Shown: in pieces, positions 1 to 64,000 of the stretch
Layout: every line of letters starts with the position of its first letter
Numbering within the stretch: position 1 is the first letter of the stretch
Assembly: GCA_963733345.1 (NCBI GenBank)
Contig: CAVTDX010000076.1
Span: 13,753-77,752, forward strand
Length of the DNA stretch: 64,000 nt
Direction: 5' to 3'
Source: an uncultured delta proteobacterium
Lineage (GTDB): Bacteria > Desulfobacterota > Syntrophorhabdia > Syntrophorhabdales > WCHB1-27
Program-made: the position numbers and the translations under genes
Notes under the pieces: generated by a model
Databases searched by the model: none
Seen by the model: the letters and a program-made list of their open reading frames with translations, nothing else
What the model was told of the DNA's origin: nothing

Positions 1-141
1 CCGGCGGAAGGTCATATGACGCCGGAGGCTTCTTCCTCATGGCAGTCGTATGGACGTTTCCGCAAATCAAGGCAGGACGCGGCTCCTAGCTGGGAGTTGG
101 CGAAAGGGCGGGCCTGCAAACCAAAGAAAGGAGGCGGTGTC

Positions 142-438
142 ATGGAGACAAGGAAGGAATTTCTCGAAGCCGTGATGAAGATGGCCAACCTGAAAGACCT
201 GGAACAGGCGGATGACGCAGCTAGGGCGGTGATCTCGCTCACAAAGCGCATCATCGGAGAAGAACTATCTCAGAAGATTGCAGACGTCTCGCCGCCTGAT
301 CTTCGTCAGGGTTGGGAATCTATCAAGGTTGCGCAAGAGGACTATACCGGGCGTGATGAACGCTTATTCGAAACCGGGGAGACCGACGAGGAGCTGGAAA
401 GAGAAAGGCAGCTAAAGACAAAATCTGAAAGGTATTAG
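142..438 (+). CDS. small hypothetical protein (DUF2267-like)
   Basis: ATG at 142 follows AAAGGAGG by 7 nt; the longer 16..438 start has no RBS. 98-aa helical acidic protein. The family call rests only on weak by-eye resemblance. Confidence 0.4.
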   Translation: METRKEFLEAVMKMANLKDLEQADDAARAVISLTKRIIGEELSQKIADVSPPDLRQGWESIKVAQEDYTGRDERLFETGETDEELERERQLKTKSERY

Positions 439-725
439 CAATGGCGATGGGGTTCGCTTTCACATATCCTTATGAGCAATTTGGCGCTGTTAGCGTTGCG
501 CTCGACCTATAGCGCCGCATTACCCTAGAGCGAATGCACGGATAATGGGACACGGAACTTGCTTGTCCTTGATTTCAAACAAGTGAATACGTATACTTTT
601 ACCGGCGATGGGGTTCGCCATAAACGCCCACAAGAGGCTAATGACTCCTACCAAGATTCCACCTCTTTCGGGGACGGGGACAACGGCGGACTGACGCTCC
701 CGGAGAGGTTTTCCGGAGGAGCATC

Positions 726-2408
726 ATGGAAGAAAAGGCGACCCTGTCCCGCCCAGCCCAATCAACTGCCCGGTCAATTGTCGACGGGGTCCACCAGGCA
801 GCCGATCGTTTCGATATAGTTTCCCTTCGCCGCCACATCGATGCTTACGAAGGCTTCTTCGCCCAGGACCAGCTCATAGATGTGGCGATCCTTGGGCAGT
901 TTAAAGCGGGGAAGAGTTCCTTCATCAACAGCCTGATCGGGCAGGACGTCCTTCCCATCGGCGTGATCCCCGTGACCACGGTAATTACGCGCCTTCGCCA
1001 CGGAGAGAAACCTTTGGCCGTCGTGACCCGTTTCGATGCAAGCACGGTCGAAGTCCCCGTCGACGAGGTCGGGGAGTTCATATCCGAAGAGAAGAACCCG
1101 GCAAACGCAAAGAATGTAGAGGTGGTGGACATTGCATTGCCCGCTCTCGAGCGCTACCCCGGGCTGCGTCTCGTCGATACGCCGGGCCTCGGGAGCGTCT
1201 TCAAGTACAACACAGAAACCTCCCGGGAGTGGCTTCCTCACGTGGGGGCGGCAATCGTGGCCGTGAGCGCCGACCGCCCCCTTTCCGACAACGACGTCAA
1301 CCTTCTTCGCGACCTTGCCCGGTATACGCCGAAGATCCTCCTCTTGCTGACGAAAGTGGACCTTCTTTCTCATGACCAGCAAAAAGAGGTCATCCGGTTT
1401 TTCAGGAACACGTGTCAGCGGGAGATCAACCAGGATTTACCCGTATACCTTTATTCGACAAAAGTGCGGACCGATCTGCTGAAGAGCCGCATCGACACCC
1501 TCCTGCTCGGCCTCTCGAAGAACCGGGATGCGGAGTTTGTCGCCATCCTTAAGCACAAAGTCGCTTCCCTTGGGAAAAGCGCCGTCGCCTATCTGGAGAT
1601 CGCCCTCAAGACTTCCGAGAAGGCGGACGAGGACCGGGAGAGTCTGAAAAACCTCATACTCACCGAAAAGCTCAACTATGACCTGATCCACTCGGAGCTC
1701 TTCGCCTTCGCCCGGGAAAACATGCTCCGGACGAGGACCTTTATCGCCATGCGGCTTGAGACCAAAAGGGCCGAGTTCACGTGGAAGCTAATTACAAGCC
1801 TGCAGAAAGAGATGCCAACATGGAAGGGCAACCTCTGGCGTCTGACGCGCAGGTACGAGGAGTGGCTTGAAGAAAATCTGACCAGGGATCTCGCAGAGCT
1901 TTCCAAAGAAGAGCACCGCCATTTCTTCGGCGCCCTCAACAAGACCTACATGTCCGTTTCCCGTTCCCTCGACCTCTTCCGAAATCTCCTCGACAGTAAC
2001 ATCGAAACCGTGCTCGGCATAAAGCTTTCCCCTGCTGAATGGGACATAAGCGTTCCCGAACCGAGCCGTCCGGACGTAGCCTTCGCGAAAGTCTTTGATT
2101 TTAACCTCGATCTTCTCTGGTTCCTTATCCCAATGATCGTCTTCAGAGGCATTTTCGAGAGGCACTTCCTTAGCAAGGTTCCGCGGATCGCGCAGATGCA
2201 CCTCTCCCGCCTTGCCTATCAGTGGGAGATACGGATCAACAGGACCATCGAAGAGGTACGTGACCAGGCATTGAAGTACGTCCAGGACGAGCTTGCCACG
2301 ATTGATGCCCTTCTTTCCCGCACCGCGGGACAGAGCGAAGAGATCCGAAAGACGATTCATGAACTGCGCGCCGGGCTTCAAGAACTGACGGACAGCCCGG
2401 ATGCGTAA
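726..2408 (+). CDS. bacterial dynamin-like GTPase
   Basis: 560 aa. G1 GQFKAGKSS, G3 DTPGLGS, G4 TKVD, followed by a long helical stalk-like region. Confidence 0.8.
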   Translation: MEEKATLSRPAQSTARSIVDGVHQAADRFDIVSLRRHIDAYEGFFAQDQLIDVAILGQFKAGKSSFINSLIGQDVLPIGVIPVTTVITRLRHGEKPLAVVTRFDASTVEVPVDEVGEFISEEKNPANAKNVEVVDIALPALERYPGLRLVDTPGLGSVFKYNTETSREWLPHVGAAIVAVSADRPLSDNDVNLLRDLARYTPKILLLLTKVDLLSHDQQKEVIRFFRNTCQREINQDLPVYLYSTKVRTDLLKSRIDTLLLGLSKNRDAEFVAILKHKVASLGKSAVAYLEIALKTSEKADEDRESLKNLILTEKLNYDLIHSELFAFARENMLRTRTFIAMRLETKRAEFTWKLITSLQKEMPTWKGNLWRLTRRYEEWLEENLTRDLAELSKEEHRHFFGALNKTYMSVSRSLDLFRNLLDSNIETVLGIKLSPAEWDISVPEPSRPDVAFAKVFDFNLDLLWFLIPMIVFRGIFERHFLSKVPRIAQMHLSRLAYQWEIRINRTIEEVRDQALKYVQDELATIDALLSRTAGQSEEIRKTIHELRAGLQELTDSPDA

Positions 2409-2649
2409 GGAACCACGGATCACGAAAATCATCCTGATTTCGGGAGGAAAAGTCCCCATCTACGGGGAGCGTATGACGCAGGCCAGGATTTTGTAAGGCA
2501 GCCTGCGAAGGCTCGTCTACAGACCGGAACGCTGACGAAGAATTCTGGGAACGGGTCTGGAAAAGGACATCGCCGATGGAGATAACGTCCTGGCGGTGGA
2601 GACAGAGATGATGATTCATCAAGATGTCTCCACCGATGCGAGGGCACAG

Positions 2650-3132
2650 GAGCCCTTGGGGCCGCGATTCACCATTCGGCAAATCGGCCGTCTGCCGCAT
2701 ATGCCAAAAGGAGGGAGCAATGTCAAAGATAAAGCGTGTTTTCGCAATGGAGGCCGAGACAAAATCCTCATGCTTGACTATGCCTCGAAAATTGGCGCCG
2801 TTCGATGCGCAGAGCGCCTCGCACCTCGCCACGGTCTCTCTCAGAAACGGAAGGATTGAACTATCTGTTTCGTAAGCGACGACTTCAATAGAGAGAGGTC
2901 CATTCTTTCGGGAAATCAAAGTTTCCACAAGGGCGGCAAAAAGGATGCCCGCCCCTGCTCTGGGGTCCAGGATTCTAACCTCGGGCAGGAATGTTTCAAA
3001 CATCGACGACATAAACCGGGCTATCGCGGACGGCGTAAGAAACTGGCCGATTCGCGCCCGGCCGGTTCTATTCGTTACATCGTTGAAAGCCTTACGAATA
3101 TGATCAAGAGTATGCAAAGGCTCTATTCTCAT
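2650..3132 (-). pseudogene. degraded N-terminal fragment of an N6-adenine DNA methyltransferase
   Basis: FLTPSAIARFM and SAM motif ILDPRAGAGILF are in frame. A PPFG (motif IV-like) is only readable after a frame change near 2700-2725. The rest of the 298-aa ORF runs antisense into the dynamin gene. Confidence 0.5.
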
Positions 3133-3414
3133 ATCACTTTCTCTCGCCTTGAGAACCCGCCAAGCTTCATATTGCCGTTTATACTATGGCATGAATCGAA
3201 GACGATTCCAAGTGTAGACTACAGGACGTGCAGCGGCTCAGGAAAGGTTTCGCCAAGGACCAATCGTTACCCGATCAGACGGCCATGTATTCTGCAAAGG
3301 CGCAGGATTCCGGAATCGGCAAATTGTCTTCGCGCAGGCCCTGCACATGCATCATTATGGCTTTGTGCATATTCTGTTCGACTTCCTCACGGGTTGAACC
3401 GGTAGCGATGCAAT

Positions 3415-3470
3415 ATCCGGACAGTTAATCGGGCGGACTCGGCTTTCGTTCATGACTCCTGGCTCCTGAC
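3415..3470 (+). repeat. left copy of a direct repeat flanking relBE
   Basis: ATCCGGACAGTTAATCGGGCGGACTCGGCTTTCGTTCATGACTCCTG.. is about 80 percent identical to 4118-4166. Confidence 0.7.
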
Positions 3471-3574
3471 CCTGCGCAGCAGAGCCCTTTCGCCGGCGCG
3501 GGCTATTGAACACCTTATCTGTTGATTTTGGTGTGCCATAAGTGATACACTTGAACATCGCTAAGGAGGTCGCC

Positions 3575-3802
3575 ATGCCCACAAAGAATGCACGAATAAA
3601 TGTAGTCGTAGAGAAACCTCTCTACGCGCTCATCGATGAGATATCCAGGGAGAGAGGCATTTCGAAATCGATGCTTGTAAGGGACCTTGTCATACAGGCC
3701 ATCGACCTAAGGGAAGACCAGGCCCTTGCCCTATTCGCCGATGAACGGCAAAAATTTTTCGACAAGTCGAAGGCGCTCACCCATAAAGACGTCTGGGGAT
3801 AA
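3575..3802 (+). CDS. ribbon-helix-helix antitoxin (RelB/CopG-like)
   Basis: ATG at 3575 lies 5 nt after AAGGAGG. N-terminal beta-strand RINVVVEKPLYALIDE fits an RHH fold. It ends 2 nt before the toxin start. Confidence 0.7.
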   Translation: MPTKNARINVVVEKPLYALIDEISRERGISKSMLVRDLVIQAIDLREDQALALFADERQKFFDKSKALTHKDVWG

Positions 3803-3804
3803 GC

Positions 3805-4131
3805 GTGGCCTACGCCGTCAGCTACCATCATCTCGTGAAAAACGAAGACTTGCCGAAGCTTGACAACACCGCCAAGGCACGAATAAGGAGGGCCATAGAG
3901 ACTCGTCTGATGGTTGCACCCGAAGAATACGGTGAACCTCTCAGACGAACGCTCAAGGGGTACTGGAAATTGAGGGTCGGGGATTACAGGGTGGTATTTA
4001 CGGTCGAAGGCGATCGGATCATCATTCTTGGCATCCGCCACAGACGGGACATTTACAAAGTCATGACTGAAGATAGGGCCGGACGTCAGCACCCGCCGAG
4101 GGCGTCAAAGAGAAGCAATCCGGAAGATTAA
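3805..4131 (+). CDS. relE: RelE/ParE-family toxin
   Basis: 108 aa. KGYWKLRVGDYRVVFTVEGDRIIILGIRHRRDIY is a typical RelE/StbE C-terminus. Confidence 0.8.
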   Translation: MAYAVSYHHLVKNEDLPKLDNTAKARIRRAIETRLMVAPEEYGEPLRRTLKGYWKLRVGDYRVVFTVEGDRIIILGIRHRRDIYKVMTEDRAGRQHPPRASKRSNPED

Positions 4132-4166
4132 TCAAGCGGACTCGGTTTTCACTGATGGCTCCTGAC
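4118..4166 (+). repeat. right copy of the direct repeat flanking relBE
   Basis: Starts in the last codons of relE (AATCCGGAAGATTAA) and continues GCGGACTCGGTTTTCACTGATGGCTCCTGAC. Confidence 0.7.
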
Positions 4167-4429
4167 TGCTGACTAATGACTCTGCGACGGGCGGCGGCTA
4201 TGAGGATAACCGCAAATAATCAATAATCTTAGCTATGTTAAAGACTGGTGTTGCTTTGCGCCTGATGTTTCCTGTATCATTCACTTTGATTATTTTTCCA
4301 TTTGTGCAATAGTATCACTGGTAATGCGCAGTGGCATATTGATCGGCGGGTATTCCAGCGCGTACAGAAAGCGACGGAGGATAGAGAGTGCGCCCATCCC
4401 GAGTTGGGCAATAAGAGAAGAGGACCGGT

Positions 4430-4948
4430 ATGATTGTAGAGATTAACGGCAAGAGACCACGTGTAGACCCGACGGCGTTTATTGCGGACAGCGCTACGGT
4501 CACAGGCGACGTCGTGGTAGGGGCAGGGGTCAATATATGGTTTCAGTGCATTGTTCGCGGTGATACGAATTATATTCGCATCGGAACGAACTGCAATATC
4601 CAGGATGCGTGTGTCCTCCACGCGACGAAAGCGCAGCGCCCATTAATATTGGAGGACGGTGCGGTACTTGGTCACCGCGCGGTTGTTCATGGGTGCCACA
4701 TAAAGAAAGGGTCCCTCATAGGCATCGGAGCAATTGTACTGGACGGGGCAGAGATAGGCGAAGAATCGATTGTCGGAGCAGGGTCCGTCGTGGCGCCAGG
4801 GACTATTGTTCCTCCCCGATCGCTCGTATTTGGCATACCGGCCAGGGTTGTCCGCTCCCTTCGTGAAGACGATCTCCTGATGATCCAGGATATGGCCAAT
4901 GGGTACCTCGAATTGAAAGAGATTTACCGACAAGCCCTTTCCCGATGA
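4430..4948 (+). CDS. gamma-carbonic-anhydrase-like hexapeptide-repeat protein
   Basis: 172 aa. Left-handed beta-helix hexapeptide repeats (IADSATVTGDVVVGAGVNIW, IGTNCNIQD, LGHRAVVHG). Confidence 0.85.
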   Translation: MIVEINGKRPRVDPTAFIADSATVTGDVVVGAGVNIWFQCIVRGDTNYIRIGTNCNIQDACVLHATKAQRPLILEDGAVLGHRAVVHGCHIKKGSLIGIGAIVLDGAEIGEESIVGAGSVVAPGTIVPPRSLVFGIPARVVRSLREDDLLMIQDMANGYLELKEIYRQALSR

Positions 4949-5083
4949 TAGAGCCCTTCCTGCCAAGTGAGGGGCTCAAGGTTCTTCTGGGTTATATGGG
5001 GTCTTGCAATCATATACCGTCTCTTGTAAGATTTGATTATGGCTCGGCCAATGTTGACATCTTGAACATAGGGAGAAATAGCA

Positions 5084-6996
5084 ATGAGTGATGACAAACA
5101 ACGCTCCGGACCTACCCCGTCCGTTCCGCAGACCACGCCTCCTCCATCGGCCTTCCCCGGAGGATATGCGGGCAAGATCCTGAGGGTCAATCTTACAAAT
5201 AAGACGATTGCCGACGAGGCGCTCAGTCAGCAGCTATGCCGCCGCTACATCGGGGGCGCAGGCTTCGTCGCTTACTTTTTGTGGAAAGAGCTGAAGGCGG
5301 GAGTTGATCCTCTGGCCCGGACAACAAACTGATCTTCGCCCTGGGACCGGTAACGGGGTCAACGCTGCCGGGCGCCTCCCGCCACTGCATTGGCGCCAAG
5401 TCCCCGCTGACCGGGGGCATCGGCAAATCCGAAGTGGGCGGATTCTGGATGGTGCAACTCAAACGCGCCGGCTACGACGCTATTATCGTAGAAGGCAAAG
5501 CGGAACAACCTGTCTACATCTGGGTGCAAGACGGGAAAGCCAGCATAAGGGATGCCAGGCATCTGTGGGGCAAAGAGACTAGAGAGACCGAGAGCGCCAT
5601 CCGCTCGGAGCTGCACGACGAGCATGTCCATGCAGCCATGATCGGCCGGGCCGGGGAGAACCAAGTGCTCTTCGCGTGCATTATGGAGGGTTGCCACGAT
5701 GCCGCAGGCAGAGGCGGCCTTGGCGCCGTGATGGGCTCCAAAAATCTCAAGGCCGTTGCGGTCAGAGGGCATTCGCTCCCTCCGCCGGCCGATAGGGAAA
5801 AAATGAAACAGATCACGCGGGAGATGATGGGTCGTAAAATTCCTCCCCTATCGGAGTTTGGCACCGGCGGCCTGGACATGATAGCCGGGGAAGCCATTGG
5901 AAACCTTCCGGTCCGCAATTTCCGCGACGGCTTATTCCCGGAGGTGCGGCAGATCAACGGCGCTGTCATAAGAGATACTATCAGGGTCGGCATGGAGGGC
6001 TGCTTTGGTTGTCCGATCCGCTGCAAGAAGATCGTTAAATTTGAGGAACCCTATGTGGTGGACGCGGCTTATGGCGGCCCCGAATACGAAACCCTGGCGT
6101 CGCTCGGATCCAATTGCGGCATAGGCAACCTCAAAGCCATCGCTAAAGGCAACGAACGATGCAACGCTTATGGGTTGGACACGATTTCAGCCGGCGGCGT
6201 CATCGGCTTTGCTATGGAGTGCTTTGAGCGAGAATTGTTGACCCCCCGAGACACCGGCGGCATCAATCTCAGGTTTGGCAATGACGAAGCTATGCTCCAG
6301 GCCATTGAATTAATTGCCAACCGCCAAGGCATTGGAAACCTTATGGCCGAAGGAACTGCTCGCATGTCTGAGAGAATCGGCGCTGAGTCTAAAGCCTTTG
6401 CGATGCATTCGAAAGGCCTCGAGCCCGGTCTCCATGAGCCTAGAATCAGACCGGGCTTGGCGCTCGCTTATATGCTCAGCGCGATAGGAGCGGACCACTG
6501 TACTAGTATACGAGATTTTGAGTTTGCTTCCGAGGCGATGCCTGCGCTCAAAGGGTATCATCCTCTCGGATACTTGGAGCCCGTGCCCATCGAGGATTTT
6601 GGTCCACGCAAAGTGGAGCTTTACAGGATCGGCAACTTTATAAGTATTCTTAACGATTCGATAGCCTTGTGCATCTTCCCGGGCTATAATTTAGAAACTT
6701 TAACCGAGCTTCTCAAGGCAGTTACGGGATGGGACACCGGCATACCGGAACTTCTAAGAGTAGGTGAACGAATCGTGACCCTGATGAGACTCTTCAATAT
6801 CCGGGAGGGCTTTACGGCTGCGGATGATGTGTTGCCGGAGCGCTATTTTCAACCCAAGACCGATGGCGTTTTAGCCGATATCAACATCGACAGAAAAAAG
6901 CATGAGAAGGCCAAGCAGTACTACTATGCCCTGATGGGCTGGGATGCGAACGGAATACCTCTGCCGGACAAGGTAGAGGGGCTTTGTATAGATTAA
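5084..6996 (+). CDS. aor: tungsten-type aldehyde:ferredoxin oxidoreductase, split by a 1-nt frameshift as assembled
   Basis: N-terminal GKILRVNLT..YIGGAGF in frame 2 (5084-5332). The continuation LIFALGPVTGS..AKSPLTGG and the rest (GCFGCPIRC, GLDTIS) are in frame 1 (to 6996). The join is at 5311-5316. Confidence 0.85.
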
Positions 6997-7073
6997 GAAT
7001 GATGAAAGTTGTTTCAAACATGCATGAAAATCGGCAAGCGGCTGTGAACAGATGAAACGGGGTGCTTCTGTCC

Positions 7074-7787
7074 CTATCTCGGCAGACCGGGCAGATTAAT
7101 CTTGGGGAGCTTCTTCCAAAACCCCCCGGATTCCTTGGGCTGAGCATCCTCAGATTCCTGGTCGACTGCCTGCTTCGGCTCCTCGGCGGCTGCACGATCA
7201 GGCTCTTCATGGCCCCTTTCTCCGAGCATATCCTTCGATCCCGGCATCCCCACCTTCTGGTAGCCCGCCGGGAGCTCAAAGAGCGAATCTGGCTGTAAGC
7301 CCATGTTGATATTCCTGTATTCCATGGTCCAGCTGCCGTCTATGGAGGCCATCTTTACGGGAAATTTGATGTCGGTGGCTATCCACTGGTACATGCGTTC
7401 CGTCTTGCCGCTTTCCGTATAAGTGACGTCATACTTCTCGGTAGGGTGGCCGTCGACCTTCTCGTGGCCGATCAGCTTCCTCGAGACCTCGCCACGGAGC
7501 TTCTCCTGCGTCTTAGGCGCCTTGCTCGGGTCGTACTTCATCTCCATGTAGCTCTTCTGACCCGTCATCACGACCCACATCAGGTTTTTGTCGGCTCGCA
7601 CGATATTGTAGCCCGCCTGGCCCTCAGTTTCGATCCGGACCTTCTGCTCCTTCATGTAGATTTTCGACTTGTGCGCTTGTCCCTGGGCCGTCATCACCAT
7701 GTCGGACGACAGATCAAACCCGAAGCCGGCAGAGGCAAGAAGCGCCGAAACCGATACAAACCCGAGGAACAGAATTAGTCTTCTCAT
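7074..7787 (-). CDS. secreted DUF4412/LolA-like protein
   Basis: Signal peptide MRRLILFLGFVSVSALLASA, then a beta-rich body. The family call is tentative. Confidence 0.55.
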   Translation of the reverse strand: MRRLILFLGFVSVSALLASAGFGFDLSSDMVMTAQGQAHKSKIYMKEQKVRIETEGQAGYNIVRADKNLMWVVMTGQKSYMEMKYDPSKAPKTQEKLRGEVSRKLIGHEKVDGHPTEKYDVTYTESGKTERMYQWIATDIKFPVKMASIDGSWTMEYRNINMGLQPDSLFELPAGYQKVGMPGSKDMLGERGHEEPDRAAAEEPKQAVDQESEDAQPKESGGFWKKLPKINLPGLPR

Positions 7788-7899
7788 GACCGGGTCTCCC
7801 TAGTTCTTGTTGCGCAGGCCGCAGTTGTGCCCCATGACAGCATCAATTTGTCAAAATTCCCCTGAAAACCCACGTCCGTGGCATCTCTCGGCTAATGTT

Positions 7900-8064
7900 C
7901 CCCATATAGTAATGTATGCGAACTTTATTAAAAAAGCAGCATTGGGAAGCCCCGGTTTTGACACAATTCTTAAGGTCATAGCCGCCCTTGGCTTAACTTT
8001 GCGTGCGGAAGCGGCCCATGCGGACGATTCAACGGCCCAGGGAAGCGACGCGGCTAATCGGTAG
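7900..8064 (+). pseudogene. C-terminal remnant of an XRE-type HTH protein
   Basis: FDTILKVIAALGLTLRAE resembles the last helices of XRE/HigA-type proteins. No intact N-terminal HTH is present. Confidence 0.3.
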
Positions 8065-8287
8065 GAAAGATAGCTCCCCCGACTCCTGGCCTATTATCGA
8101 GATGGACACGGTTCATCTTTCCCTTGACATTCTCCCGCCCGTTGAGTTTCAATGATATTGGCCTGAAGTAAGTACGGCTAAACGGATCAAATAGAGTTAA
8201 ACAACCAGATGTCTTCAACTGCCTTTACTTTAGAGAGGGCCCGGAAAGCTTCATCTACGAATTTGAAAGAGCAAGGGAACCGATTGC

Positions 8288-9856
8288 ATGAATGTTCAAA
8301 GCGCGGATAACCGTCAGCGCCTGAGAATGGAAAATATTACGAAAAGGTTCCCGGGGGTCCTTGCTCTCTCGGGGGTCCGCTTCGATCTGCACCAGGGAGA
8401 GGTTCATTTAATCCTGGGGGAGAACGGCGCCGGCAAATCAACTTTGATAAAGATATTATCCGGCGTATATCATCCGGACGGAGGCGAGATTTACATCGAA
8501 GGAGAGCGGGTTGAAATCCGGAATCCCCACCAGGCCAAGAAACTTGGGATATCGACGATCTACCAGGAGTTTTCGCTGATCCCCCAATTGACGGTCGCAG
8601 AGAACATCTTTCTGGGGAGGGAAGTTGCGTCCGCCCGATTCAAATATCTGATCGATAATCGCATGATGAACCGTGAGTGCCAATCGTTGATAGACCGGCT
8701 GCAGCTTCCTTTGAAGCCCACGAGGCAGGTCCGGTCGCTCAACACGGCAGAGAAGCAACTCGTCGAGATTGCCCGGGCCTTATCGACGGAGTCGAAGGTC
8801 CTCATAATGGATGAACCGACTAGCACTCTGACTTCGAGGGAGATTGAGCGTCTCTTCGAGATGGTCCGTCAGCTCAAGAGAGAGGGCGTTGGAATCATCT
8901 ATATCTCTCATCGGCTGGAAGAAGCCGGGATGATCGGGGACCGGGCCACGGTCCTTCGTGAGGGGAGGTATATCAAAACCGTCCAGGTCGGGGAGACTGA
9001 TCTCCACGAGCTGATCGGCCTGATGGTCGGAGAGGAGATCAAGGAGCGGTTTCCAAAAGAAGCGGTTCGGAAAGGAGAGGAGGTTCTCCGTGTCGAGAAC
9101 CTGACAAATCTGCCTCATTTTCAGGACGTCAGTTTTTCATTGCACCGGGGAGAGGTCCTCGGTTTCGCCGGGTTGCTCGGTTCCGGGAAAGAGAGGATTC
9201 TCCGCTCGATCTTCGGCATCGAACCGCATCAGGCCGGGACGATCCACATTGCCGGCATGCCCGCACGGATCCTGTCCTGTCGGGACGCGATCGGCCGCGG
9301 AGTCAGTTATCTTCCTTCCGATAGAAAGGAGGAAGGAGTCTTATTAAGAATGACGGTAAAGGAGAACATTACGCTCTCATCATTAAAAAACTTCTGTAAA
9401 TTTGGAATGCTGACGCTTGCGAAAGAGTCGAAAACGGCAAATGAGTTCAAGAAGAAATTGAACATCCGGACGCCCGGCATTCAGACCATGGCAGAATACC
9501 TGAGTGGAGGAAATCAGCAGAAGTTAATCATCGCCAAATCGCTCTGCTCTCAGTCGAGGGTCTTCTTTTTCGACGAGCCTACTCAAGGGATTGACGTGGG
9601 TACTAAAGTGGAAATATATCTTTTTCTGAACGAATTGGTGAAACAAGGGGCAGGGGTCGTGCTTTCTTCTTCCGAACTCCCCGAACTTGTCGGGATGTGC
9701 GATCGCATTCTGGCCATGTACCGGGGGAGGATCGCCGCAGAGTTTTCGGCGGAAGAAGCCGACCAGGGAAAGATACTCAGGGCGATTTTCGGAAAGGGGC
9801 AGGAAGAGGGCGAGACTGGCTTGGAGAATCATTGCGGAGGAACACCGGATGGATGA
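8288..9856 (+). CDS. sugar (ribose-type) ABC transporter ATP-binding protein, two ABC domains
   Basis: Walker A GENGAGKST; second domain GLLGSGKER; signature LSGGNQQK. Confidence 0.9.
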   Translation: MNVQSADNRQRLRMENITKRFPGVLALSGVRFDLHQGEVHLILGENGAGKSTLIKILSGVYHPDGGEIYIEGERVEIRNPHQAKKLGISTIYQEFSLIPQLTVAENIFLGREVASARFKYLIDNRMMNRECQSLIDRLQLPLKPTRQVRSLNTAEKQLVEIARALSTESKVLIMDEPTSTLTSREIERLFEMVRQLKREGVGIIYISHRLEEAGMIGDRATVLREGRYIKTVQVGETDLHELIGLMVGEEIKERFPKEAVRKGEEVLRVENLTNLPHFQDVSFSLHRGEVLGFAGLLGSGKERILRSIFGIEPHQAGTIHIAGMPARILSCRDAIGRGVSYLPSDRKEEGVLLRMTVKENITLSSLKNFCKFGMLTLAKESKTANEFKKKLNIRTPGIQTMAEYLSGGNQQKLIIAKSLCSQSRVFFFDEPTQGIDVGTKVEIYLFLNELVKQGAGVVLSSSELPELVGMCDRILAMYRGRIAAEFSAEEADQGKILRAIFGKGQEEGETGLENHCGGTPDG

Positions 9857-10823
9857 CCGTGAAAGCGCGGAAAGCCTCGACGGGACGGGGTCTCGCGCGA
9901 AGAGCCTACTGAAGGGAATCGGGTTTATGCCCATTCTCATCATATTATTAGTTGTCTTTACGGCGATTAATCAGAAGAACTTCGCCACTTTTTCGAATCT
10001 CCAGAACATCTCGCGCCAATTCGCCCTCCTCGCCATTGTCGCCGTAGCGCAGATGTTTCCGATCCTGAGCGCCGGCCTCGATCTCTCTCAAGGCGGAGTC
10101 ATGGGCGCCGTCAGCGTCCTGTCGACCCTCTCCATCATGCAGATCGGCGTCGTCCCGGGGTTCCTGGCAGGGGTGGCGATCGGCGGGGCCTTTGGGCTGG
10201 TCAACGGCGCTCTCATTTCGATATTCGAGATCTCTCCCTTTGTCGTTACCCTCGGGATGATGTTCTTTTCGAGAGGATTGGCGCTGATGATTACAAACGG
10301 TCAGTCGATCTATGGTCTTCCCGAAAGTTTTTCTTATCTGGGAACGGAGTACGTCGGCCCCTTTCCGGTTCCCCTTCTGATCGCGCTTTGCATCTTCTTC
10401 ATCTCCTATATTCTCCTCCGCCGGACGCGATTCGGCCGCTATCTGTATGCGATCGGGGGAAACGAAAAGGCGGCAAGGGTTTCGGGCATCAACATCCGGG
10501 CCGTCAAGACGTTGGCCTATGTTTACTGCGGCCTGTTGACAGGGTTTGCCGCGGTTATCATTTCTTCACGGGTCAACTCCGGCCAGCCGAACCTGGGTCT
10601 TAACGCCTCTCTCGAAGCGATTGCCGCCGTCGTCATCGGCGGCGTGAGTCTCTTTGGAGGAGAAGGAAAGCTCTGGGGCGTCTTTCTTGGGGCAGTCGTC
10701 TTGAGCCTCATCTCGAACAGCCTGAATATCCTTAACGTTAATAGCTATATACAGATGATGGTCATGGCCATGGTCATCATCCTTGCCGTAATAGTCGACC
10801 GCTTTCGCTACACAAAGGATTGA
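9849..10823 (+). CDS. sugar ABC transporter permease (RbsC-like)
   Basis: ATG at 9849 overlaps the ATPase stop (ATGGATGA). Multi-TM protein with an RbsC/AraH-like pattern. The upstream part of ORF 9687.. overlaps the ATPase gene. Confidence 0.85.
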   Translation: MDDRESAESLDGTGSRAKSLLKGIGFMPILIILLVVFTAINQKNFATFSNLQNISRQFALLAIVAVAQMFPILSAGLDLSQGGVMGAVSVLSTLSIMQIGVVPGFLAGVAIGGAFGLVNGALISIFEISPFVVTLGMMFFSRGLALMITNGQSIYGLPESFSYLGTEYVGPFPVPLLIALCIFFISYILLRRTRFGRYLYAIGGNEKAARVSGINIRAVKTLAYVYCGLLTGFAAVIISSRVNSGQPNLGLNASLEAIAAVVIGGVSLFGGEGKLWGVFLGAVVLSLISNSLNILNVNSYIQMMVMAMVIILAVIVDRFRYTKD

Positions 10824-10873
10824 AGGATCAGGGTCCGTGCGAATCGATCCTACCGGGAGAGGAGGAAAAAACG

Positions 10874-11920
10874 GTGTCAATAGGAAAAACGGCAGTCATC
10901 GGCATCATTTCAATTCTGTTTTTCAGCATGGCGTTAGGCTCGGCTCTTGCGCAACCCAAAGGGGTGCAGCCGATCTACCCGGCGCCAGAGCAATGGAAGG
11001 CCGTTAAGGCGAAGAAGAGCTATGTGATCGGAGGATGTGTCCCGATGCTCGGCGCCCCCTACTGGAGAAACCTGTCCTACGGGGTCTTCAACGCGACCGA
11101 AAAAGCCGGGGCAAAGCTTCTCTTCTACGATGCGGGAGGATATCAGTATCTGGAAAAACAGGTGAAGCAGGTCGAAGACCTGATCGAAAGAAAAGTGGAT
11201 GCCATCGTCATCTGTCCGTGCAGCTCGAAAGGCACGGTCGAGGTGCTCGAAAGGGCCATTTCGAAGGGAATCGTCGTGGTCAACACGGTGTCGTGGACTT
11301 ACAGTGAAAAAATCAATTCCGCCGTACTCGATGACGATTACAAGGTCGGACAGATTCAGGCCGAGCGCATCATCAAGAAGTTGAACGGCAAAGGGAAGGG
11401 CGTCATGCTCTGCGGTCCTGCAGGGTCGGACTGGGCCATGAACAGGGTCAAAGGCTTCAAGGAGACGATCGCTAAATATCCCGGCATCCAGGTGCTGTCC
11501 GAGAAGTGGAGCGAACCGACGATCGAGGATGCTCAGAAAGTCATGGACGACCTGCTTCAGACCTTCCCCGACATGCAGTTCTGCTACACGGCAGCCGACG
11601 GAATGTCGATGGGCGCCGCCAATGCCGTCAGGGGGGCTAAGAAACTGGGCGCGGTCATTATCACCACCGCCTCCTTTTCACCCGAAGGCGCCGACTATTT
11701 GAAGAAGGGCTGGACCGACATCGATGTCGGTGAAAGTCCCATCCTGGAAGGCGCCTGGGCAGTAGACGTGGCGGTAAAAGCCCTTAACGGCGAGGCATAC
11801 CCGAAACTCGTTTATGTGCCCAATCCCCCCTTCACAAAAGATAATATGAACGATCCGAAATTCTCTAAGTATATTAAATACCAGTGGGCCCCCCAGGGTT
11901 GGAAGGTCCCTTCTTTCTGA
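10874..11920 (+). CDS. periplasmic sugar-binding protein (RbsB-like)
   Basis: GTG at 10874 follows GGAGG. Signal peptide IISILFFSMALGSALA. Periplasmic binding protein type I pattern. Confidence 0.8.
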   Translation: MSIGKTAVIGIISILFFSMALGSALAQPKGVQPIYPAPEQWKAVKAKKSYVIGGCVPMLGAPYWRNLSYGVFNATEKAGAKLLFYDAGGYQYLEKQVKQVEDLIERKVDAIVICPCSSKGTVEVLERAISKGIVVVNTVSWTYSEKINSAVLDDDYKVGQIQAERIIKKLNGKGKGVMLCGPAGSDWAMNRVKGFKETIAKYPGIQVLSEKWSEPTIEDAQKVMDDLLQTFPDMQFCYTAADGMSMGAANAVRGAKKLGAVIITTASFSPEGADYLKKGWTDIDVGESPILEGAWAVDVAVKALNGEAYPKLVYVPNPPFTKDNMNDPKFSKYIKYQWAPQGWKVPSF

Positions 11921-11996
11921 ATTGCAGCAGCAAACGCGGGAAACCCCTTCGCCGGATCGCACGTGCGGTCCGGCGATCCAAAAGGAGATTGATCCT

Positions 11997-12672
11997 ATGC
12001 AGGCCTATTTTTACGGAATTAAAAAAGACCTTCCCAGGGATTTTGACGACTATTTCGTTAGTTCGGAGACGGCAGTCGTCGAGATCGATATGTGCCGGGG
12101 TCATCTCGATACCGGACCGGATGTCGACCTGTCCGTGTCCAAGGGGGCGGGAAATCATCGGCTCCGTCAACCGGTTCAACGGCGAAGCCCGCAAGGCCGG
12201 GGTCCCTGTCATCCATGTCCGGGCGGTCAATCGAAAAAACGGGGTCGATGATGTGAAGGGGAACATAGCGGCCTGGAGGCGCACTTTCCCCATGACGGTG
12301 GGACCCATTCCCAATTCCGATATGCACAATATTGAAGGGTCGAAATGGTGCGACTTCATGGTTGAGGTGGACGAAGAGAAGGACCTCGTCGTCAGTGCAA
12401 AAAAACGGTTAAATGCCTTCCATCCGTCAGATCTGGAGTTTCTGTTGAGAAATATGAAAAAGGAAACAATCGTAATCACGGGTTTGATGACCGACTGCTG
12501 CGTCCTGAACACCTCCTTTGAAGGATCGAATAAGGGGTTCAAGGTAATTGTTCCGATGAATTTGACGCGAGGCTTCAACCCGGAGCTGGAGGAGGCGGCC
12601 CTTAAGATCATCTCCCTTCATATCGGCCTTGTCGTCCAATCGGATGATCTTGTAGCGCAGTGGCAAAAATAA
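11997..12672 (+). CDS. isochorismatase-family cysteine hydrolase, frameshifted as assembled
   Basis: ATG at 11997 follows AAAGGAGA. AVVEIDMCRGHLD (catalytic Asp strand) is in one frame; REIIGSVNRFNGEARKAGVPVIHV..ITGLMTDCCV (catalytic Cys) is in another. The shift is at the G5 run at 12143-12147. Confidence 0.7.
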
Positions 12673-12685
12673 CCGCCGGACCGTT

Positions 12686-15529
12686 CTATAGGTTTTTCGG
12701 GCCGATGCCGGCTTGTCCTCTCCCCAGCGCGGCCAGGACCTTCTCCGGCGTAGCGGGAAGAGACGTGATCCTTACCCCGACGGCGTCGTAGATGGCGTTC
12801 ATGACCGCCGGGACAGTGGGAACAAGGGCGATCTCCGAGATGCCCTTGGCCGCAAAAGGACCGATGGGTTCCGGTTTTTCCACCAGCACGATTTCGACCT
12901 CCGGCCGGACGCGAATGTCGGGGATGCCGCAGCCTCGCAATGTTTTTGTCCTCGGGATTCCCTGGCGCACTACGAATTCTTCGGATAGCGCATAGCCAAT
13001 GCCCATGACGATGCTTCCCTCGATTTGTCCCTTGACCTTGAGGGGGTTGAGGGCCCTGCCGACATCGTGAAATGCAAAGACCTTCTTCACTTCAACCGCC
13101 CCCGTAGCGATATCCACCTCCACGACGGCGACCTGACAGGCATAATTATAGGCGAAGTAGTTTCGGTAATCTTCCGGGTCGTAGTCGGTAACGATCTTGC
13201 CGTCCTTCATAATGGGAAAGGTCGGGTTGGGGTCGCCCTTGAGGGGATAAGTCTGCGGGGCGGTCCACTCGAAGTCCGCTTCAATGGCTGTCTCGCCGGC
13301 AAGACCGGCCAGTAGGGCCAGCGACATTGCCGGTCCTCCGTCCCTTCTCACTACCTTGGCGCCGATGATGTCCAGGTCCTCCGGGGCGGACCCGGTGCGG
13401 TGGGAGGCAAGCTCAAGAATAAGCTTCCTGAAGTTCTTCGCTGCGCCCATCACTGCATTTCCTGAGATCATTGTTTGGCGTTGGCCGATGGCCATGGCGC
13501 CGACCGGTATCAAATCCGAATCCGATACAACAACCGCGAAGGCGCCGACGGATATGCCAGTAACGGCTGCCGCGATCTGGGCCAGCACGGATGCGGCCCC
13601 CTGTCCCATGTCGCATACGGAAGCCCTCAGTTCAACGCCGCCTGACGGAAGGAGCTTCAAAACCGCTCCGCCGGAGTTGATAAACCCTCTCCCCCCGCCT
13701 ATATTTTTGTAGGCGCCGGCAATGCCGATCCCGGTCCTCTTGTTCCTGTTAGAGGGCGTCTGCGCGGGCAGGAGCAGCTCGATCCTCTTTTTCGCCTCAA
13801 GAAATGCTTCCTTGATGGCCACGCAGGACTTCACTATCTCGCCGCAAAAGTTCTCCCTGCCTTCTTCCAGGGCGTTGATCAGCCTCAGTCTTATCGGTTC
13901 CATCCCGAGTTTTTTGGCCATTATATCGATCTGGCTTTCAATGGCGAAGTGGACCTGGTTCATGCCGAAGCCCCGGAAGGCGCCGCCCAGGACATTGTTC
14001 GTGTGAACAGCCAAACCTTCCACGAGGACGTTCGGCCAAACATAGGGCCCGCCGGCAAAGGCAATGGCCTGCTCCAGAACATCCGTGCTCCAGCCTTCGT
14101 AGGCCCCCGCGTCGCTTACCAGCTTCGCCTCCAAAGCAAGGAACTTGCCTTCAGCGGAAACCCCCGTCTTATAGCTCATCTTGAAAGGGTGCTTTTTGGT
14201 GCTCATCCTGAGCGACTCGTTTCTATTCAACGTCATCTTGAAGGGTCTCTTTGTCGCAAGGGTGCCCAACCCGAGCAGGACTTGAATCGTGATGTCGAGT
14301 TTTCCCCCGAAGCCGCCTCCGACGGGAAGTCCTCGCACCCTCACCTTTTCCTCCGGGAGGTTCAGGCACTGCGCTATCTGCCCCCTCATGGCAAACGGGC
14401 CCTGGGTGGAACACCAGATTTCAACGCCGTCGTCGGTCGCCCGCGCGGCGCCGGACTCGGGCTCCAGGTAGGCATGCTCGACGAACGGCGTTTCATACTC
14501 CTCTTCGACAATCAGCGCCGAGCGCGCAAACGCCTGCCGGGCGTCTCCCTTTTCGTGGGTGACTCTCTTCAGGATATGGCCGCGTTCGTGGACAGGCGTC
14601 AAATGAGGCTGCTTCATTGCCTGTTCAGGAGAACCAACGACGGGAAGCTCGAAAAGATCGACTTGGATCGATCTGACCGCCTTACGGGCTTGCTCTTCCG
14701 TTTCAGCAATCACCATGGCAATGGGATCGCCGACAAAACGCACCTTGTCTTCAGCGAAGACCGGCTGATCGGCGTGGATAATGCCGAACCTGTTTATTCC
14801 GGGGATGTCCCCGGCCGTCAATACCCGAATGACTCCGGGCATAAGCCCGGCTTCGCTCGCGTCCACTCTTTTGAGAGCGGCATGAGGGACGTCGCTCAGC
14901 AGAAGAGCGCCGTAACACATGCCGTCAAAATAGAGGTCGTCGCTGAAAACGAGGCGGCCTGTGGCCTTCAGCGCGTCAGAGCCGTCCTGTACCGATGCGC
15001 CGATTATGTCCGGCCCGGCATCCACCGGCGCTTGGGCCAGATCGGCGATCTGACCCGACATGACCCTCGACGCCTCCTCGACGGCCTCGATAATGCCGAA
15101 GTAACCGGTGCAGCGGCAGTAGTTAGCGCCTAAAGCCGCCATTATGTCGTCTCTGGACGGCGAGGGGTTTCGATCCAGGAGCGCTTTGGCGGCCATAATC
15201 ATGCCCGTAGTGCAAAAACCGCATTGAATCGCGCCCTTGCGGATGAAAGCTTGCTGGAGAGGATGCAGGCCATCGGCCGACAGGCCCTCGATAGTCTCAA
15301 CCCTGGCGCCTTGCAGCCTGCCCATCCGTAAAAGGCATGACTTTTTCGCCTCGCCGTTGACTATCACCGTGCAGGCGCCGCAGTCTCCAACGCCGCACCC
15401 GCACTTGGCGCCGGTCAACCTGAGATGGTCCCTGAGGAACCTCAGCAAGGTGGTCTCGGCGGGAATAGCCGCAATCACCGGCCTGCCATTGACGGTTAAC
15501 CGTACCTCTGCGCCGTATCCCATTTTCAT
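12686..15529 (-). CDS. xanthine-oxidase-family aldehyde oxidoreductase, fused 2Fe-2S and Moco domains (Mop-like, no FAD subunit)
   Basis: Start ATGAAAATG at 15529. CGCGVGDCGACTV and CGFCTTGMIM are 2Fe-2S motifs, followed by a roughly 780-aa molybdopterin-binding body. Confidence 0.85.
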   Translation of the reverse strand: MKMGYGAEVRLTVNGRPVIAAIPAETTLLRFLRDHLRLTGAKCGCGVGDCGACTVIVNGEAKKSCLLRMGRLQGARVETIEGLSADGLHPLQQAFIRKGAIQCGFCTTGMIMAAKALLDRNPSPSRDDIMAALGANYCRCTGYFGIIEAVEEASRVMSGQIADLAQAPVDAGPDIIGASVQDGSDALKATGRLVFSDDLYFDGMCYGALLLSDVPHAALKRVDASEAGLMPGVIRVLTAGDIPGINRFGIIHADQPVFAEDKVRFVGDPIAMVIAETEEQARKAVRSIQVDLFELPVVGSPEQAMKQPHLTPVHERGHILKRVTHEKGDARQAFARSALIVEEEYETPFVEHAYLEPESGAARATDDGVEIWCSTQGPFAMRGQIAQCLNLPEEKVRVRGLPVGGGFGGKLDITIQVLLGLGTLATKRPFKMTLNRNESLRMSTKKHPFKMSYKTGVSAEGKFLALEAKLVSDAGAYEGWSTDVLEQAIAFAGGPYVWPNVLVEGLAVHTNNVLGGAFRGFGMNQVHFAIESQIDIMAKKLGMEPIRLRLINALEEGRENFCGEIVKSCVAIKEAFLEAKKRIELLLPAQTPSNRNKRTGIGIAGAYKNIGGGRGFINSGGAVLKLLPSGGVELRASVCDMGQGAASVLAQIAAAVTGISVGAFAVVVSDSDLIPVGAMAIGQRQTMISGNAVMGAAKNFRKLILELASHRTGSAPEDLDIIGAKVVRRDGGPAMSLALLAGLAGETAIEADFEWTAPQTYPLKGDPNPTFPIMKDGKIVTDYDPEDYRNYFAYNYACQVAVVEVDIATGAVEVKKVFAFHDVGRALNPLKVKGQIEGSIVMGIGYALSEEFVVRQGIPRTKTLRGCGIPDIRVRPEVEIVLVEKPEPIGPFAAKGISEIALVPTVPAVMNAIYDAVGVRITSLPATPEKVLAALGRGQAGIGPKNL

Positions 15530-15543
15530 CGCCTTCGGGGCTT

Positions 15544-15822
15544 TCAGGGAAATGCCTCCCCCTTGAGAACGATGCCGGACTCCTCGCCCTCGTGGGAATA
15601 CATGCCGCGCGAGCCGCCGCCCGGCTTTATGACCGTATAGAAGGGCTGTATCCTCTTGTTCCCGACGCGCCTGATGAGCGATTCGACGCGGGCATCCCAA
15701 TTCCCGAGCCGCATGGGGATCCTGTCCTCTTCCCTGGTCACGACTTCGTTATCCCGCTGGACGAAGGCGAAGAAATCCACGATATTGACGCCGAGCGCCA
15801 TTGCTATCTTTCCGATTTCCAT
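15544..15822 (-). pseudogene. fragment of an XRE-HTH/cupin regulator
   Basis: KIAMALGVNIVDFF (end of an HTH) plus a partial cupin (GGGSRGMYSHEGEESGIVLKGEA). Both termini are missing; only 93 nt separate it from the upstream gene. Confidence 0.4.
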
Positions 15823-15915
15823 TTTCTTCCCGCCCGGTTAAGTAATAATAAATCTATTTCGCCAAATGGGCGCCCAAAAACCTGAATTGGTATTTCTGGG
15901 CCGTCGCAAAAAGGA

Positions 15916-16830
15916 TCAGGGCGCGTAGAGGATCTTCCCCGAGTCCTTGAAGTCGTAATTGCTGAGCTTCGCCACCCGTCCCCGGAACTCCTCCGACCTG
16001 AGCACCTCGGTCAGCGTCTGTACGCCCCCCTGAAAGAACGTGCGCTGATCGAGGATCATGTCGAACCTCTCGCGGGTTATGGGGATAAAGAAGAGGCCCA
16101 GGAGCCGGGAGATGGCGCTGGTGGCCACGCCTGCGTCCGTTTCGCCCGAAACGACCGAGAGGCCGACTTCGAGATGGGTGTAAACCTCGTTGTCGTATCC
16201 ATTGATCCGGGCGGGGTCGATGCCGAGCCGGTCAAGATGATAATCGATCAGCTTTCGGGTGCCGGCGCCCTTCTGCCGGTTGATGAAGCGGACTCCTTTG
16301 CGCGCCAGGTCCTCGAACCCTTTGATGCGCAAGGGGTTGCGGGCGCGCACGAGAAAGCCCAGCTCCCGGTAGTAGAGGTTCACGACCACAGGCTTTATGT
16401 TGGGCGTGTATACGGGCAGGAAGGGTATGTTGTATTCCCCTGTCTCCGGATCGTAGAGATGAGACCAGGCGATGTCGGTGTAGCCCGTGTTGAGCGCCTT
16501 GAGCCCTTCGGTGCTACCCGTGTTTGCCGAAAAGAGGTGAAAGTCCGGGTGCAGCCTGCGCACGTGCGTCTGGAGCATATCGAGGATCGGGTCGTTGCTT
16601 CCCGAGGCGAGCAGGCCGCCTTCGATCTTCCTGGTCTTCTGCATCGCCTGCTGCAGCCCGGACAGGGCGCTCGATTCGATCCATTCATCGATCAGCTTCC
16701 GGGGGAAGACCCATTTGCCGGTTACCCTCGTCGCGGGGATCCGTTTCTGGCCGATAAGAGCATATACCTGTTTTTCATGGATCCCCAGATAGCGGGCCAC
16801 TTCCTTCGTGTTCATTATACTTTCCGACAT
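15916..16830 (-). CDS. HTH (excisionase/MerR-like) regulator with a C-terminal periplasmic-binding-protein-like domain, possible oxyanion sensor
   Basis: MNTKEVARYLGIHEKQVYALIGQKRIPATRVTGKWVFPRKLIDEWI, then a PBP-like domain. This architecture is commonly adjacent to Mo/W enzymes. Confidence 0.7.
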   Translation of the reverse strand: MSESIMNTKEVARYLGIHEKQVYALIGQKRIPATRVTGKWVFPRKLIDEWIESSALSGLQQAMQKTRKIEGGLLASGSNDPILDMLQTHVRRLHPDFHLFSANTGSTEGLKALNTGYTDIAWSHLYDPETGEYNIPFLPVYTPNIKPVVVNLYYRELGFLVRARNPLRIKGFEDLARKGVRFINRQKGAGTRKLIDYHLDRLGIDPARINGYDNEVYTHLEVGLSVVSGETDAGVATSAISRLLGLFFIPITRERFDMILDQRTFFQGGVQTLTEVLRSEEFRGRVAKLSNYDFKDSGKILYAP

Positions 16831-17098
16831 GGGCGGTCCTCCTGTAATGATAATAAGTGAAAACGGCCTCTCGTGTCAAAGAGAAAGGCTGACGGCGCTC
16901 CCCTTTTACGCGCCGCCCGCTTCGTCTCTTTCCGCGCGCTTGCAGCCTCGTTGGAGAACCGGTATTGACAGCCGTAATACCATGACGTATCATACGGTCG
17001 TCGGAAAAGGGCCCCTATCCGCCGGCTTTTGAGCGTCGCCGATCGCCGGCCGGCGGGATGCCGGAAGCGCCGGTTGCCGGACCATCTACGGAGCAGAC

Positions 17099-18022
17099 AT
17101 GACCAAGGACCGCGTAGACCTCACGGGATTCCTGTTTATCCTGGCGCTCACCATACTCTGGGGGTTCAACTATTTCACCATAAAAGTGACGAACTCGGGG
17201 CTTTCTCCGGTGTTCACGGCTTTTATCCGCTCCGCGATCGCCTCCGCCTTCGGCATAGGATACTGCCTGATTGCCCGCCAGCCCCTGTTCCACAGGGACG
17301 TCAGGCTCTTTCACGGCTTCGTGGTCGGTCTCCTCTTCGGGGGCGAATTCGTCTGCCTCTACCTCGGCGTGTCCTACACGAACGCGAGCCGGGCTTCCGT
17401 TCTCGTCTACCTTGCCCCCTTCGTGGTCTCCATCGGCGCCCATTTCCTTCTCAAAGAGAGGCTCAACACCGTCAGGCTGATCAGCCTGACGCTCGCCTTT
17501 TTAGGCGTGTGCCTCGTGATTGCCGGCAAACCCTCGATGCACGCCAAATCGATGCTCCTCGGCGACCTGCTCGAAGTCGCCGCCGCCATCATGTGGGGGC
17601 TGACGACGCTCTATATCAAGAAGTATCTGGCAGAAACCGTGCATCCCATCAATACTTTCCTCTACCAGCTTTTCTTCTCGCTCCCCATTATCGCCGCCGC
17701 GGCCTGCCTGCTCGAACCCGTGTGGGTTGTCGGGAGCATCGGAAGAGGCGTGCTTGCCTCGTTATTTTACCAGTCCGTGATCGTCGGCTTCGCCTCCTTC
17801 CTCGTCTGGTTCAAGTTGATACACGTCTACCCTGTTGCCCGCCTGTCGGTCTTTACCTTCCTCTCGCCGGTCTTCGGCGTCGCCTCTGGCGTGATCTTTC
17901 TGGGGGAAGACCTCACGAAAGGCCTCGTCATCGGCCTGGTCTGCGTCTGTCTCGGCATTTACGGCGCGAATTACAGGAGGGCAGAGAGGCCGCTAATATT
18001 TGCCGGTCCGCCCCAGGAGTGA
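17099..18022 (+). CDS. EamA/DMT-family transporter
   Basis: 307 aa, about 10 TM segments in two EamA-like halves. Confidence 0.85.
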   Translation: MTKDRVDLTGFLFILALTILWGFNYFTIKVTNSGLSPVFTAFIRSAIASAFGIGYCLIARQPLFHRDVRLFHGFVVGLLFGGEFVCLYLGVSYTNASRASVLVYLAPFVVSIGAHFLLKERLNTVRLISLTLAFLGVCLVIAGKPSMHAKSMLLGDLLEVAAAIMWGLTTLYIKKYLAETVHPINTFLYQLFFSLPIIAAAACLLEPVWVVGSIGRGVLASLFYQSVIVGFASFLVWFKLIHVYPVARLSVFTFLSPVFGVASGVIFLGEDLTKGLVIGLVCVCLGIYGANYRRAERPLIFAGPPQE

Positions 18023-18114
18023 TTATGATTCATGAAGGATGACGGATAAGGGAAGTCGGGGTTGCCGCCGCGTCGCTGTCAGGCGTCCCATTAATTGTTT
18101 AAAAGGAGGATTTC

Positions 18115-18657
18115 ATGAGAACTGCCGCGGTATTGCTTGCCATTTTTGGCCTCTTGTTTCTCGGCGCAGCCCCGTCCGCGTTCGGGCAGGCTACGAGCGA
18201 TCAGCAGGTGGTGAAGGCCGTCGCCGTCCTCCATCCTACCACCGGCAACAAGGTCACGGGGGTAGTCACGTTCACCAGGGCGCCGGACGGCATTAACGTG
18301 GTTGCCGACGTCGAGGGGCTGACCCCGGGCATGCACGGGTTCCATGTGCATCAGTATGGCGACTGCTCCGCGCCGAACGCGGATTCTGCCGGAGGCCACT
18401 TCAATCCGGAGGGGATGCCCCACGGAGGGCCGATGAGCCGGGAGCGTCACGTGGGCGACCTCGGGAACATCACGGCGGACAAGGACGGCAAGGCCCACTT
18501 CGAATGGACCGACAAGCTCCTCTCCCTTGAGGGACGCGATTCCATCATAGGCCGCGGCCTCATCGTTCACGCCATGGCCGACGACCTGGTCTCGCAGCCG
18601 GCAGGCAACGCGGGTCCGAGGGTGGCGTGCGGCGTGATCGGGATCTCGGCGAAGTGA
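18115..18657 (+). CDS. sodC: periplasmic Cu,Zn superoxide dismutase
   Basis: Signal peptide; HGFHVHQYGDC, GGHFNP, HVGDLGN, ACGVI. Confidence 0.9.
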   Translation: MRTAAVLLAIFGLLFLGAAPSAFGQATSDQQVVKAVAVLHPTTGNKVTGVVTFTRAPDGINVVADVEGLTPGMHGFHVHQYGDCSAPNADSAGGHFNPEGMPHGGPMSRERHVGDLGNITADKDGKAHFEWTDKLLSLEGRDSIIGRGLIVHAMADDLVSQPAGNAGPRVACGVIGISAK

Positions 18658-18665
18658 CGGGCTAA
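18411..18665 (+). repeat. 255-bp direct repeat copy 1 (sodC 3' half)
   Basis: Collinear with 23189-23443 at a constant offset of 4778 nt, about 8 mismatches and no indels by eye. Confidence 0.9.
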
Positions 18666-18737
18666 CCCCTGATCGACACTATACGTCATGACGACCAGGA
18701 GGCGCAACCAGCCGATACGCTGCCTCCCGTTGCCGCA

Positions 18738-18798
18738 TCCCGCCCATTACACGTCGCGGCCTTTCTGCATCAGTCTGGCTTTGGTTTTGCCGCAGACC
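18738..18798 (-). pseudogene. 60-bp remnant of the 5' end of a DUF5615 (PIN-like) toxin gene
   Basis: About 88 percent identical to 24979-25040, which encodes residues ~8-28 of the intact DUF5615 gene. No start codon. Confidence 0.55.
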
Positions 18799-18812
18799 CC
18801 TCTATTCGTCCG

Positions 18813-19109
18813 TTACATTCTCTTTTCCCATTCCTGAGGGTTCCGCTTCACATGGAATACAGAAAGAACGACTATCCAAGTCTCTTCTACTACAAAAAAG
18901 ACGGCAAACGGGAATCTTCTAGTCAGTGCTCGACGAACGTTTCGATGGACCTCGGGATAGACATGGTAATTTCTGAGGATCGAGTTGAACGCAACGTCCA
19001 GAACACGCAAGAATTCCGAACCAAGTCCTGAGACGCGAGCCTCATACCAGCTAAAGGCTTGTGCGATGTCTGCTTCAGCCTCCGGTCGGATGATGAGTTG
19101 GCGAGTCAT
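18813..19109 (-). CDS. parE: ParE/RelE-family toxin
   Basis: Start MTRQLIIRPEAEADI overlaps the antitoxin stop. RFPFAVFFVVEETWIVVLSVFH is a typical ParE C-terminus. Confidence 0.75.
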   Translation of the reverse strand: MTRQLIIRPEAEADIAQAFSWYEARVSGLGSEFLRVLDVAFNSILRNYHVYPEVHRNVRRALTRRFPFAVFFVVEETWIVVLSVFHVKRNPQEWEKRM

Positions 19110-19327
19110 CCACGGTTTTTGACGCGCTCTCGCACTACCGACCAAGGAGATCCGGCGCGGGGGTCTTTGTGGTAAGCATCAAGCCGACGATCGATCTCGG
19201 CCTTTTCCTCGTCGGCCAGGATCAGAGCCTCAGGCGCCTCGGCAACGCTGTCCCAGATGTCTTGAGCAAGCTGAATGCGCTCCGGTACGCTTAAGCCAAG
19301 GATGTCTCTTTTTGCAAATGCGCCCAT
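19106..19327 (-). CDS. addiction-module antitoxin (TIGR02574-like)
   Basis: LSVPERIQLAQDIWDSV..EEKAEIDRRLDAY. ATG at 19327 follows GGAGGG; an alternative ATG is at 19345. TGGACG-N18-TATAAT lies just upstream. Confidence 0.7.
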   Translation of the reverse strand: MGAFAKRDILGLSVPERIQLAQDIWDSVAEAPEALILADEEKAEIDRRLDAYHKDPRAGSPWSVVRERVKNRG

Positions 19328-19744
19328 ATACCCTCCATAATCCATAATTATACCCCCTTCATTGGCTATTCGTCCAGCTCCGCCTTGGTCGGGATGTACG
19401 AAGCGGATGAACCGAAAGCCGAAGAGGGCTAGTCCTGCCATGCTCTGGTCTCCTTAGTGGTTGATCGCAAAGAAAAACAGCGAGACCCTCCATAAACCCC
19501 AAGGGGGGAGGGGGCAAAGCTGAGATTAGTGGTTTTTCTATGCGCGAGGAATCTTCATAGCAGGTCGCTCTGTTCCTTCCTGGGAGCATTTCGGTCTTTT
19601 TTAGTGTTTTTCTTGTTGCACAACTCGGTTTGAAGTGGTAGTGAAGAAGTCGGAGACTGGGAGCCATGCGACGTTTTCTGGCGGCCGGGCGGGGCGACGC
19701 CCTATGGGCACCGGAATCAAAAGATTTTACGCATTTCTTTTGCT

Positions 19745-20545
19745 TCATTCACCGCGCCTGGAAATTATTACCTCGGGGAGACTGACGAGACCTTTGGGCA
19801 AAACGTAGACGGCAATGAGCAGTATGACGGCAGAAATAAAAGGAGCGTAGAGTTTCAAATCCCGGAAAATCTCCGGGATCAAGAACAGTATAAGGGTCCC
19901 AATGATAGGTCCCGCGAAGCTGTCTACTCCGCCGACGAGTACGTACATGACGAGCCACAGGGTTGCCAGCAAGTTAAAAGTATAAGGAGACACTATTGAA
20001 CTGTAGTGGACATAGCTGGCCCCGGCAAGGCCTGCGAAGAAACATCCAACCCCGACTGCGAGGATCCGGTAGAAGCCTTCGCTGATGCCGACGCTTGAAG
20101 CAACCACGTGCGACTGCGCGACCGCCTTCAAATCTGTGCCGATGCGAGAGAATTCAAACCGGTAGAGGAAAAGACCCGTGACCAGTGTTAACCCCAGGAA
20201 GAAATAGTAATAGGATACCTTGCTGGCGAAAAGAGGCGGGATGCCCGTCAGACCGCCATAACTGCCGGTGTAAATGCCAAAGGCGTTGACAACATGGATT
20301 ACCCCGATTCCGAAGAAAAGACTCCCCAGCGCGTAGTATAATGCCCTCAGCCTGGAAAAGGGGTAGCCAATCAAAATGCCGAGAGCCATAGACGCCAATG
20401 CCCCAAAGGGGACGGCAAGCCAGACCGGCCAGGCGAGCCATCTTGCGGCCATGCCCGAAGCATAACCTCCAATGCCCATAAAGGCCGCGTGAGCCATGGG
20501 AAATTGGCCCGAAATGGTTATCGTACGGAGGCTCATACTAGGCAA
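19745..20545 (-). CDS. livM: branched-chain amino acid ABC permease (LivM-like), N-terminus in another frame
   Basis: GQFPMAHAAFMGIGGYA is a LivM core motif. Its N-terminal TM segments are encoded in frame with the upstream livH ORF. Confidence 0.75.
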   Translation of the reverse strand: MPSMSLRTITISGQFPMAHAAFMGIGGYASGMAARWLAWPVWLAVPFGALASMALGILIGYPFSRLRALYYALGSLFFGIGVIHVVNAFGIYTGSYGGLTGIPPLFASKVSYYYFFLGLTLVTGLFLYRFEFSRIGTDLKAVAQSHVVASSVGISEGFYRILAVGVGCFFAGLAGASYVHYSSIVSPYTFNLLATLWLVMYVLVGGVDSFAGPIIGTLILFLIPEIFRDLKLYAPFISAVILLIAVYVLPKGLVSLPEVIISRRGE

Positions 20546-21578
20546 TGATGAAGATGAAACTCATGATAAGAACGTGCAGCTTGTAAGGAGCGTCGAAAAA
20601 CACCGGCACAAAGGCGAAAACGACGAACAAGCCGCCATAAAAAATGAATTTTGCCAATTTTCCGCTGCCTATTTGACCTGCAGCGACCGCGCTCTCCGCT
20701 GATTGAGAATCACTTACAGCCTCAACCTCGTGGCCAAAGAAACCTTTAGGTTTGATGAGAAGAAGGACGACGACGATGCCGACAGCAACTGCGTCACTAG
20801 TGGCGCCGCCAGTGAGCACAGGAATAACGGCGTTGAGACCGCCCAGCACCAAGCCGGTTATAAAAATGCCGCCGATGCTGCCCACTCCCGCAAGGATAAC
20901 CAGCATAAGGCTTTTTACCAGCATGGAATCGCCTACGTACGGACCTAGACCTGAATAAGCGCCCATCATGCATCCCGCTATCGCAGCAAGAGCACAGCCG
21001 AGGCCGCAGGCTAGGGAGGAAACGCGGTGCACGTTGATGCCCTGCAGGGACGCTGCTTCGGCATTTTGCGCAATAGCCTGCATTTGTTGTCCCCATTTCG
21101 TTCGATTTACCAGCCAGACTGTGGCGCCTAGAAGGAGTGTGCCAACGGCGAACGTTACTACCCTTTCATGGCTGACGGCAAAGGGTCCAGCCTGGAAGAC
21201 CCCCTCCCAGAACGTCGGTATGGCAAGCGATTTGGTGCCCGCTATGATATTCACGGTAGTCTGCAAAATGACTGTGAGGGCGACGCCGATCATTATCATA
21301 CGGTTGAAGTTCCCAACAAAGGGGCGGAAGCAGAACCTCTCCAGGAATACGCCGAACGCGGCCGCTATGAGCGCTGTCAGCGCTAATCCCAACCAGTGCC
21401 CAACACCCCAGGCCGATATCAGCATGAAACCGATATAACCGGAAACCATGTATATGGCGCCGTGGGCAAGATTGAGTATCCCCAGCATGCTGAAAAGAAA
21501 CGCAAAGCCCAACGCCACAAGCACGTACATTGCTGACAGTATCAGCACATTGCTTATCGTTGCTACTGCCAGTTCCAT
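20538..21578 (-). CDS. livH: branched-chain amino acid ABC permease (LivH-like) running into the LivM N-terminus
   Basis: LivH body up to LLIKPKGFFGHEVEAV, then about 60 aa that look like the LivM N-terminus with no intervening stop. Confidence 0.8.
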   Translation of the reverse strand: MELAVATISNVLILSAMYVLVALGFAFLFSMLGILNLAHGAIYMVSGYIGFMLISAWGVGHWLGLALTALIAAAFGVFLERFCFRPFVGNFNRMIMIGVALTVILQTTVNIIAGTKSLAIPTFWEGVFQAGPFAVSHERVVTFAVGTLLLGATVWLVNRTKWGQQMQAIAQNAEAASLQGINVHRVSSLACGLGCALAAIAGCMMGAYSGLGPYVGDSMLVKSLMLVILAGVGSIGGIFITGLVLGGLNAVIPVLTGGATSDAVAVGIVVVLLLIKPKGFFGHEVEAVSDSQSAESAVAAGQIGSGKLAKFIFYGGLFVVFAFVPVFFDAPYKLHVLIMSFIFIIA

Positions 21579-21676
21579 ATCGTCATAGTCCCCTTTTCGC
21601 GCGTTATTTACGATATTTCGATAACCGGGGACAGGACCTTCGCCGGCCCCGGTTATCGAAGGAAAGAATAAATCTA

Positions 21677-22909
21677 CTATGGGATTACACCCGGGTCCAC
21701 TAATCCGGCGTTAACCGCCTTGCCATCCTTCAGCATCTGGAAGGGCTGGGGGTGGGAGACGGCGTGATGCTTGAGGCCATAAGTCTCGTCGCCGCACATC
21801 CTGCCCGTTCCCTGGAACGTCTGTACTTTGTCCATATTCTCCCACTTGGCTTTCACTACCGTAGGGTCAAGGCTCTGAGCTGCCTCGATGGCCTGTATAA
21901 GCACCCACAAGCAATCAGCGCCTTGAACAGTCATCGATTCGGTCTTTCCATATTTGGCGACGATCCTCTTACCCATTTCATTCATCAGACTTGTGTTGCC
22001 GGGATCAACCGGAGTTGCGGCGCACGTGAATACGTCTTTTGTCGCTTCCTTGCCTGCAATGGCAACCACATCATCCAATACCGTACCGATGATGCCCGCG
22101 TAAGGCTTCTTGTTGCCCAGGTTACGGAGCCCTTTCACGGTGCCAGCCACTCCCTGCACAATTCCATTCAGGTGAAATACGCCATCGGCGTCCTTAAGGG
22201 CATTGACCTTTGCAGCTATAGGGTTATAATCCGTCGCCTCATTCGAGTAGCCGATCGGATCGCCGACCATGGACATTCCGTTTAGGGCAAATAGCTTCTT
22301 CATTATTGGAGTCAGATAGGGTATAGAGCCGTCATCCGGGATTACAAAGGCGAGTTTCTTAACATTCGGATAGTGCTTCTTGTAAAACATAATAGTAGCA
22401 AGCGCCTCCCCGACGCTCGAATTGTAACCCAGGAACGCGTAAGGCGTGTTTTTGTCGCATTCCAAGGGTTGGTTTGTGGAAAAGGCAACGACGTATATCA
22501 CCTTGTTCGGATTCGCTATCGGCGCCACTGCAGCCGAAAAGAATGCCGCCGGACCGACGATGAACTTGACGCCCTTCTCGAAAATCAGCCTGTTCGCCCC
22601 GCTCGCGATACCTTCAAGCGTGCTTTTCCCGTCTTCTAGCGAGAGCTCAATTTGGTATTTCTCTCCCTTGATAGCGACGCCGCCCTTTTCATTTATCATG
22701 TCGGCGGCAAACTGTACTTCGTGCCAATCTCCAAGATCGTGACCCGAAAACCACCCGGTCACACTCTCGAGAGCACCAATCTTTAGAATCTTGGCGGGGG
22801 GTCCTGCTGCACCGGCGTCCCGACTTGAAACCGCAAGAAAGATTAACCCAAAGAAGAACAGGATTGAAACAACGCTCGCGCATAAAATCAAGTTCCTTCT
22901 GTTTTCCAT
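21677..22909 (-). CDS. periplasmic Leu/Ile/Val-type substrate-binding protein
   Basis: Signal peptide, 410 aa, Liv-type PBP pattern. First gene of the operon. Confidence 0.8.
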   Translation of the reverse strand: MENRRNLILCASVVSILFFFGLIFLAVSSRDAGAAGPPAKILKIGALESVTGWFSGHDLGDWHEVQFAADMINEKGGVAIKGEKYQIELSLEDGKSTLEGIASGANRLIFEKGVKFIVGPAAFFSAAVAPIANPNKVIYVVAFSTNQPLECDKNTPYAFLGYNSSVGEALATIMFYKKHYPNVKKLAFVIPDDGSIPYLTPIMKKLFALNGMSMVGDPIGYSNEATDYNPIAAKVNALKDADGVFHLNGIVQGVAGTVKGLRNLGNKKPYAGIIGTVLDDVVAIAGKEATKDVFTCAATPVDPGNTSLMNEMGKRIVAKYGKTESMTVQGADCLWVLIQAIEAAQSLDPTVVKAKWENMDKVQTFQGTGRMCGDETYGLKHHAVSHPQPFQMLKDGKAVNAGLVDPGVIP

Positions 22910-23188
22910 TTCGCTCCCCCTTATTTTGGTTTTAGCAGCATTCTAATAACTTTGGCCCTCCCATTTGCCAATAGATCGATCGTACACGCGCCTAACCGGC
23001 CCTAGCATTTGGACCTTAAGTTCTCGGATATAAAACACCATCTCCTTGATCAGCAAACGCGCTGTGCGCTTTTCCTGTTCCTCTAACGCGGCAAGGTGCG
23101 ACAGGATGTCTATCCGTATAGATCAGGGTCTCAACATAGACTCTAGCGGACAAAGCAGTCTCTTTGTCAAGCAAATTTTTCCGGAGGA

Positions 23189-23435
23189 GGGGATGCCCCA
23201 CGGAGGGCCGATGAGCCGGGAGCGTCACGTGGGGGACCTCGGGAACATCACGGCGGACAAGGACGGCAAGGCCCACTTCGAATGGACCGACAAGCTCCTT
23301 TCTCTTGAGGGACGCGACTCCATCGTAGGCCGCGGCCTCATAGTCCACGCCATGGCCGACGACCTGGTCTCGCAGCCGGCAGGCAACGCGGGTCCGAGGG
23401 TGGCGTGCGGCGTGATCGGGATCTCGGCGAAGTGA
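23189..23435 (+). pseudogene. duplicated 3' fragment of sodC
   Basis: Encodes [29 protein letters not shown] without the N-terminal half. Sequence upstream of 23183 is unrelated. Confidence 0.9.
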
Positions 23436-23603
23436 CGGGCTAAAGGACTCGCTGAAAAGTGAACAGGCCCATCGTTTTCTCCTTCACCATGTAAGGCTTT
23501 TGCCGCCGGAGCGGATTTCGATGGAGAGCGCGAAGTCGAGGGTTCGCCCACCGGAGCGTACTTTTAGGTACGTGAGGACGGCGCGGACCCGATGAGGACA
23601 AAG

Positions 23604-23879
23604 CTATCCGCGAAATATGCCCGGCCGCCCGCCCAACATGGCCGTTTCCAGGCGCTTGAGCCTATCTTCCAGTTCCATCAGCTCCTTGGCCTTGAGAACG
23701 CGGCAGATGACGTCGTTTGCGGCGACGCGCCGCACCCACTCGTTCTCGGAACCCAAAAGATCGACAAGGACGTCGACGGCGGCGCTCAGCCCGTTGCGGA
23801 GGCCGTCGAAGGCCTCATTGCTGGCCGTATTCCGGCGAGTGCTGAGAGCGGCGCGAAAACCGGGGTCCTCCCTTGCCAT
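23604..23879 (-). CDS. HTH-less paralog of the 47906..48313 gene
   Basis: Same 5' UTR and start (AGGAGATGGGTCATGGC) and about 65-70 percent identical C-terminal coiled-coil domain (SENEWVRRVAANDVICR). The ~55 HTH codons are absent in frame. Confidence 0.6.
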   Translation of the reverse strand: MAREDPGFRAALSTRRNTASNEAFDGLRNGLSAAVDVLVDLLGSENEWVRRVAANDVICRVLKAKELMELEDRLKRLETAMLGGRPGIFRG

Positions 23880-23944
23880 GACCCATCTCCTGCGTGATCC
23901 GGTCTTTTCGCCCCCTCTAAGAGTATGCCCGGTTCAGGATTTCC

Positions 23945-23996
23945 TGTCAAAATGACAACCAGGAGTGACAAGGAGGCATGACAACCAGGAGTGACA
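23945..23996 (-). repeat. four tandem 13-bp iteron-like repeats upstream of 23879
   Basis: Minus-strand units TGTCACTCCTGGT, TGTCATGCCTCCT, TGTCACTCCTGGT, TGTCATTTTGACA. Confidence 0.75.
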
Positions 23997-24046
23997 GAAG
24001 GCAGAATTTCAGCTTTTGATTCTGATCGTCCCCGAGCTTTCCCCCT

Positions 24047-24271
24047 TCAATGCTTTGTTCGGCCTGTTGATTTCTTTGCCAGGCTAATGAGAGAACGAAG
24101 CGCCTCATTGACTTCTTCTTCGGTGGTGAAGACTTTCGCCACGTCGGGGCTTATAAGCACAAGGTTCGTTCCTTTGCGGTAGGATTCAAAGTACTTTCCG
24201 CGAACTCCCACGCCAAGGTCTTCTCGCTTATATATCGGACGGAGATCATCCGGTGGTTTAGCCTCCCTCAT
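24047..24271 (-). CDS. brnA: BrnA-like antitoxin
   Basis: 74 aa. Overlaps the brnT stop. C-terminal RHH-like region. Confidence 0.65.
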   Translation of the reverse strand: MREAKPPDDLRPIYKREDLGVGVRGKYFESYRKGTNLVLISPDVAKVFTTEEEVNEALRSLISLAKKSTGRTKH

Positions 24272-24530
24272 AGATCACCCTTTCCTTGCGGTCCATTAGA
24301 CGCGCGTTTATGATTCGTGTTCGGCCTCTGCGTTCGGTATGCGAGACAACGATGAGCCGTTTTTGAAGCGAGAAGCCAAAAGTCAACTGTCTTTCTTCAT
24401 CCTCGGAATGGTCCGGGTCCAAAAATGTTATCGCCAGAGGATCGCCGAACACGCTCGCGGCCTCTTGAAATGCCACTCCGTGCTTTCTGAGATTTACCGC
24501 AGCCTTCTCGGGATCCCATTCAAATCTCAT
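24258..24530 (-). CDS. brnT: BrnT toxin (DUF497)
   Basis: MRFEWDPEKAAVNLRKHGVAFQEAASVFGDP..RIINARLMDRKE is a typical DUF497 sequence. Confidence 0.85.
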   Translation of the reverse strand: MRFEWDPEKAAVNLRKHGVAFQEAASVFGDPLAITFLDPDHSEDEERQLTFGFSLQKRLIVVSHTERRGRTRIINARLMDRKERVIYEGG

Positions 24531-24603
24531 AGCAGCCTTCTTACTACATATTATATCAGAACTGGAGTGCTGCGATAGTGAAATAAGGCCGGAGGCGGGT
24601 CTC

Positions 24604-24668
24604 GCCGCCTTTCGTTAAATTAACTTGTCTTTCCTTGTCCGTATTGATAAGATCGGGGTAGGGCGCTT
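24604..24668 (+). promoter_or_regulatory. conserved promoter-like element, copy A
   Basis: TTGTCT (24625-24630), 17-nt spacer, TGaTAAGAT extended -10 (24648-24653). Block shared with copies B and C. Points antisense into the DUF5615 gene. Confidence 0.5.
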
Positions 24669-24714
24669 TTACTTTCTGCGGCTTTGAGCGCTCTTTCGGG
24701 AGGCGGCGTAAGCA

Positions 24715-25065
24715 TCATTCGGAGAATCTTATTCTTACTCTGTTTGCTTCAACCGTAATTATGGCGCCTTTTTCTATTGCTTCCTTATAACGTTCAAGTA
24801 CATAAATACACGCATCGGCCTGTTTTCTCGCGGAGATATTGACCAATCTGATGATGCCGGAATGACGAATGTCTCGTACTATGGCCAACTCGGCGAAGTC
24901 CTTGTCCAGAGTTACCAGAACTCTGTGCTCCCGATGAGCGCATCCAAGGATTTCCAGGTCTCCCGGGTCCTCCGGCCAATCTCCCGCCCATTGCACGTCG
25001 TGGCCTTCCTGCATCAGTCTGGTTTTGGTTTTGCCCCAGACGCAGGTATCGAGAAGAATGTTCAT
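24715..25065 (-). CDS. DUF5615 (PIN/Mut7-C-like) putative toxin
   Basis: 116 aa. Overlaps the DUF433 stop. MNILLDTCVW..VLVTLDKDF pattern. Confidence 0.7.
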   Translation of the reverse strand: MNILLDTCVWGKTKTRLMQEGHDVQWAGDWPEDPGDLEILGCAHREHRVLVTLDKDFAELAIVRDIRHSGIIRLVNISARKQADACIYVLERYKEAIEKGAIITVEANRVRIRFSE

Positions 25066-25313
25066 GTGCCGGTTTTTTCGTATAACGGCTCCACCCGCTC
25101 GTGAGCAACAATCTTATGGGCATAAGCGATGCATGCCTGGATGTCTTCCGTTTCAAGCCACGGATAACCCTCGAGAATGGTTTCCGGCGAGTCTCCGGCA
25201 GCTAGCATGCCTAACACGTGCTCAACAGCCAGCCGTCGCCCCCTGATTATTGGCTTGCCGCCGAATATCTCCGGATTAATGGTGATCCTCTTCAGCAGCC
25301 TGTCCTCATCCAT
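25062..25313 (-). CDS. DUF433 putative antitoxin
   Basis: ITINPEIFGGKPIIRGRRLAVEHVLGMLAAGDSPETILEGYPWLETEDIQACIAYA is typical of DUF433. Confidence 0.8.
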   Translation of the reverse strand: MDEDRLLKRITINPEIFGGKPIIRGRRLAVEHVLGMLAAGDSPETILEGYPWLETEDIQACIAYAHKIVAHERVEPLYEKTGT

Positions 25314-25452
25314 GATTCACCTCATCGAATTGCATTTTCTAAGTATTATACACGACTTTTGCAATCCTCGCAGGAAACTGCCCGGAGAGAAAGACCATCC
25401 GATACGCCTTCATTGGCTATTCGTCCACTTACGTCTTGGTCGGCTAATCGCC

Positions 25453-25521
25453 GCCGCCGCCTTCCAATTAAATTAACTTGTCTTTCTTTGTCCGTATTGG
25501 TAAGATCGGGGTAGGGCGCTT
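25453..25521 (+). promoter_or_regulatory. conserved promoter-like element, copy B
   Basis: TTGTCT (25478-25483), 17-nt spacer, TGgTAAGAT (25501-25506). About 190 nt upstream of the nucleotidyltransferase gene. Confidence 0.5.
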
Positions 25522-25712
25522 GTCTGCGGAACTCGCTCAAAGCCGCAAAGGACTCGGTTTTCGCTCAGACAGTCCTCGCCATGCGCAACAACGCCGGGGA
25601 CCCGCCTTCCAAGCTTGCTATAGGCGGGTGGCAACGCTTCTTTGAGTCCTGAGGCTGGTGCCCGAGAGACTCCCGCAAGGCGTGCTCAGGAATACATCGG
25701 GGAGATGAGGCA

Positions 25713-26042
25713 ATGGCTTATGAACCAAGTCCGGAAATAACCGGCACGGTGAGGAAATACATCGAAGAGCTTGAGAAAAATCGAATTCATGTTTCCCAAG
25801 CCCTCATCTTCGGCTCTCATGCGAAAGGTACAGCCAACAATGAAAGCGATATCGATGTTGCGCTGGTTTCTGAGGCATTTACCGGGGACAGGTTTGAAGA
25901 CCGCAGAACGATAGTTCCTTTGAGAAGAAAGATCGACACAAGAATAGAGCCGATTCCGCTGAAACCGGAAGACTTCAACGATGGAGGCGCATTGGTTGAG
26001 GAGATAAAGCGGACAGGAATCGTGGTCCTTAAAAGCGGGTGA
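25713..26042 (+). CDS. MNT-type nucleotidyltransferase-domain protein (orphan)
   Basis: ALIFGSHAKGTANNESDIDVALV is a Pol-beta NTase motif. No HEPN partner is detectable nearby. Confidence 0.75.
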   Translation: MAYEPSPEITGTVRKYIEELEKNRIHVSQALIFGSHAKGTANNESDIDVALVSEAFTGDRFEDRRTIVPLRRKIDTRIEPIPLKPEDFNDGGALVEEIKRTGIVVLKSG

Positions 26043-26261
26043 GGTCAGGCGCGCGGAGGAGCATGCACGGGAGAGGCGCGGCACGCTCTGAAATGGTAAG
26101 ACCAGTGGGACAGTCGGAGCCAGGCGCGGGATAATATGTTCGGGCCGGGAAGCGGGGCTTCTTGAATAATTCAGGCGGCAGAAGTCATTCCGACGGTCTT
26201 TGGCTGAGGACGCGAGATCGAGAGGGAAAGTTATAATGGCATGGGCGTCTCTCTGGACCCT

Positions 26262-26308
26262 CCCTTGTCTTTTTTTGTCCGTATTGCTAAGATCGCATAT
26301 AGGGCGCT
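26262..26308 (+). promoter_or_regulatory. conserved promoter-like element, copy C (candidate cas operon promoter)
   Basis: TTGTCT (26265-26270), 17-nt spacer, TGcTAAGAT (26288-26293). About 200 nt upstream of cas3. Confidence 0.5.
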
Positions 26309-26491
26309 TCGCTGCCGGGAACCTTCAACGTCTTCAACATCGCAAGCCGCCGGGCAATCTGATTTTTTTGGGGATAGGGAGGGAAGAAAAGTGGTACGGG
26401 CATAGTCTTTCACAATGACGTGTCAGAAAGTTGGTAGTTTTACGTGGGAACACTTTCGGCTCCGGGAGCAAAAATCTAAAAGGACGCCAAA

Positions 26492-28898
26492 ATGAAGGGG
26501 CCTCCAGATCGAGTTATCAGCTCTGCTTTTTACGGTCGAATCCTTCGTGAGGACAAGGCCAAGAAACAGCTCTTGAGATCTCATCTCCGAAACGTAGCCG
26601 AAAGGACATTGGAGTCTGCAAAGGAAGCGCAGCCTGTCCGTGCGAACGAAGGTCAGGAAACAAAGCGCTGGAAGGAGAACTTCCACAATACAGCACATGC
26701 TGCTGGTTTATTGCACGACTTAGGAAAATACCGCAAAGAATTTCAGGAATACCTTCTTGGTCAAAGAGGGCGCAGCACAGAAACAAACCATGCCGCATAC
26801 GGTTCTGCTGCTGCCGCACACCAGTTTGGCGACGATGCCTCAGCGTTTGCTATTGCCGGACATCATGCAGGGCTTCATGACCTTGCGATGTTGGACGATC
26901 TGGTCAACGGCCCAAAGTACAGCGCCTATGAGAAGTATGGTCAATTGCTTACACTGGCCCAGGGTGAAAGAGAATTGGGCGCTTTTCCGGAATCCAATCC
27001 TGCCACCATGGGCAGTTCTGATGACAGCGAAAAGCGTCGCCATGAATTCATGATCCGAATGCTGTTTTCCATCGTCGTTGATTCCGATCGTTTAGATGCT
27101 GAGCGCTGGGAAATGGAGCAGAAAGCAGGAAAGCCCTGGCAGCGACAGATCAGCAAACTTGATGCTGCAGGCCTTCTGCACCGGATTCAGGCAGTAAGGG
27201 AGCAAAAGAAACGTGAACGTCCCGAGGATGATCTCAACCATCTGCGCAACACAATCTTCGATGCCGGTATGGATAAAGGCGAGCGACTACCTCAGGGTTT
27301 CTTTAGCCTCACCGTGCCCACAGGCGGGGGAAAAACCCTGTCCTCCATGGCCTTTGCCCTTGCACACGCCAAAAAACATGATCTCAGGCGGGTGATCGTG
27401 GTAATCCCCTACCTATCCATCATAGAGCAGAATGCCAAAGAATACAGAGATGCTCTTGGCGACAGGATTGTATTGGAGCATCATTCTGCCGTTGAAGTCC
27501 TGTCAGACGCCCGAAGGCCTGATAGCGGGGAACCTAATGAACCAACGAATATCTCCGATCTAGAGAAAGCGATGGAAAACTGGGATATGCCGGTAATTGT
27601 TACTACGAGCGTCCAGTTTATCGAAACGCTCTTTGCCGCGTCTCCGGGACAGGCTCGCAAGCTGCATAGCATAGCGCAGAGCGTCGTGGTATTCGACGAA
27701 GTGCAGACATTGCCGACCCACCTTCTTGAACCGACACTGAATGTGTTGCGTGAATTGAGGGATCACTGGGGTGTCAGCATCCTTTTCTGTTCGGCTACAC
27801 AGCCTGCATTCAAGAAATCAGCTACTCTAAGAAATGGATTTGAACCAAATGAGATGGTTCCAATAGTTTCAGAACCGGAACGGGTATTCAAAACACTCCG
27901 CCGAGTGGACTACCGTGTAGAACCCAAGGAGAACCCTGTCGATTGGCGAACCCTTGCTGAAAGAATGACCGCTCATCCGCAAGCCCTGTCCGTTCTTAAC
28001 GTCCGTCGTCAGGCTTTTGGGCTTTGGGAGGCCCTGCATGCGCGCCTGCGGGAGAGAGTCTACGGTGAAGAAGTGCGGGAGGCACTGTTTCATCTATCCT
28101 CGGCCATGTGCCCGGCCCATCGTTTGGATTTACTCGGACTCTCGAAGAACCCACCATGCAATAATATTAAGACAAGGCTCAAGAGCGGCAAGCCATGCTG
28201 GGTCGCCTCCACGCAATTGGTCGAAGCAGGGGTTGATATCGACTTTCCAATTGTTTTCAGGGCCATGGGTCCTCTTGATTCCCTTGTACAGGCGGCCGGA
28301 AGATGCAATCGAGAGGGATTACTGCGCGATAAGCAAGGAAACTTCTGCCGTGGGCAGGTCGTTATCTTCTACCCCTCCGATGCTAGAGCTGCCGCCTGGA
28401 ATTTACAGTATAGGGACAAGCATTACCCCTGCCTATCTTGAACCGGAAAAACTCGCCGAAGATCCAGCCATTTTTGCCCGATACTTCCACGAACTCTACC
28501 AGATTACGCCAACGGATTTTACCCGGATCGGGCAACATACTATTCAGGAATATCGTGCTGAGTTCAGGTTTCGCAAGGTGGCTGAACACGCGCGAGTCAT
28601 AAAGGATGCGACCATTTCTGTGATCGTGCCGTACGGCAAGGGCAAGGAAATGATCGGTGATGTCCGCCGCGAAAAAGACTTCGATTTCAAAACCCTGCGC
28701 CAGTTGCAGCGATATATGGTAAGTATCCGCAATCAGGGACCTTATTCTGATTTTGCGAAACTGAAAGCGATTGGAGCCATAACGCCGCTCCTGCACGACC
28801 GTCTGGAAATCCCTGTGCTCGCTGATTGGTGTTACAAAACCGACCCACCCCTTGGGGTGGTAATCGAGAATAGACCAATGGAGGACTTTTTCCAATGA
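26492..28898 (+). CDS. cas3: Cas3 HD nuclease/helicase, frameshifted as assembled near 28385-28400
   Basis: HD domain (LLHDLGKY, GHHAGLHD, VDSDRLDAE) and helicase motifs (TVPTGGGKT, VVFDEVQ, SATQP). The C-terminal domain continues in another frame (ORF 28017..28898) and ends with ATGA coupling to cas5. Confidence 0.85.
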
Positions 28899-29788
28899 AC
28901 CCAACAAATCCTGTTACTGTCCGCGTATGGGGGGATTATGCCTGCTTCACCAGACCGGAAATGAAAGTGGAACGGGTGAGCTACCCCATCTGTACCCCGT
29001 CGGCCGCCCGTGGAATACTCGAAGCTATCTACTGGGAGCCGCAGATGTACTATGTCATCGACACCATCTCTGTCGTAAAGAAAGGGCGATGGTTCAATTT
29101 TCGTCGCAATGAGGTGACCTCGGTGATCAGTTTGAAAGAAGCCCAGTCATGGATGGCGGGAAAAATTCCTATCAAGTATATCTCTGCCGGTGGAGGCGCT
29201 CCGGATGCGGCTCAGAGAAATATGCTTGCGTTGGCAGATGTCGAATACCTTATCACGGCAGAGGTGCGGACAACTGGACTCCATGACGCCAACCGCTTCA
29301 ACCTACAAAAATATCTCAAAGAGATAGAAAGGCGTGCGTCAAAAGGAAAATGCTATCACCGTCCAGCCTTCGGCTGCCGGGAATTCGCTGCCGACTTCGA
29401 ATGGGTCCCGGATGTGAAGGAAGCCTTGGAGCAAAGGGCCGCTGAGGTGCATGCCGACAAAGAGAAAAAGGATTGGAGAAAAACGTGGGCCGAAGAGGAC
29501 CTCGGGCTGATGCTCTATGACGTCTTCGATGTGAGCCAGCGTGGGGAAGGCTTCCGATGGCTCACAGGCGAGGAATTGGAGGCTGCTTTGTCTGGTCAAA
29601 CGTTGGCCGCAACGAAAGCCCCAAAGGGCAAGAAGAAAACTACTCCGGACAACCAACTGAAGTATTTTGAGGGAACCCCGATTGTTCCGCATGCCGCCTT
29701 CTTCCACGCCAGAATCAAAGACTCGCAGATGGATTGCCACCCGGAACGAGTCAAAATAATACCGGAAAGAAGAAAGGAGGTGATTTGA
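28895..29788 (+). CDS. cas5c: Cas5c/Cas5d (type I-C)
   Basis: VRVWGDYACFTRPEMKVERVSYPICTPSAARGILEAIYWEP is a typical Cas5d N-terminus. 297 aa, longer than usual. Confidence 0.9.
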   Translation: MNPTNPVTVRVWGDYACFTRPEMKVERVSYPICTPSAARGILEAIYWEPQMYYVIDTISVVKKGRWFNFRRNEVTSVISLKEAQSWMAGKIPIKYISAGGGAPDAAQRNMLALADVEYLITAEVRTTGLHDANRFNLQKYLKEIERRASKGKCYHRPAFGCREFAADFEWVPDVKEALEQRAAEVHADKEKKDWRKTWAEEDLGLMLYDVFDVSQRGEGFRWLTGEELEAALSGQTLAATKAPKGKKKTTPDNQLKYFEGTPIVPHAAFFHARIKDSQMDCHPERVKIIPERRKEVI

Positions 29789-31878
29789 TGTTTCTTCAAG
29801 CCCTGTATGAATATGCACAGAAGAACCGATTACTTGATAACCTTCCTTTGCAGACAAGAGTTGTACACGCCTTAATCGCGATTAATTACGATGGAAAGCT
29901 AAGAGTCGATCACTTAGTCCCGTTGAGCCATACTGACGAAAAAGGGAAGGAACGCCCAGGCCAAGAAAGACTGATGCCAAGATTCCCCGGCGAGAACAAT
30001 GGTGGTAAAGCTTATTTTCTTGCGGAAAACTGCACAGCCGTCTTGGGTATTGAGCACTCTGAAGACACAAAGAAAGGCATTTCTCCCGGCGATCCAATCT
30101 TTTGCGATCCAAGGAGGGGTGGTAATTCTACAAAGGCCTTTCTTCATTTCTGGAATCAGATTGAGCAAGCCTACGCCAAAACCCAGGATGAGAGGTTGGG
30201 CGCATTGCTATCATTTCGTTCAAACTACTTAAGCGAGCGTGGTGGCAAAATAATGGCGAATCTACCCTTTATCGAAGTTCAGATGGGCAAAAGAGACAAC
30301 TTGGAATTAGTGGCAAGAACTAATGAGAGAGATTTCCTACCTTTGAAGGCGGCAACTCTGGGATTCAGCGTTGAGGGCGAACCGCTGATCACGGAAAACA
30401 ATAGCGACCCCCTCCGTGCGTACTGGTTTGACCGGTATTTGGAAGAGGTATTTGACGATGACAATATCGAGGCTCCAGTCTTCGTTTCAAATACCGACAG
30501 CATATGCCTCATAACCGGAGAGGCTGGTTTGCCCATTGCTCGTTCCCATAAGCCCAAAATTCTTGGCGTGCCAAAACTGTCATCAGGCGGCTATGTTGTG
30601 TCGTTTGCCAAGGAAGCCCCTGCATTTTCATCTTATGGTAACGAAATGGGACAAAATGCACCCGTATCTGAACGGGCAGCCGCATCTTATGCACTGGCCA
30701 TTAATGAATTCCTAAGGCAAGAAGATAATCACATCAATATTGGGCCTTTGTCGGTCTGTTTTTGGTCAAAGGTAAATATCGAGGTACCGGGACAGTTCAA
30801 ATCGATGTTGAGCAGGGCGTACCCGGAACAAGTCAGAGACTTTCTTCTTGCGCCTTTTGCGGGTATTAGCGGTAGAGAGCCATTGCGTAGAGATCGACTT
30901 TACACTGCCGCTCTTGCAGGAAATGCCGGAAGAGTAGTAGTCTGCCACTGGTTGGATCAGACTCTGAATGAAGCTATTGTCAATTTCAACCACTGGTGGG
31001 GTGATCTCCAGATTGTAAGTGTCTACAGTGCTTCCACTGTAGAAGGTCGTGAAAGACGGGCATCGCCTCTCGCAATTCAAAATCTGGCTCGTGCGACTCT
31101 TCGACAGTCAAAGAAGCAGAAGACCGACAAGTTGTTGCCCACCCGCATTATTCAAATATACCGGGCTGCCCTTGAAGGGACCTCGCTCCCGATCATAATG
31201 CTCAAGTCAATTCTTGATGAGTTTTACAGCGCCCTTGTGAAGAACGATGAGCAAAACCAGACGTACCCTTACAGCCAGTCAAGGTTTGCCCTTATCAAAT
31301 TAATACTTATTCGAAACAAAAAGGAGGAGTTTATGCCAGAGTACCAGTTAGCCGACACAACCGACGCATCATACAATCTTGGTTGTTTGCTCGCAGTGCT
31401 GGAAGCCCTACAGAAACGATCGGTGCGAGCAGGGAAGGCAGGCCCCGAACAAGGCGCTGATAAACCAAATGCCGGAATTATCGAAAGGTACTACGCCCAG
31501 GCATCAACGGCCCCAGCGCTTGTCTTCCCGTATCTTTTGTCCCTCTCGCGACACCACTTTTCAAAGCTCTCGAAGGGAAGTGAGAAGGACAAGAGAGCTG
31601 CTAAGGCCATTGAGGAGACCGTAATCGACATTTGCAAAAAGTTCAAAGCTACCCCCGAAGAACCAGGTGAGGCTCCCAAATTTCCTCGCCTACTGGATCT
31701 GGAACGGCAAGGCCGCTTTGCGTTGGGCTTTTACCAACAAAAAGCATACGACATCGAACAAGTCAGAAAATTCAGGGCGTCCAAAGGGATGCAGGGTCTT
31801 GATATTGCCGATATCGATGACAGCGAGGAAGCAGAGACTGAATCTGCTGAATACAAAACAAACCGCAAAGGAGAATAA
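29788..31878 (+). CDS. cas8c: Cas8c large subunit (type I-C)
   Basis: ATG at 29788 follows AAAGGAGG and overlaps the cas5 stop (TGATG). 696 aa. Lies between cas5 and cas7. Confidence 0.8.
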   Translation: MFLQALYEYAQKNRLLDNLPLQTRVVHALIAINYDGKLRVDHLVPLSHTDEKGKERPGQERLMPRFPGENNGGKAYFLAENCTAVLGIEHSEDTKKGISPGDPIFCDPRRGGNSTKAFLHFWNQIEQAYAKTQDERLGALLSFRSNYLSERGGKIMANLPFIEVQMGKRDNLELVARTNERDFLPLKAATLGFSVEGEPLITENNSDPLRAYWFDRYLEEVFDDDNIEAPVFVSNTDSICLITGEAGLPIARSHKPKILGVPKLSSGGYVVSFAKEAPAFSSYGNEMGQNAPVSERAAASYALAINEFLRQEDNHINIGPLSVCFWSKVNIEVPGQFKSMLSRAYPEQVRDFLLAPFAGISGREPLRRDRLYTAALAGNAGRVVVCHWLDQTLNEAIVNFNHWWGDLQIVSVYSASTVEGRERRASPLAIQNLARATLRQSKKQKTDKLLPTRIIQIYRAALEGTSLPIIMLKSILDEFYSALVKNDEQNQTYPYSQSRFALIKLILIRNKKEEFMPEYQLADTTDASYNLGCLLAVLEALQKRSVRAGKAGPEQGADKPNAGIIERYYAQASTAPALVFPYLLSLSRHHFSKLSKGSEKDKRAAKAIEETVIDICKKFKATPEEPGEAPKFPRLLDLERQGRFALGFYQQKAYDIEQVRKFRASKGMQGLDIADIDDSEEAETESAEYKTNRKGE
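31333..31878 (+). CDS. candidate internally translated Cas11c small subunit
   Basis: In-frame ATG at 31333 lies 5 nt after AAGGAGG (31321-31327), inside the cas8c 3' region. Confidence 0.45.
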   Translation: MPEYQLADTTDASYNLGCLLAVLEALQKRSVRAGKAGPEQGADKPNAGIIERYYAQASTAPALVFPYLLSLSRHHFSKLSKGSEKDKRAAKAIEETVIDICKKFKATPEEPGEAPKFPRLLDLERQGRFALGFYQQKAYDIEQVRKFRASKGMQGLDIADIDDSEEAETESAEYKTNRKGE

Positions 31879-31881
31879 GCC

Positions 31882-32850
31882 ATGGAAACATCACTCACAA
31901 ATCGTCATGACGTTCTGATCCTTTTCGATGTAACGAATGGTAATCCTAACGGTGATCCTGATGCCGGCAATATGCCGCGTATCGACCCTACGAGCAACAA
32001 GGGCTTGGTTTCGGATGTGTGCATGAAGAGAAAGATTCGTAACTACGTATCTGACTTCAAGAAGGAAGTCCGGTACGACATTCTGGTGCGGCAGGGGAAC
32101 ATAATGAATAACGAAATCACAACCGCCATAAAAGATGCGACTGAGACGCTCCCCAACAAGGAGAAGGCAACAGACAAAGAAAAAGCCGAGGCCGCCATGA
32201 AATGGCTTTGTAATAAATTCTACGACGTAAGGGCGTTTGGCGGCGTTCTTTCAATCGGCAAAGATGTGCTCCAGGGTTCCGCGTTCGGACAAGTACGTGG
32301 TCCTATTCAGTTCACATTTGCCAGGTCCTTAGACCCTATTACTCCGCTGGACATCTCGATTACCCGCTGCGCTGTCACAAGGCCAGAGGACGAAAAGAAG
32401 GAGCGTACCATGGGCAACAAACACATCATTCCATACGCCCTCTACGCAGCCAAGGTCTACATTTCACCTGTATTTGCCGAGAGGACGGGTTTTAGCAATG
32501 ACGATCTCACGCTTTTCTTCGATGCGCTCGGCAATATGTTTACGCACGATCAATCGGCGGCCAGGGCTGAAATGACCGTTCGCGGAATCTACGACTTCGA
32601 ACATGTGGGCACTCAGAGCCCGAATAACGGCGATCAGAACAAACGCGAGGCCCGCCTTGGATGCTATCACGCCCACAAGCTGTTTGAAGGAATCAAGGTT
32701 GAACTAAAACCGGGCAAGACGTATCCGGAATCGTTTGACGATTACAAGGACAACATTACGTGCGCGTGGACTGAAGACAGCCTTCCGAAAGGAGTTGTGC
32801 TGCACATTAGACATGAACAGCCTATCGCTTCGATCAGATCTCGGTCATGA
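31882..32850 (+). CDS. cas7c: Cas7c/Csd2 (type I-C)
   Basis: ILFDVTNGNPNGDPDAGNMPRIDP..GLVSDVCMKRKIRNY is a typical Csd2 sequence. Confidence 0.9.
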   Translation: METSLTNRHDVLILFDVTNGNPNGDPDAGNMPRIDPTSNKGLVSDVCMKRKIRNYVSDFKKEVRYDILVRQGNIMNNEITTAIKDATETLPNKEKATDKEKAEAAMKWLCNKFYDVRAFGGVLSIGKDVLQGSAFGQVRGPIQFTFARSLDPITPLDISITRCAVTRPEDEKKERTMGNKHIIPYALYAAKVYISPVFAERTGFSNDDLTLFFDALGNMFTHDQSAARAEMTVRGIYDFEHVGTQSPNNGDQNKREARLGCYHAHKLFEGIKVELKPGKTYPESFDDYKDNITCAWTEDSLPKGVVLHIRHEQPIASIRSRS

Positions 32851-33566
32851 TCGAGACGCGCAGCCGGGAAGAGTTTTCCCAAGACGATCTGATACCTATC
32901 TCGTCTGTTGCCGATCTGGTCTTCTGTGAACGAAGGGCTGCTCTTCATTTTGTTGAAGGTGCATGGGAAGAAAATCAGTTTACTGCCGAAGGTCATCTCC
33001 TTCATGACAAAACCGACGAGGTCGATTGTGAGATGCGAAAAGAGGTTCGTATTGTCCGGGGGCTGCGGCTCCGTTCCTTGAAGCTGGGCCTTTCGGGTGT
33101 GGCCGACGTCGTAGAATTCCGTCGTCTCGGTGTTTCACCGTCTACGGCCAGTTCTGACAGCGAGCCTACACATGGGGTTGCTTTACCGGGAGTCAAAGGG
33201 TTCTGGAGGCCGTTTCCGGTGGAGTATAAGCGAGGGAAGCTGAAACATGAGAAAAGCTACGAGATCCAGATTTGTGCCCAAGCATTATGCCTGGAAGAGA
33301 TGCTAAATGCACGAATCGTAGACGGTGCGATCTTCTATGGGAAATCGATGCGGAGACACGGTGTGACCTTCACGGATACCGTCCGGAAGGAAACGGAAGG
33401 CGCCGCAAGACGCATGCACGCGCTTATTGCTTCAGCAACGACACCAGAGCCGATCTACGGCAAGAAATGTAACAGTTGTTCACTTTTTGAGGAATGCTTG
33501 CCGAAAACCATGGGCAAAAAGTCTTCGGTGAAGCGCTACCTGGAACGAATGGTGAGCTCGCCATGA
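32847..33566 (+). CDS. cas4: Cas4 RecB-like nuclease
   Basis: N-terminal Cys plus C-terminal CNSCSLFEEC Fe-S cluster motif. ATGA coupling to cas7 and cas1. Confidence 0.9.
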   Translation: MIETRSREEFSQDDLIPISSVADLVFCERRAALHFVEGAWEENQFTAEGHLLHDKTDEVDCEMRKEVRIVRGLRLRSLKLGLSGVADVVEFRRLGVSPSTASSDSEPTHGVALPGVKGFWRPFPVEYKRGKLKHEKSYEIQICAQALCLEEMLNARIVDGAIFYGKSMRRHGVTFTDTVRKETEGAARRMHALIASATTPEPIYGKKCNSCSLFEECLPKTMGKKSSVKRYLERMVSSP

Positions 33567-34594
33567 AAAAACTCCTTAACACGCTCTATGTGACCACCCA
33601 GGGGGCGTACCTCGCGAAAGAAGGCGAGACGGTGGCCGTGAAGGTCGATGGCGACGTGCGTTTGCGCATACCCGTGCACACCATCTCCGGCATCGTCTGC
33701 TTCGGCAACGTAGGGTGCAGCCCGTATCTTATGGGTTTCTGCGCAGAAAACCAGGTGGCCGTGAGCTTCCTGAGCGAGCACGGCCGATTTATGGCAAGGG
33801 TGCAGGGTCCCGTCTCAGGCAACGTCCTTCTGAGAAGGGAGCAATACAGGCGCGCCGACGACCTCCGGCAATCGGCGGAGGTCGCAAAAAGCGTCCTGAC
33901 CGGGAAAATCGCTAATTGCCGGGCTGTGCTGCTCAGGGCGGCCAGGGACCACGCAAGCAAGATCGACGAGCACCAGGTCCGCCACGCTGCCGCGCGCCTG
34001 ACCAGGCAGGTCGAGCTTCTTGCCCGGGAATACCCTCTTGATGCGTTGCGCGGCATAGAGGGAGATTCGGCCCACATCTATTTCGATGTGTTCGATCATC
34101 TGATCGTTGCCCAAAAAGAGGCGTTCCGGTTCAATGAGCGCAACAGGCGCCCGCCCCTCGATAACGTAAATTGCCTGCTCTCCTTCATTTATACCCTTGT
34201 GATGCACGACGTAAGATCGGCCCTGGAGACAGTCGGGCTCGATCCAGCGGTAGGTTTCCTGCACAGGGACAGACCCGGCCGGCCCGGGCTCGCCCTCGAT
34301 CTCATGGAAGAATTCAGACCCTTGGTAGCAGACCGCCTTGCTCTCTCGCTCATCAATCTGCAGCAGGTGCAGGACAAGGGGTTCAAAAAGATGGATTCGG
34401 GGGCAGTCACTATGACCGACGAAACGCGAAAGACCGTGCTCGTGGCGTATCAGGAGCGAAAGCAGGAAGAGATTCTGCATCCGTTTCTTGGGGAAAAAGT
34501 GGCGATCGGCATGCTGTTTCACGTCCAGGCGCTCCTCTTCGCGCGCTATCTGCGTGGAGACCTTGACGGTTATCCGCCCTTCATCTCGAAATAG
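33563..34594 (+). CDS. cas1: Cas1 integrase
   Basis: MKKLLNTLYVTTQGAYLAKEGETV..; GIEGDSAHIYF; FLHRDRPGRPGLALDLMEEFRP. Confidence 0.95.
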   Translation: MKKLLNTLYVTTQGAYLAKEGETVAVKVDGDVRLRIPVHTISGIVCFGNVGCSPYLMGFCAENQVAVSFLSEHGRFMARVQGPVSGNVLLRREQYRRADDLRQSAEVAKSVLTGKIANCRAVLLRAARDHASKIDEHQVRHAAARLTRQVELLAREYPLDALRGIEGDSAHIYFDVFDHLIVAQKEAFRFNERNRRPPLDNVNCLLSFIYTLVMHDVRSALETVGLDPAVGFLHRDRPGRPGLALDLMEEFRPLVADRLALSLINLQQVQDKGFKKMDSGAVTMTDETRKTVLVAYQERKQEEILHPFLGEKVAIGMLFHVQALLFARYLRGDLDGYPPFISK

Positions 34595-34606
34595 GGAGGC
34601 GCCCCG

Positions 34607-34897
34607 ATGATGGTTCTGGTGAGCTACGACGTAGCTACGAAAGACCCGGGCGGCTCGCGGCGCCTCAATCGGGTGGCTAAGGCGTGTGAAGACTTCGGCC
34701 AGAGGGTCCAGTATTCCGTTTTTGAATGCATCATGGACCCGGCGCAATGGACTTTCCTGAAGCATCGCCTCATCGATGAGATCGATCACGACAAGGACAG
34801 CCTGCGTTTCTACTATCTGGGGTCGAACTGGAGACGGCGCGTCGAGCACGTGGGCGCCAAAGCGGGCGTTGACCAGGAAGGGCCGCTGATCGCATGA
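34607..34897 (+). CDS. cas2: Cas2
   Basis: [32 protein letters not shown]. Confidence 0.9.
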
Positions 34898-35077
34898 TGC
34901 GCGAACCCTAAGCGGACACGGTTTTCCGGGAACTTTCGCGCGTGTTGTATCCTATTGAAATTGCAGTCCTTATTGTGTGCTCTTTGACAACTATATGAGG
35001 TAAAACGGAACGCGATGCGCCCGGTCCGCAAAATCGTGAATATTTGTTGTTTGTTTTTAACGCATTAGAGCAACACC
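34898..35077 (+). promoter_or_regulatory. CRISPR leader
   Basis: 180-bp AT-richer stretch between cas2 and the first repeat; contains TTGACA at about 34984. Confidence 0.6.
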
Positions 35078-38129
<3,052 letters not shown>

Positions 38130-38227
38130 TCTTTGCGATCTCCTTTAGGGCCTGTCAAGGACCAAGTTAATTCCCCACCCCCGGGGCCACGGTAATTCCC
38201 CACTTTGCACCGCAAGAGAGTGGTTTG

Positions 38228-38973
38228 TTATTGCTTCGTCTTCGGACTCAGGTTCTTCCTATAGGACTCTCCTTCATCGATCATAATGTGATGGGCATGA
38301 TGGCTCAGGCGATCGAGCGCCGAGTTGGCCATGACCGGGTCGGGGAACAGGGCCACCCAGTCCTGAGGCGGCCGGTTGCTGGTGATGATTGTGGATGATC
38401 TCAAATGGCGCTCCGCCACCAGCTCGTAGACGTCTTCCGCCTGGATGGGCGTCAGCGCCGTGAGCCGAAGTCGTCGATGATCAGCAGATCGGGGTTAAGG
38501 TACTTCCTGATCTGCCTTTCCCACGACTGATCGGCCCTCGACGCAAAGAGATGCCTGAGCATCTTGACCGCCTTCACAAAAAGCACGCCGTATCCCCTCC
38601 TGCAGGCCTCGTGACCCAGCGCCTGGGCGAGGTGGGTCTTTCCCACCCCGGCCGGCCCATAGATGAGCACATGCTCTTTTTTCTCTATAAAAAGACACGC
38701 GGCGAGATCGGTCACGGCCCCTCGTTTGATCTTCGGGTTGAAGGCGAAGTCGAACCCTTCCAGCGTCTTCTCTTCTTCAAAGGATGCTTTCTGTATCCTG
38801 ACGGCGAGCTTCTTCGTCTCCCTTCTTTCGATCTCGTCCTGCATGACAAGAGTAAGGAAGGCGAGATGGGAGAGTTCGTCTTTCTCCGCCTGGGCGAGCC
38901 TGAGCTCCAGGCTTTCTCCAAATCCTCCGAGCTTGAGCTTTCTGAGATCGGCCATGAGGTGATGATCAATCAT
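38228..38973 (-). CDS. istB: IstB ATP-binding helper, frameshifted as assembled near 38455-38468
   Basis: Walker A GPAGVGKTHLA and LLIIDDFG in ORF 38452..38973. The continuation LTPIQAEDVYELVAERHLRSSTIITSNRPP runs in another frame down to 38228. Confidence 0.85.
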
Positions 38974-40549
38974 GGGACGCCTCCTTCCCGAAGTATGAGG
39001 GCTTTCGGAGGAACCGCTTTCCTAGATCGGACAGGGGCGCTGAATGCGTCGTCGTCTGCTCATCGGAGAGGTCTTTTTCCAGCATGGCCTTGATGCTCCT
39101 GTACCGGGTCGCGCCGAAGCTCAATGCTCTTTCGGCAACTTCTTCTATCTTGCCCGAGTGCTTCTCGGCAAGGCGGAGGATCGCCTGGGCCTTCCGGAGG
39201 TTCCTCATGGCGTTTTCTTTAAGGATGGCGTAAATGAGCGCTTCCGTATGGGGACCGAACTCGGCTGCCTTCTTCCTGCACCACGTGGGCGTCGCCATGA
39301 GGAAGGCGAGCTTCTCCGGCGGATAGTCCGTCTGGTCCGTCGCCCATCGTCCGGGCGCATGGGACCGCGGGTGAAGTTTGATCCTTTCCTGGTCGAGGAA
39401 GATCTCCGTCGTCTTCTTGGTTCCCTTCGCCCACACCTTCTTGCCGATGTACCGGGTCGGCAGCGAGTAGTAGGATTTGTCGAAGACGATGTGATGGTCG
39501 GGATGGACGGTGCACTCTTTCCACAGCGGACGCTCGAAAGGGGTTTCCGGCAGCGGCATAAGATGCGGCTTCTCTTCCATGAGGAATGTCGGATAAGGTT
39601 TCTTCTTGGTTGTTCCGTGGACCTCCATGCCGATCTCTTCCTTGCACCAATGGAGAGCTCGAACGTTTGCCTCCTTAATGTCTTTGAACGTCCTGCCTGC
39701 AAGGAGGTGTTTTTTCACCACGGCGACGGCGCGCTCCACCTTGCCTTTGTGTTCGGCCATTCTCACCTTCGCGGGGTCGGCGACGAAGCCGCAATGGCGT
39801 TCCATGTCGGCATAGGCCCGGTTGATCGTGGGGTCGTAAATGTCGGGCTTCAAAACGCCGGACTTGAGGTTGTCCAGGATTATTCTTTTCGGGACGCCCC
39901 CGAAGAAGGCGAAGGCCCGCTCGTGACAATCGAGCCACATGTCCGTTTCCTGGCGGAAGACGAAGCGGACGAACTTGTGGCGGCTCGAGGAAAGGGTCAT
40001 GATGAAGGCCCATGTCCTGCGCTTCCTGTCTGCCTCGGGATCGTACATGAGCCCCGCATAGCCGAAGTCGACCTGGGCTTCCAGTCCCGGAGGAGTCTCT
40101 ATGCGGACCGTCGCCTTAGTTTTGCCGAAGGAGAACTCCGAGCGGAGATAACGCTTGATCGTGCTGTAGCCGACTTGAATGCCGTGAGTTTCTCTAAGGA
40201 GCCGCCACACCTGCTTGGCGGTCATGTTCTCGTCCTTGAGCCATTTCTCGATCTCGTCCCTGTGCCGGGCCGCCAGATCGAGGGCCGGCGTCTCGAAGGC
40301 CGCCTGCACGTTCAGAGGAGCATTGAGTCTGCAAACGGACTCTTGCTCGTCCGGAAGCGGCCCTCCCTGGGCAATCCCCAAGGATCGCGCCATGGCGACA
40401 TACTTCCGCACGGTCTTTCTGTCGAGACCTAAAGACTGGCTAATATGCTGGATCTTCATTCCCTTATGCCACTGGTACACTGTCTCCGCTACCTCATTCA
40501 TCGGTATATCCCTCCTCGCCATGATCCCTCCGTTCCAGGTCGTTGCCAT
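38966..40549 (-). CDS. istA: IstA transposase (IS21 family)
   Basis: N-terminal HTH (ISQSLGLDRKTVRKYV) and a DDE integrase core. The start may be the ATG at 40522. Confidence 0.9.
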   Translation of the reverse strand: MATTWNGGIMARRDIPMNEVAETVYQWHKGMKIQHISQSLGLDRKTVRKYVAMARSLGIAQGGPLPDEQESVCRLNAPLNVQAAFETPALDLAARHRDEIEKWLKDENMTAKQVWRLLRETHGIQVGYSTIKRYLRSEFSFGKTKATVRIETPPGLEAQVDFGYAGLMYDPEADRKRRTWAFIMTLSSSRHKFVRFVFRQETDMWLDCHERAFAFFGGVPKRIILDNLKSGVLKPDIYDPTINRAYADMERHCGFVADPAKVRMAEHKGKVERAVAVVKKHLLAGRTFKDIKEANVRALHWCKEEIGMEVHGTTKKKPYPTFLMEEKPHLMPLPETPFERPLWKECTVHPDHHIVFDKSYYSLPTRYIGKKVWAKGTKKTTEIFLDQERIKLHPRSHAPGRWATDQTDYPPEKLAFLMATPTWCRKKAAEFGPHTEALIYAILKENAMRNLRKAQAILRLAEKHSGKIEEVAERALSFGATRYRSIKAMLEKDLSDEQTTTHSAPLSDLGKRFLRKPSYFGKEASHD

Positions 40550-40702
40550 AGGAATGGCAGAATCATGTCCTTTCCGTCCACCCTTTCGAGGCGGCGCAAA
40601 GTGGGGAATTACCTTGGCCCTGCTACTGGGGAATTACCTTGGCCCCGATGGCCTTATAGTGGGGATATACCATGGCCCTCGACGGGCCCTGACGACTTCT
40701 CG

Positions 40703-43077
<2,375 letters not shown>

Positions 43078-43616
43078 AACACCCAGGGGGACGACCATAA
43101 CTATATAACTAACTCTTGAAAAACTCCCACTGTCATGATAAAATCCCGCCATGGCCCGGCACTCCCGCCTTGACGCGGCAGGCATCCTTCATCACGTTAT
43201 TGTTCGGGGCATCGAACGGAGGAGAATATTTTCAGACGACTCCGACCGGGATGATTTTCTTAATTGCTGTGGAGGGATCTTTCCTGAAACGAAAACCGCC
43301 TGTTATGCCTTCGCGCTCTTGCCTAATCACGCGCACTTGCTCCTGCGCACGGGCGCCGCGCCTCTTTCGACTGTCATGTCCCGTTTGCTGACCGGCTATG
43401 CGGTCTATTTCAATAGGCGATGCCGAAGGCACGGGCAGCTATTTCAGAACCGCTATAAGTCCATTGTGTGTCAGGAAGATGCATACCTCAAGGAGCTCGT
43501 TCGGTACATTCATCTTAATCCTCTTCGAGCCGGGCTTGTGAAGGACTTGGAGGCATTGGCAATTTTCCCCTATAGCGGCCATGCGACGCTCATGGGGAAG
43601 ACAAGGTACGCCTGGG
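43078..43616 (+). repeat. first unit of a 539-bp tandem duplication (promoter plus 5' 466 nt of the Y1 gene)
   Basis: Collinear with 43617-44155 with 4 mismatches by eye. Confidence 0.9.
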
Positions 43617-43639
43617 AACACCCAGGGGGACGACCATAA
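43151..43639 (+). pseudogene. truncated copy of the Y1/HUH transposase-like gene
   Basis: Identical N-terminal ~155 aa, then reads into the duplicated upstream sequence (..AWEHPGGRP stop). Confidence 0.85.
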
Positions 43640-43689
43640 CTATATAACTAACTCTTGAAAAACTCCCACTGTCATGATAAAATCCCGCC

Positions 43690-44691
43690 ATGGCCCGGCA
43701 CTCCCGCCTTGACGCGGCAGGCATCCTTCATCACGTTATTGTTCGGGGCATCGAACGGAGGAGAATATTTTCAGACGACTCCGACCGGGATGATTTTCTT
43801 AATCGCTGTGGAGGGATCTTTCCTGAAACGAAAACCGCCTGTTATGCCTTCGCGCTCTTGCCTAATCACGCGCACTTGCTCCTGCGCACGGGCGCCGCGC
43901 CTCTTTCGACTGTCATGTCCCGTTTGCTGACCGGCTATGCGGTCTATTTCAATAGGCGATGCCGAAGGCACGGGCAGCTATTTCAGAACCGCTATAAGTC
44001 CATTGTGTGTCAGGAAGATGCATACCTCAAGGAGCTCGTTCGGTACATTCATCTTAATCCTCTTCGAGCCGGGCTCGTGAAGGACTTGGAGGCATTGGCA
44101 ATTTTCCCCTATAGCGGCCATGCGATGCTCATGGGGAAGACAAGATACGCCTGGCAAGACGACGAGTCAATCCTCGCCTTGTTCGCCGCCAAGGACGCGA
44201 GGGCGGCTTATCTCGATTTCGTAAGAGCTGGTCTTGCACAAGGGCGAAGGCCGGATCTGTCCGGCGGCGGGCTGATGAGAACTCATGGAGGATGGACCGA
44301 GATCAGCAAATCGCCTCAACGTCTGAAAGGCGACGTGCGCGTGCTGGGCGACAGTCAATTCGTCCTTGATGTTCTTTCCCAGGCGCAGCAGGAACTCGAG
44401 CATCGTTACAGACTCAAGATCATGGGCGTTGATTTTCCCTTTGTTGAGCGCAGGGTGCTTGAACTCTGCGGTCTGGCGCCGGACGATCTCTACAGCCGGG
44501 GCAGGCAGAAGCAACGCGCGGCAGCTAAGGGGCTCCTCTGCTTTTGGGCGGTCCGTGAACTCGGCATGTCCCAGACCGAGCTTTCAGGGCGCTTGAGGAT
44601 GACCCAGCCCGGGATAGCGTCTGCCGTTGCACGAGGCCAAAGACTTGCGAAGGAAAAGGGGTATCTGCTTTTCGCAGCCGCTCCACGATAG
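43690..44691 (+). CDS. IS200-like/REP-associated Y1 (HUH) transposase-family protein with a DnaA domain-IV-like C-terminal HTH
   Basis: HUH motif LPNHAHLLL; catalytic-Tyr region LVRYIHLNPLRAGLV. The C-terminal RQKQRAAAKGLLCFWAVRELGMSQTELSGRL resembles Bac_DnaA_C. Confidence 0.7.
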   Translation: MARHSRLDAAGILHHVIVRGIERRRIFSDDSDRDDFLNRCGGIFPETKTACYAFALLPNHAHLLLRTGAAPLSTVMSRLLTGYAVYFNRRCRRHGQLFQNRYKSIVCQEDAYLKELVRYIHLNPLRAGLVKDLEALAIFPYSGHAMLMGKTRYAWQDDESILALFAAKDARAAYLDFVRAGLAQGRRPDLSGGGLMRTHGGWTEISKSPQRLKGDVRVLGDSQFVLDVLSQAQQELEHRYRLKIMGVDFPFVERRVLELCGLAPDDLYSRGRQKQRAAAKGLLCFWAVRELGMSQTELSGRLRMTQPGIASAVARGQRLAKEKGYLLFAAAPR

Positions 44692-44944
44692 AATGTCTCG
44701 GCCCGGCCCTCTGCCGCCCGGCATAAAATCGGCGACATATCCAATTAGGCATTACCCATTTAATTAGGTAATGGATTAGGCAACATGGCGCGTCGGTTGC
44801 GCTATCGGGCCGCTTCTGCGAGAAGGGAAGCTGAGAGTCCTGGCAACTGGCCGTGGGGCCGCTTGGCAAAAAACATGAAAATATCCCATAAACGCGATAA
44901 TAACCAATTTCTTGAGAAGGAGCTGCGCTCATGGCGGGGATGAC

Positions 44945-45262
44945 ATGGACTCTCACATAGCGGTTTTCAGAGGTAAGGAAATCAGGAAGACGATCCATAA
45001 TGATGACTGGTGGTTCGCAATTGTCGATGTGTGGGCCGTTTTGACTGAAAGCGCAGATGCGGGAGCATACTGGAGAAAGCTGAAACAAAGACTCAAGGAA
45101 GAAGGGAGCGAAGTCGTGACATTTTGTCACGGGTTGAAACTGCTTGCTCCCGACGGCAAGCTGAGAGAAACGGATTGCGCCAACACCGAAGGCATTTTTC
45201 GCATCATCCAGTCCATCCCTTCTCCCAAAGCCGAGCTTTTCAAGCGTTGGCTGGCGAAGGTC
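44945..45262 (+). pseudogene. Bro-N domain (prophage antirepressor-like) gene truncated at its 3' end
   Basis: IRKTIHNDDWWFAIVDVWAVL..EGIFRIIQSIPSPKAELFKRWLAKV fits Bro-N. Homology ends at about 45262, where CRISPR-repeat-like sequence begins. Confidence 0.55.
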
Positions 45263-45330
45263 GGAACCGGGAGGCGATCTGGGAGGCAGAGGCGGTCAAT
45301 AGTGTTCCCCGCAGGTGCGGGGATGAACCG
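45263..45330 (+). CRISPR. type I-E-like CRISPR remnant: 7-nt repeat tail, 32-nt spacer, one full 29-nt repeat
   Basis: GTGTTCCCCGCAGGTGCGGGGATGAACCG at 45302-45330. GGAACCG ends at 45269, exactly 32 nt before it. Confidence 0.6.
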
Positions 45331-45365
45331 CCCCTTTCGACTTTAGACTTTTAACTATGCCTATC

Positions 45366-45400
45366 GTCACCCAGCGCGGGGGCCTGGGAACTCATTAAAC
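45366..45400 (+). repeat. degenerate CRISPR-like palindromic repeat
   Basis: GTCACCCAGCGCGGGGGCCTGGGAACTCATTAAAC shares GTC, GCGCGGGGGC, TGG and AAAC with the I-C repeat. Lies 35 nt after the I-E repeat. Confidence 0.45.
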
Positions 45401-45439
45401 ATTAAACATTCACCATTGAGCATTGCGTCGCCTCCCCCT

Positions 45440-45778
45440 TCATTCCGTTCTTGCATGTTTGCTGCAGACGGTTGTCCAGGGAATTGTCTCAAGGCGTTCC
45501 ACCTCGATTTCTTTTCCACAGACCTCACAGACGCCGAATTCCCCGAGTTGGATCCTCGCCAGCGCCCTGCTTATGGCTTGGATCTCTTTCTGCTCTGTTT
45601 CGTCCAGTGTTGCCAGAACATCGGCGATAGCCTCCTTCTGCGCTGTGTCTTCAGCTTCGATATCGTGCTCTGACAAGATAAGCCGTGCTTCATCGTTAAG
45701 CCTATGGGCATCGAAGACTTCGTCGCGTTTTTTGAGCAATTGCTCACGAATTGTCCCCATCTGTTCCGCTCTGCTCAT
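45440..45778 (-). CDS. DksA/TraR-family C4-type zinc-finger protein
   Basis: ATG at 45778 follows AAGGAGA. Coiled-coil N-terminus, then CEVCGKEIEVERLETIPWTTVCSKH. Confidence 0.75.
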   Translation of the reverse strand: MSRAEQMGTIREQLLKKRDEVFDAHRLNDEARLILSEHDIEAEDTAQKEAIADVLATLDETEQKEIQAISRALARIQLGEFGVCEVCGKEIEVERLETIPWTTVCSKHARTE

Positions 45779-45954
45779 AAGATCTCTCCTTCGGCTCGAG
45801 CGCCTCATGGGTAAGTATCATCACCGGCTTCCACTATTGCAACAATTCCGGCTATTCCGAGCGGCAGCTTATAATCCCGCATGGGACGAGGGTGCGGCTG
45901 GGTTTCAAACCTCCCGGATGGCGCTGGCTGTGCACAGGCAGCTTGCCCCCTACC

Positions 45955-45986
45955 GTCGCCCCCCGCGCGCGGGCGTGGATTGTAGT
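45955..45986 (+). CRISPR. degenerate I-C repeat, probable original terminal repeat of the array
   Basis: GTCGCCCCCCGCGCGCGGGCGTGGATTGTAGT matches the consensus at 28 of 32 positions; the mismatches cluster at the 3' end. Confidence 0.7.
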
Positions 45987-46087
45987 TTGCCTTACGCTCC
46001 TTATAGCTTTCCTTCGACAGCTTCGACATTGGGAATTGGACTTCTATGATGCATTTGTCCTGCATGGCGGGAGAGTACCGCGACTCT

Positions 46088-46282
46088 TCAGGCGGCGAAG
46101 CTGAGGATTTCGACCTCGGCCGAGGAATCGACCCGGCCAAGGAGAATGTCGACCTTCGCCAGCACCCCGTCTTCAAGGAGGTATTCGCTGCAGTTGCTGC
46201 ACTGCCAAACGGGGAGGTTCTTGATTATGACGATAGAATTTTCCCTCACCTTGAAGGGGAGGTCGGTATTGACGTGCTTCAT
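46088..46282 (-). CDS. YgiT/MqsA-type zinc-ribbon antitoxin-like protein
   Basis: ATG at 46282 follows AGGAGG. LPVWQCSNCSEYLLED is a single CxxC knuckle; the first knuckle is absent. Confidence 0.5.
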   Translation of the reverse strand: MKHVNTDLPFKVRENSIVIIKNLPVWQCSNCSEYLLEDGVLAKVDILLGRVDSSAEVEILSFAA

Positions 46283-46552
46283 CTCTTCCTCCTTTTGAAA
46301 TCGCCGAGCCATTTGTCAGGGGCTGGTCTATATGCGGTAATGATTTTCACACAATCACTTTCCATGGCTTCCGGTACCCCGCCCCTGTTCGGTTTCGGCG
46401 AGGGAGAAGTGCTCGCTGATAAGAACCCTTTCTTTTGCCGATCCCGGTATCGTCACGAGAAAATGCTGGGCGGACTCCATAGGTATGAAGCCGAACCCTT
46501 CTGAGCTGAAACGCCTTGGTCGAGGAGTGCATGATTGCTTCAGACTCTTCAT
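46279..46552 (-). pseudogene. decayed toxin gene (DUF4258-like C-terminus) upstream of the zinc-ribbon antitoxin
   Basis: The frame ending VKIITAYRPAPDKWLGDFKRRKR overlaps the antitoxin ATG (ATGA) but is open for fewer than 60 codons. The upstream part lies in other frames. Confidence 0.35.
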
Positions 46553-46703
46553 GGTTCAAACCTCTTGGGGATTGGCAGGACGTTTTCTTTATAATTGCTC
46601 TTTGCGAGGGAAAAGTAAAGTCAAAACCAACGCCTTCGGCCGCCGGACAGCTCACATCTAAACCCATTTGCCGACTTTGCCCGCAATATTTGGTGAATAA
46701 CGC

Positions 46704-47525
46704 CTACCGCTTAACCCTTTTCCTTATTGCAGCGAGACCCATGAGGCCGGGGCCGAATAGAAGGAGAGCGCCGGGAATAGGAACAGGCGTATAGTCATAG
46801 GTAATAGTGCCCGCCAATGCCACAGAGCCGTTTGCACCCCCGCCGGGAGCATAGCCCTCCCAGCCGGTATAGGTCGAGGTCGTCACAAAAAGCGGAGTGG
46901 TCCCGGAGCCTGTCAACTCACTCAGGAGGGCCGGGTCGGCGTAGGTTAATTGGCCGGAGGAAGCCGTGGTTGTGTAGGTCGGTGTGGATGCCGACCTGCT
47001 GCTGCCTAACGTGCCCAAGTCATAGTAGATATTGGGACCCGAACCCCCAGGAACAGTATTATTGCTATATGTCCAGCCGGTTGGAGGGCTGACGGAGAAT
47101 ACTGGATTATATGCGGTCGAAATCTGTGGCCCGCCGGTGATGCGGTTATTGCTGTCCGAGACGGTCAATGAAAAAGAGGACTGGTTAAGAGGGCTGCTTG
47201 CACCCAGGTCAGAATAGTCGGTATACTGAAATATTGTAACCCTGGCCGTTTGGCCCGCATTCCCGGTAACGGTATAGTAGTTGCTTATTGTCGCCGTCAA
47301 ATCGAGCGTTACCCCGGTCAAAGCGCCGAGCGATGGATTGAAGTCCGTAAAATTGAGAGAAACGTTCGACAAATCCACCGGCGTGCTGGCAATGATAGCG
47401 TTGTACGATATGGTATCGGCCAGGACCGGCCTTGCCTGCATAGCCCCTATTATCACCGATAAGACCGACAAAAATGCAACGAATGACAATTTATTCGTCA
47501 AGACCGGTTTCCTGAGAATTCGCAT
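46704..47525 (-). CDS. secreted PEP-CTERM-anchored protein
   Basis: Signal peptide (start MRILRKPVL..). C-terminal VPIPGALLLFGPGLMGLAAIRKRVKR sorting signal. Confidence 0.75.
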   Translation of the reverse strand: MRILRKPVLTNKLSFVAFLSVLSVIIGAMQARPVLADTISYNAIIASTPVDLSNVSLNFTDFNPSLGALTGVTLDLTATISNYYTVTGNAGQTARVTIFQYTDYSDLGASSPLNQSSFSLTVSDSNNRITGGPQISTAYNPVFSVSPPTGWTYSNNTVPGGSGPNIYYDLGTLGSSRSASTPTYTTTASSGQLTYADPALLSELTGSGTTPLFVTTSTYTGWEGYAPGGGANGSVALAGTITYDYTPVPIPGALLLFGPGLMGLAAIRKRVKR

Positions 47526-47774
47526 TTTGTTGCCTCCTGAATCTGGTATGTCTGGTCCTTGACAGGCATTCTTCCTACCCGGCTCAGAACTTGTACCGGA
47601 CACGTTCACCCTCAGTCAGAGGCACACCAGTCTACAACGGCGGCCTTCCATAGGCAGGATAGAGCGTCGTTATGTTCAAGTGCCTACGCCAATGGTTATA
47701 TACCTCGATATACAACGTAAGTCAAGTATTTTCGTTCATGCCTGTATTTTCGCGGGTCTCAACATTCTGCCTTT

Positions 47775-47839
47775 TGTCACTCCTGGTTGTCGCCCCTCCT
47801 TGTCGCCCCTGGTTGTCGGTCCTGGTTGTCGCTTTGACA
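47775..47839 (+). repeat. five tandem 13-bp iteron-like repeats upstream of 47906
   Basis: TGTCACTCCTGGT, TGTCGCCCCTCCT, TGTCGCCCCTGGT, TGTCGGTCCTGGT, TGTCGCTTTGACA. Confidence 0.75.
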
Positions 47840-47905
47840 GCGGGCGCGGCCACCTTCATACTGTATGGATGGGGCGAAAAGACCTGGTTACGAAGGAGAT
47901 GGGTC

Positions 47906-48313
47906 ATGGCGGAGAATGCGAAAAGTGGGAAAAGTGAAAAGAACGAGCCGTTTTCTCTCAGCGCGAAACAGGAGCGCGCAATCGTGGCCGTTCTCCAAAG
48001 CCGGTCGGTAGAAGAGGCGTGCAGGAACGCCCGCGTCAGCAAAACGCTCTATTACCGGTGGCTCAGGGAGGAGCCCGGTTTTGGCGCCGCCCTCAAGAGT
48101 CGCCGCGACGCGGCCGGCAAGGAGGCCCTTGCCCGTCTCAATAACGGGCTGAACATCGCCGTCGACGTGCTTGTCAAGCTTCTGGCTTCGGAGAACGAGT
48201 GGGTCCGTCGCGTCGCCGCAAACGACGTCATCTGCCGCTCTCTCAAGGCCAGGGAGTTGGTGGAGTTGGAAGAGAGGCTCCAGCGCCTGGAAGTCGCCGT
48301 GCTGCGGCGTTGA
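47906..48313 (+). CDS. small HTH protein of mobile-element type, function unknown
   Basis: ATG at 47906 follows GAAGGAGA. LSAKQERAIVAVLQSRSVEEACRNARVSKTLYYRWL HTH plus a coiled-coil tail. Paralog of 23604..23879. Confidence 0.6.
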   Translation: MAENAKSGKSEKNEPFSLSAKQERAIVAVLQSRSVEEACRNARVSKTLYYRWLREEPGFGAALKSRRDAAGKEALARLNNGLNIAVDVLVKLLASENEWVRRVAANDVICRSLKARELVELEERLQRLEVAVLRR

Positions 48314-48404
48314 ACGGAGGAGAATATTTTCAGAAGACCGTGAATCGATGTCCGTTGATTTCGGCAGGATAATATGATCGAGTGAAAGAACAAAGCCGGC
48401 TAAA

Positions 48405-48557
48405 CCCCGCAGCACGATGGCAACTAAGACATTTTGCGCCCAGATGGCTATCTCCTGCGCCGACATGGCCCTTCAGCTTCACGGCGGGTACGGCTATCTT
48501 GCCGAGTATAAGGTGCAAAGGCTCTACCGGGATGCGAAGATTACCGGAATTTACGAT
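48405..48557 (+). pseudogene. C-terminal fragment of an acyl-CoA dehydrogenase gene
   Basis: AQMAISCADMALQLHGGYGYLAEYKVQRLYRDAKITGIYD matches the conserved ACAD C-terminus. Truncated on both sides. Confidence 0.6.
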
Positions 48558-48681
48558 CTTTTCCCCTCCCTTTCACTTTCGACTTTTAGCTTTTAACTCG
48601 TCTCTCTCCCCCCACCCCCCGCATACCCGTGCCATTCCGTGCACTTCCGTAAACCCCGGGCCGTACGCCGACTCTCTTTTG

Positions 48682-48710
48682 TTGACATTTCCGCTGCCAG
48701 CCGCTAATAT
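48682..48710 (+). promoter_or_regulatory. sigma70-like promoter of the ftsB-like operon
   Basis: TTGACA (48682-48687), 17-nt spacer, TAATAT (48705-48710). The ATG is 6 nt downstream. Confidence 0.55.
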
Positions 48711-48716
48711 TACTAT

Positions 48717-48995
48717 ATGCTGGGGGATGGGGCGAGGAAGTTCTGGTTGCTGGCTCTGCTCATGGCTCTGCTGTTTGTGGTTTGCTTTTCTGAAAACGGC
48801 CTCCTGGAATACGTAAAGCTCAAGAAGAGCATTTACGCGGTGAGTGCCTCCATAAATGCCCTCGGGAGGGAGAATGTCGCGCTAAAGGGCCAGATATACC
48901 GTCTCCAGCACGACGACCGCTATCTTGAGGACATGGCGCGCGAAAAATTCGGCTTCATCAGAGAAGGCGAGAAGGTATACAGGATTGAAAAATGA
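48717..48995 (+). CDS. septum formation initiator (FtsB/DivIC family)
   Basis: One TM segment, then a coiled coil and YLEDMAREKFGFIREGEKVY, typical of FtsB/DivIC. Confidence 0.7.
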   Translation: MLGDGARKFWLLALLMALLFVVCFSENGLLEYVKLKKSIYAVSASINALGRENVALKGQIYRLQHDDRYLEDMAREKFGFIREGEKVYRIEK

Positions 48996-49867
48996 AGTAC
49001 GAAGGAATGATCTACCGGCCTCCGAGCGAGGCTTACAGCCTTATCCTCCAGGTCGCTATCGGCTGCTCGCACAATAAGTGCGCCTTCTGCGGCTCCTTCA
49101 AGGACAAGAAGTTCAGGGTCAAGAGCCTGGATGAGATCCGGGAGGACGTGGAAGAAGCGAAGGCCTACGAGCGCTATGTAAAAAAGGTTTTTTTGGCCGA
49201 CGGCGACGCCCTGATCCTGCCCCAGAAGCGGCTCATGCCCATCATGGAATTGATAAAGGAGAGCTTCCCCAGGCTGGAGCGCATCGGTGTGTACGGGAAC
49301 ACGAAATCGATCCTCAAAAAATCTGTGGACGAGCTGAAGGCCCTTAAGGAGATGGGCCTCGGGATTATCTATCTCGGCGTAGAGTCGGGCGACCAGGTCA
49401 CCCTGGACAGGATGTGCAAGGGCACGACCCTCGACAAGACGGCCGAGGCGGCCGCCAGGGTAAAAGAGGCGGGGATCGTCCTTTCAGTGACTGTCCTTTT
49501 GGGTCTCGGCGGCGTTGAGAGGAGCGAGATACACGCCGAGGAAACGGGCAAGTTCTTAAGCAGGATCGATCCCGAGTACGTAGGCGCCCTGAGCCTCATC
49601 GTCGTCCCCGGGACGCCGCTGGCCGAAGAGGTGGAGAAAGGGACGTTCGTCGTCCCCGACCCTTATCAGATGTTGAGAGAGCTTGCGATCATGATCGAGA
49701 ACACGAATGTCACCCACACTTTTTTCGCTTCCAACCACGCCTCGAACTATCTCCCCATAAAGGTCTGGCTCCCGGAAGATAAGACCAGGGCGCTCCGGGC
49801 GATCATGCACGTGCTCAACCAGAAGGACCCCTCGATGCTGAGGCCCGAATATTCGAGGGCGTTGTAA
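48992..49867 (+). CDS. radical SAM protein
   Basis: Cys cluster GCSHNKCAFC (CX4CX2C spacing as read). ATGA coupling to the upstream gene. Confidence 0.8.
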   Translation: MKYEGMIYRPPSEAYSLILQVAIGCSHNKCAFCGSFKDKKFRVKSLDEIREDVEEAKAYERYVKKVFLADGDALILPQKRLMPIMELIKESFPRLERIGVYGNTKSILKKSVDELKALKEMGLGIIYLGVESGDQVTLDRMCKGTTLDKTAEAAARVKEAGIVLSVTVLLGLGGVERSEIHAEETGKFLSRIDPEYVGALSLIVVPGTPLAEEVEKGTFVVPDPYQMLRELAIMIENTNVTHTFFASNHASNYLPIKVWLPEDKTRALRAIMHVLNQKDPSMLRPEYSRAL

Positions 49868-50271
49868 TGGACTATGTGGACGTGCCGTTGCGGGTCCGTT
49901 ACGCCGACACGGACATGATGGGCATCGTCTACTATGGCGTCTACCCCGTCTACCTCGAAGTGGGCAGGAGCGAGTACATGCGGGAAAAGGGCTTTCCTTA
50001 CCGGGAGTTCGAAAAGATGGGCTACAGCCTCATCGTTTCGGAAATGGCGATAAAGTACCACAATCCCGCGGTCTATGACGATCTGCTCGTGGTCCGGACA
50101 AGCATTGCCGATATCCAGTCCAGGGGCCTTGCCTTCGCCTACGAGATACTGAAGGGCGGGCTCACCGTGGTCCTGGGGAAAACGAAGCACATCTGCGTGA
50201 ATGCCGCGAGGAAACCGACCAGGCTGCCCGCGCCACTCGTCCAAATGCTCAAAAATGACGGCGCTCCGTAG
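49867..50271 (+). CDS. YbgC/4HBT-family acyl-CoA thioesterase
   Basis: VRYADTDMMGIVYYGVYPVYLEVGRSEYMRE hotdog-fold motif. Confidence 0.85.
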   Translation: MDYVDVPLRVRYADTDMMGIVYYGVYPVYLEVGRSEYMREKGFPYREFEKMGYSLIVSEMAIKYHNPAVYDDLLVVRTSIADIQSRGLAFAYEILKGGLTVVLGKTKHICVNAARKPTRLPAPLVQMLKNDGAP

Positions 50272-51317
50272 CATCCTTGTAATAAGACTGAGCCTCGCTG
50301 GGAGACGTGCTTCTGACCATGCCTGCCGTACAGGCGATCAAGGCGGCTCAGCCCGCCGTAGCCGTCACGTGGCTCGTAGAAGGCGCCCCGATGGAGTTGC
50401 TCGCCTATCAGCCTTTTGTCGACCGGGTCATAGAGTTTCCGCGCCGGCGCATCGCGGACAACCTGCGGGCAGGACGCATCGGCGGCGCGGCAGCAGCCTT
50501 ATGGGTGTTCCGCTCGGTCCTGCGCCGGGACGCCTATGACGCTGTCCTAGACTTCCACGGCATCATCAAGAGCGCGCTCCTCGCATGGGCCGCGAGAACC
50601 TGCCAAAGGATCGGCTTCGACAAGGCGCCGGCGAAGGAAGGAAGCTGGTTTTTCTACCGGGAGAAAATATCGCCGCCTGATAAGCGCATGCACAAGGCGG
50701 ACAGGAATATGCTCCTCGCCTCGCGCCTGGGTCGCCTTGGCGCGCCGGCCCTTGGTCTTGCAGTACCCCCGGCCGCCTCGGCCTACATCGACGCTTTCCT
50801 CGCCGCACGTCAGGCCGCCTCGCCGATCTTTGCGGTGAACCCCTTCTGCAGCAGGGGGAGCGAGTTCAAAAGGTGGGACCTCGCCCGCTACGGCGAGCTT
50901 ATCAGGCGGGTGGGCGACGACACAGGCGCGACCATGATGGTCCTGTGGGGGCCCGGAGAAGAGGAAGAAGCGCGCCGCCTTGCGGAGCTCGCGGGCAGCC
51001 GCGCCGTGGTTGCCTGCCCCACCACGGTGTCGCAGCTCCTCGCCCTCCTCAAGAGGACGGACCTCTACATAGGGGGCGATACGGGGGTGATGCACCTGGC
51101 CGCCCTTGCGGGCGTCCCCGTAGTCGCCATATTCGGGCCTACGGACCATCTCGTCAACGGCCCTTATGGCGGCGGCCACACGGTGGTGAGAAAAGAGCTG
51201 CCGTGCAGCCCATGCCGCGACAAGACGTGCAAGGGCCGGGAATGCCTCCGCTCAGTCACAGTGGACGACGTCTACGGGGCGGTGCTAGCCGCCTGGCCGG
51301 CGGCGGGAGGCCGTTGA
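50255..51317 (+). CDS. glycosyltransferase family 9 (heptosyltransferase), frameshifted as assembled near 50291-50297
   Basis: MTALRSILVIRLS in one frame; SLGDVLLTMPAVQAIK and the rest in the next. GDTGVMHLAA motif. Confidence 0.8.
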
Positions 51318-52810
51318 TGCGGGTCCTCTTCATCTACCCGAACCTGAACGCCCAAATCGGCTTCAACTACGGAATATCCTATATCTCGGGCCTGCTCAGG
51401 TCGGAGGGCATCGAGACGTTCCTCCTGAATATAAATGCAGATCTCGGTTATCCCCTCGATCTGCAGCGCATCAAACGGGATGTGATGAGGATCGCCCCGG
51501 ACACGATCGGCTTTTCCGTCCTCACCAACCAGCAGAAATACGCCCTGGAGATCGCTGCCGATCTGAGAACTTACTACAAGGGGCCTATAGTCTTCGGCGG
51601 CATCCATCCCACCATGGACCCTTGCGGGACCCTCGAAGAGCCCGCCGTCGACTCCATCTGCGTGGGCGAGGGGGAAGAGGCGTTCCTCGAATCCATCAGG
51701 GCGGGAAGCCCGGCCGGGGTGAAGAACATGGGCTACAGGGACTGCGGTCGCACGGTTCTTGAACCTCTGAGGCCCTATGCGGACATCAAAGCCCTGCCTC
51801 CGAAGGACTACGAGATTTTCGACTTCCAGCGCATGATCGACGCGAAGGGCGGATGGGTCGGCCTGCTCGCCTCCCGGGGCTGCCCTTTCCGGTGCACCTA
51901 TTGCCTGAACCACAAGATCATCAAGCTCTACAAGGAGTCGGGACACGCGCCCAAAGAGTACATACGGCGCCACACTGTCGATCAGGTCGTGGCTGAGGTC
52001 GAATCCATTTTGCGGCGCTACAAGCGGATCGGCATGTTTATCTTCGACGACGACCTCTTCACCTTCGACAAGAGATGGCTGCGGGAGTTCTCCGAGAAAT
52101 ACCCGAGCGCGACCAAGACGGGATTTGTCTGCAACGCCCATGTGAAGATGTTCGACGAGGAGACCGCCGGCTGCCTGAAGCGGGCCGGGTGCAGGATAGT
52201 CAAGTTTGGCGTCGAGAGCGGCAGCGAGAGGATACGCCGGAACGTGCTCTCCCGCTACATGACGAACAACGATATAGAGGCCGCTTTCAGCGCGGCCCAC
52301 AAATTTGGGCTTCACACGTCGGCCTTTGTTATGATAGGCTTGCCGGGTGAGGGGAAAGAAGACGTGCGGGAAACGTTGCGCCTTCTCGCGCGGATGCGGC
52401 CCGGCCGCTTCCGGTGGACCCTATTCTTCCCTTTTGTGGGCACAAGGGCCTTCGAGATAGCGCAAAACGCGGGCGCCATCGATTTCGGGAAGATGGAGTC
52501 CCTCGACAATTTCACCGACGAGACCTGCATGGACCTGGGTGCAGACGCCAACCTTTACGTAAAAAAGGTGAAAGACTTCTTCTGCGCCTTTGTGAATGGA
52601 TACGCATGCATCCCGGAGTACGACCGGATCGTCTCAAGGCTGGAGTCGATGGACGGCTGCGCGTATCAAACGCAAAAAGCCGCCGTAGCCTCCGATATCG
52701 AGGAGGCCGACGAGAGAGGCCGCAGGAGCGGCCTGAGGCGCTACGAAATGCGGTACAACCGTTTCATGGGCGTGAGGAGTGACTGGGAAGACGATCATAT
52801 ACCTGCCTAA
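51317..52810 (+). CDS. B12-binding-domain radical SAM protein
   Basis: ATG at 51317 overlaps the upstream stop (TGATG). N-terminal Rossmann-like B12 domain, then SRGCPFRCTYC. Confidence 0.85.
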   Translation: MRVLFIYPNLNAQIGFNYGISYISGLLRSEGIETFLLNINADLGYPLDLQRIKRDVMRIAPDTIGFSVLTNQQKYALEIAADLRTYYKGPIVFGGIHPTMDPCGTLEEPAVDSICVGEGEEAFLESIRAGSPAGVKNMGYRDCGRTVLEPLRPYADIKALPPKDYEIFDFQRMIDAKGGWVGLLASRGCPFRCTYCLNHKIIKLYKESGHAPKEYIRRHTVDQVVAEVESILRRYKRIGMFIFDDDLFTFDKRWLREFSEKYPSATKTGFVCNAHVKMFDEETAGCLKRAGCRIVKFGVESGSERIRRNVLSRYMTNNDIEAAFSAAHKFGLHTSAFVMIGLPGEGKEDVRETLRLLARMRPGRFRWTLFFPFVGTRAFEIAQNAGAIDFGKMESLDNFTDETCMDLGADANLYVKKVKDFFCAFVNGYACIPEYDRIVSRLESMDGCAYQTQKAAVASDIEEADERGRRSGLRRYEMRYNRFMGVRSDWEDDHIPA

Positions 52811-53765
52811 CTGGCTGGGCGACATGGTGATGGCGACGCCTTTCCTCCAGTGCCTGAAAGAATCCCTCGAGGGGGAGTTGTGGGCTGTGGGAAAGCCTTC
52901 CGCCATGGCCCTGTACCACGGCCTCGACCTTTTCGACCGTTTCTTTCTCTATGACGGCAAGGGCCTGGTCCGCTTCCTCGACCTGGTGAGCGCCGTGAGG
53001 AACGGCCGCTTTGCCCGGGGCATCGTCCTGCCCCATTCCTTCCGTTCTGCCCTGCTTTTCTCTTTTGGCGGAGTACGAGAAAGGATAGGGTACGGCCGGA
53101 ACAACAGGGGTTTCATGCTGCACACTATCATAGAGGAGCCGCCCTCGCAGCCCGAGCCCACGGTCGAGCACTACCTTAGGGTCCTCGATGCCCTCTCCGC
53201 CGCGAGGACCGCGGATACGCCCTTTTTGCGCGTAACCGAAGAAGAGGAGCGCAGGTTCGATGAGAAGTTCCCTGAGGTGACGGGCCCGTATGCCGTCTTC
53301 ATCGCCGGCGCCCAATACGGCCCTTCGAAGCGCTGGCCTGATGCCTATTTCTCACGCCTTACCGACATGGTAACGGAGAGATATCCCCTGCGCGTTTATC
53401 TGCTGCCAGGCAAGGGCGAGGAGAAGGTCGCGGCGCGCATCCGGGACGGCGCGAATTGCAAGGAACGGGTCGAAGTGAAAAGCATGGATGTGAGGGAGCT
53501 GAAAGTGTGTCTCGGCCGCGCCTCGGTGGTCGTGAGCAACGACACCGGGCCCCGCCATATCTCTGCCGCCCTCCGCGTGCCGACCGTGGTCATCTTAGGA
53601 CCTATGGACGAGCGCTATACGCGTTACCCCGGCGGCTTCACCTACACCGTCTGCAAGGATGTACCCTGCAGGCCGTGCAACATGAGGCGCTGCGACAGCG
53701 ACCACGAATGCCTCAAGGGCGTAAGCCCGGAAGAAGTGTTCCGGCAGGTCAGGGAGGTCCTCTAA
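52779..53765 (+). CDS. glycosyltransferase family 9 (heptosyltransferase II-like)
   Basis: IIYLPNWLGDMVMATPFLQCLK; NDTGPRHISAAL. Confidence 0.85.
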   Translation: MTGKTIIYLPNWLGDMVMATPFLQCLKESLEGELWAVGKPSAMALYHGLDLFDRFFLYDGKGLVRFLDLVSAVRNGRFARGIVLPHSFRSALLFSFGGVRERIGYGRNNRGFMLHTIIEEPPSQPEPTVEHYLRVLDALSAARTADTPFLRVTEEEERRFDEKFPEVTGPYAVFIAGAQYGPSKRWPDAYFSRLTDMVTERYPLRVYLLPGKGEEKVAARIRDGANCKERVEVKSMDVRELKVCLGRASVVVSNDTGPRHISAALRVPTVVILGPMDERYTRYPGGFTYTVCKDVPCRPCNMRRCDSDHECLKGVSPEEVFRQVREVL

Positions 53766-53767
53766 AG

Positions 53768-54775
53768 ATGGAGATCCGTCCGGAATTGATAGACCGCTTC
53801 AAAGAGAAGCATATCTGCGTCGTAGGCGACGTGATCGCCGACATATACATTTACGGAAAACCCCACAAATTGTCGAGGGAAGCGCCCGTGGTGGTGATCA
53901 GGTACGAGGACGAGTTTCTTTGCCCGGGCAGCGCGGGCAACACGATAAACAACCTGTTGGCCCTCGGCGCACATGTACATCCCGTGAGCTGCATCGGCCG
54001 CGACGAGGCGGGCGACAGGCTCTACGCGAATTTTTCCGGCCACGAAAAGATAGACCTGGACGGGCTGGTGAGGCATGACGGCAGGACCGTAACGAAGACG
54101 CGGATCCTCGCCGGTGACAGGCACACGTCGAAACAGCAGGTGATCCGGATCGACCGGGAGATGGAAGGACCGCTGCCCGAGGCCCTGAGGGCGGACTTGC
54201 GGCGGAAGCTCGCCGATCTCATCCCCCGCATGGACGCCGTCATACTCTCCGATTACGAGTACGGGCTCATCGACCCCCAGATGAGGGCAGTCGCCGCGGA
54301 AGCGGCCCGGGCGAAGATCGTCGTCGGCGATTCTAGGCGCCGCCTGGGGGAGTGCAAAGGGATTACCATGATCACGCCCAACGAGTCGGAGGCATACGCT
54401 CTGGCGGGCTGTGAGGCAGAGACGGACGTAGAACTGGTGGGCGGGCGCATCATCGGCTTTATGGGGGTAGAGGCGCTCCTTATCACGAGGGGAAACAAGG
54501 GCATGACCCTCTTCCTCAAGGACGGGCAAATACGCCATATACCGATTTACGGGAGTGACGAGATTGCCGATGTTACCGGCGCGGGGGACACGGTGACGGC
54601 GGCAGCGACCCTCGCCCTGGCTTCTGGCGCCGATTTCTACGCAGCCTCGAGGATTGCCAACTGCGCGGCGGGGATCGTTGTCATGAAGACAGGCACGGCA
54701 GTAGCGACCGCCTACGAGCTGAAGGGGGCGATTGAGGGATTATGGGAGAGTGGGTTCGCGACCTCGACACGCTGA
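53768..54775 (+). CDS. hldA: D-glycero-beta-D-manno-heptose-7-phosphate kinase (RfaE domain I-like, PfkB family)
   Basis: [10 protein letters not shown] and DVTGAGDT ribokinase-family motifs. Sits in the heptose cluster. Confidence 0.8.
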
Positions 54776-55224
54776 AAAACATTGTCGAGCAGGAGAGACG
54801 CAAGGGGAAGAAGATCGTCTTCGGCAACGGCTGTTTCGATCTCCTCCACGTGGGCCACGTGCGCTACCTTAAGGCAGCCAGGGCCCTTGGGGATGTCCTC
54901 ATTGTGGGCGTTAACGACGACGATTCGGTGATCGGCCTCGGCAAGAGACCCGGCGTGGTCACGCCCCTGGAAGAGCGGATCGAGATCCTCGCGGCCGTCG
55001 CAGCCGTCGATTACGTGATCGCTTTCCGGGAGCCCACGGCCGAGCGTCTCCTGAGAGAGCTGAAACCAGACATCCACGCGAAGGGGACGGACTACACGGT
55101 GGAAACGGTCCCCGAGAGGGAGGTTGTCCGATCCTACGGAGGCAGGGTCGCCATCGTCGGGGACCCGAAAAGCCACTCGACCAGGGACATTATCGAGTCG
55201 GTGCGGCAGTTGGGGAGGCAATGA
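54742..55224 (+). CDS. hldC: D-glycero-beta-D-manno-heptose-1-phosphate adenylyltransferase (RfaE domain II-like)
   Basis: [14 protein letters not shown] cytidylyltransferase HxGH motif. Confidence 0.8.
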
Positions 55225-55988
55225 CAATCCCCCTGTCCGTCTACATGATCACTTACAACAACGGAGCGACGATCGAAAAGGCCCTCGCGTCAGTCGCAGG
55301 CTGGGCCGCCGAGGTGGTGGTGGTCGATTCGGAGAGCACCGACGGCGCCCAAGAGATCATCGAACGATACACGGACCGGCTCTACCAGCTTTGCACGACC
55401 AATATGACGGAGAAGTACGGCTACGCGCAGAGTCTCTGCACTCAGCCATGGGTGCTCTTTGTCGACGCGGACGAATGGCTCACCCCCGAGATCAAGGGAG
55501 AGATCGAGGAGTTGGTTCGCGGCGGGACCGGCTACGACGGGTTCACCGCGCCCAGGAGAAATATTTACCTGGGCAGGGTCATCTGCCACGGCGAGTGGCA
55601 TGCTGACTACGAGGTGCGTCTGTACCGCAAGGAAAAAGGCAGCTGGGCCGGGGGCATCCACGCGCGCGTTTACGTCGCGGGCAGGGTAGGGCGCTTGAAA
55701 AACTACTACCTTCACGCTCCGTACCAGGATATATCGCACCAGATCCGCACGGTCGACCGGTATTCGCAGGCCTTTGCGGAGGACATGGCCGCATCCGGCC
55801 GTCCTTTCCGCCTCTACAACCTGGTCGGCAGGCCCCTCTATCGTTTTTTGAGAGATTACCTGATCAAGGGGGGTTTTCGCGACGGGGTGCCGGGCCTCAT
55901 CATCATCGCCTCCACCATGTACTACGTGTTCATGAAACACGCCAAACTCTGGGAGCTGGAAAGGAAGAGTGGAAAAGTTCAGGGATAA
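55221..55988 (+). CDS. glycosyltransferase family 2
   Basis: [29 protein letters not shown]. Confidence 0.8.
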
Positions 55989-56069
55989 GGAAGTCCTCAT
56001 TAGGGGCGGCCCGGGGTTTACGCAGGAAGGCCGATTTCTATCGGAGACAAAAAAGGAGTACTGGGACTG

Positions 56070-57179
56070 ATGGTGAAGATTTTCGATCTACAACGGGAAT
56101 ACGAGGAACTGAAAGGACCGATCGCGGAGGCGTTTGACAGGGTTTGTCGAAGCGGCGAGTTTATCACTGGCAGGGAGCTTGCTGCCTTTGAGGACGCCTT
56201 TGCTCGCTACCTGGGCATCCATTTCACAGTGGGCGTAGGTTCCGGTACGGACGCGTTGCGCATCGGCGGTCTGGCCTTGGGACTGAAGGCGGGCGACAAG
56301 ATCGTCACTACGCCGAACACCTATGTGGCCACGACCATGGCTCTATCGGTGCATGGCATCGTCCCGGTGTTCTGCGACATAGACCCTGAGACCTACACCA
56401 TGGACCCCTATGCTCTCGAGGAAGCGCTAAAGCGGACGAGCGGCGTGAAGGTCTGCATCCCCGTTCACTTGTACGGCCATCCTTGCCGCATGGACGAGAT
56501 CATGGAAGTGTGCGACCGCTTCGGCGTGACGATATTCGAGGACGCCTGCCAGTCCCACGGCGCCCTTTACAAAGGGAGGAAGGTCGGCACCTTTGGGCTG
56601 GCCGCCGCCTTCAGCTTCTATCCCACGAAGAACCTCGGGGCTTACGGCGACGGGGGCGCCGTAGCGACGGCAGACCGCGGCGTCTTCGAGGCGGTGCGAC
56701 GCTTGCGCAACTACGGCCAGCAAGAGAAGCACCTCCATCTCGTCGAAGGGTTCAATTCACGTCTCGATGAGCTTCAGGCGGCCATCCTCTCGTGTAAGCT
56801 CGCGCGGCTCGACGCGGGGAACGAGAAGCGCCGCAGCCTCGCCAAAATCTACCGCCTGGACCTTGAGGACGAGACGCCTCTGGCGCTCCCCCTGGAAAAA
56901 CCGTGGGCCCGCCATGTCTACCATCTCTACGTGGTACGCACGCCCGAACGGGAAGCCCTCTCCGAATTCCTGAAAGGCCGCGGCATCGGCAGCCTTATCC
57001 ACTACCCTGTGCCGATTCACCTCCAGGAAGCGTACAAGGGTCTGGGCTATAAAAAAGGCGATTTCCCCGCGGCTGAGAAGGCTGCCTCCGAGGTGCTTTC
57101 GCTCCCCCTGTACCCCACGCTCACGGAGCAGGAAGTCGTCTCCGTCTGCACTGCCATAAAGGCTTTTTACTCGCAATGA
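56070..57179 (+). CDS. DegT/DnrJ/EryC1-family PLP-dependent sugar aminotransferase
   Basis: SFYPTKNLGAYGDGG PLP-lysine motif. 369 aa. Confidence 0.9.
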   Translation: MVKIFDLQREYEELKGPIAEAFDRVCRSGEFITGRELAAFEDAFARYLGIHFTVGVGSGTDALRIGGLALGLKAGDKIVTTPNTYVATTMALSVHGIVPVFCDIDPETYTMDPYALEEALKRTSGVKVCIPVHLYGHPCRMDEIMEVCDRFGVTIFEDACQSHGALYKGRKVGTFGLAAAFSFYPTKNLGAYGDGGAVATADRGVFEAVRRLRNYGQQEKHLHLVEGFNSRLDELQAAILSCKLARLDAGNEKRRSLAKIYRLDLEDETPLALPLEKPWARHVYHLYVVRTPEREALSEFLKGRGIGSLIHYPVPIHLQEAYKGLGYKKGDFPAAEKAASEVLSLPLYPTLTEQEVVSVCTAIKAFYSQ

Positions 57180-58318
57180 GGCGCCTACGCCTGCTCCACC
57201 TACTGAGCGACTGGAAATGGACGGGCCCGGCGCCGCCGGTGGTCTCCCTCTGCGAGAGCCTCGACGCTCTGGGGGTCGATGTCGTCCTCGCCTTCCGCAA
57301 GGCCCCGTCCGATTTCCGGGAGCGGACCGTCGAGAAGGAAGCCGCCAGGCTGCATCTGTCGTGCTGGGACGGCTTCAAGCTGAACAGATATTTCTCGCCC
57401 CGTGACTGGCGCCATGATCTCCGCGCGATTTACCGCTTCGCGGCGGACCGGAAAGTCGACATTATCCATGCCCATCTTACCCATGACCACGCGTCCGCCG
57501 CGGCGTCGCTCTTCGGACGCAGCCGCAGGCCGCTCCTCGTGAGGACCGACCATAAGAGGGACGGGCTCGACGCCGGCTTTGCGATGAAAGCGCTTATCGG
57601 CAGGACCGACGGTCTCGCTTTTTACGGAAGGAGGATAAAGGAGCGCGATGTCGCGCGTTTTGGCTATCCTGAAGAAAGATGCGTCGTGCTGCCGCCTGGC
57701 GTCCGTGTCTACGAAGGCCCCGTAGACAATCTCAGGGCCTCTCTGGGCATCGGTCCGGATGAATTGGTGGTGGGCGTGATCGGCCGCCTGAAGCCGGACC
57801 GGGCCTATGACGTGATCCTGAGGGCCTTCAAGACGCTCACGAGCAGAATGGATAGGGTCAAGCTCGTGATTGTGGGCCGCAGCTCGCAGATTGAGGAAAG
57901 CATAAAGAAACCCCTCGCTGCCCTGGGGCTTCAGAAAGACGTCATCCTCGCGGGTTATCGCCTCGACGATTATTTCTCCATGATCGCGACCTTCGATCTC
58001 TTCGTGATGATGAGGGCGGGGAGCGACGGCTCCGCGCGCGCGCTCCGGGAAGTGATGGGCATGGGCAAGCCGGCCGTGGTCTCTGACCGGGGCATGCTGC
58101 CAGAGCTGGTGCGGGACGGATACAACGGGTACGTGGCTGCCGACGAGGGGTTGCTCGCCGCCCGGATGGAGCAGGTGCTCGCCGACGAGGGCCTGAGAGA
58201 GCGCCTCGGAGCGAACGCGCGGAAGACGGCCGTAGAGGAGTGGGACTACGCACTTCAGGCGAAAAAATTGATTGCCTTCTACGAAAAACTGATGGCTTTG
58301 GGCAGGCGGGCCGGGTAA
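57176..58318 (+). CDS. glycosyltransferase family 4
   Basis: GT-B fold pattern. C-terminal REVMGMGKPAVVSDRGMLPELV. Confidence 0.8.
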   Translation: MRRLRLLHLLSDWKWTGPAPPVVSLCESLDALGVDVVLAFRKAPSDFRERTVEKEAARLHLSCWDGFKLNRYFSPRDWRHDLRAIYRFAADRKVDIIHAHLTHDHASAAASLFGRSRRPLLVRTDHKRDGLDAGFAMKALIGRTDGLAFYGRRIKERDVARFGYPEERCVVLPPGVRVYEGPVDNLRASLGIGPDELVVGVIGRLKPDRAYDVILRAFKTLTSRMDRVKLVIVGRSSQIEESIKKPLAALGLQKDVILAGYRLDDYFSMIATFDLFVMMRAGSDGSARALREVMGMGKPAVVSDRGMLPELVRDGYNGYVAADEGLLAARMEQVLADEGLRERLGANARKTAVEEWDYALQAKKLIAFYEKLMALGRRAG

Positions 58319-58322
58319 GGCC

Positions 58323-59534
58323 ATGGCCGGGCAAAGGGTCAGCCGTCCGCTAAAAATTGCTATCGTCCTGGATAAGTTTCTCCCTTCCCGGGGCGGGGAG
58401 CGCTATTTTTCTTTCCTTTGCGAAGAGCTTGCCAAAAGAGGACACGAGGTTCACGTCTTCGCGATGGAGGCGGAACAGACCAGGGGGCTGCCTTACGGGG
58501 TCCACACGATGCGCGTCTTTAGACACCCGGCCTGGCTGCGCACTCTCTCGCTCTGGCGTTGCAGCGCAACGACGCTGACAGCGCAGGGTTTCGACGTTGT
58601 CCATGCCGTGGCTCAATGCCGCGCCGCCACCGTCCTCAACCCCCACGGCGGCGTGGAGGCTGCTTATCTCAGGCAGGAATTCGCCTCGATTGAAAGTCCC
58701 CTCTACCGCGCCTACAGGCGTCTGTCGCGTTGGCTCTCGCTGCGCCGCTTCCTGGAGAGCACCTTGCAAAAGCGCCTCTACGCGAGCGGCAGGCTCCGCC
58801 GCGTCATCGCCATCTCGGAAATGGTCAAGCGGGACATCATCGACTATTATGCTTTTCCCGGGGAGTGCATCAGCGTGGTCTTCAACAGCGTCGACCTCGA
58901 CACCTTTCATCCCCGGTTGTGCGAGGTCCACAGGGCGCAAATGCGCACGGAGCTCGGCCTCGCAGAGGAGGCGATCCTTCTGCTCTTCGCGGGGAACAAC
59001 TTCCGCCTGAAGGGCGTGGGGACGCTCCTGAAAGCGCTGGCCTTGCTCACCGGCCGATTTCCCGGCAGTGATTTCCGACTCCTCGTTGCGGGCCGGGGTC
59101 GGCCGGGGCGCTACCGGAGGCTCATGAAGAAGCTGGCCATTTCGGACAGGGTGCGGTTCGCCGGTCCGGTCCCCGCCATGGCGCCCTACTATGCGGCCGC
59201 CGACATCTATGTCCATCCGACGTTCTACGACTCCTGCTCCCTAACTGTCCTAGAAGCCCTTGCGAGCGGGCTGCCCGCAATCACGACTCGGTTCAACGGC
59301 GCGGCCCAGGCGATTCGCTCCGCGGAAGGGGGGAAGGTGGTCGATGACCCCGCGGATGCGGCCGAGTTAGCCGCCGCCATCGCTCTCTATGTGGACCCTG
59401 AAGAGCGCGCCGCCGCTCGCAGCGTCGCACGGTCGTGGATGGAGGCATATCCGCCCGAGCGGAATGTGGAGGAGACGGAGAGGGCGTACTATGCGGCCCT
59501 TGACGAGCCGGAGCAGGGGGCGGGCGCATCCTAA
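58323..59534 (+). CDS. glycosyltransferase family 4
   Basis: DSCSLTVLEALASGLPAITT motif. Confidence 0.8.
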   Translation: MAGQRVSRPLKIAIVLDKFLPSRGGERYFSFLCEELAKRGHEVHVFAMEAEQTRGLPYGVHTMRVFRHPAWLRTLSLWRCSATTLTAQGFDVVHAVAQCRAATVLNPHGGVEAAYLRQEFASIESPLYRAYRRLSRWLSLRRFLESTLQKRLYASGRLRRVIAISEMVKRDIIDYYAFPGECISVVFNSVDLDTFHPRLCEVHRAQMRTELGLAEEAILLLFAGNNFRLKGVGTLLKALALLTGRFPGSDFRLLVAGRGRPGRYRRLMKKLAISDRVRFAGPVPAMAPYYAAADIYVHPTFYDSCSLTVLEALASGLPAITTRFNGAAQAIRSAEGGKVVDDPADAAELAAAIALYVDPEERAAARSVARSWMEAYPPERNVEETERAYYAALDEPEQGAGAS

Positions 59535-59603
59535 AAACAGGCCGCCCGGACGCCTGATTCTAAGGAGACAACCAACAAGAAGGGGAGGGGTGGAAAAAGA
59601 AAA

Positions 59604-59968
<365 letters not shown>

Positions 59969-60361
59969 TCTTTGCTGCCGCATCTTTCGCAAGCTTGTCT
60001 GCAAGCTTGTTTCGTTCCCTGGGAATATATTTTATCACAACATGAGGAAGCTTGTGCATCAAGCGGAGCGCTTCCTCTAGATAGGGCTTCAGCCCTTCGT
60101 TCCTGATGCGGTATTTTCCAAGTATTTGATATGCCACGAGTTGGGAATCGGTATAGACATTGATCGACTGCCCGGCTGGGTTCCGGACCTTCAGGAGCGC
60201 CCTGATTAGGGCCTCGTATTCCGCCATGTTGTTGGTCATCAGCCCCAGATGAACGCTGTCTCTCCAAATCTCGCGTCCGTCCTCGTCAAACGCGACCATG
60301 CCAGCCCCCGCGAGGCCCGGGTTGCCCAGAGAGGCCCCATCGATGTAAATGTGCAATTCTT

Positions 60362-61104
60362 TCATTCTTCTTCTTCGTAGCAGAGGATCCTGTTGCAGCT
60401 CGGACAAGTAAGAGCTTCGCTTTTCTTCATCACCTCGATAAAAAGCTGAGGCGGGATATTCATGAAGCAACCGAGACAGGTGCCGTTCTTGACGTTTACG
60501 ACGGCGATACCGCCCCTCTTTTCTATGAGGATGTTGTATCGCTTCTTCAGGTCGGGGTCACTTCGGTCAACAGTCTTTCCCTCTCGTGCCGGAGCTTTTC
60601 GACGGCGCCGTCGACGGTTTCTATCTCTTTTTCCAGTTCCCTGACCTCTTCCTTCACCTCTTTCTCCCTCCTGCTCAGCTCTTTCATTCCGGATTGATAA
60701 TCCTTTTTCAGTTCCTCGGTCCTTTCCATCAGGGAAATTATATCCTCCTCGATCTTCTCGTTCTCCGCCCTCGCTGTTTCCGTCTCTTTCAGGATCGCCT
60801 GATACTCTTTGTTGGTCTTCACTTCGTGCAGCTTCGCCTCCACCTTCATGATCTTTGTTTTCTCAGTTTCCAGTTCCTGCTCCTTCTTCCTTCTTTCCTT
60901 CTCCAGCTCTTCGATGACCTCTTGTTGTTTTAGGAGCCTATCCTTCGTTTGAGCCACCTCTTTTTGGATCTCTTCTATTCTCTGGGGCGCCAGGATCCTC
61001 TTTTTCTCGTTTCCAATGATTTCGGTGTCTATCTTTTGCACCTGGCAGAGAGTTAATAATTCCTCGTTCAACGTTTCCCTCCTAAAATTCGAAAGGGGTG
61101 GCAT
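60362..61104 (-). CDS. COG1579/DUF164 coiled-coil zinc-ribbon protein, frameshifted as assembled near 60550-60562
   Basis: Long coiled coil in ORF 60547..61104. The C-terminal DPDLKKRYNILIEKRGGIAVVNVKNGTCLGCFMNIPP..CPSCNRIL is readable in another frame and ends at 60362. Confidence 0.75.
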
Positions 61105-61178
61105 TTCTGCTCACCCCTTTCCGGTTCTTTTGCTATATGAATATCGATGTTTTCGCCGCCATCCTCGATTCTCGAAAA

Positions 61179-61251
61179 TGGGCCCACCTGGCCTCGAACC
61201 AGGGGCCTACCGGTTATGAGCCGGTGGCTCTACCAACTGAGCTATGGGCCC
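61179..61251 (-). tRNA. tRNA with anticodon CAT (elongator Met or Ile2-lysidine type)
   Basis: 73-nt cloverleaf GGGCCCA-TA-GCTC..GAGC-C-ACCGG-CTCATAA-CCGGT-AGGCC-CCTGG-TTCGAGG-CCAGG-TGGGCCC-A. No encoded CCA. C4:G69 and C5:G68 resemble tRNA-Ile2. Confidence 0.9.
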
Positions 61252-61262
61252 GCGTGGAAAAT

Positions 61263-61291
61263 AGCTTAACTGATCGCCCGGATGTTGTCAA
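61263..61291 (-). promoter_or_regulatory. sigma70-like promoter of the tRNA gene
   Basis: Minus strand TTGACA (61286-61291), 17-nt spacer, TAAGCT (61263-61268), about 11 nt before the tRNA 5' end. Confidence 0.5.
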
Positions 61292-61488
61292 GCAAATGCA
61301 GAGACCTTAGAAAACGGGAAAGGCAGGAAGTGTCCCTTGCGGTCGAGTGCCGCACCTGCCGCACCATGTATGTCATTATGTACAACAACGGTGAAAAGCG
61401 GAACGTCGAAAGAGGAAAATGAGGTCCCTCGTCGCTTTTTACTTGCGCTGAACGCCATGGTTGTCTTAGCATCTATACGGGTGATGAG

Positions 61489-62394
61489 TTGATTGAAGCC
61501 GACGTCATACTGTTTTCTCCTCCCGTCCTGGACGTGCTCTTCTTTGTCCTCGGGGCGATTATCGGCAGCTTCCTCAACGTGTGCATCCATCGGATCCCTG
61601 CGGACCGCTCGATCGTGCGTCCCGGCTCCCGATGCCCCGCCTGCGGCGGTCCTATTGCGGGTTACGACAATATCCCTCTTGTCAGTTATCTGCTCCTGAG
61701 GGGCAGGTGCAGGAAATGCGGCTGCAACATATCGATCCGGTATCCCCTGGTGGAGCTTTTGACTGCAGCGCTTTTCGTTGTCTTCTCCAGGGTCATAGGT
61801 CTTTCCATCGAATTGCCTGTGACGCTTGCCTTTGCCTGTCTTCTCATCGCGGCATCCTTCATAGACCTGGATTATATGATAATCCCCGATGTACTGAGCG
61901 TGGGCGGGCTCCTTTTTGGTGTTGCCCTTTCTTTCGTCAGGCCCTCTTTCGGCTCTGCGGACTCGCTGGGATCGTTGCTCGCCGGCGCCGGAGCTCTCAA
62001 GGGGATGCCGGCAGCCCTAGAGCGGCTCGCCACCTCGCTGGGGGGCGTCCTCGCAGGCGGCGGCGTGCTCTACGCCATCGCGGCATCGTATGAGCTGGTG
62101 AGGAAGAAGGAAGGCATGGGCGGCGGCGACATAAAACTCCTCGGCATGATCGGCGCCTTTTGCGGCATCGAGGGCGTGATTTTCTCTCTGGTTATCGGGT
62201 CCTTTATCGGCGCCGCCGTGGGGATCCCTCTCATGCTGATCAAGCGCAGGAGCATGACTTACGCGCTTCCCTTCGGCCCGTTTCTCTCCCTCGGCGCACT
62301 GGTTTATGCAATTCTTTACGTAGTTGGCGGGCGGCGTAGCCTGTTTCACGGCAATGAGCTTATCCGCCTGCTTTTCAGCGTCGTTCCAGGATAA
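61489..62394 (+). CDS. pilD: prepilin peptidase (A24 family)
   Basis: RCPACGGPI..CRKCG zinc motif, GMGGGDIKLLGMIG catalytic Asp motif, multi-TM. Confidence 0.85.
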   Translation: MIEADVILFSPPVLDVLFFVLGAIIGSFLNVCIHRIPADRSIVRPGSRCPACGGPIAGYDNIPLVSYLLLRGRCRKCGCNISIRYPLVELLTAALFVVFSRVIGLSIELPVTLAFACLLIAASFIDLDYMIIPDVLSVGGLLFGVALSFVRPSFGSADSLGSLLAGAGALKGMPAALERLATSLGGVLAGGGVLYAIAASYELVRKKEGMGGGDIKLLGMIGAFCGIEGVIFSLVIGSFIGAAVGIPLMLIKRRSMTYALPFGPFLSLGALVYAILYVVGGRRSLFHGNELIRLLFSVVPG

Positions 62395-62426
62395 AAAATT
62401 ACGCGCCCGCGAGGAGGCGTAGTATT

Positions 62427-63293
62427 ATGGCGACCGAAAGACTCTCGAAATTCCTTGCCCACAGCGGCATCGCCTCCAGACGGAAGTGCGAGCAGATTAT
62501 CAAGTCCGGCAGGGTGAAGGTGAACGGCGCGACTGTCGCCCACCCCGCTCATCCGGTCGATGGCGGCCGCGACGTAGTTCTGCTCGATAATAGGCGCTTA
62601 CGGCCCCCGGCGGCCCCGTGCTACGTCGCTCTATACAAACCGCCGGGGTATCTCTCGGACCTGGCCGATATCGAAGGCAAGGACCGGCCGCTGGCCCGCC
62701 GGCTCATACCCCTGGATGCGCCGCTCTTCCCCGTGGGCCGCCTGGATTACAACTCCGAAGGGTTGATGATTTTCACCAATGACGGCCGCTTTGCCAACCT
62801 AGTGACGCATCCCAGATATGAAGTCGAGAAGGAGTACCATGTCAAGCTCTCGGGCGCGTTGACGAGGGATGATCTGAAACGGGCACTCCTCGGCCTTCGG
62901 CTCGACGAAGGCCCCCCTTACCGGTTCAAGAGCATTGCGTTGCTCAGGAAGGGGATAAGAAACGCGTGGTACAGAGTGACCCTCACAGAGGGCAGATACC
63001 GCCACATCAGGAAGGTCGCAGAGGCCCTCTCCCATAAAGTGCTAAGGCTGCGCCGCGTCCGCATTGACGGCATTCTCCTGGCTGCTCTCAGGGCTGGCCA
63101 GTGGGCGCACATCGACCCCCAGGACATCGGCAGGTTCCTCCTGAAACAATCGCCTTCACGGCAGGAGCAGTCGAAGAAGGACCCCCGGCAGGCCCCTCGC
63201 AGGGAGGAACCGCCTCCCTGGCCGGGCGATTCTCCATACATTGCCGCGAAGTCCGCACGGAACGGCCGGCCCGCTCGCCCTCGACAAAAATGA
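62427..63293 (+). CDS. RsuA/RluB-family pseudouridine synthase
   Basis: S4 domain (RLSKFLAHSGIASRRKCEQII) and PVGRLDYNSEGLMIFTNDG catalytic motif. Basic C-terminal tail. Confidence 0.85.
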   Translation: MATERLSKFLAHSGIASRRKCEQIIKSGRVKVNGATVAHPAHPVDGGRDVVLLDNRRLRPPAAPCYVALYKPPGYLSDLADIEGKDRPLARRLIPLDAPLFPVGRLDYNSEGLMIFTNDGRFANLVTHPRYEVEKEYHVKLSGALTRDDLKRALLGLRLDEGPPYRFKSIALLRKGIRNAWYRVTLTEGRYRHIRKVAEALSHKVLRLRRVRIDGILLAALRAGQWAHIDPQDIGRFLLKQSPSRQEQSKKDPRQAPRREEPPPWPGDSPYIAAKSARNGRPARPRQK

Positions 63294-63377
63294 GGCGTGA
63301 GCCGCGCAGGAAATACCCGGCCGCGGTGCCATATTTTCGTTGACAGGGCTGTGCCATTTCGCTAACATAGTATTGCC

Positions 63378-63659
63378 GTGGAAAACAACAACTACAAGAA
63401 ATGCGCCGATATCCTCAAGACGATCGGCCATCCCGCCAGGATCAAGATAATTGAAACGCTTCTCGATCACGACAAATGCGTGAGCAACATCTGGGGCTGT
63501 CTGGACCTCCCGCAGGCGACGGTGTCCCAGCACCTCTCGGTCCTGCGGGTGAAGGGGATCGTACAACAGGAGCGTTGCGGCGCCCGGATGAAGTACTCGG
63601 TGAGAGATAGAAAAATCGAAGAGATCATCAAATTGATAAAGAGACTGGAGTTGACATAA
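63378..63659 (+). CDS. ArsR/SmtB-family transcriptional regulator
   Basis: HPARIKIIETLL..CVSNIWGCLDLPQATVSQHLSVLRVKGIV. Confidence 0.85.
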   Translation: MENNNYKKCADILKTIGHPARIKIIETLLDHDKCVSNIWGCLDLPQATVSQHLSVLRVKGIVQQERCGARMKYSVRDRKIEEIIKLIKRLELT

Positions 63660-63893
63660 TATTCCTTATCAGAACCATCAGATATCGCTCCCCTGAAGAG
63701 GCGCGGCCGTACCCTTTCTCGCCGGCCCCTGCCCCGTCCCTCATGGAAGCGGTATCGGTGGATTCTGCTAACCCAGCGTAGCGAGCCTAAGCGGGGTTCG
63801 TCCCCGCAAATGAGAATGTCGGCGCCCACGGACCCCAGCCCAAAACACGCCGTTGCACGGAGGGGGCGCTTAAGCCCCAACGATTGAGGCTGA

Positions 63894-64000
63894 ATGAAAG
63901 ACCAGGGAATCAGCGCGACAGATATCAACCGCCTTTACAAACACGTAGAAGGAAAGCTGGAGAGCATCGTCGAGAAGCTCCTCGTCTCGAAAATCAATGA
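63894..64000 (+). CDS. 5' end of an unidentified ORF running off the window
   Basis: ATG at 63894, open to the window end (MKDQGISATDINRLYKHVEGKLES..). No recognisable motif. Confidence 0.25.
   Translation, partial: MKDQGISATDINRLYKHVEGKLESIVEKLLVSKIN

Follow-up and report, generated by a model that had tools for sequence, protein, structure and literature searches.

TIRYTs, or TIRtrons, were described by Di Nocera et al. (2013, PMC3733652) and are equivalent to the TnpA_REP-like subclass 2.1.2 with Bac_DnaA_C of Quentin et al. (2018, PMC6006769), the group being marked by a C-terminal HTH of the Bac_DnaA_C, HTH_23 or HTH_28 type. The passages of both papers that deal with the group describe this transposase-HTH architecture with GGGG-tipped terminal inverted repeats (TIRs) instead of REP hairpins; they treat these little-studied elements bioinformatically, and they make no mention of anchored end reiterations or of a promoter in the TIR. 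For the RAYT/REPtron system, the study of E. coli TnpA_REP (PDB 4ER8; PMC3479197) reported that the enzyme cuts some way from the REP, covered guide-sequence recognition of cleavage sites, and proposed that any 3'-OH may resolve the 5'-phosphotyrosine intermediate. RAYT genes are domesticated, occur once per genome, and are flanked by GTAG-tagged REP hairpins, with REPs abundant in the genome. Elements of the IS200/IS605 group have imperfect subterminal hairpins and no terminal inverted repeats, and integrate on the 3' side of a fixed tetra- or pentanucleotide.

We analyzed a 64-kb stretch of DNA (the window) with a full-length, 333-aa TIRYT gene at 43690-44691 (+ strand). The predicted protein combined a Y1/HUH domain at ~residues 5-135 (H60, H62, Y119), a low-confidence linker at residues ~191-226 (pLDDT < 50), and a DnaA-domain-IV-like HTH at ~residues 249-318. 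Pfam Y1_Tnp matched at 37.9 bits (cut-off 23), and the three catalytic-type residues were invariant across an alignment of 30 sequences (A1). The best Foldseek match of the AF2 model (pLDDT 79.6) was 4er8_A, the E. coli RAYT-REP complex (E=5e-7), which aligned with the N-terminal domain and was followed by IS200, ISDra2, and IS608 TnpA. An earlier interpretation made from the DNA letters only (the sequence-only reading) had named a RAYT-like Y1/HUH protein with a DnaA-domain-IV-like tail. Both parts were supported. The tail was recovered by the A1 profile, which matched DnaA domain IV in the PDB (2z4r, E=0.006), and by Foldseek of the C-terminal domain against DnaA domain IV (1j1v, TMt 0.71, rmsd 1.8 Å), and PF08299 was precomputed on many homologues, but Bac_DnaA_C gave no Pfam match at E<=0.01 on the window protein itself. 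A PDB search with the single window sequence gave no match, while the profile and fold searches did. Assignment to a RAYT-like Y1/HUH enzyme with a DnaA-domain-IV-like HTH, within the TIRYT/TIRtron group, is thus well supported.

The protein shared the HUH motif and a catalytic Tyr in a YIHxNP-type motif with RAYTs, and differed from them in an extra HTH domain of ~190 aa, in a score of 62.6 bits on the NCBIfam REP_Tyr_transpos equivalog, below the cut-off of 80, and in the AT-rich TIR with a GGGGACG tip that flanks the gene in place of REP hairpins. Similarity to IS200/IS605 TnpA (IS608, ISDra2) extended to the Y1/HUH fold, Pfam Y1_Tnp, the lack of a target-site duplication, and a left end joined to a 3'-OH with no element sequence lost. 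The window protein was larger than these enzymes and had the HTH domain, and TIRYT relatives had covarying TIRs in place of subterminal hairpins, with no fixed target tetranucleotide or conserved flank detected.

The left TIR was present in two identical copies (43086-43113 and 43625-43652, both +; GGGGGACGACCATAACTATATAACTAAC), carrying the tip usual in the family, GGGGACG.CC, and then an AT-rich arm (ATAACTATATAACTAAC). The tip, GGGGGACG, is one position off the GGGGWSAS consensus in the published passages, from which the GGGGACG(T/A)CC form seen here departs at the 7th base. No further TIR copies were found in the 64-kb window. Straight after the TIR, a promoter-like site (43116-43144, +; TTGAAA, 17-nt spacer, TAAAAT) had its -10 box followed at 6 nt by an ATG, and the site recurred at 43655-43683. 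Each of the two ORFs at this locus is therefore predicted to retain its own promoter, with the left TIR carrying the gene's putative promoter.

Upstream of the gene, 75 of 81 relatives had GGGGACG.CC, then the AT-rich arm and TTGACA. Their upstream TIR took the form GGGGACGTCC-ATAAnTAA... with the -35 box inside, and its complement came directly after the stop codon, with the tip ~26 nt past the stop in 54 of the 81. Left and right TIRs covaried, with cognate pairs matching at 23/27 positions versus 17/27 for non-cognate pairs. There was no target-site duplication, as expected for HUH chemistry: the 8 nt outside the tips had 1.83 matches in cognate and 1.84 in non-cognate pairs. These features make a unit of roughly 1.1 kb, with a tyrosine transposase-HTH gene bounded by ~27-nt TIRs, well supported. 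The right TIR of the relatives corresponds to 44692-44720 in the window and is absent there. The window copy is thus one-ended and probably immobile.

The sequence-only reading had placed the element terminus at AACACCC. The conserved end instead begins at GGGGG (43086), and the outer 8-9 bases were not conserved among close relatives. The window's exact 24-nt left TIR had no match in JGI metagenomes; a degenerate TIR pattern recovered 32 subfamily loci there, none with the outer AACACCCA. No second copy of the exact window element that could define its terminus was found in the metagenome and relative searches.

The wider family was abundant, with at least 7,981 database clusters matching the window protein. 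The TIRYT group was multi-copy and very large in Desulfobacterota, in contrast to single-copy RAYTs. Several MAGs (e.g., JAYENE01, JAFDHL01, RPGQ01) had 2-3 diverged copies, some clustered or tandem. Gene-less TIRs of the window subfamily were common on metagenome contigs, with copies dispersed in related metagenomic genomes; published TIRYTs have such dispersed repeats in the genome that carries the gene. The earlier picture of a REP-using family gives way to one already described as TIRYT, with terminal inverted repeats instead of REP hairpins.

The window copy abuts a type I-C CRISPR array (35078-43025, +) of 81 perfect 32-nt repeats (GTCGCCCCCCGCGCGGGGGCGTGGATTGAAAC). Pfam identified cas3, cas5d, csd1 (cas8c), cas7, cas4, and cas1 at 26492-34594, and both this gene set and 32-nt repeats with the 3' end ATTGAAAC are those of type I-C. 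As the cas genes lie upstream, 43025 is the leader-distal (oldest) end. Rfam returned only weak CRISPR-DR9 matches at the locus, on intact repeats. Repeat 82 (43061-43077, +; GTCGCCCCCCGCGCGG[G]) matched the repeat for 16-17 nt and was followed directly by AACACCCAGGGGGACGACC. Past position 17, only 5/15 bases agreed, so the repeat ends in a break; this count ruled out a degenerate terminal repeat. In the I-C repeat, positions 3-9 pair with 15-21 to give a 7-bp GC hairpin. As the sequence-only reading had noted, the break falls in the 3' arm of that hairpin. Both a right end of the element and the second half of the repeat are missing, so the junction does not establish a plain insertion into the repeat. 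Farther out, the region past the trailer end was a patchwork of remnants, including a degenerate full-length I-C repeat (45955-45986, +; GTCGCCCCCCGCGCGCGGGCGTGGATTGTAGT), probably left over from the original array terminus, and another I-C-like remnant at 45367-45400.

The sequence that follows the broken repeat, AACACCCAGGGGGACGACC, occurred exactly twice, at 43078 and 43617 (chance expectation 0.03 matches), the second time joined to about codon 155 of the transposase gene. Both the recurrence and the 539-bp tandem that the sequence-only reading had drawn from it were confirmed, with four internal mismatches (43265/43804, 43537/44076, 43587/44126, and 43606/44145). Base 43616 is G and 44155 is C, which sets the duplicated unit as 43077-43615 and 43616-44154. 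Unit 1 (+) held a 9-nt outer flank (GAACACCCA), the left TIR, the promoter, and transposase codons 1-155, and unit 2 (+) ran on into the remainder of the full-length gene. The truncated ORF (43151-43639, +; 162 aa) departed from the full-length gene after codon 155. It encoded a complete Y1/HUH domain without the HTH, and its final 7 codons were foreign. Junction placement was ambiguous over a GG(G) microhomology, and the junction itself, CCTGGG-AACA-CCCAGG, folds into a perfect 6-bp hairpin.

Near-identical repeats can be joined wrongly in metagenome assembly, which raised the question whether the tandem is a strain chimera or a repeat that was collapsed or expanded. An independent assembly (L001; ENA contig ERZ25039519:contig_67421) had different leader-proximal spacers and yet carried both junctions and the four copy-specific substitutions identically. 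L001 also has indels typical of error-prone assembly. The shared junctions and substitutions show the tandem to be real and old, and we consider an assembly artefact scarcely credible.

Reiterated ends were a property of the family. Exact reiterations across the TIR boundary occurred at 8/66 left ends versus 18/2530 control positions (p~1e-7) and at 4/52 right ends versus 4/2153 controls (p~2e-5), an enrichment of ~15-fold or more. In 27 other reiterated tips, the unit mostly started 6-11 nt outside the tip, most commonly at 7-9, with variable inner ends; at locus L105 alone, the units were 11, 28, and 62 nt long and began 7-9 nt beyond the tip. Inverted copies of the tip immediately outside the TIRs were weakly enriched (p=0.015), a signal confounded by the palindromic GGACGTCC, through which direct reiterations score too. 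The window duplication started 9-11 nt outside the tip and so reads as a case of the same process: it looks like an unusually long one, and would be the longest example of anchored end reiteration. The special point just outside the left TIR proposed from sequence is thus likely.

We therefore favor, at roughly even confidence, a TIRYT nick at a fixed outer point, with the resulting 5' end joined on two occasions to unrelated 3'-OH ends. The enzyme, by analogy with its RAYT relative, would cut a single strand a few bases beyond the TIR tip, always at the same position. In the window the footprints put this position at ~43077, which is 9-11 nt on the 5' side of the G-run. The enzyme would then remain covalently on the 5' end as a 5'-phosphotyrosine. 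In one event (A), the accepting 3'-OH would have come from repeat 82 of the array, within the G-run of its 3' arm, with the intervening DNA deleted or replaced; in the other (B), a 3'-OH at codon 155 of a sister copy would have produced the 539-bp tandem. Distant cleavage and transfer to any 3'-OH, as proposed for RAYTs, are the same steps that we infer for the window element. Several observations weigh against this reading: the nick site comes from the footprints alone, the 539-bp unit is far above the 8-62 bp of other reiterations, the outer 8-9 nt vary in close relatives and lack a second exact copy, and short reiterations by the palindromic tip could reflect hairpin-induced polymerase slippage. 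No uninterrupted allele that would give the order and nature (deletion or insertion) of the array event was found; exact-protein look-ups of the neighbors (DksA-like, YgiT-like) for an element-free allele had neither on record.

The second junction had 2-3 nt of microhomology and 6/8 identity in the preceding 8 nt (CGCGCGGG versus CGCCTGGG), both usable by replication slippage and a further point against a nick. Host replication errors without any transposase, a trailer deletion followed by a slipped-strand or template-switch tandem, are accordingly a possible origin, if on the unlikely side. Here CGCGCGG at the array/element junction would have mispaired with CGCCTGG at codons 153-155, perhaps stimulated by the GC palindrome CCCGCGCGGG at the junction. 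Truncated repeat 82 does keep a 10-nt perfect palindrome, and the patchwork of trailer remnants indicates many unrelated rearrangements. The microhomology does not single out the site, since a 6/8 match to a given 8-mer is expected ~4 times per kb. The left boundary of the duplication also lies within 3 nt of the array break, a ~1-in-300 coincidence if free, and at the tip distance where the 27 other family ends show anchored reiterations.

The sequence-only reading had argued for two independent junctions of one element terminus after YGGG. Spelled out, that model has AACACCC as the terminus, inserted 3' of YGGG first in the repeat and then in a copy of the element at codon 155, with the displaced halves later deleted. 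The independence is not clear, as the second junction is that of a tandem duplication with microhomology, and we regard the double insertion as quite unlikely. Both left-hand partners do end in GG(G), and the fixed target tetra- or pentanucleotide of IS200/IS605 is a precedent. In one gene-less TIR family the conserved end reaches 10-11 nt past GGGG, and in locus L036 a TIRYT copy truncated to residues 1-163 precedes the left end of another one. On the other side, neither displaced piece (half of the repeat, 3' half of copy 1) is present, nor is any right TIR, and this requires at least two extra deletions. The G at 43616 comes with the unit and not the gene, so the second "target" ends in GG rather than GGG. 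Pre-unit flanks in relatives ended in ATTA, CTAT, AGAG, AGTG, ATGG, AACG, and TAAT, and neither YGGG nor any other target consensus was found at other TIRYT junctions. A truncation hotspot at codon ~155-165 was also considered and was not convincing, with three cases only (143, 155, and 163).

Returning to the favored nick and joining, anchored end reiterations would predict both a nick site and the joining of a covalent 5' end to arbitrary 3' ends. If that holds, it would account for deletions next to the element as well as for partial tandem and one-ended copies. We know of no demonstration of activity, and no biochemistry, for any TIRYT.

The CRISPR repeat itself could have contributed. Compared with the TIR tip in reverse complement, the first 10 nt of repeat 82 agreed at 9/10 positions, and just 0.2% of 32-mers from the genome and 0.6% of shuffled repeats scored as high. 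The repeat stem's likeness to the TIR tip may have helped the CRISPR junction; as a lead into CRISPR biology, this sequence mimicry is weak. An extension of the favored mechanism, in our view rather unlikely, would have the footprints left by natural TIRYT activity (nick ~8 nt outside the tip, any nearby 3'-OH) with the I-C hairpin as a surrogate end: the cut would have fallen within the G-run of the repeat, whose arms (GTCGCCCCCC...GGGGGCG) mimic abutted TIR tips. If true, this would be the first in-genome evidence for a RAYT-like Y1 enzyme processing a CRISPR repeat, and the first on how TIRYT elements move or rearrange DNA.

A functional partnership, in which a domesticated RAYT-like protein uses I-C repeats as REP-like substrates, e.g., for array processing or rearrangement, is very improbable. 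It would draw on the 9/10 match, which lies in the 5' arm of the repeat, on a break 6-7 nt past this pseudo-tip in a G-run resembling the left TIR tip, and on the hairpin with 10-bp arms into which the array/element junction folds (z = -2.4). The tip similarity was a post hoc observation, the array's other 81 repeats are intact and perfect, and the family, multi-copy and bounded by TIRs, resembles a mobile element. Contrary to the proposal of repeats as REP-like substrates or sites, no CRISPR array lay beside the element in any of the 86 other protein-fetched loci (~0.5 Mb of flanks) or the 32 TIR-pattern loci read. CRISPR-like matches in L009 and L047 were not arrays but a tandem repeat of 60 nt and a repeat in coding sequence.

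CRISPR involvement is most likely incidental. The family is an already known one, and the junction pattern is family-wide, with no special CRISPR link. The best-supported description is a decayed, one-ended, partly duplicated TIRYT/TIRtron copy at the trailer end of a I-C array; the loss of the right TIR and the partial duplication set it apart from published TIRYTs. What the locus tells about CRISPR biology is mostly negative: trailer-end decay by another route and no new CRISPR-transposon partnership. As in IS insertions into CRISPR arrays, the array was disrupted by a mobile element, and the same array also holds an IS21 element (38130-40702) that lies cleanly within a spacer with both ends kept, whereas the TIRYT joins the array in the middle of a repeat, by one end only, at the trailer side.

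The gene at the end of the array encodes a Y1/HUH transposase of the RAYT-like type, as the sequence-only reading had proposed. Its N-terminal domain matched Y1_Tnp in Pfam (37.9 bits), and the NCBIfam RAYT model scored 62.6, under its cut-off of 80. H60 and H62 of the HUH motif (LPNHAHLLL) and Y119 (RYIHLNP) were invariant in a 30-sequence alignment, and the AlphaFold model (pLDDT 79.6) had its best structural match in the E. coli RAYT-REP complex 4er8 (E=5e-7), followed by IS200, ISDra2, and IS608 TnpA. The DnaA domain IV-like HTH tail noticed in that reading was borne out as well: the model's C-terminal domain superposed on DnaA domain IV 1j1v (TMt 0.71), a PDB search with a profile found this domain too (E=0.006), and PF08299 is precomputed in many homologues. 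Di Nocera et al. (2013, PMC3733652) gave the name TIRYT/TIRtron to RAYT-like genes with terminal inverted repeats (TIRs) on their flanks and a GGGGWSAS tip, and Quentin et al. (2018, PMC6006769) describe TIRYT genes as TnpA_REP-like subclass 2.1, with Bac_DnaA_C in subgroup 2.1.2. The window gene shares the published architecture of a Y1/HUH domain and a DnaA-like HTH, and we are confident that the element belongs to this family. The literature searched yielded no experimental work on TIRYT; with the family itself already described, the locus offers TIRYT biology a modest mechanistic lead.

A complete type I-C cas operon (Cas3, Cas5d, Csd1, Cas7, Cas4, and Cas1 by Pfam; 26492-34594, plus strand) is followed downstream by an I-C array with 81 perfect copies of the repeat GTCGCCCCCCGCGCGGGGGCGTGGATTGAAAC (35078-43025). 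Since the operon lies upstream of the array, the far end is leader-distal and oldest. An IS21 element sits inside an array spacer (38130-40702), with a 527-aa IstA (38966-40549, minus strand) and a broken IstB (38452-38973). The 82nd repeat matches up to 43077 only, where AACACCCAGGGGGACGACC comes next; just 5 of 15 bases past its position 17 agree with the repeat, which marks a break and rules out a degenerate terminal repeat. The fold computed for the I-C repeat is a GC hairpin of 7 bp, in whose 3' arm the break falls.

The 19-mer AACACCCAGGGGGACGACC has two exact occurrences in the window, at 43078 and 43617, and opens a tandem of 539-bp units that has four internal mismatches. Position 43616 is G and the gene base at 44155 is C, which sets the duplicated unit at 43077-43615 / 43616-44154; the junction position is ambiguous across GG(G). 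The tandem gives rise to a truncated ORF of 162 aa (complete Y1 domain plus seven foreign codons) and a full-length ORF of 333 aa, each with its own promoter-like site, TTGAAA-17-TAAAAT. A perfect 6-bp hairpin, CCTGGG-AACA-CCCAGG, is formed by the tandem junction (43594-43649, DNA fold z = -4.2). A protein search returned L001 (ENA contig ERZ25039519:contig_67421), with a fragment 99% identical at the protein level. L001 shares the IS21 insertion, the last spacers, both junctions, and copy-specific substitutions with the window and is unlike it in leader-proximal spacer content, so the duplication is older than the split of the two sampled populations. An assembly artefact is thereby ruled out as the source of the tandem. 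The broken repeat, the tandem, and the two junctions had been described accurately.

We compared the window copy with loci from three sources: GTDB genomes, for the most part Desulfobacterota MAGs (80 loci), protein look-ups (5 loci), and a degenerate TIR pattern (32 loci). The closest among the 80 GTDB loci was from Syntrophorhabdus (71%). GGGGACG.CC, an AT-rich arm, and TTGACA lay in this order upstream of the gene in 75/81, with the ATG ~60 nt from the tip, the G-run end of the TIR. The reverse complement of the left TIR followed the stop codon in 54 genes, its tip ~26 nt past the stop. Cognate left and right arms were identical at 23/27 positions vs 17/27 for non-cognate arms, and these are therefore true, covarying TIRs. 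Comparison of the element flanks of family loci gave no target-site duplication. Several MAGs had 2-3 diverged TIRYT copies, at times adjacent, and gene-less TIR copies were frequent. In L092 (1671 and 5313), L091, L109, L112, and L116, GCCGTCCCAC precedes gene-less TIR copies; it is the inverted tip, giving the hairpin GTCCC-ac-GGGAC with these copies, and two of them in direct orientation flank a 3.6-kb segment in L092. The window copy has a family-typical left TIR (43086-43113) with an embedded promoter, no right TIR was found past the stop codon of its gene, and it is a one-ended remnant. Another family locus, L036 (5460-6987), is built alike: a truncated but intact TIRYT ORF (residues 1-163) has its own TIR and promoter, and a diverged TIRYT, with left TIR and full gene, comes directly after it. 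L036 likewise has no right TIR; its copies, however, are old or diverged.

Many family ends carried short tandem reiterations across the TIR boundary. Within 150 nt in the outward direction, a boundary-spanning exact 10-mer recurred at 8/66 left ends vs 18/2530 control positions (p~1e-7), and such a 10-mer recurred at 4/52 right ends vs 4/2153 controls (p~2e-5). A scan for periodicity gave 28 tips with reiterations, whose units mostly began with a G and started 6-11 nt outside the G-run, most commonly 7-9 nt, while their inner ends were variable. Three units nested in one another (11, 28, and 62 nt) were seen at the right end of L105, each with its start 7-9 nt outside the tip. An inner end directly after GGGGACR, within the palindrome GGACGTCC, recurred there and at the left ends of L002, L006, L031, L033, L087, and L088, which suggests that cleavage or joining has a second favored site here. 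With a start 9-11 nt outside the tip, a G as first base, and an inner end 530 nt inside the element, the window duplication appears to be this family trait in a very long form. L083/L094 and L085/L101/L117 are the same locus from different samples (99.9% identity); the stretch from their common flank to the left TIR tip measures 105 nt in the former vs 7 nt (GTGCATA) in the latter. An 81%-identical TIRYT in L082 (823-1360) has its left TIR directly against a 5'-truncated IstB (IS21) gene. This polymorphism and truncation point to rearrangement exactly at the left tip.

HUH Y1 enzymes cleave ssDNA and are then attached to it through a 5'-phosphotyrosine. The TIRYT enzyme may nick at a fixed point ~8 nt outside the tip, and the nicked, covalently bound end would be resolved by variable 3' ends; the window junctions would then join the array repeat to 43077 and codon 155 to 43616. 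Such a scheme could explain the constant outer and variable inner boundaries of the reiterations, the lack of target-site duplications, and both window junctions, and we put its chances at somewhat below even. The E. coli RAYT cuts at a distance from REP, and any 3'-OH was proposed to resolve the intermediate (PMC3479197). The main rival is replication slippage driven by microhomology or a palindrome, with no role for the enzyme; GG(G) microhomology and 6/8 flanking identity at the tandem junction favor it, but the duplication boundary coincides with both the array break and the anchored point of the family. The sequence-only reading had combined a defined left end with a short YGGG target preference. 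Family-wide footprints make it plausible that one point at the left end is special, but the YGGG target was unsupported beyond the window locus, as neither YGGG nor any other consensus preceded the defined unit starts in family loci.

REP-like use of CRISPR repeats, also proposed in that reading, likewise lacked support outside the window locus. Arrays were found at 0/86 other protein-fetched loci (~0.5 Mb of flanks), where two candidates were false positives, and a CRISPR repeat at 0/32 pattern-fetched loci in the flanks read. The window locus does not demonstrate a simple insertion into the repeat: it lacks the other repeat half and the right TIR, and patchwork DNA follows it. Compared with the reverse complement of the TIR tip, the first 10 nt of the I-C repeat agree at 9/10 positions; 0.2% of genomic 32-mers and 0.6% of shuffles reach this level, and the likeness was spotted post hoc at a single locus. 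The array break lies 6-7 nt past this pseudo-tip, inside a G-run like that of the left tip, and the array/element junction is computed to fold into a hairpin with 10-bp arms. These features are the one lead toward use of the I-C repeat by the transposase as a surrogate end, which appears unlikely.

The patchwork downstream of the window element consists of remnants. A truncated Bro-N-domain ORF (region 44912-45400) extends into a type I-E-like repeat, GTGTTCCCCGCAGGTGCGGGGATGAACCG (45302-45330), of which the window has this single copy, and a degenerate I-C-like repeat remnant lies 36 nt past the I-E-like repeat (45367-45400); together these may be left over from a mini-array of a mobile element or from a solitary repeat unit. 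Degenerate I-C repeat remnants lie on both sides of a minus-strand DksA/TraR-type zinc-finger gene (45440-45808), and the I-C-like remnant at 45955-45986 is the probable original terminal repeat of the array. A YgiT/MqsA-like zinc-finger gene is found at 46088-46312 and adjoins a DUF4258 gene in L001.

Follow-up and report, generated by a model that had tools for sequence, protein, structure and literature searches.

Introduction

Decay remnants of CRISPR-cas loci are a known kind of object, and the residual array of one or two I-F repeats in Escherichia coli strains without I-F cas genes is an example. The type I-E unit described here belongs to this kind. It was found in a window of 64,000 nucleotides of an uncultured delta proteobacterium (contig CAVTDX010000076.1, positions 13,753 to 77,752), and all coordinates below are those of the window. 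As in other decayed loci, few repeat units have outlived the cas genes, the site corresponds to a complete system in relatives, and a CRISPR system of a different type is active in the same genome. However, the unit differs from them in three features: only one full repeat is left, the relic has a clean deletion edge inside a non-cas passenger gene, Bro-N/PDC-S13, instead of an edge made by array-array recombination, and it is located within the trailer region of an array of another type.

It is important to compare the unit with the I-E arrays of Syntrophales-like Desulfobacterota, represented here by uncultured delta proteobacterium MFD01476.bin.2.71 (CAVYJH010000015, G006 below) and by the genome G036. 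The repeat family, the 29-nt length of the repeat, the 32-nt length of the spacer, the 3' handle ATGAACCG and the strand relation to Bro-N are the same. However, these arrays have 57-73 repeats, an AT-rich leader and a full cas operon, while the window has one unit with neither leader nor operon.

A lone CRISPR repeat beside one sequence of spacer length is also the arrangement described for RNA anti-CRISPRs (Racrs), for the solitary repeat units and mini-arrays that mobile elements carry (Camara-Wilpert et al. 2023, PMC10651486), and for the crRNA-like regulators in cas loci (bioRxiv 10.1101/2023.03.03.530964). Such units are found in phages and plasmids or beside the cas genes that they regulate, have promoters of their own, and act on cognate Cas proteins of the cell, none of which was found for the unit described here.

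Results

The complete type I-E repeat of the window is located at positions 45302-45330 of the + strand and consists of 29 nt, GTGTTCCCCGCAGGTGCGGGGATGAACCG. It is a genuine type I-E repeat. Its length of about 29 nt, the GC-rich stem of 6-7 bp, the 4-nt loop and the 8-nt 3' handle ending in AACCG are those of the type, and the fold of the RNA is a hairpin with a stem of 7 bp and a loop of 4 nt (-14.4 kcal/mol). Nearly identical sequences are found beside I-E cas genes in arrays with spacers of about 32 nt: G006, from the same genus, has 73 copies of a variant with two mismatches, and G036, from the same order, has 57 copies of a variant with one mismatch. Both arrays have a period of 61 nt and are located directly 3' of cas3-cse1-cse2-cas7e-cas5e-cas6e-(BroN)-cas1e-cas2e. 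The form NNGTTCCCC-loop-GGGGATGAACCG is common to 13 fetched cas-adjacent arrays, with variation mostly in the loop and as compensatory changes in the stem; the repeat end GGGGATGAACCG occurs in 13 of 13 related I-E arrays, and the 3' handle ATGAACCG of the window repeat is identical in all of them. In soil and peat metagenome contigs, very many arrays carry the 29-mer repeat. In the window and in the 3.32-Mb assembly of its own genome, the 29-mer is present as a single copy at up to 7 mismatches or an edit distance of 6. In the former array it was most likely the terminal repeat.

The original prediction had recognized a palindromic repeat of I-E length at these positions, and both the coordinates and the identity are right, in view of the arrays in G006 and G036 and of the hairpin fold. 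Absence of the repeat from related genomes had been named as an outcome that would speak against the prediction; the outcome is the opposite, with full arrays in the relatives. The use of a repeat-family classifier had a negative result, in that no CRISPR-DR family of Rfam matched the 29-mer, either in 5.7 kb at E<=1 or in 61 nt at E<=10. This miss weighs little and is taken as a limit of the library, in which the DR set is not exhaustive. In the Propionibacterium freudenreichii phages NC_041890-NC_041893, at approximately 19.7-20.7 kb, a stretch of 27 nt has 92.6% identity with the I-E repeat at E = 0.2, and either chance or a solitary repeat unit of the phages could account for it.

The window reads GGTCGG, AACCG, 32 nt and the full repeat, in the exact register of an array. 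The 32 nt (positions 45270-45301, + strand) are the final I-E spacer of the lost array and are equal in length to the spacers of the related arrays with their 61-nt period. The fragment AACCG (positions 45265-45269, + strand) is the remnant of the 3' end of the second-to-last repeat, and the alignment with the Bro-N gene of G006 ends at the preceding GGTCGG. A spacer between a clipped and a full repeat had been predicted, with the seven nucleotides GGAACCG matching the repeat end 32 nt upstream. The spacer, the clipped and the full repeat and the spacing of 32 nt are confirmed, but the match of seven nucleotides is not: the last 7 nt of the repeat are TGAACCG, and at most 6 nt agree. In addition, both G's of GGAACCG are also found in a glycine codon of Bro-N, and the unambiguous part of the remnant of 4-6 nt is only the 4-5 nt (A)ACCG. 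The G at position 45264 is common to the glycine codon and to the repeat, giving a microhomology of 1 nt at the junction. Taken alone, the match of (A)ACCG has a coincidence level of approximately 1/256 to 1/1000, and it is convincing only together with the exact break of homology and the spacing of 32 nt.

The repeat is preceded by 37 GC-rich nucleotides, which differ from the conserved AT-rich leaders of the related arrays and for this reason are assigned as spacer and not as leader. The reading of positions 45265-45301 as a leader in front of a first repeat was rejected, because the related leaders are AT-rich, conserved and without any resemblance to this sequence. An ectopic spacer integration with target-site duplication was also rejected: the 29 nt located 5' of the spacer match the repeat by eye in 13 positions of 29, six of which are the terminal GAACCG. 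The 32-mer has no other site in its own genome at up to 7 mismatches, no exact match across the metagenome, viral and genome contigs and no BLAST match in phages or plasmids, and it is absent among the spacers of the fetched arrays. The comparison with viral, plasmid and host sequences that accompanied the prediction of a mobile or hijacking unit leaves this reading without a target.

The gene joined to the spacer is the 5' fragment of a Bro-N/DinD-like gene (PDC-S13, a phage-defence candidate in PADLOC) of about 107 codons at positions 44945-45264 of the + strand, cut at the conserved motif ...KRWLAKVG. The Pfam Bro-N profile is matched at positions 1-92 of 96 (2.8e-12), with the match ending at about 45259, and the PADLOC PDC-S13 profile at positions 5-114 of 286 (4.5e-50). 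Compared with the two-domain PDC-S13 proteins of about 280 aa in PADLOC, the stump corresponds to the N-terminal part with the Bro-N domain and is without the whole C-terminal domain. The amino acid identity with residues 19-127 of G006 BroN is 55%. The nucleotide alignment with the G006 gene, of approximately 84% identity over the last 85 nt, ends after GGTCGG at position 45264. Eight intact metagenome homologues with 84-90% amino acid identity all continue as AKVG|YERVQEIEDPEL (TAYGAR...), and the relatives of the stump extend YERVQEIEDPEL... for about 170 further residues, the part that is missing in the window. A peat-metagenome contig of 951 nt is 93% identical to positions 44936-45264 and then reads CTATGAGCGTGTGCAGGAG; its intact gene goes on with CTATGAGCGTGTGCAGGAGATTGAAGACCC past the breakpoint. 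A truncated Bro-N gene with homology ending at the clipped repeat, as originally proposed, is thus found. In the window, the open reading frame of the stump reads on through the spacer and the repeat to a stop codon at 45344-45346.

The window copy is a pseudogene fragment. It keeps the open frame and the ATG, and its differences from the relatives are mostly in third codon positions. Four changes, E->D, S->A, C->W and P->L (KAEPFKRW), are found only in the window, at residues invariant in the eight relatives; judged from these substitutions, the truncation may be fairly recent and have been followed by relaxed constraint. A sharp left breakpoint of the stump at position 44936 was considered and withdrawn, because the protein similarity (GGDDMDSH vs GRGDNLESH) runs a few codons upstream of it.

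In G006, the gene order of the operon is cas3-cse1-cse2-cas7-cas5-cas6e-BroN-cas1-cas2-array, and BroN, of 295 aa, is located between cas6e and cas1 (PDC-S13 match 2.2e-112). A set of 160 loci encoding relatives of the G006 Bro-N protein was fetched, and 44 of them are inside cas operons. The order cas6e-BroN-cas1e-cas2e followed by an I-E array was found in approximately 16-17 loci besides G006, from several phyla, with the array about 2.1 kb after the start of Bro-N and with cas1-cas2, about 1.3 kb, between them. In the remaining cas-embedded loci, the gene is found in I-C systems, in the orders cas4-X-cas1 and cas7-X-cas4 or directly before cas3, the last of these also in G024. The occurrence of the first order in G006 and about 17 other loci indicates that Bro-N, 1.3 kb of cas1-cas2 and an I-E array on one strand are a standard layout. 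Both ends of this layout are present on one strand of the window and the middle is missing. The PDC-S13 gene (positions 10333-11193 of locus L011 in G006; loci L031-L190) is very conserved, with 66-90% amino acid identity across many phyla. In the literature searched, there is no mention of a Bro-N/PDC-S13 gene within type I cas operons.

The machinery of a type I-E system is not found with the unit. The tblastn search of its own genome with all nine I-E proteins of G006 found only the Bro-N stump, and the Pfam families Cas_CT1975, CRISPR_assoc (Cas6e) and Cse1 (PF09344, PF08798, PF09481) have no match in this genome, with a positive result in a control genome. In the genome, which is 86.8% complete, there is no other I-E repeat and no Cas6e, Cas7e, Cse1, Cas1e or Cas2e. 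The lack of I-E cas genes, predicted for the window, extends to the rest of the genome, where the search for such genes and arrays returned nothing besides the single 29-mer. At this completeness of the assembly, the absence is strong but not absolute, and an I-E system on a missing contig is possible.

Upstream of the unit, nothing resembles the conserved leaders of related arrays, and a weak test of the + strand found no sigma-70-like promoter. Among 2.9 million viral contigs, none contains the 29-mer; its matches in phages are at chance level, and those in plasmids are ordinary I-E arrays. Compared with a functional array, the unit has only one full repeat, and the upstream repeat, reduced to 4-6 nt, is without a stem-loop. 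The neighbours are Y1 transposase genes, a gene stump and a dksA/traR gene, with no phage or plasmid context, and the 32-mer has no complementary site in the genome within 7 mismatches such as a crRNA-like regulator would use. The remnant should do nothing: the genome has neither Cas6e for cutting the hairpin nor Cascade for loading the RNA, the upstream repeat has no stem-loop from which the 5' end of a crRNA could be made, and neither leader nor promoter was found. The I-E unit is almost certainly inert debris, and presumably it is not transcribed; the region was found in no RNA run. Of the two explanations originally offered, debris of a second CRISPR system is the one borne out, as the last spacer-repeat unit of an I-E array joined to a Bro-N stump. 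The other, a mobile solitary unit or mini-array acting as an RNA anti-CRISPR or hijacking host Cas proteins, is unsupported: no I-E Cas proteins, second full repeat, leader, promoter-like site, viral copy or spacer target were found in its favour, and the unit is fused to the gene stump independently of the frame, as in a deletion scar.

The resident system of the window is a complete one of type I-C. Its operon, cas3, cas5, cas8c, cas7, cas4, cas1 and cas2, spans positions 26492-34897 of the + strand (Pfam Cas3, Cas5d, Csd1, Cas7, Cas4, Cas1), with cas2 assigned by ORF size (34607-34897, + strand). The array at positions 35078-43077 of the + strand has 81 perfect 32-nt repeats at 35078-43025, is split by an IS at approximately 38130-40702 and ends in a repeat (43061-43077) of which the first 17 nt alone remain. 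The genes of two Y1 (IS200-like) transposases in tandem (43078-44691, + strand; Pfam Y1_Tnp in both ORFs) cut the array in the middle of this repeat, and they are now located between the array and the Bro-N stump.

Immediately 3' of the I-E repeat, at positions 45331-45356 of the + strand, begins a dispersed genomic motif, CCCTTTCGACTTT..TTTTAACT. Other copies are located at positions 48558-48600 of the window and in contigs C34, C63, C64, C104, C113 and C32 of the same assembly (G000). The 35 nt between the I-E repeat and the following I-C-like site open with this motif, and they are not an ordinary spacer for this reason. In some copies the motif CCCTTTCGACTTT(T)..TTTTAACT reaches approximately 100 nt (...CGTCTCTCCCCCC...CCGTGCCATTCCGTGCAC), and both copies in the window start exactly where the homology of the preceding feature ends.

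A degenerate I-C-like repeat had been predicted 35 nt downstream of the I-E repeat. At this place, positions 45366-45400 of the + strand, a decayed I-C repeat is possible but doubtful. The edit distance between this site and the I-C repeat is 9 of 32; elsewhere in the genome, 26 sites outside the array are as close, and the expected number within 100 nt, calculated post hoc, is approximately 0.002. A real one is located further downstream, at positions 45955-45986 of the + strand, where a solitary I-C repeat is 28/32 identical (edit distance 4), with its mismatches at the 3' end as in a terminal repeat; it is the only such I-C site outside the array in the genome. The I-C remains downstream of the relic could be a second decayed I-C array or the displaced trailer of the main array. 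Another solitary I-C-like repeat, at an edit distance of 7 from the array repeat, is found in contig C82 of the same assembly at approximately 43135-43166.

Between the two I-C-like sites, and outside of the relic, is a gene of the dksA/traR zinc-finger type (positions 45440-45808, - strand; Pfam zf-dskA_traR 7.8e-9). The segment 45434-45871 recurs with 84-89% nucleotide identity in at least nine genomes of at least three genera, frequently with several copies in one genome and located at the ends of contigs; the gene and its short flanks resemble a small mobile or repeatedly captured cassette. This segment was rejected as a mobile carrier of the I-C repeats, since its other copies have no adjacent I-C repeat.

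The history of the locus can be compared in two species of the same genus. G005 has an I-C system with the same repeat as the window, and its array is followed directly by a 3' half-repeat and, 57 nt later, by a Bro-N pseudogene that is truncated and frameshifted and is 91% identical in DNA to the gene of G006. The right flank, DsrC and cytochrome bd oxidase, is collinear between the I-C locus of G005 and the I-E locus of G006. This means that the same island holds I-E in one species and I-C with a Bro-N stump in another. Except for a piece of 76 nt, the flanks of the window locus show no collinearity with those of G005 or G006, and orthology of the trailer flank with the I-C arrays of G003 or G005 was rejected beyond a 76-nt piece. 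The window Bro-N allele belongs to a subclade different from those of G005 and G006 and has only 55% protein identity with them, so that the lost I-E locus was not simply that of G006. The I-E locus of the window may have arrived by transfer already decayed. Near the old ends of the I-C arrays of G005 (L027) and G003 (L029), a 3' half-repeat, GGGGGCGTGGATTGAAAC, follows a shortened spacer; these half-repeats are the footprint of small internal deletions.

Discussion

The best explanation of the unit, with a probability of about 0.85, is that it is a scar left by deletion in a type I-E CRISPR-cas locus that is otherwise lost. In the ancestor, or in the donor of this DNA, one strand would have carried ...cas6e - Bro-N/PDC-S13 - cas1 - cas2 - leader - I-E array, the arrangement that a genome of the same genus still has. 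We infer a single illegitimate deletion at a 1-nt microhomology, which would have joined approximately codon 127 of Bro-N to the last 4-6 nt of the second-to-last repeat and removed the C-terminal domain of Bro-N, cas1, cas2, the leader and the array except for its oldest spacer and the terminal repeat. The genes from cas3 to cas6e would have been lost or replaced separately, and the system working at the locus now would be the type I-C system. A simple deletion requires that Bro-N and the repeat share a strand, and in the window they do. In an undeleted allele, the complete Bro-N gene would be followed by cas1e, cas2e and an array whose end reads ...GGAGGCGATCTGGGAGGCAGAGGCGGTCAATA + repeat + CCCCTTTCGACTTT. 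The I-C-like repeats downstream (45955 and, doubtfully, 45366) stand against the scar in that they are unexplained by a simple layout of I-C followed by I-E in tandem.

Alternatively, an already broken foreign piece of an I-E locus, consisting of the stump and the last unit, could have been imported with other DNA, for example alongside the Y1 element, into the old end of the I-C array. In support of an import, the relic is placed between the truncated I-C repeat at 43061-43077 and the I-C-like repeats at 45366 and 45955, directly 3' of the two Y1 transposase genes; the Bro-N allele is of a different subclade from those of G005 and G006 in the same genus, and the flanks are not collinear with theirs save for 76 nt. 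However, the island with the I-E locus of G006 carries a Bro-N pseudogene in G005, which favours local decay, no donor sequence with the 32-mer spacer was found among the metagenome, viral and genome contigs, and no such passenger DNA is known in Y1/IS200-type elements. We consider the import unlikely, and the imported fragment would still be inert debris, in that case of the system of the donor. A junction made by the assembly, with the Bro-N gene of one population joined to the array end of another, is less likely still and has very little chance of being correct. The genome is metagenome-assembled with 5.4% contamination, the I-E repeat is a word of very high copy number in soil and peat metagenomes, and the junction 45264/45265 rests on one assembly, without an independent read set or contig; the junction words are in no run searched. 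In the best run, the soil run X1, positions 45271-45421 are identical and positions 44700-45003 free of mismatches, with 45004-45270 uncovered. However, the partners have only 1 nt in common at the junction, and a graph-based misjoin would need far more; the one long word that they share, the 29-nt repeat, is covered with both of its flanks by the identical independent contig of 151 nt (45271-45421) from this run, and the orientation and register match the natural operon exactly.

The unit might also have been kept for a function, as a decoy RNA for Cas6e or Cascade of type I-E, as a crRNA-like regulator, or as a 3' hairpin on the mRNA of a Bro-N-only protein of 133 aa. The repeat is perfectly intact with a stable hairpin, the Bro-N fragment has an open frame with an ATG and has changed mostly in third codon positions, and the same habitats are very rich in I-E arrays with the 29-mer repeat. 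Both phages and cas loci have documented examples of solitary repeats in such roles (PMC10651486; bioRxiv 10.1101/2023.03.03.530964). However, the genome has no I-E Cas proteins to bind the repeat, the unit is outside of any phage or plasmid context and the 29-mer is missing from viral contigs, the weak test of the + strand upstream found no promoter-like site, and the spacer has not even a partial target in the genome. The changes of the stump at invariant residues also argue against a function, and no second genome was found with the stump, the 32-mer and the repeat as a unit. A retained function is very improbable, and it is just as hard to accept that an I-E hairpin at the 3' end of an open Bro-N frame is retained as an expressed decoy or regulatory RNA. 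If this were true, such an RNA could soak up the Cas6e or Cascade of incoming I-E elements or of an unassembled I-E system, and the retained hairpin unit would be a chromosomal counterpart of the RNA anti-CRISPRs of phages.

Interpreted as a deletion scar, the relic alone matters little: it is a molecular fossil of an I-E system that was once present in the lineage or in a donor. A sister species still keeps such a system, and type I-C is now the sole working system at the window locus. Because relatives still have the lost architecture, cas6e - Bro-N/PDC-S13 - cas1 - cas2 - array, the scar can be interpreted down to the single base, and in this lies its value as a worked example. The relic is one more case of PDC-S13 at the boundary of interference and adaptation genes in type I operons, and this association is the more interesting question.

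Some observations in other loci concern the same boundary. Between G006 and G036 (L011/L013), Cas1e is 85% and Cas2e 79% identical, and the Cascade proteins only 24-41%. Between the I-C systems of the window and G005 (L027/L028), Cas1 and Cas2 have approximately 86% amino acid identity and the other Cas proteins approximately 50-57%. Judging by these identities, the adaptation and interference modules appear to have different histories, with the PDC-S13 gene exactly at the boundary of the modules. In Deltaproteobacteria bacterium RBG_16_49_23 (L033, L145), an intact PDC-S13 gene at positions 8001-9045 is followed by a cas1e piece of about 50 codons (84% identical). There is no I-E array at this locus, and an array of another repeat type adjoins it; it is another decayed I-E adaptation module beside a PDC-S13 gene.
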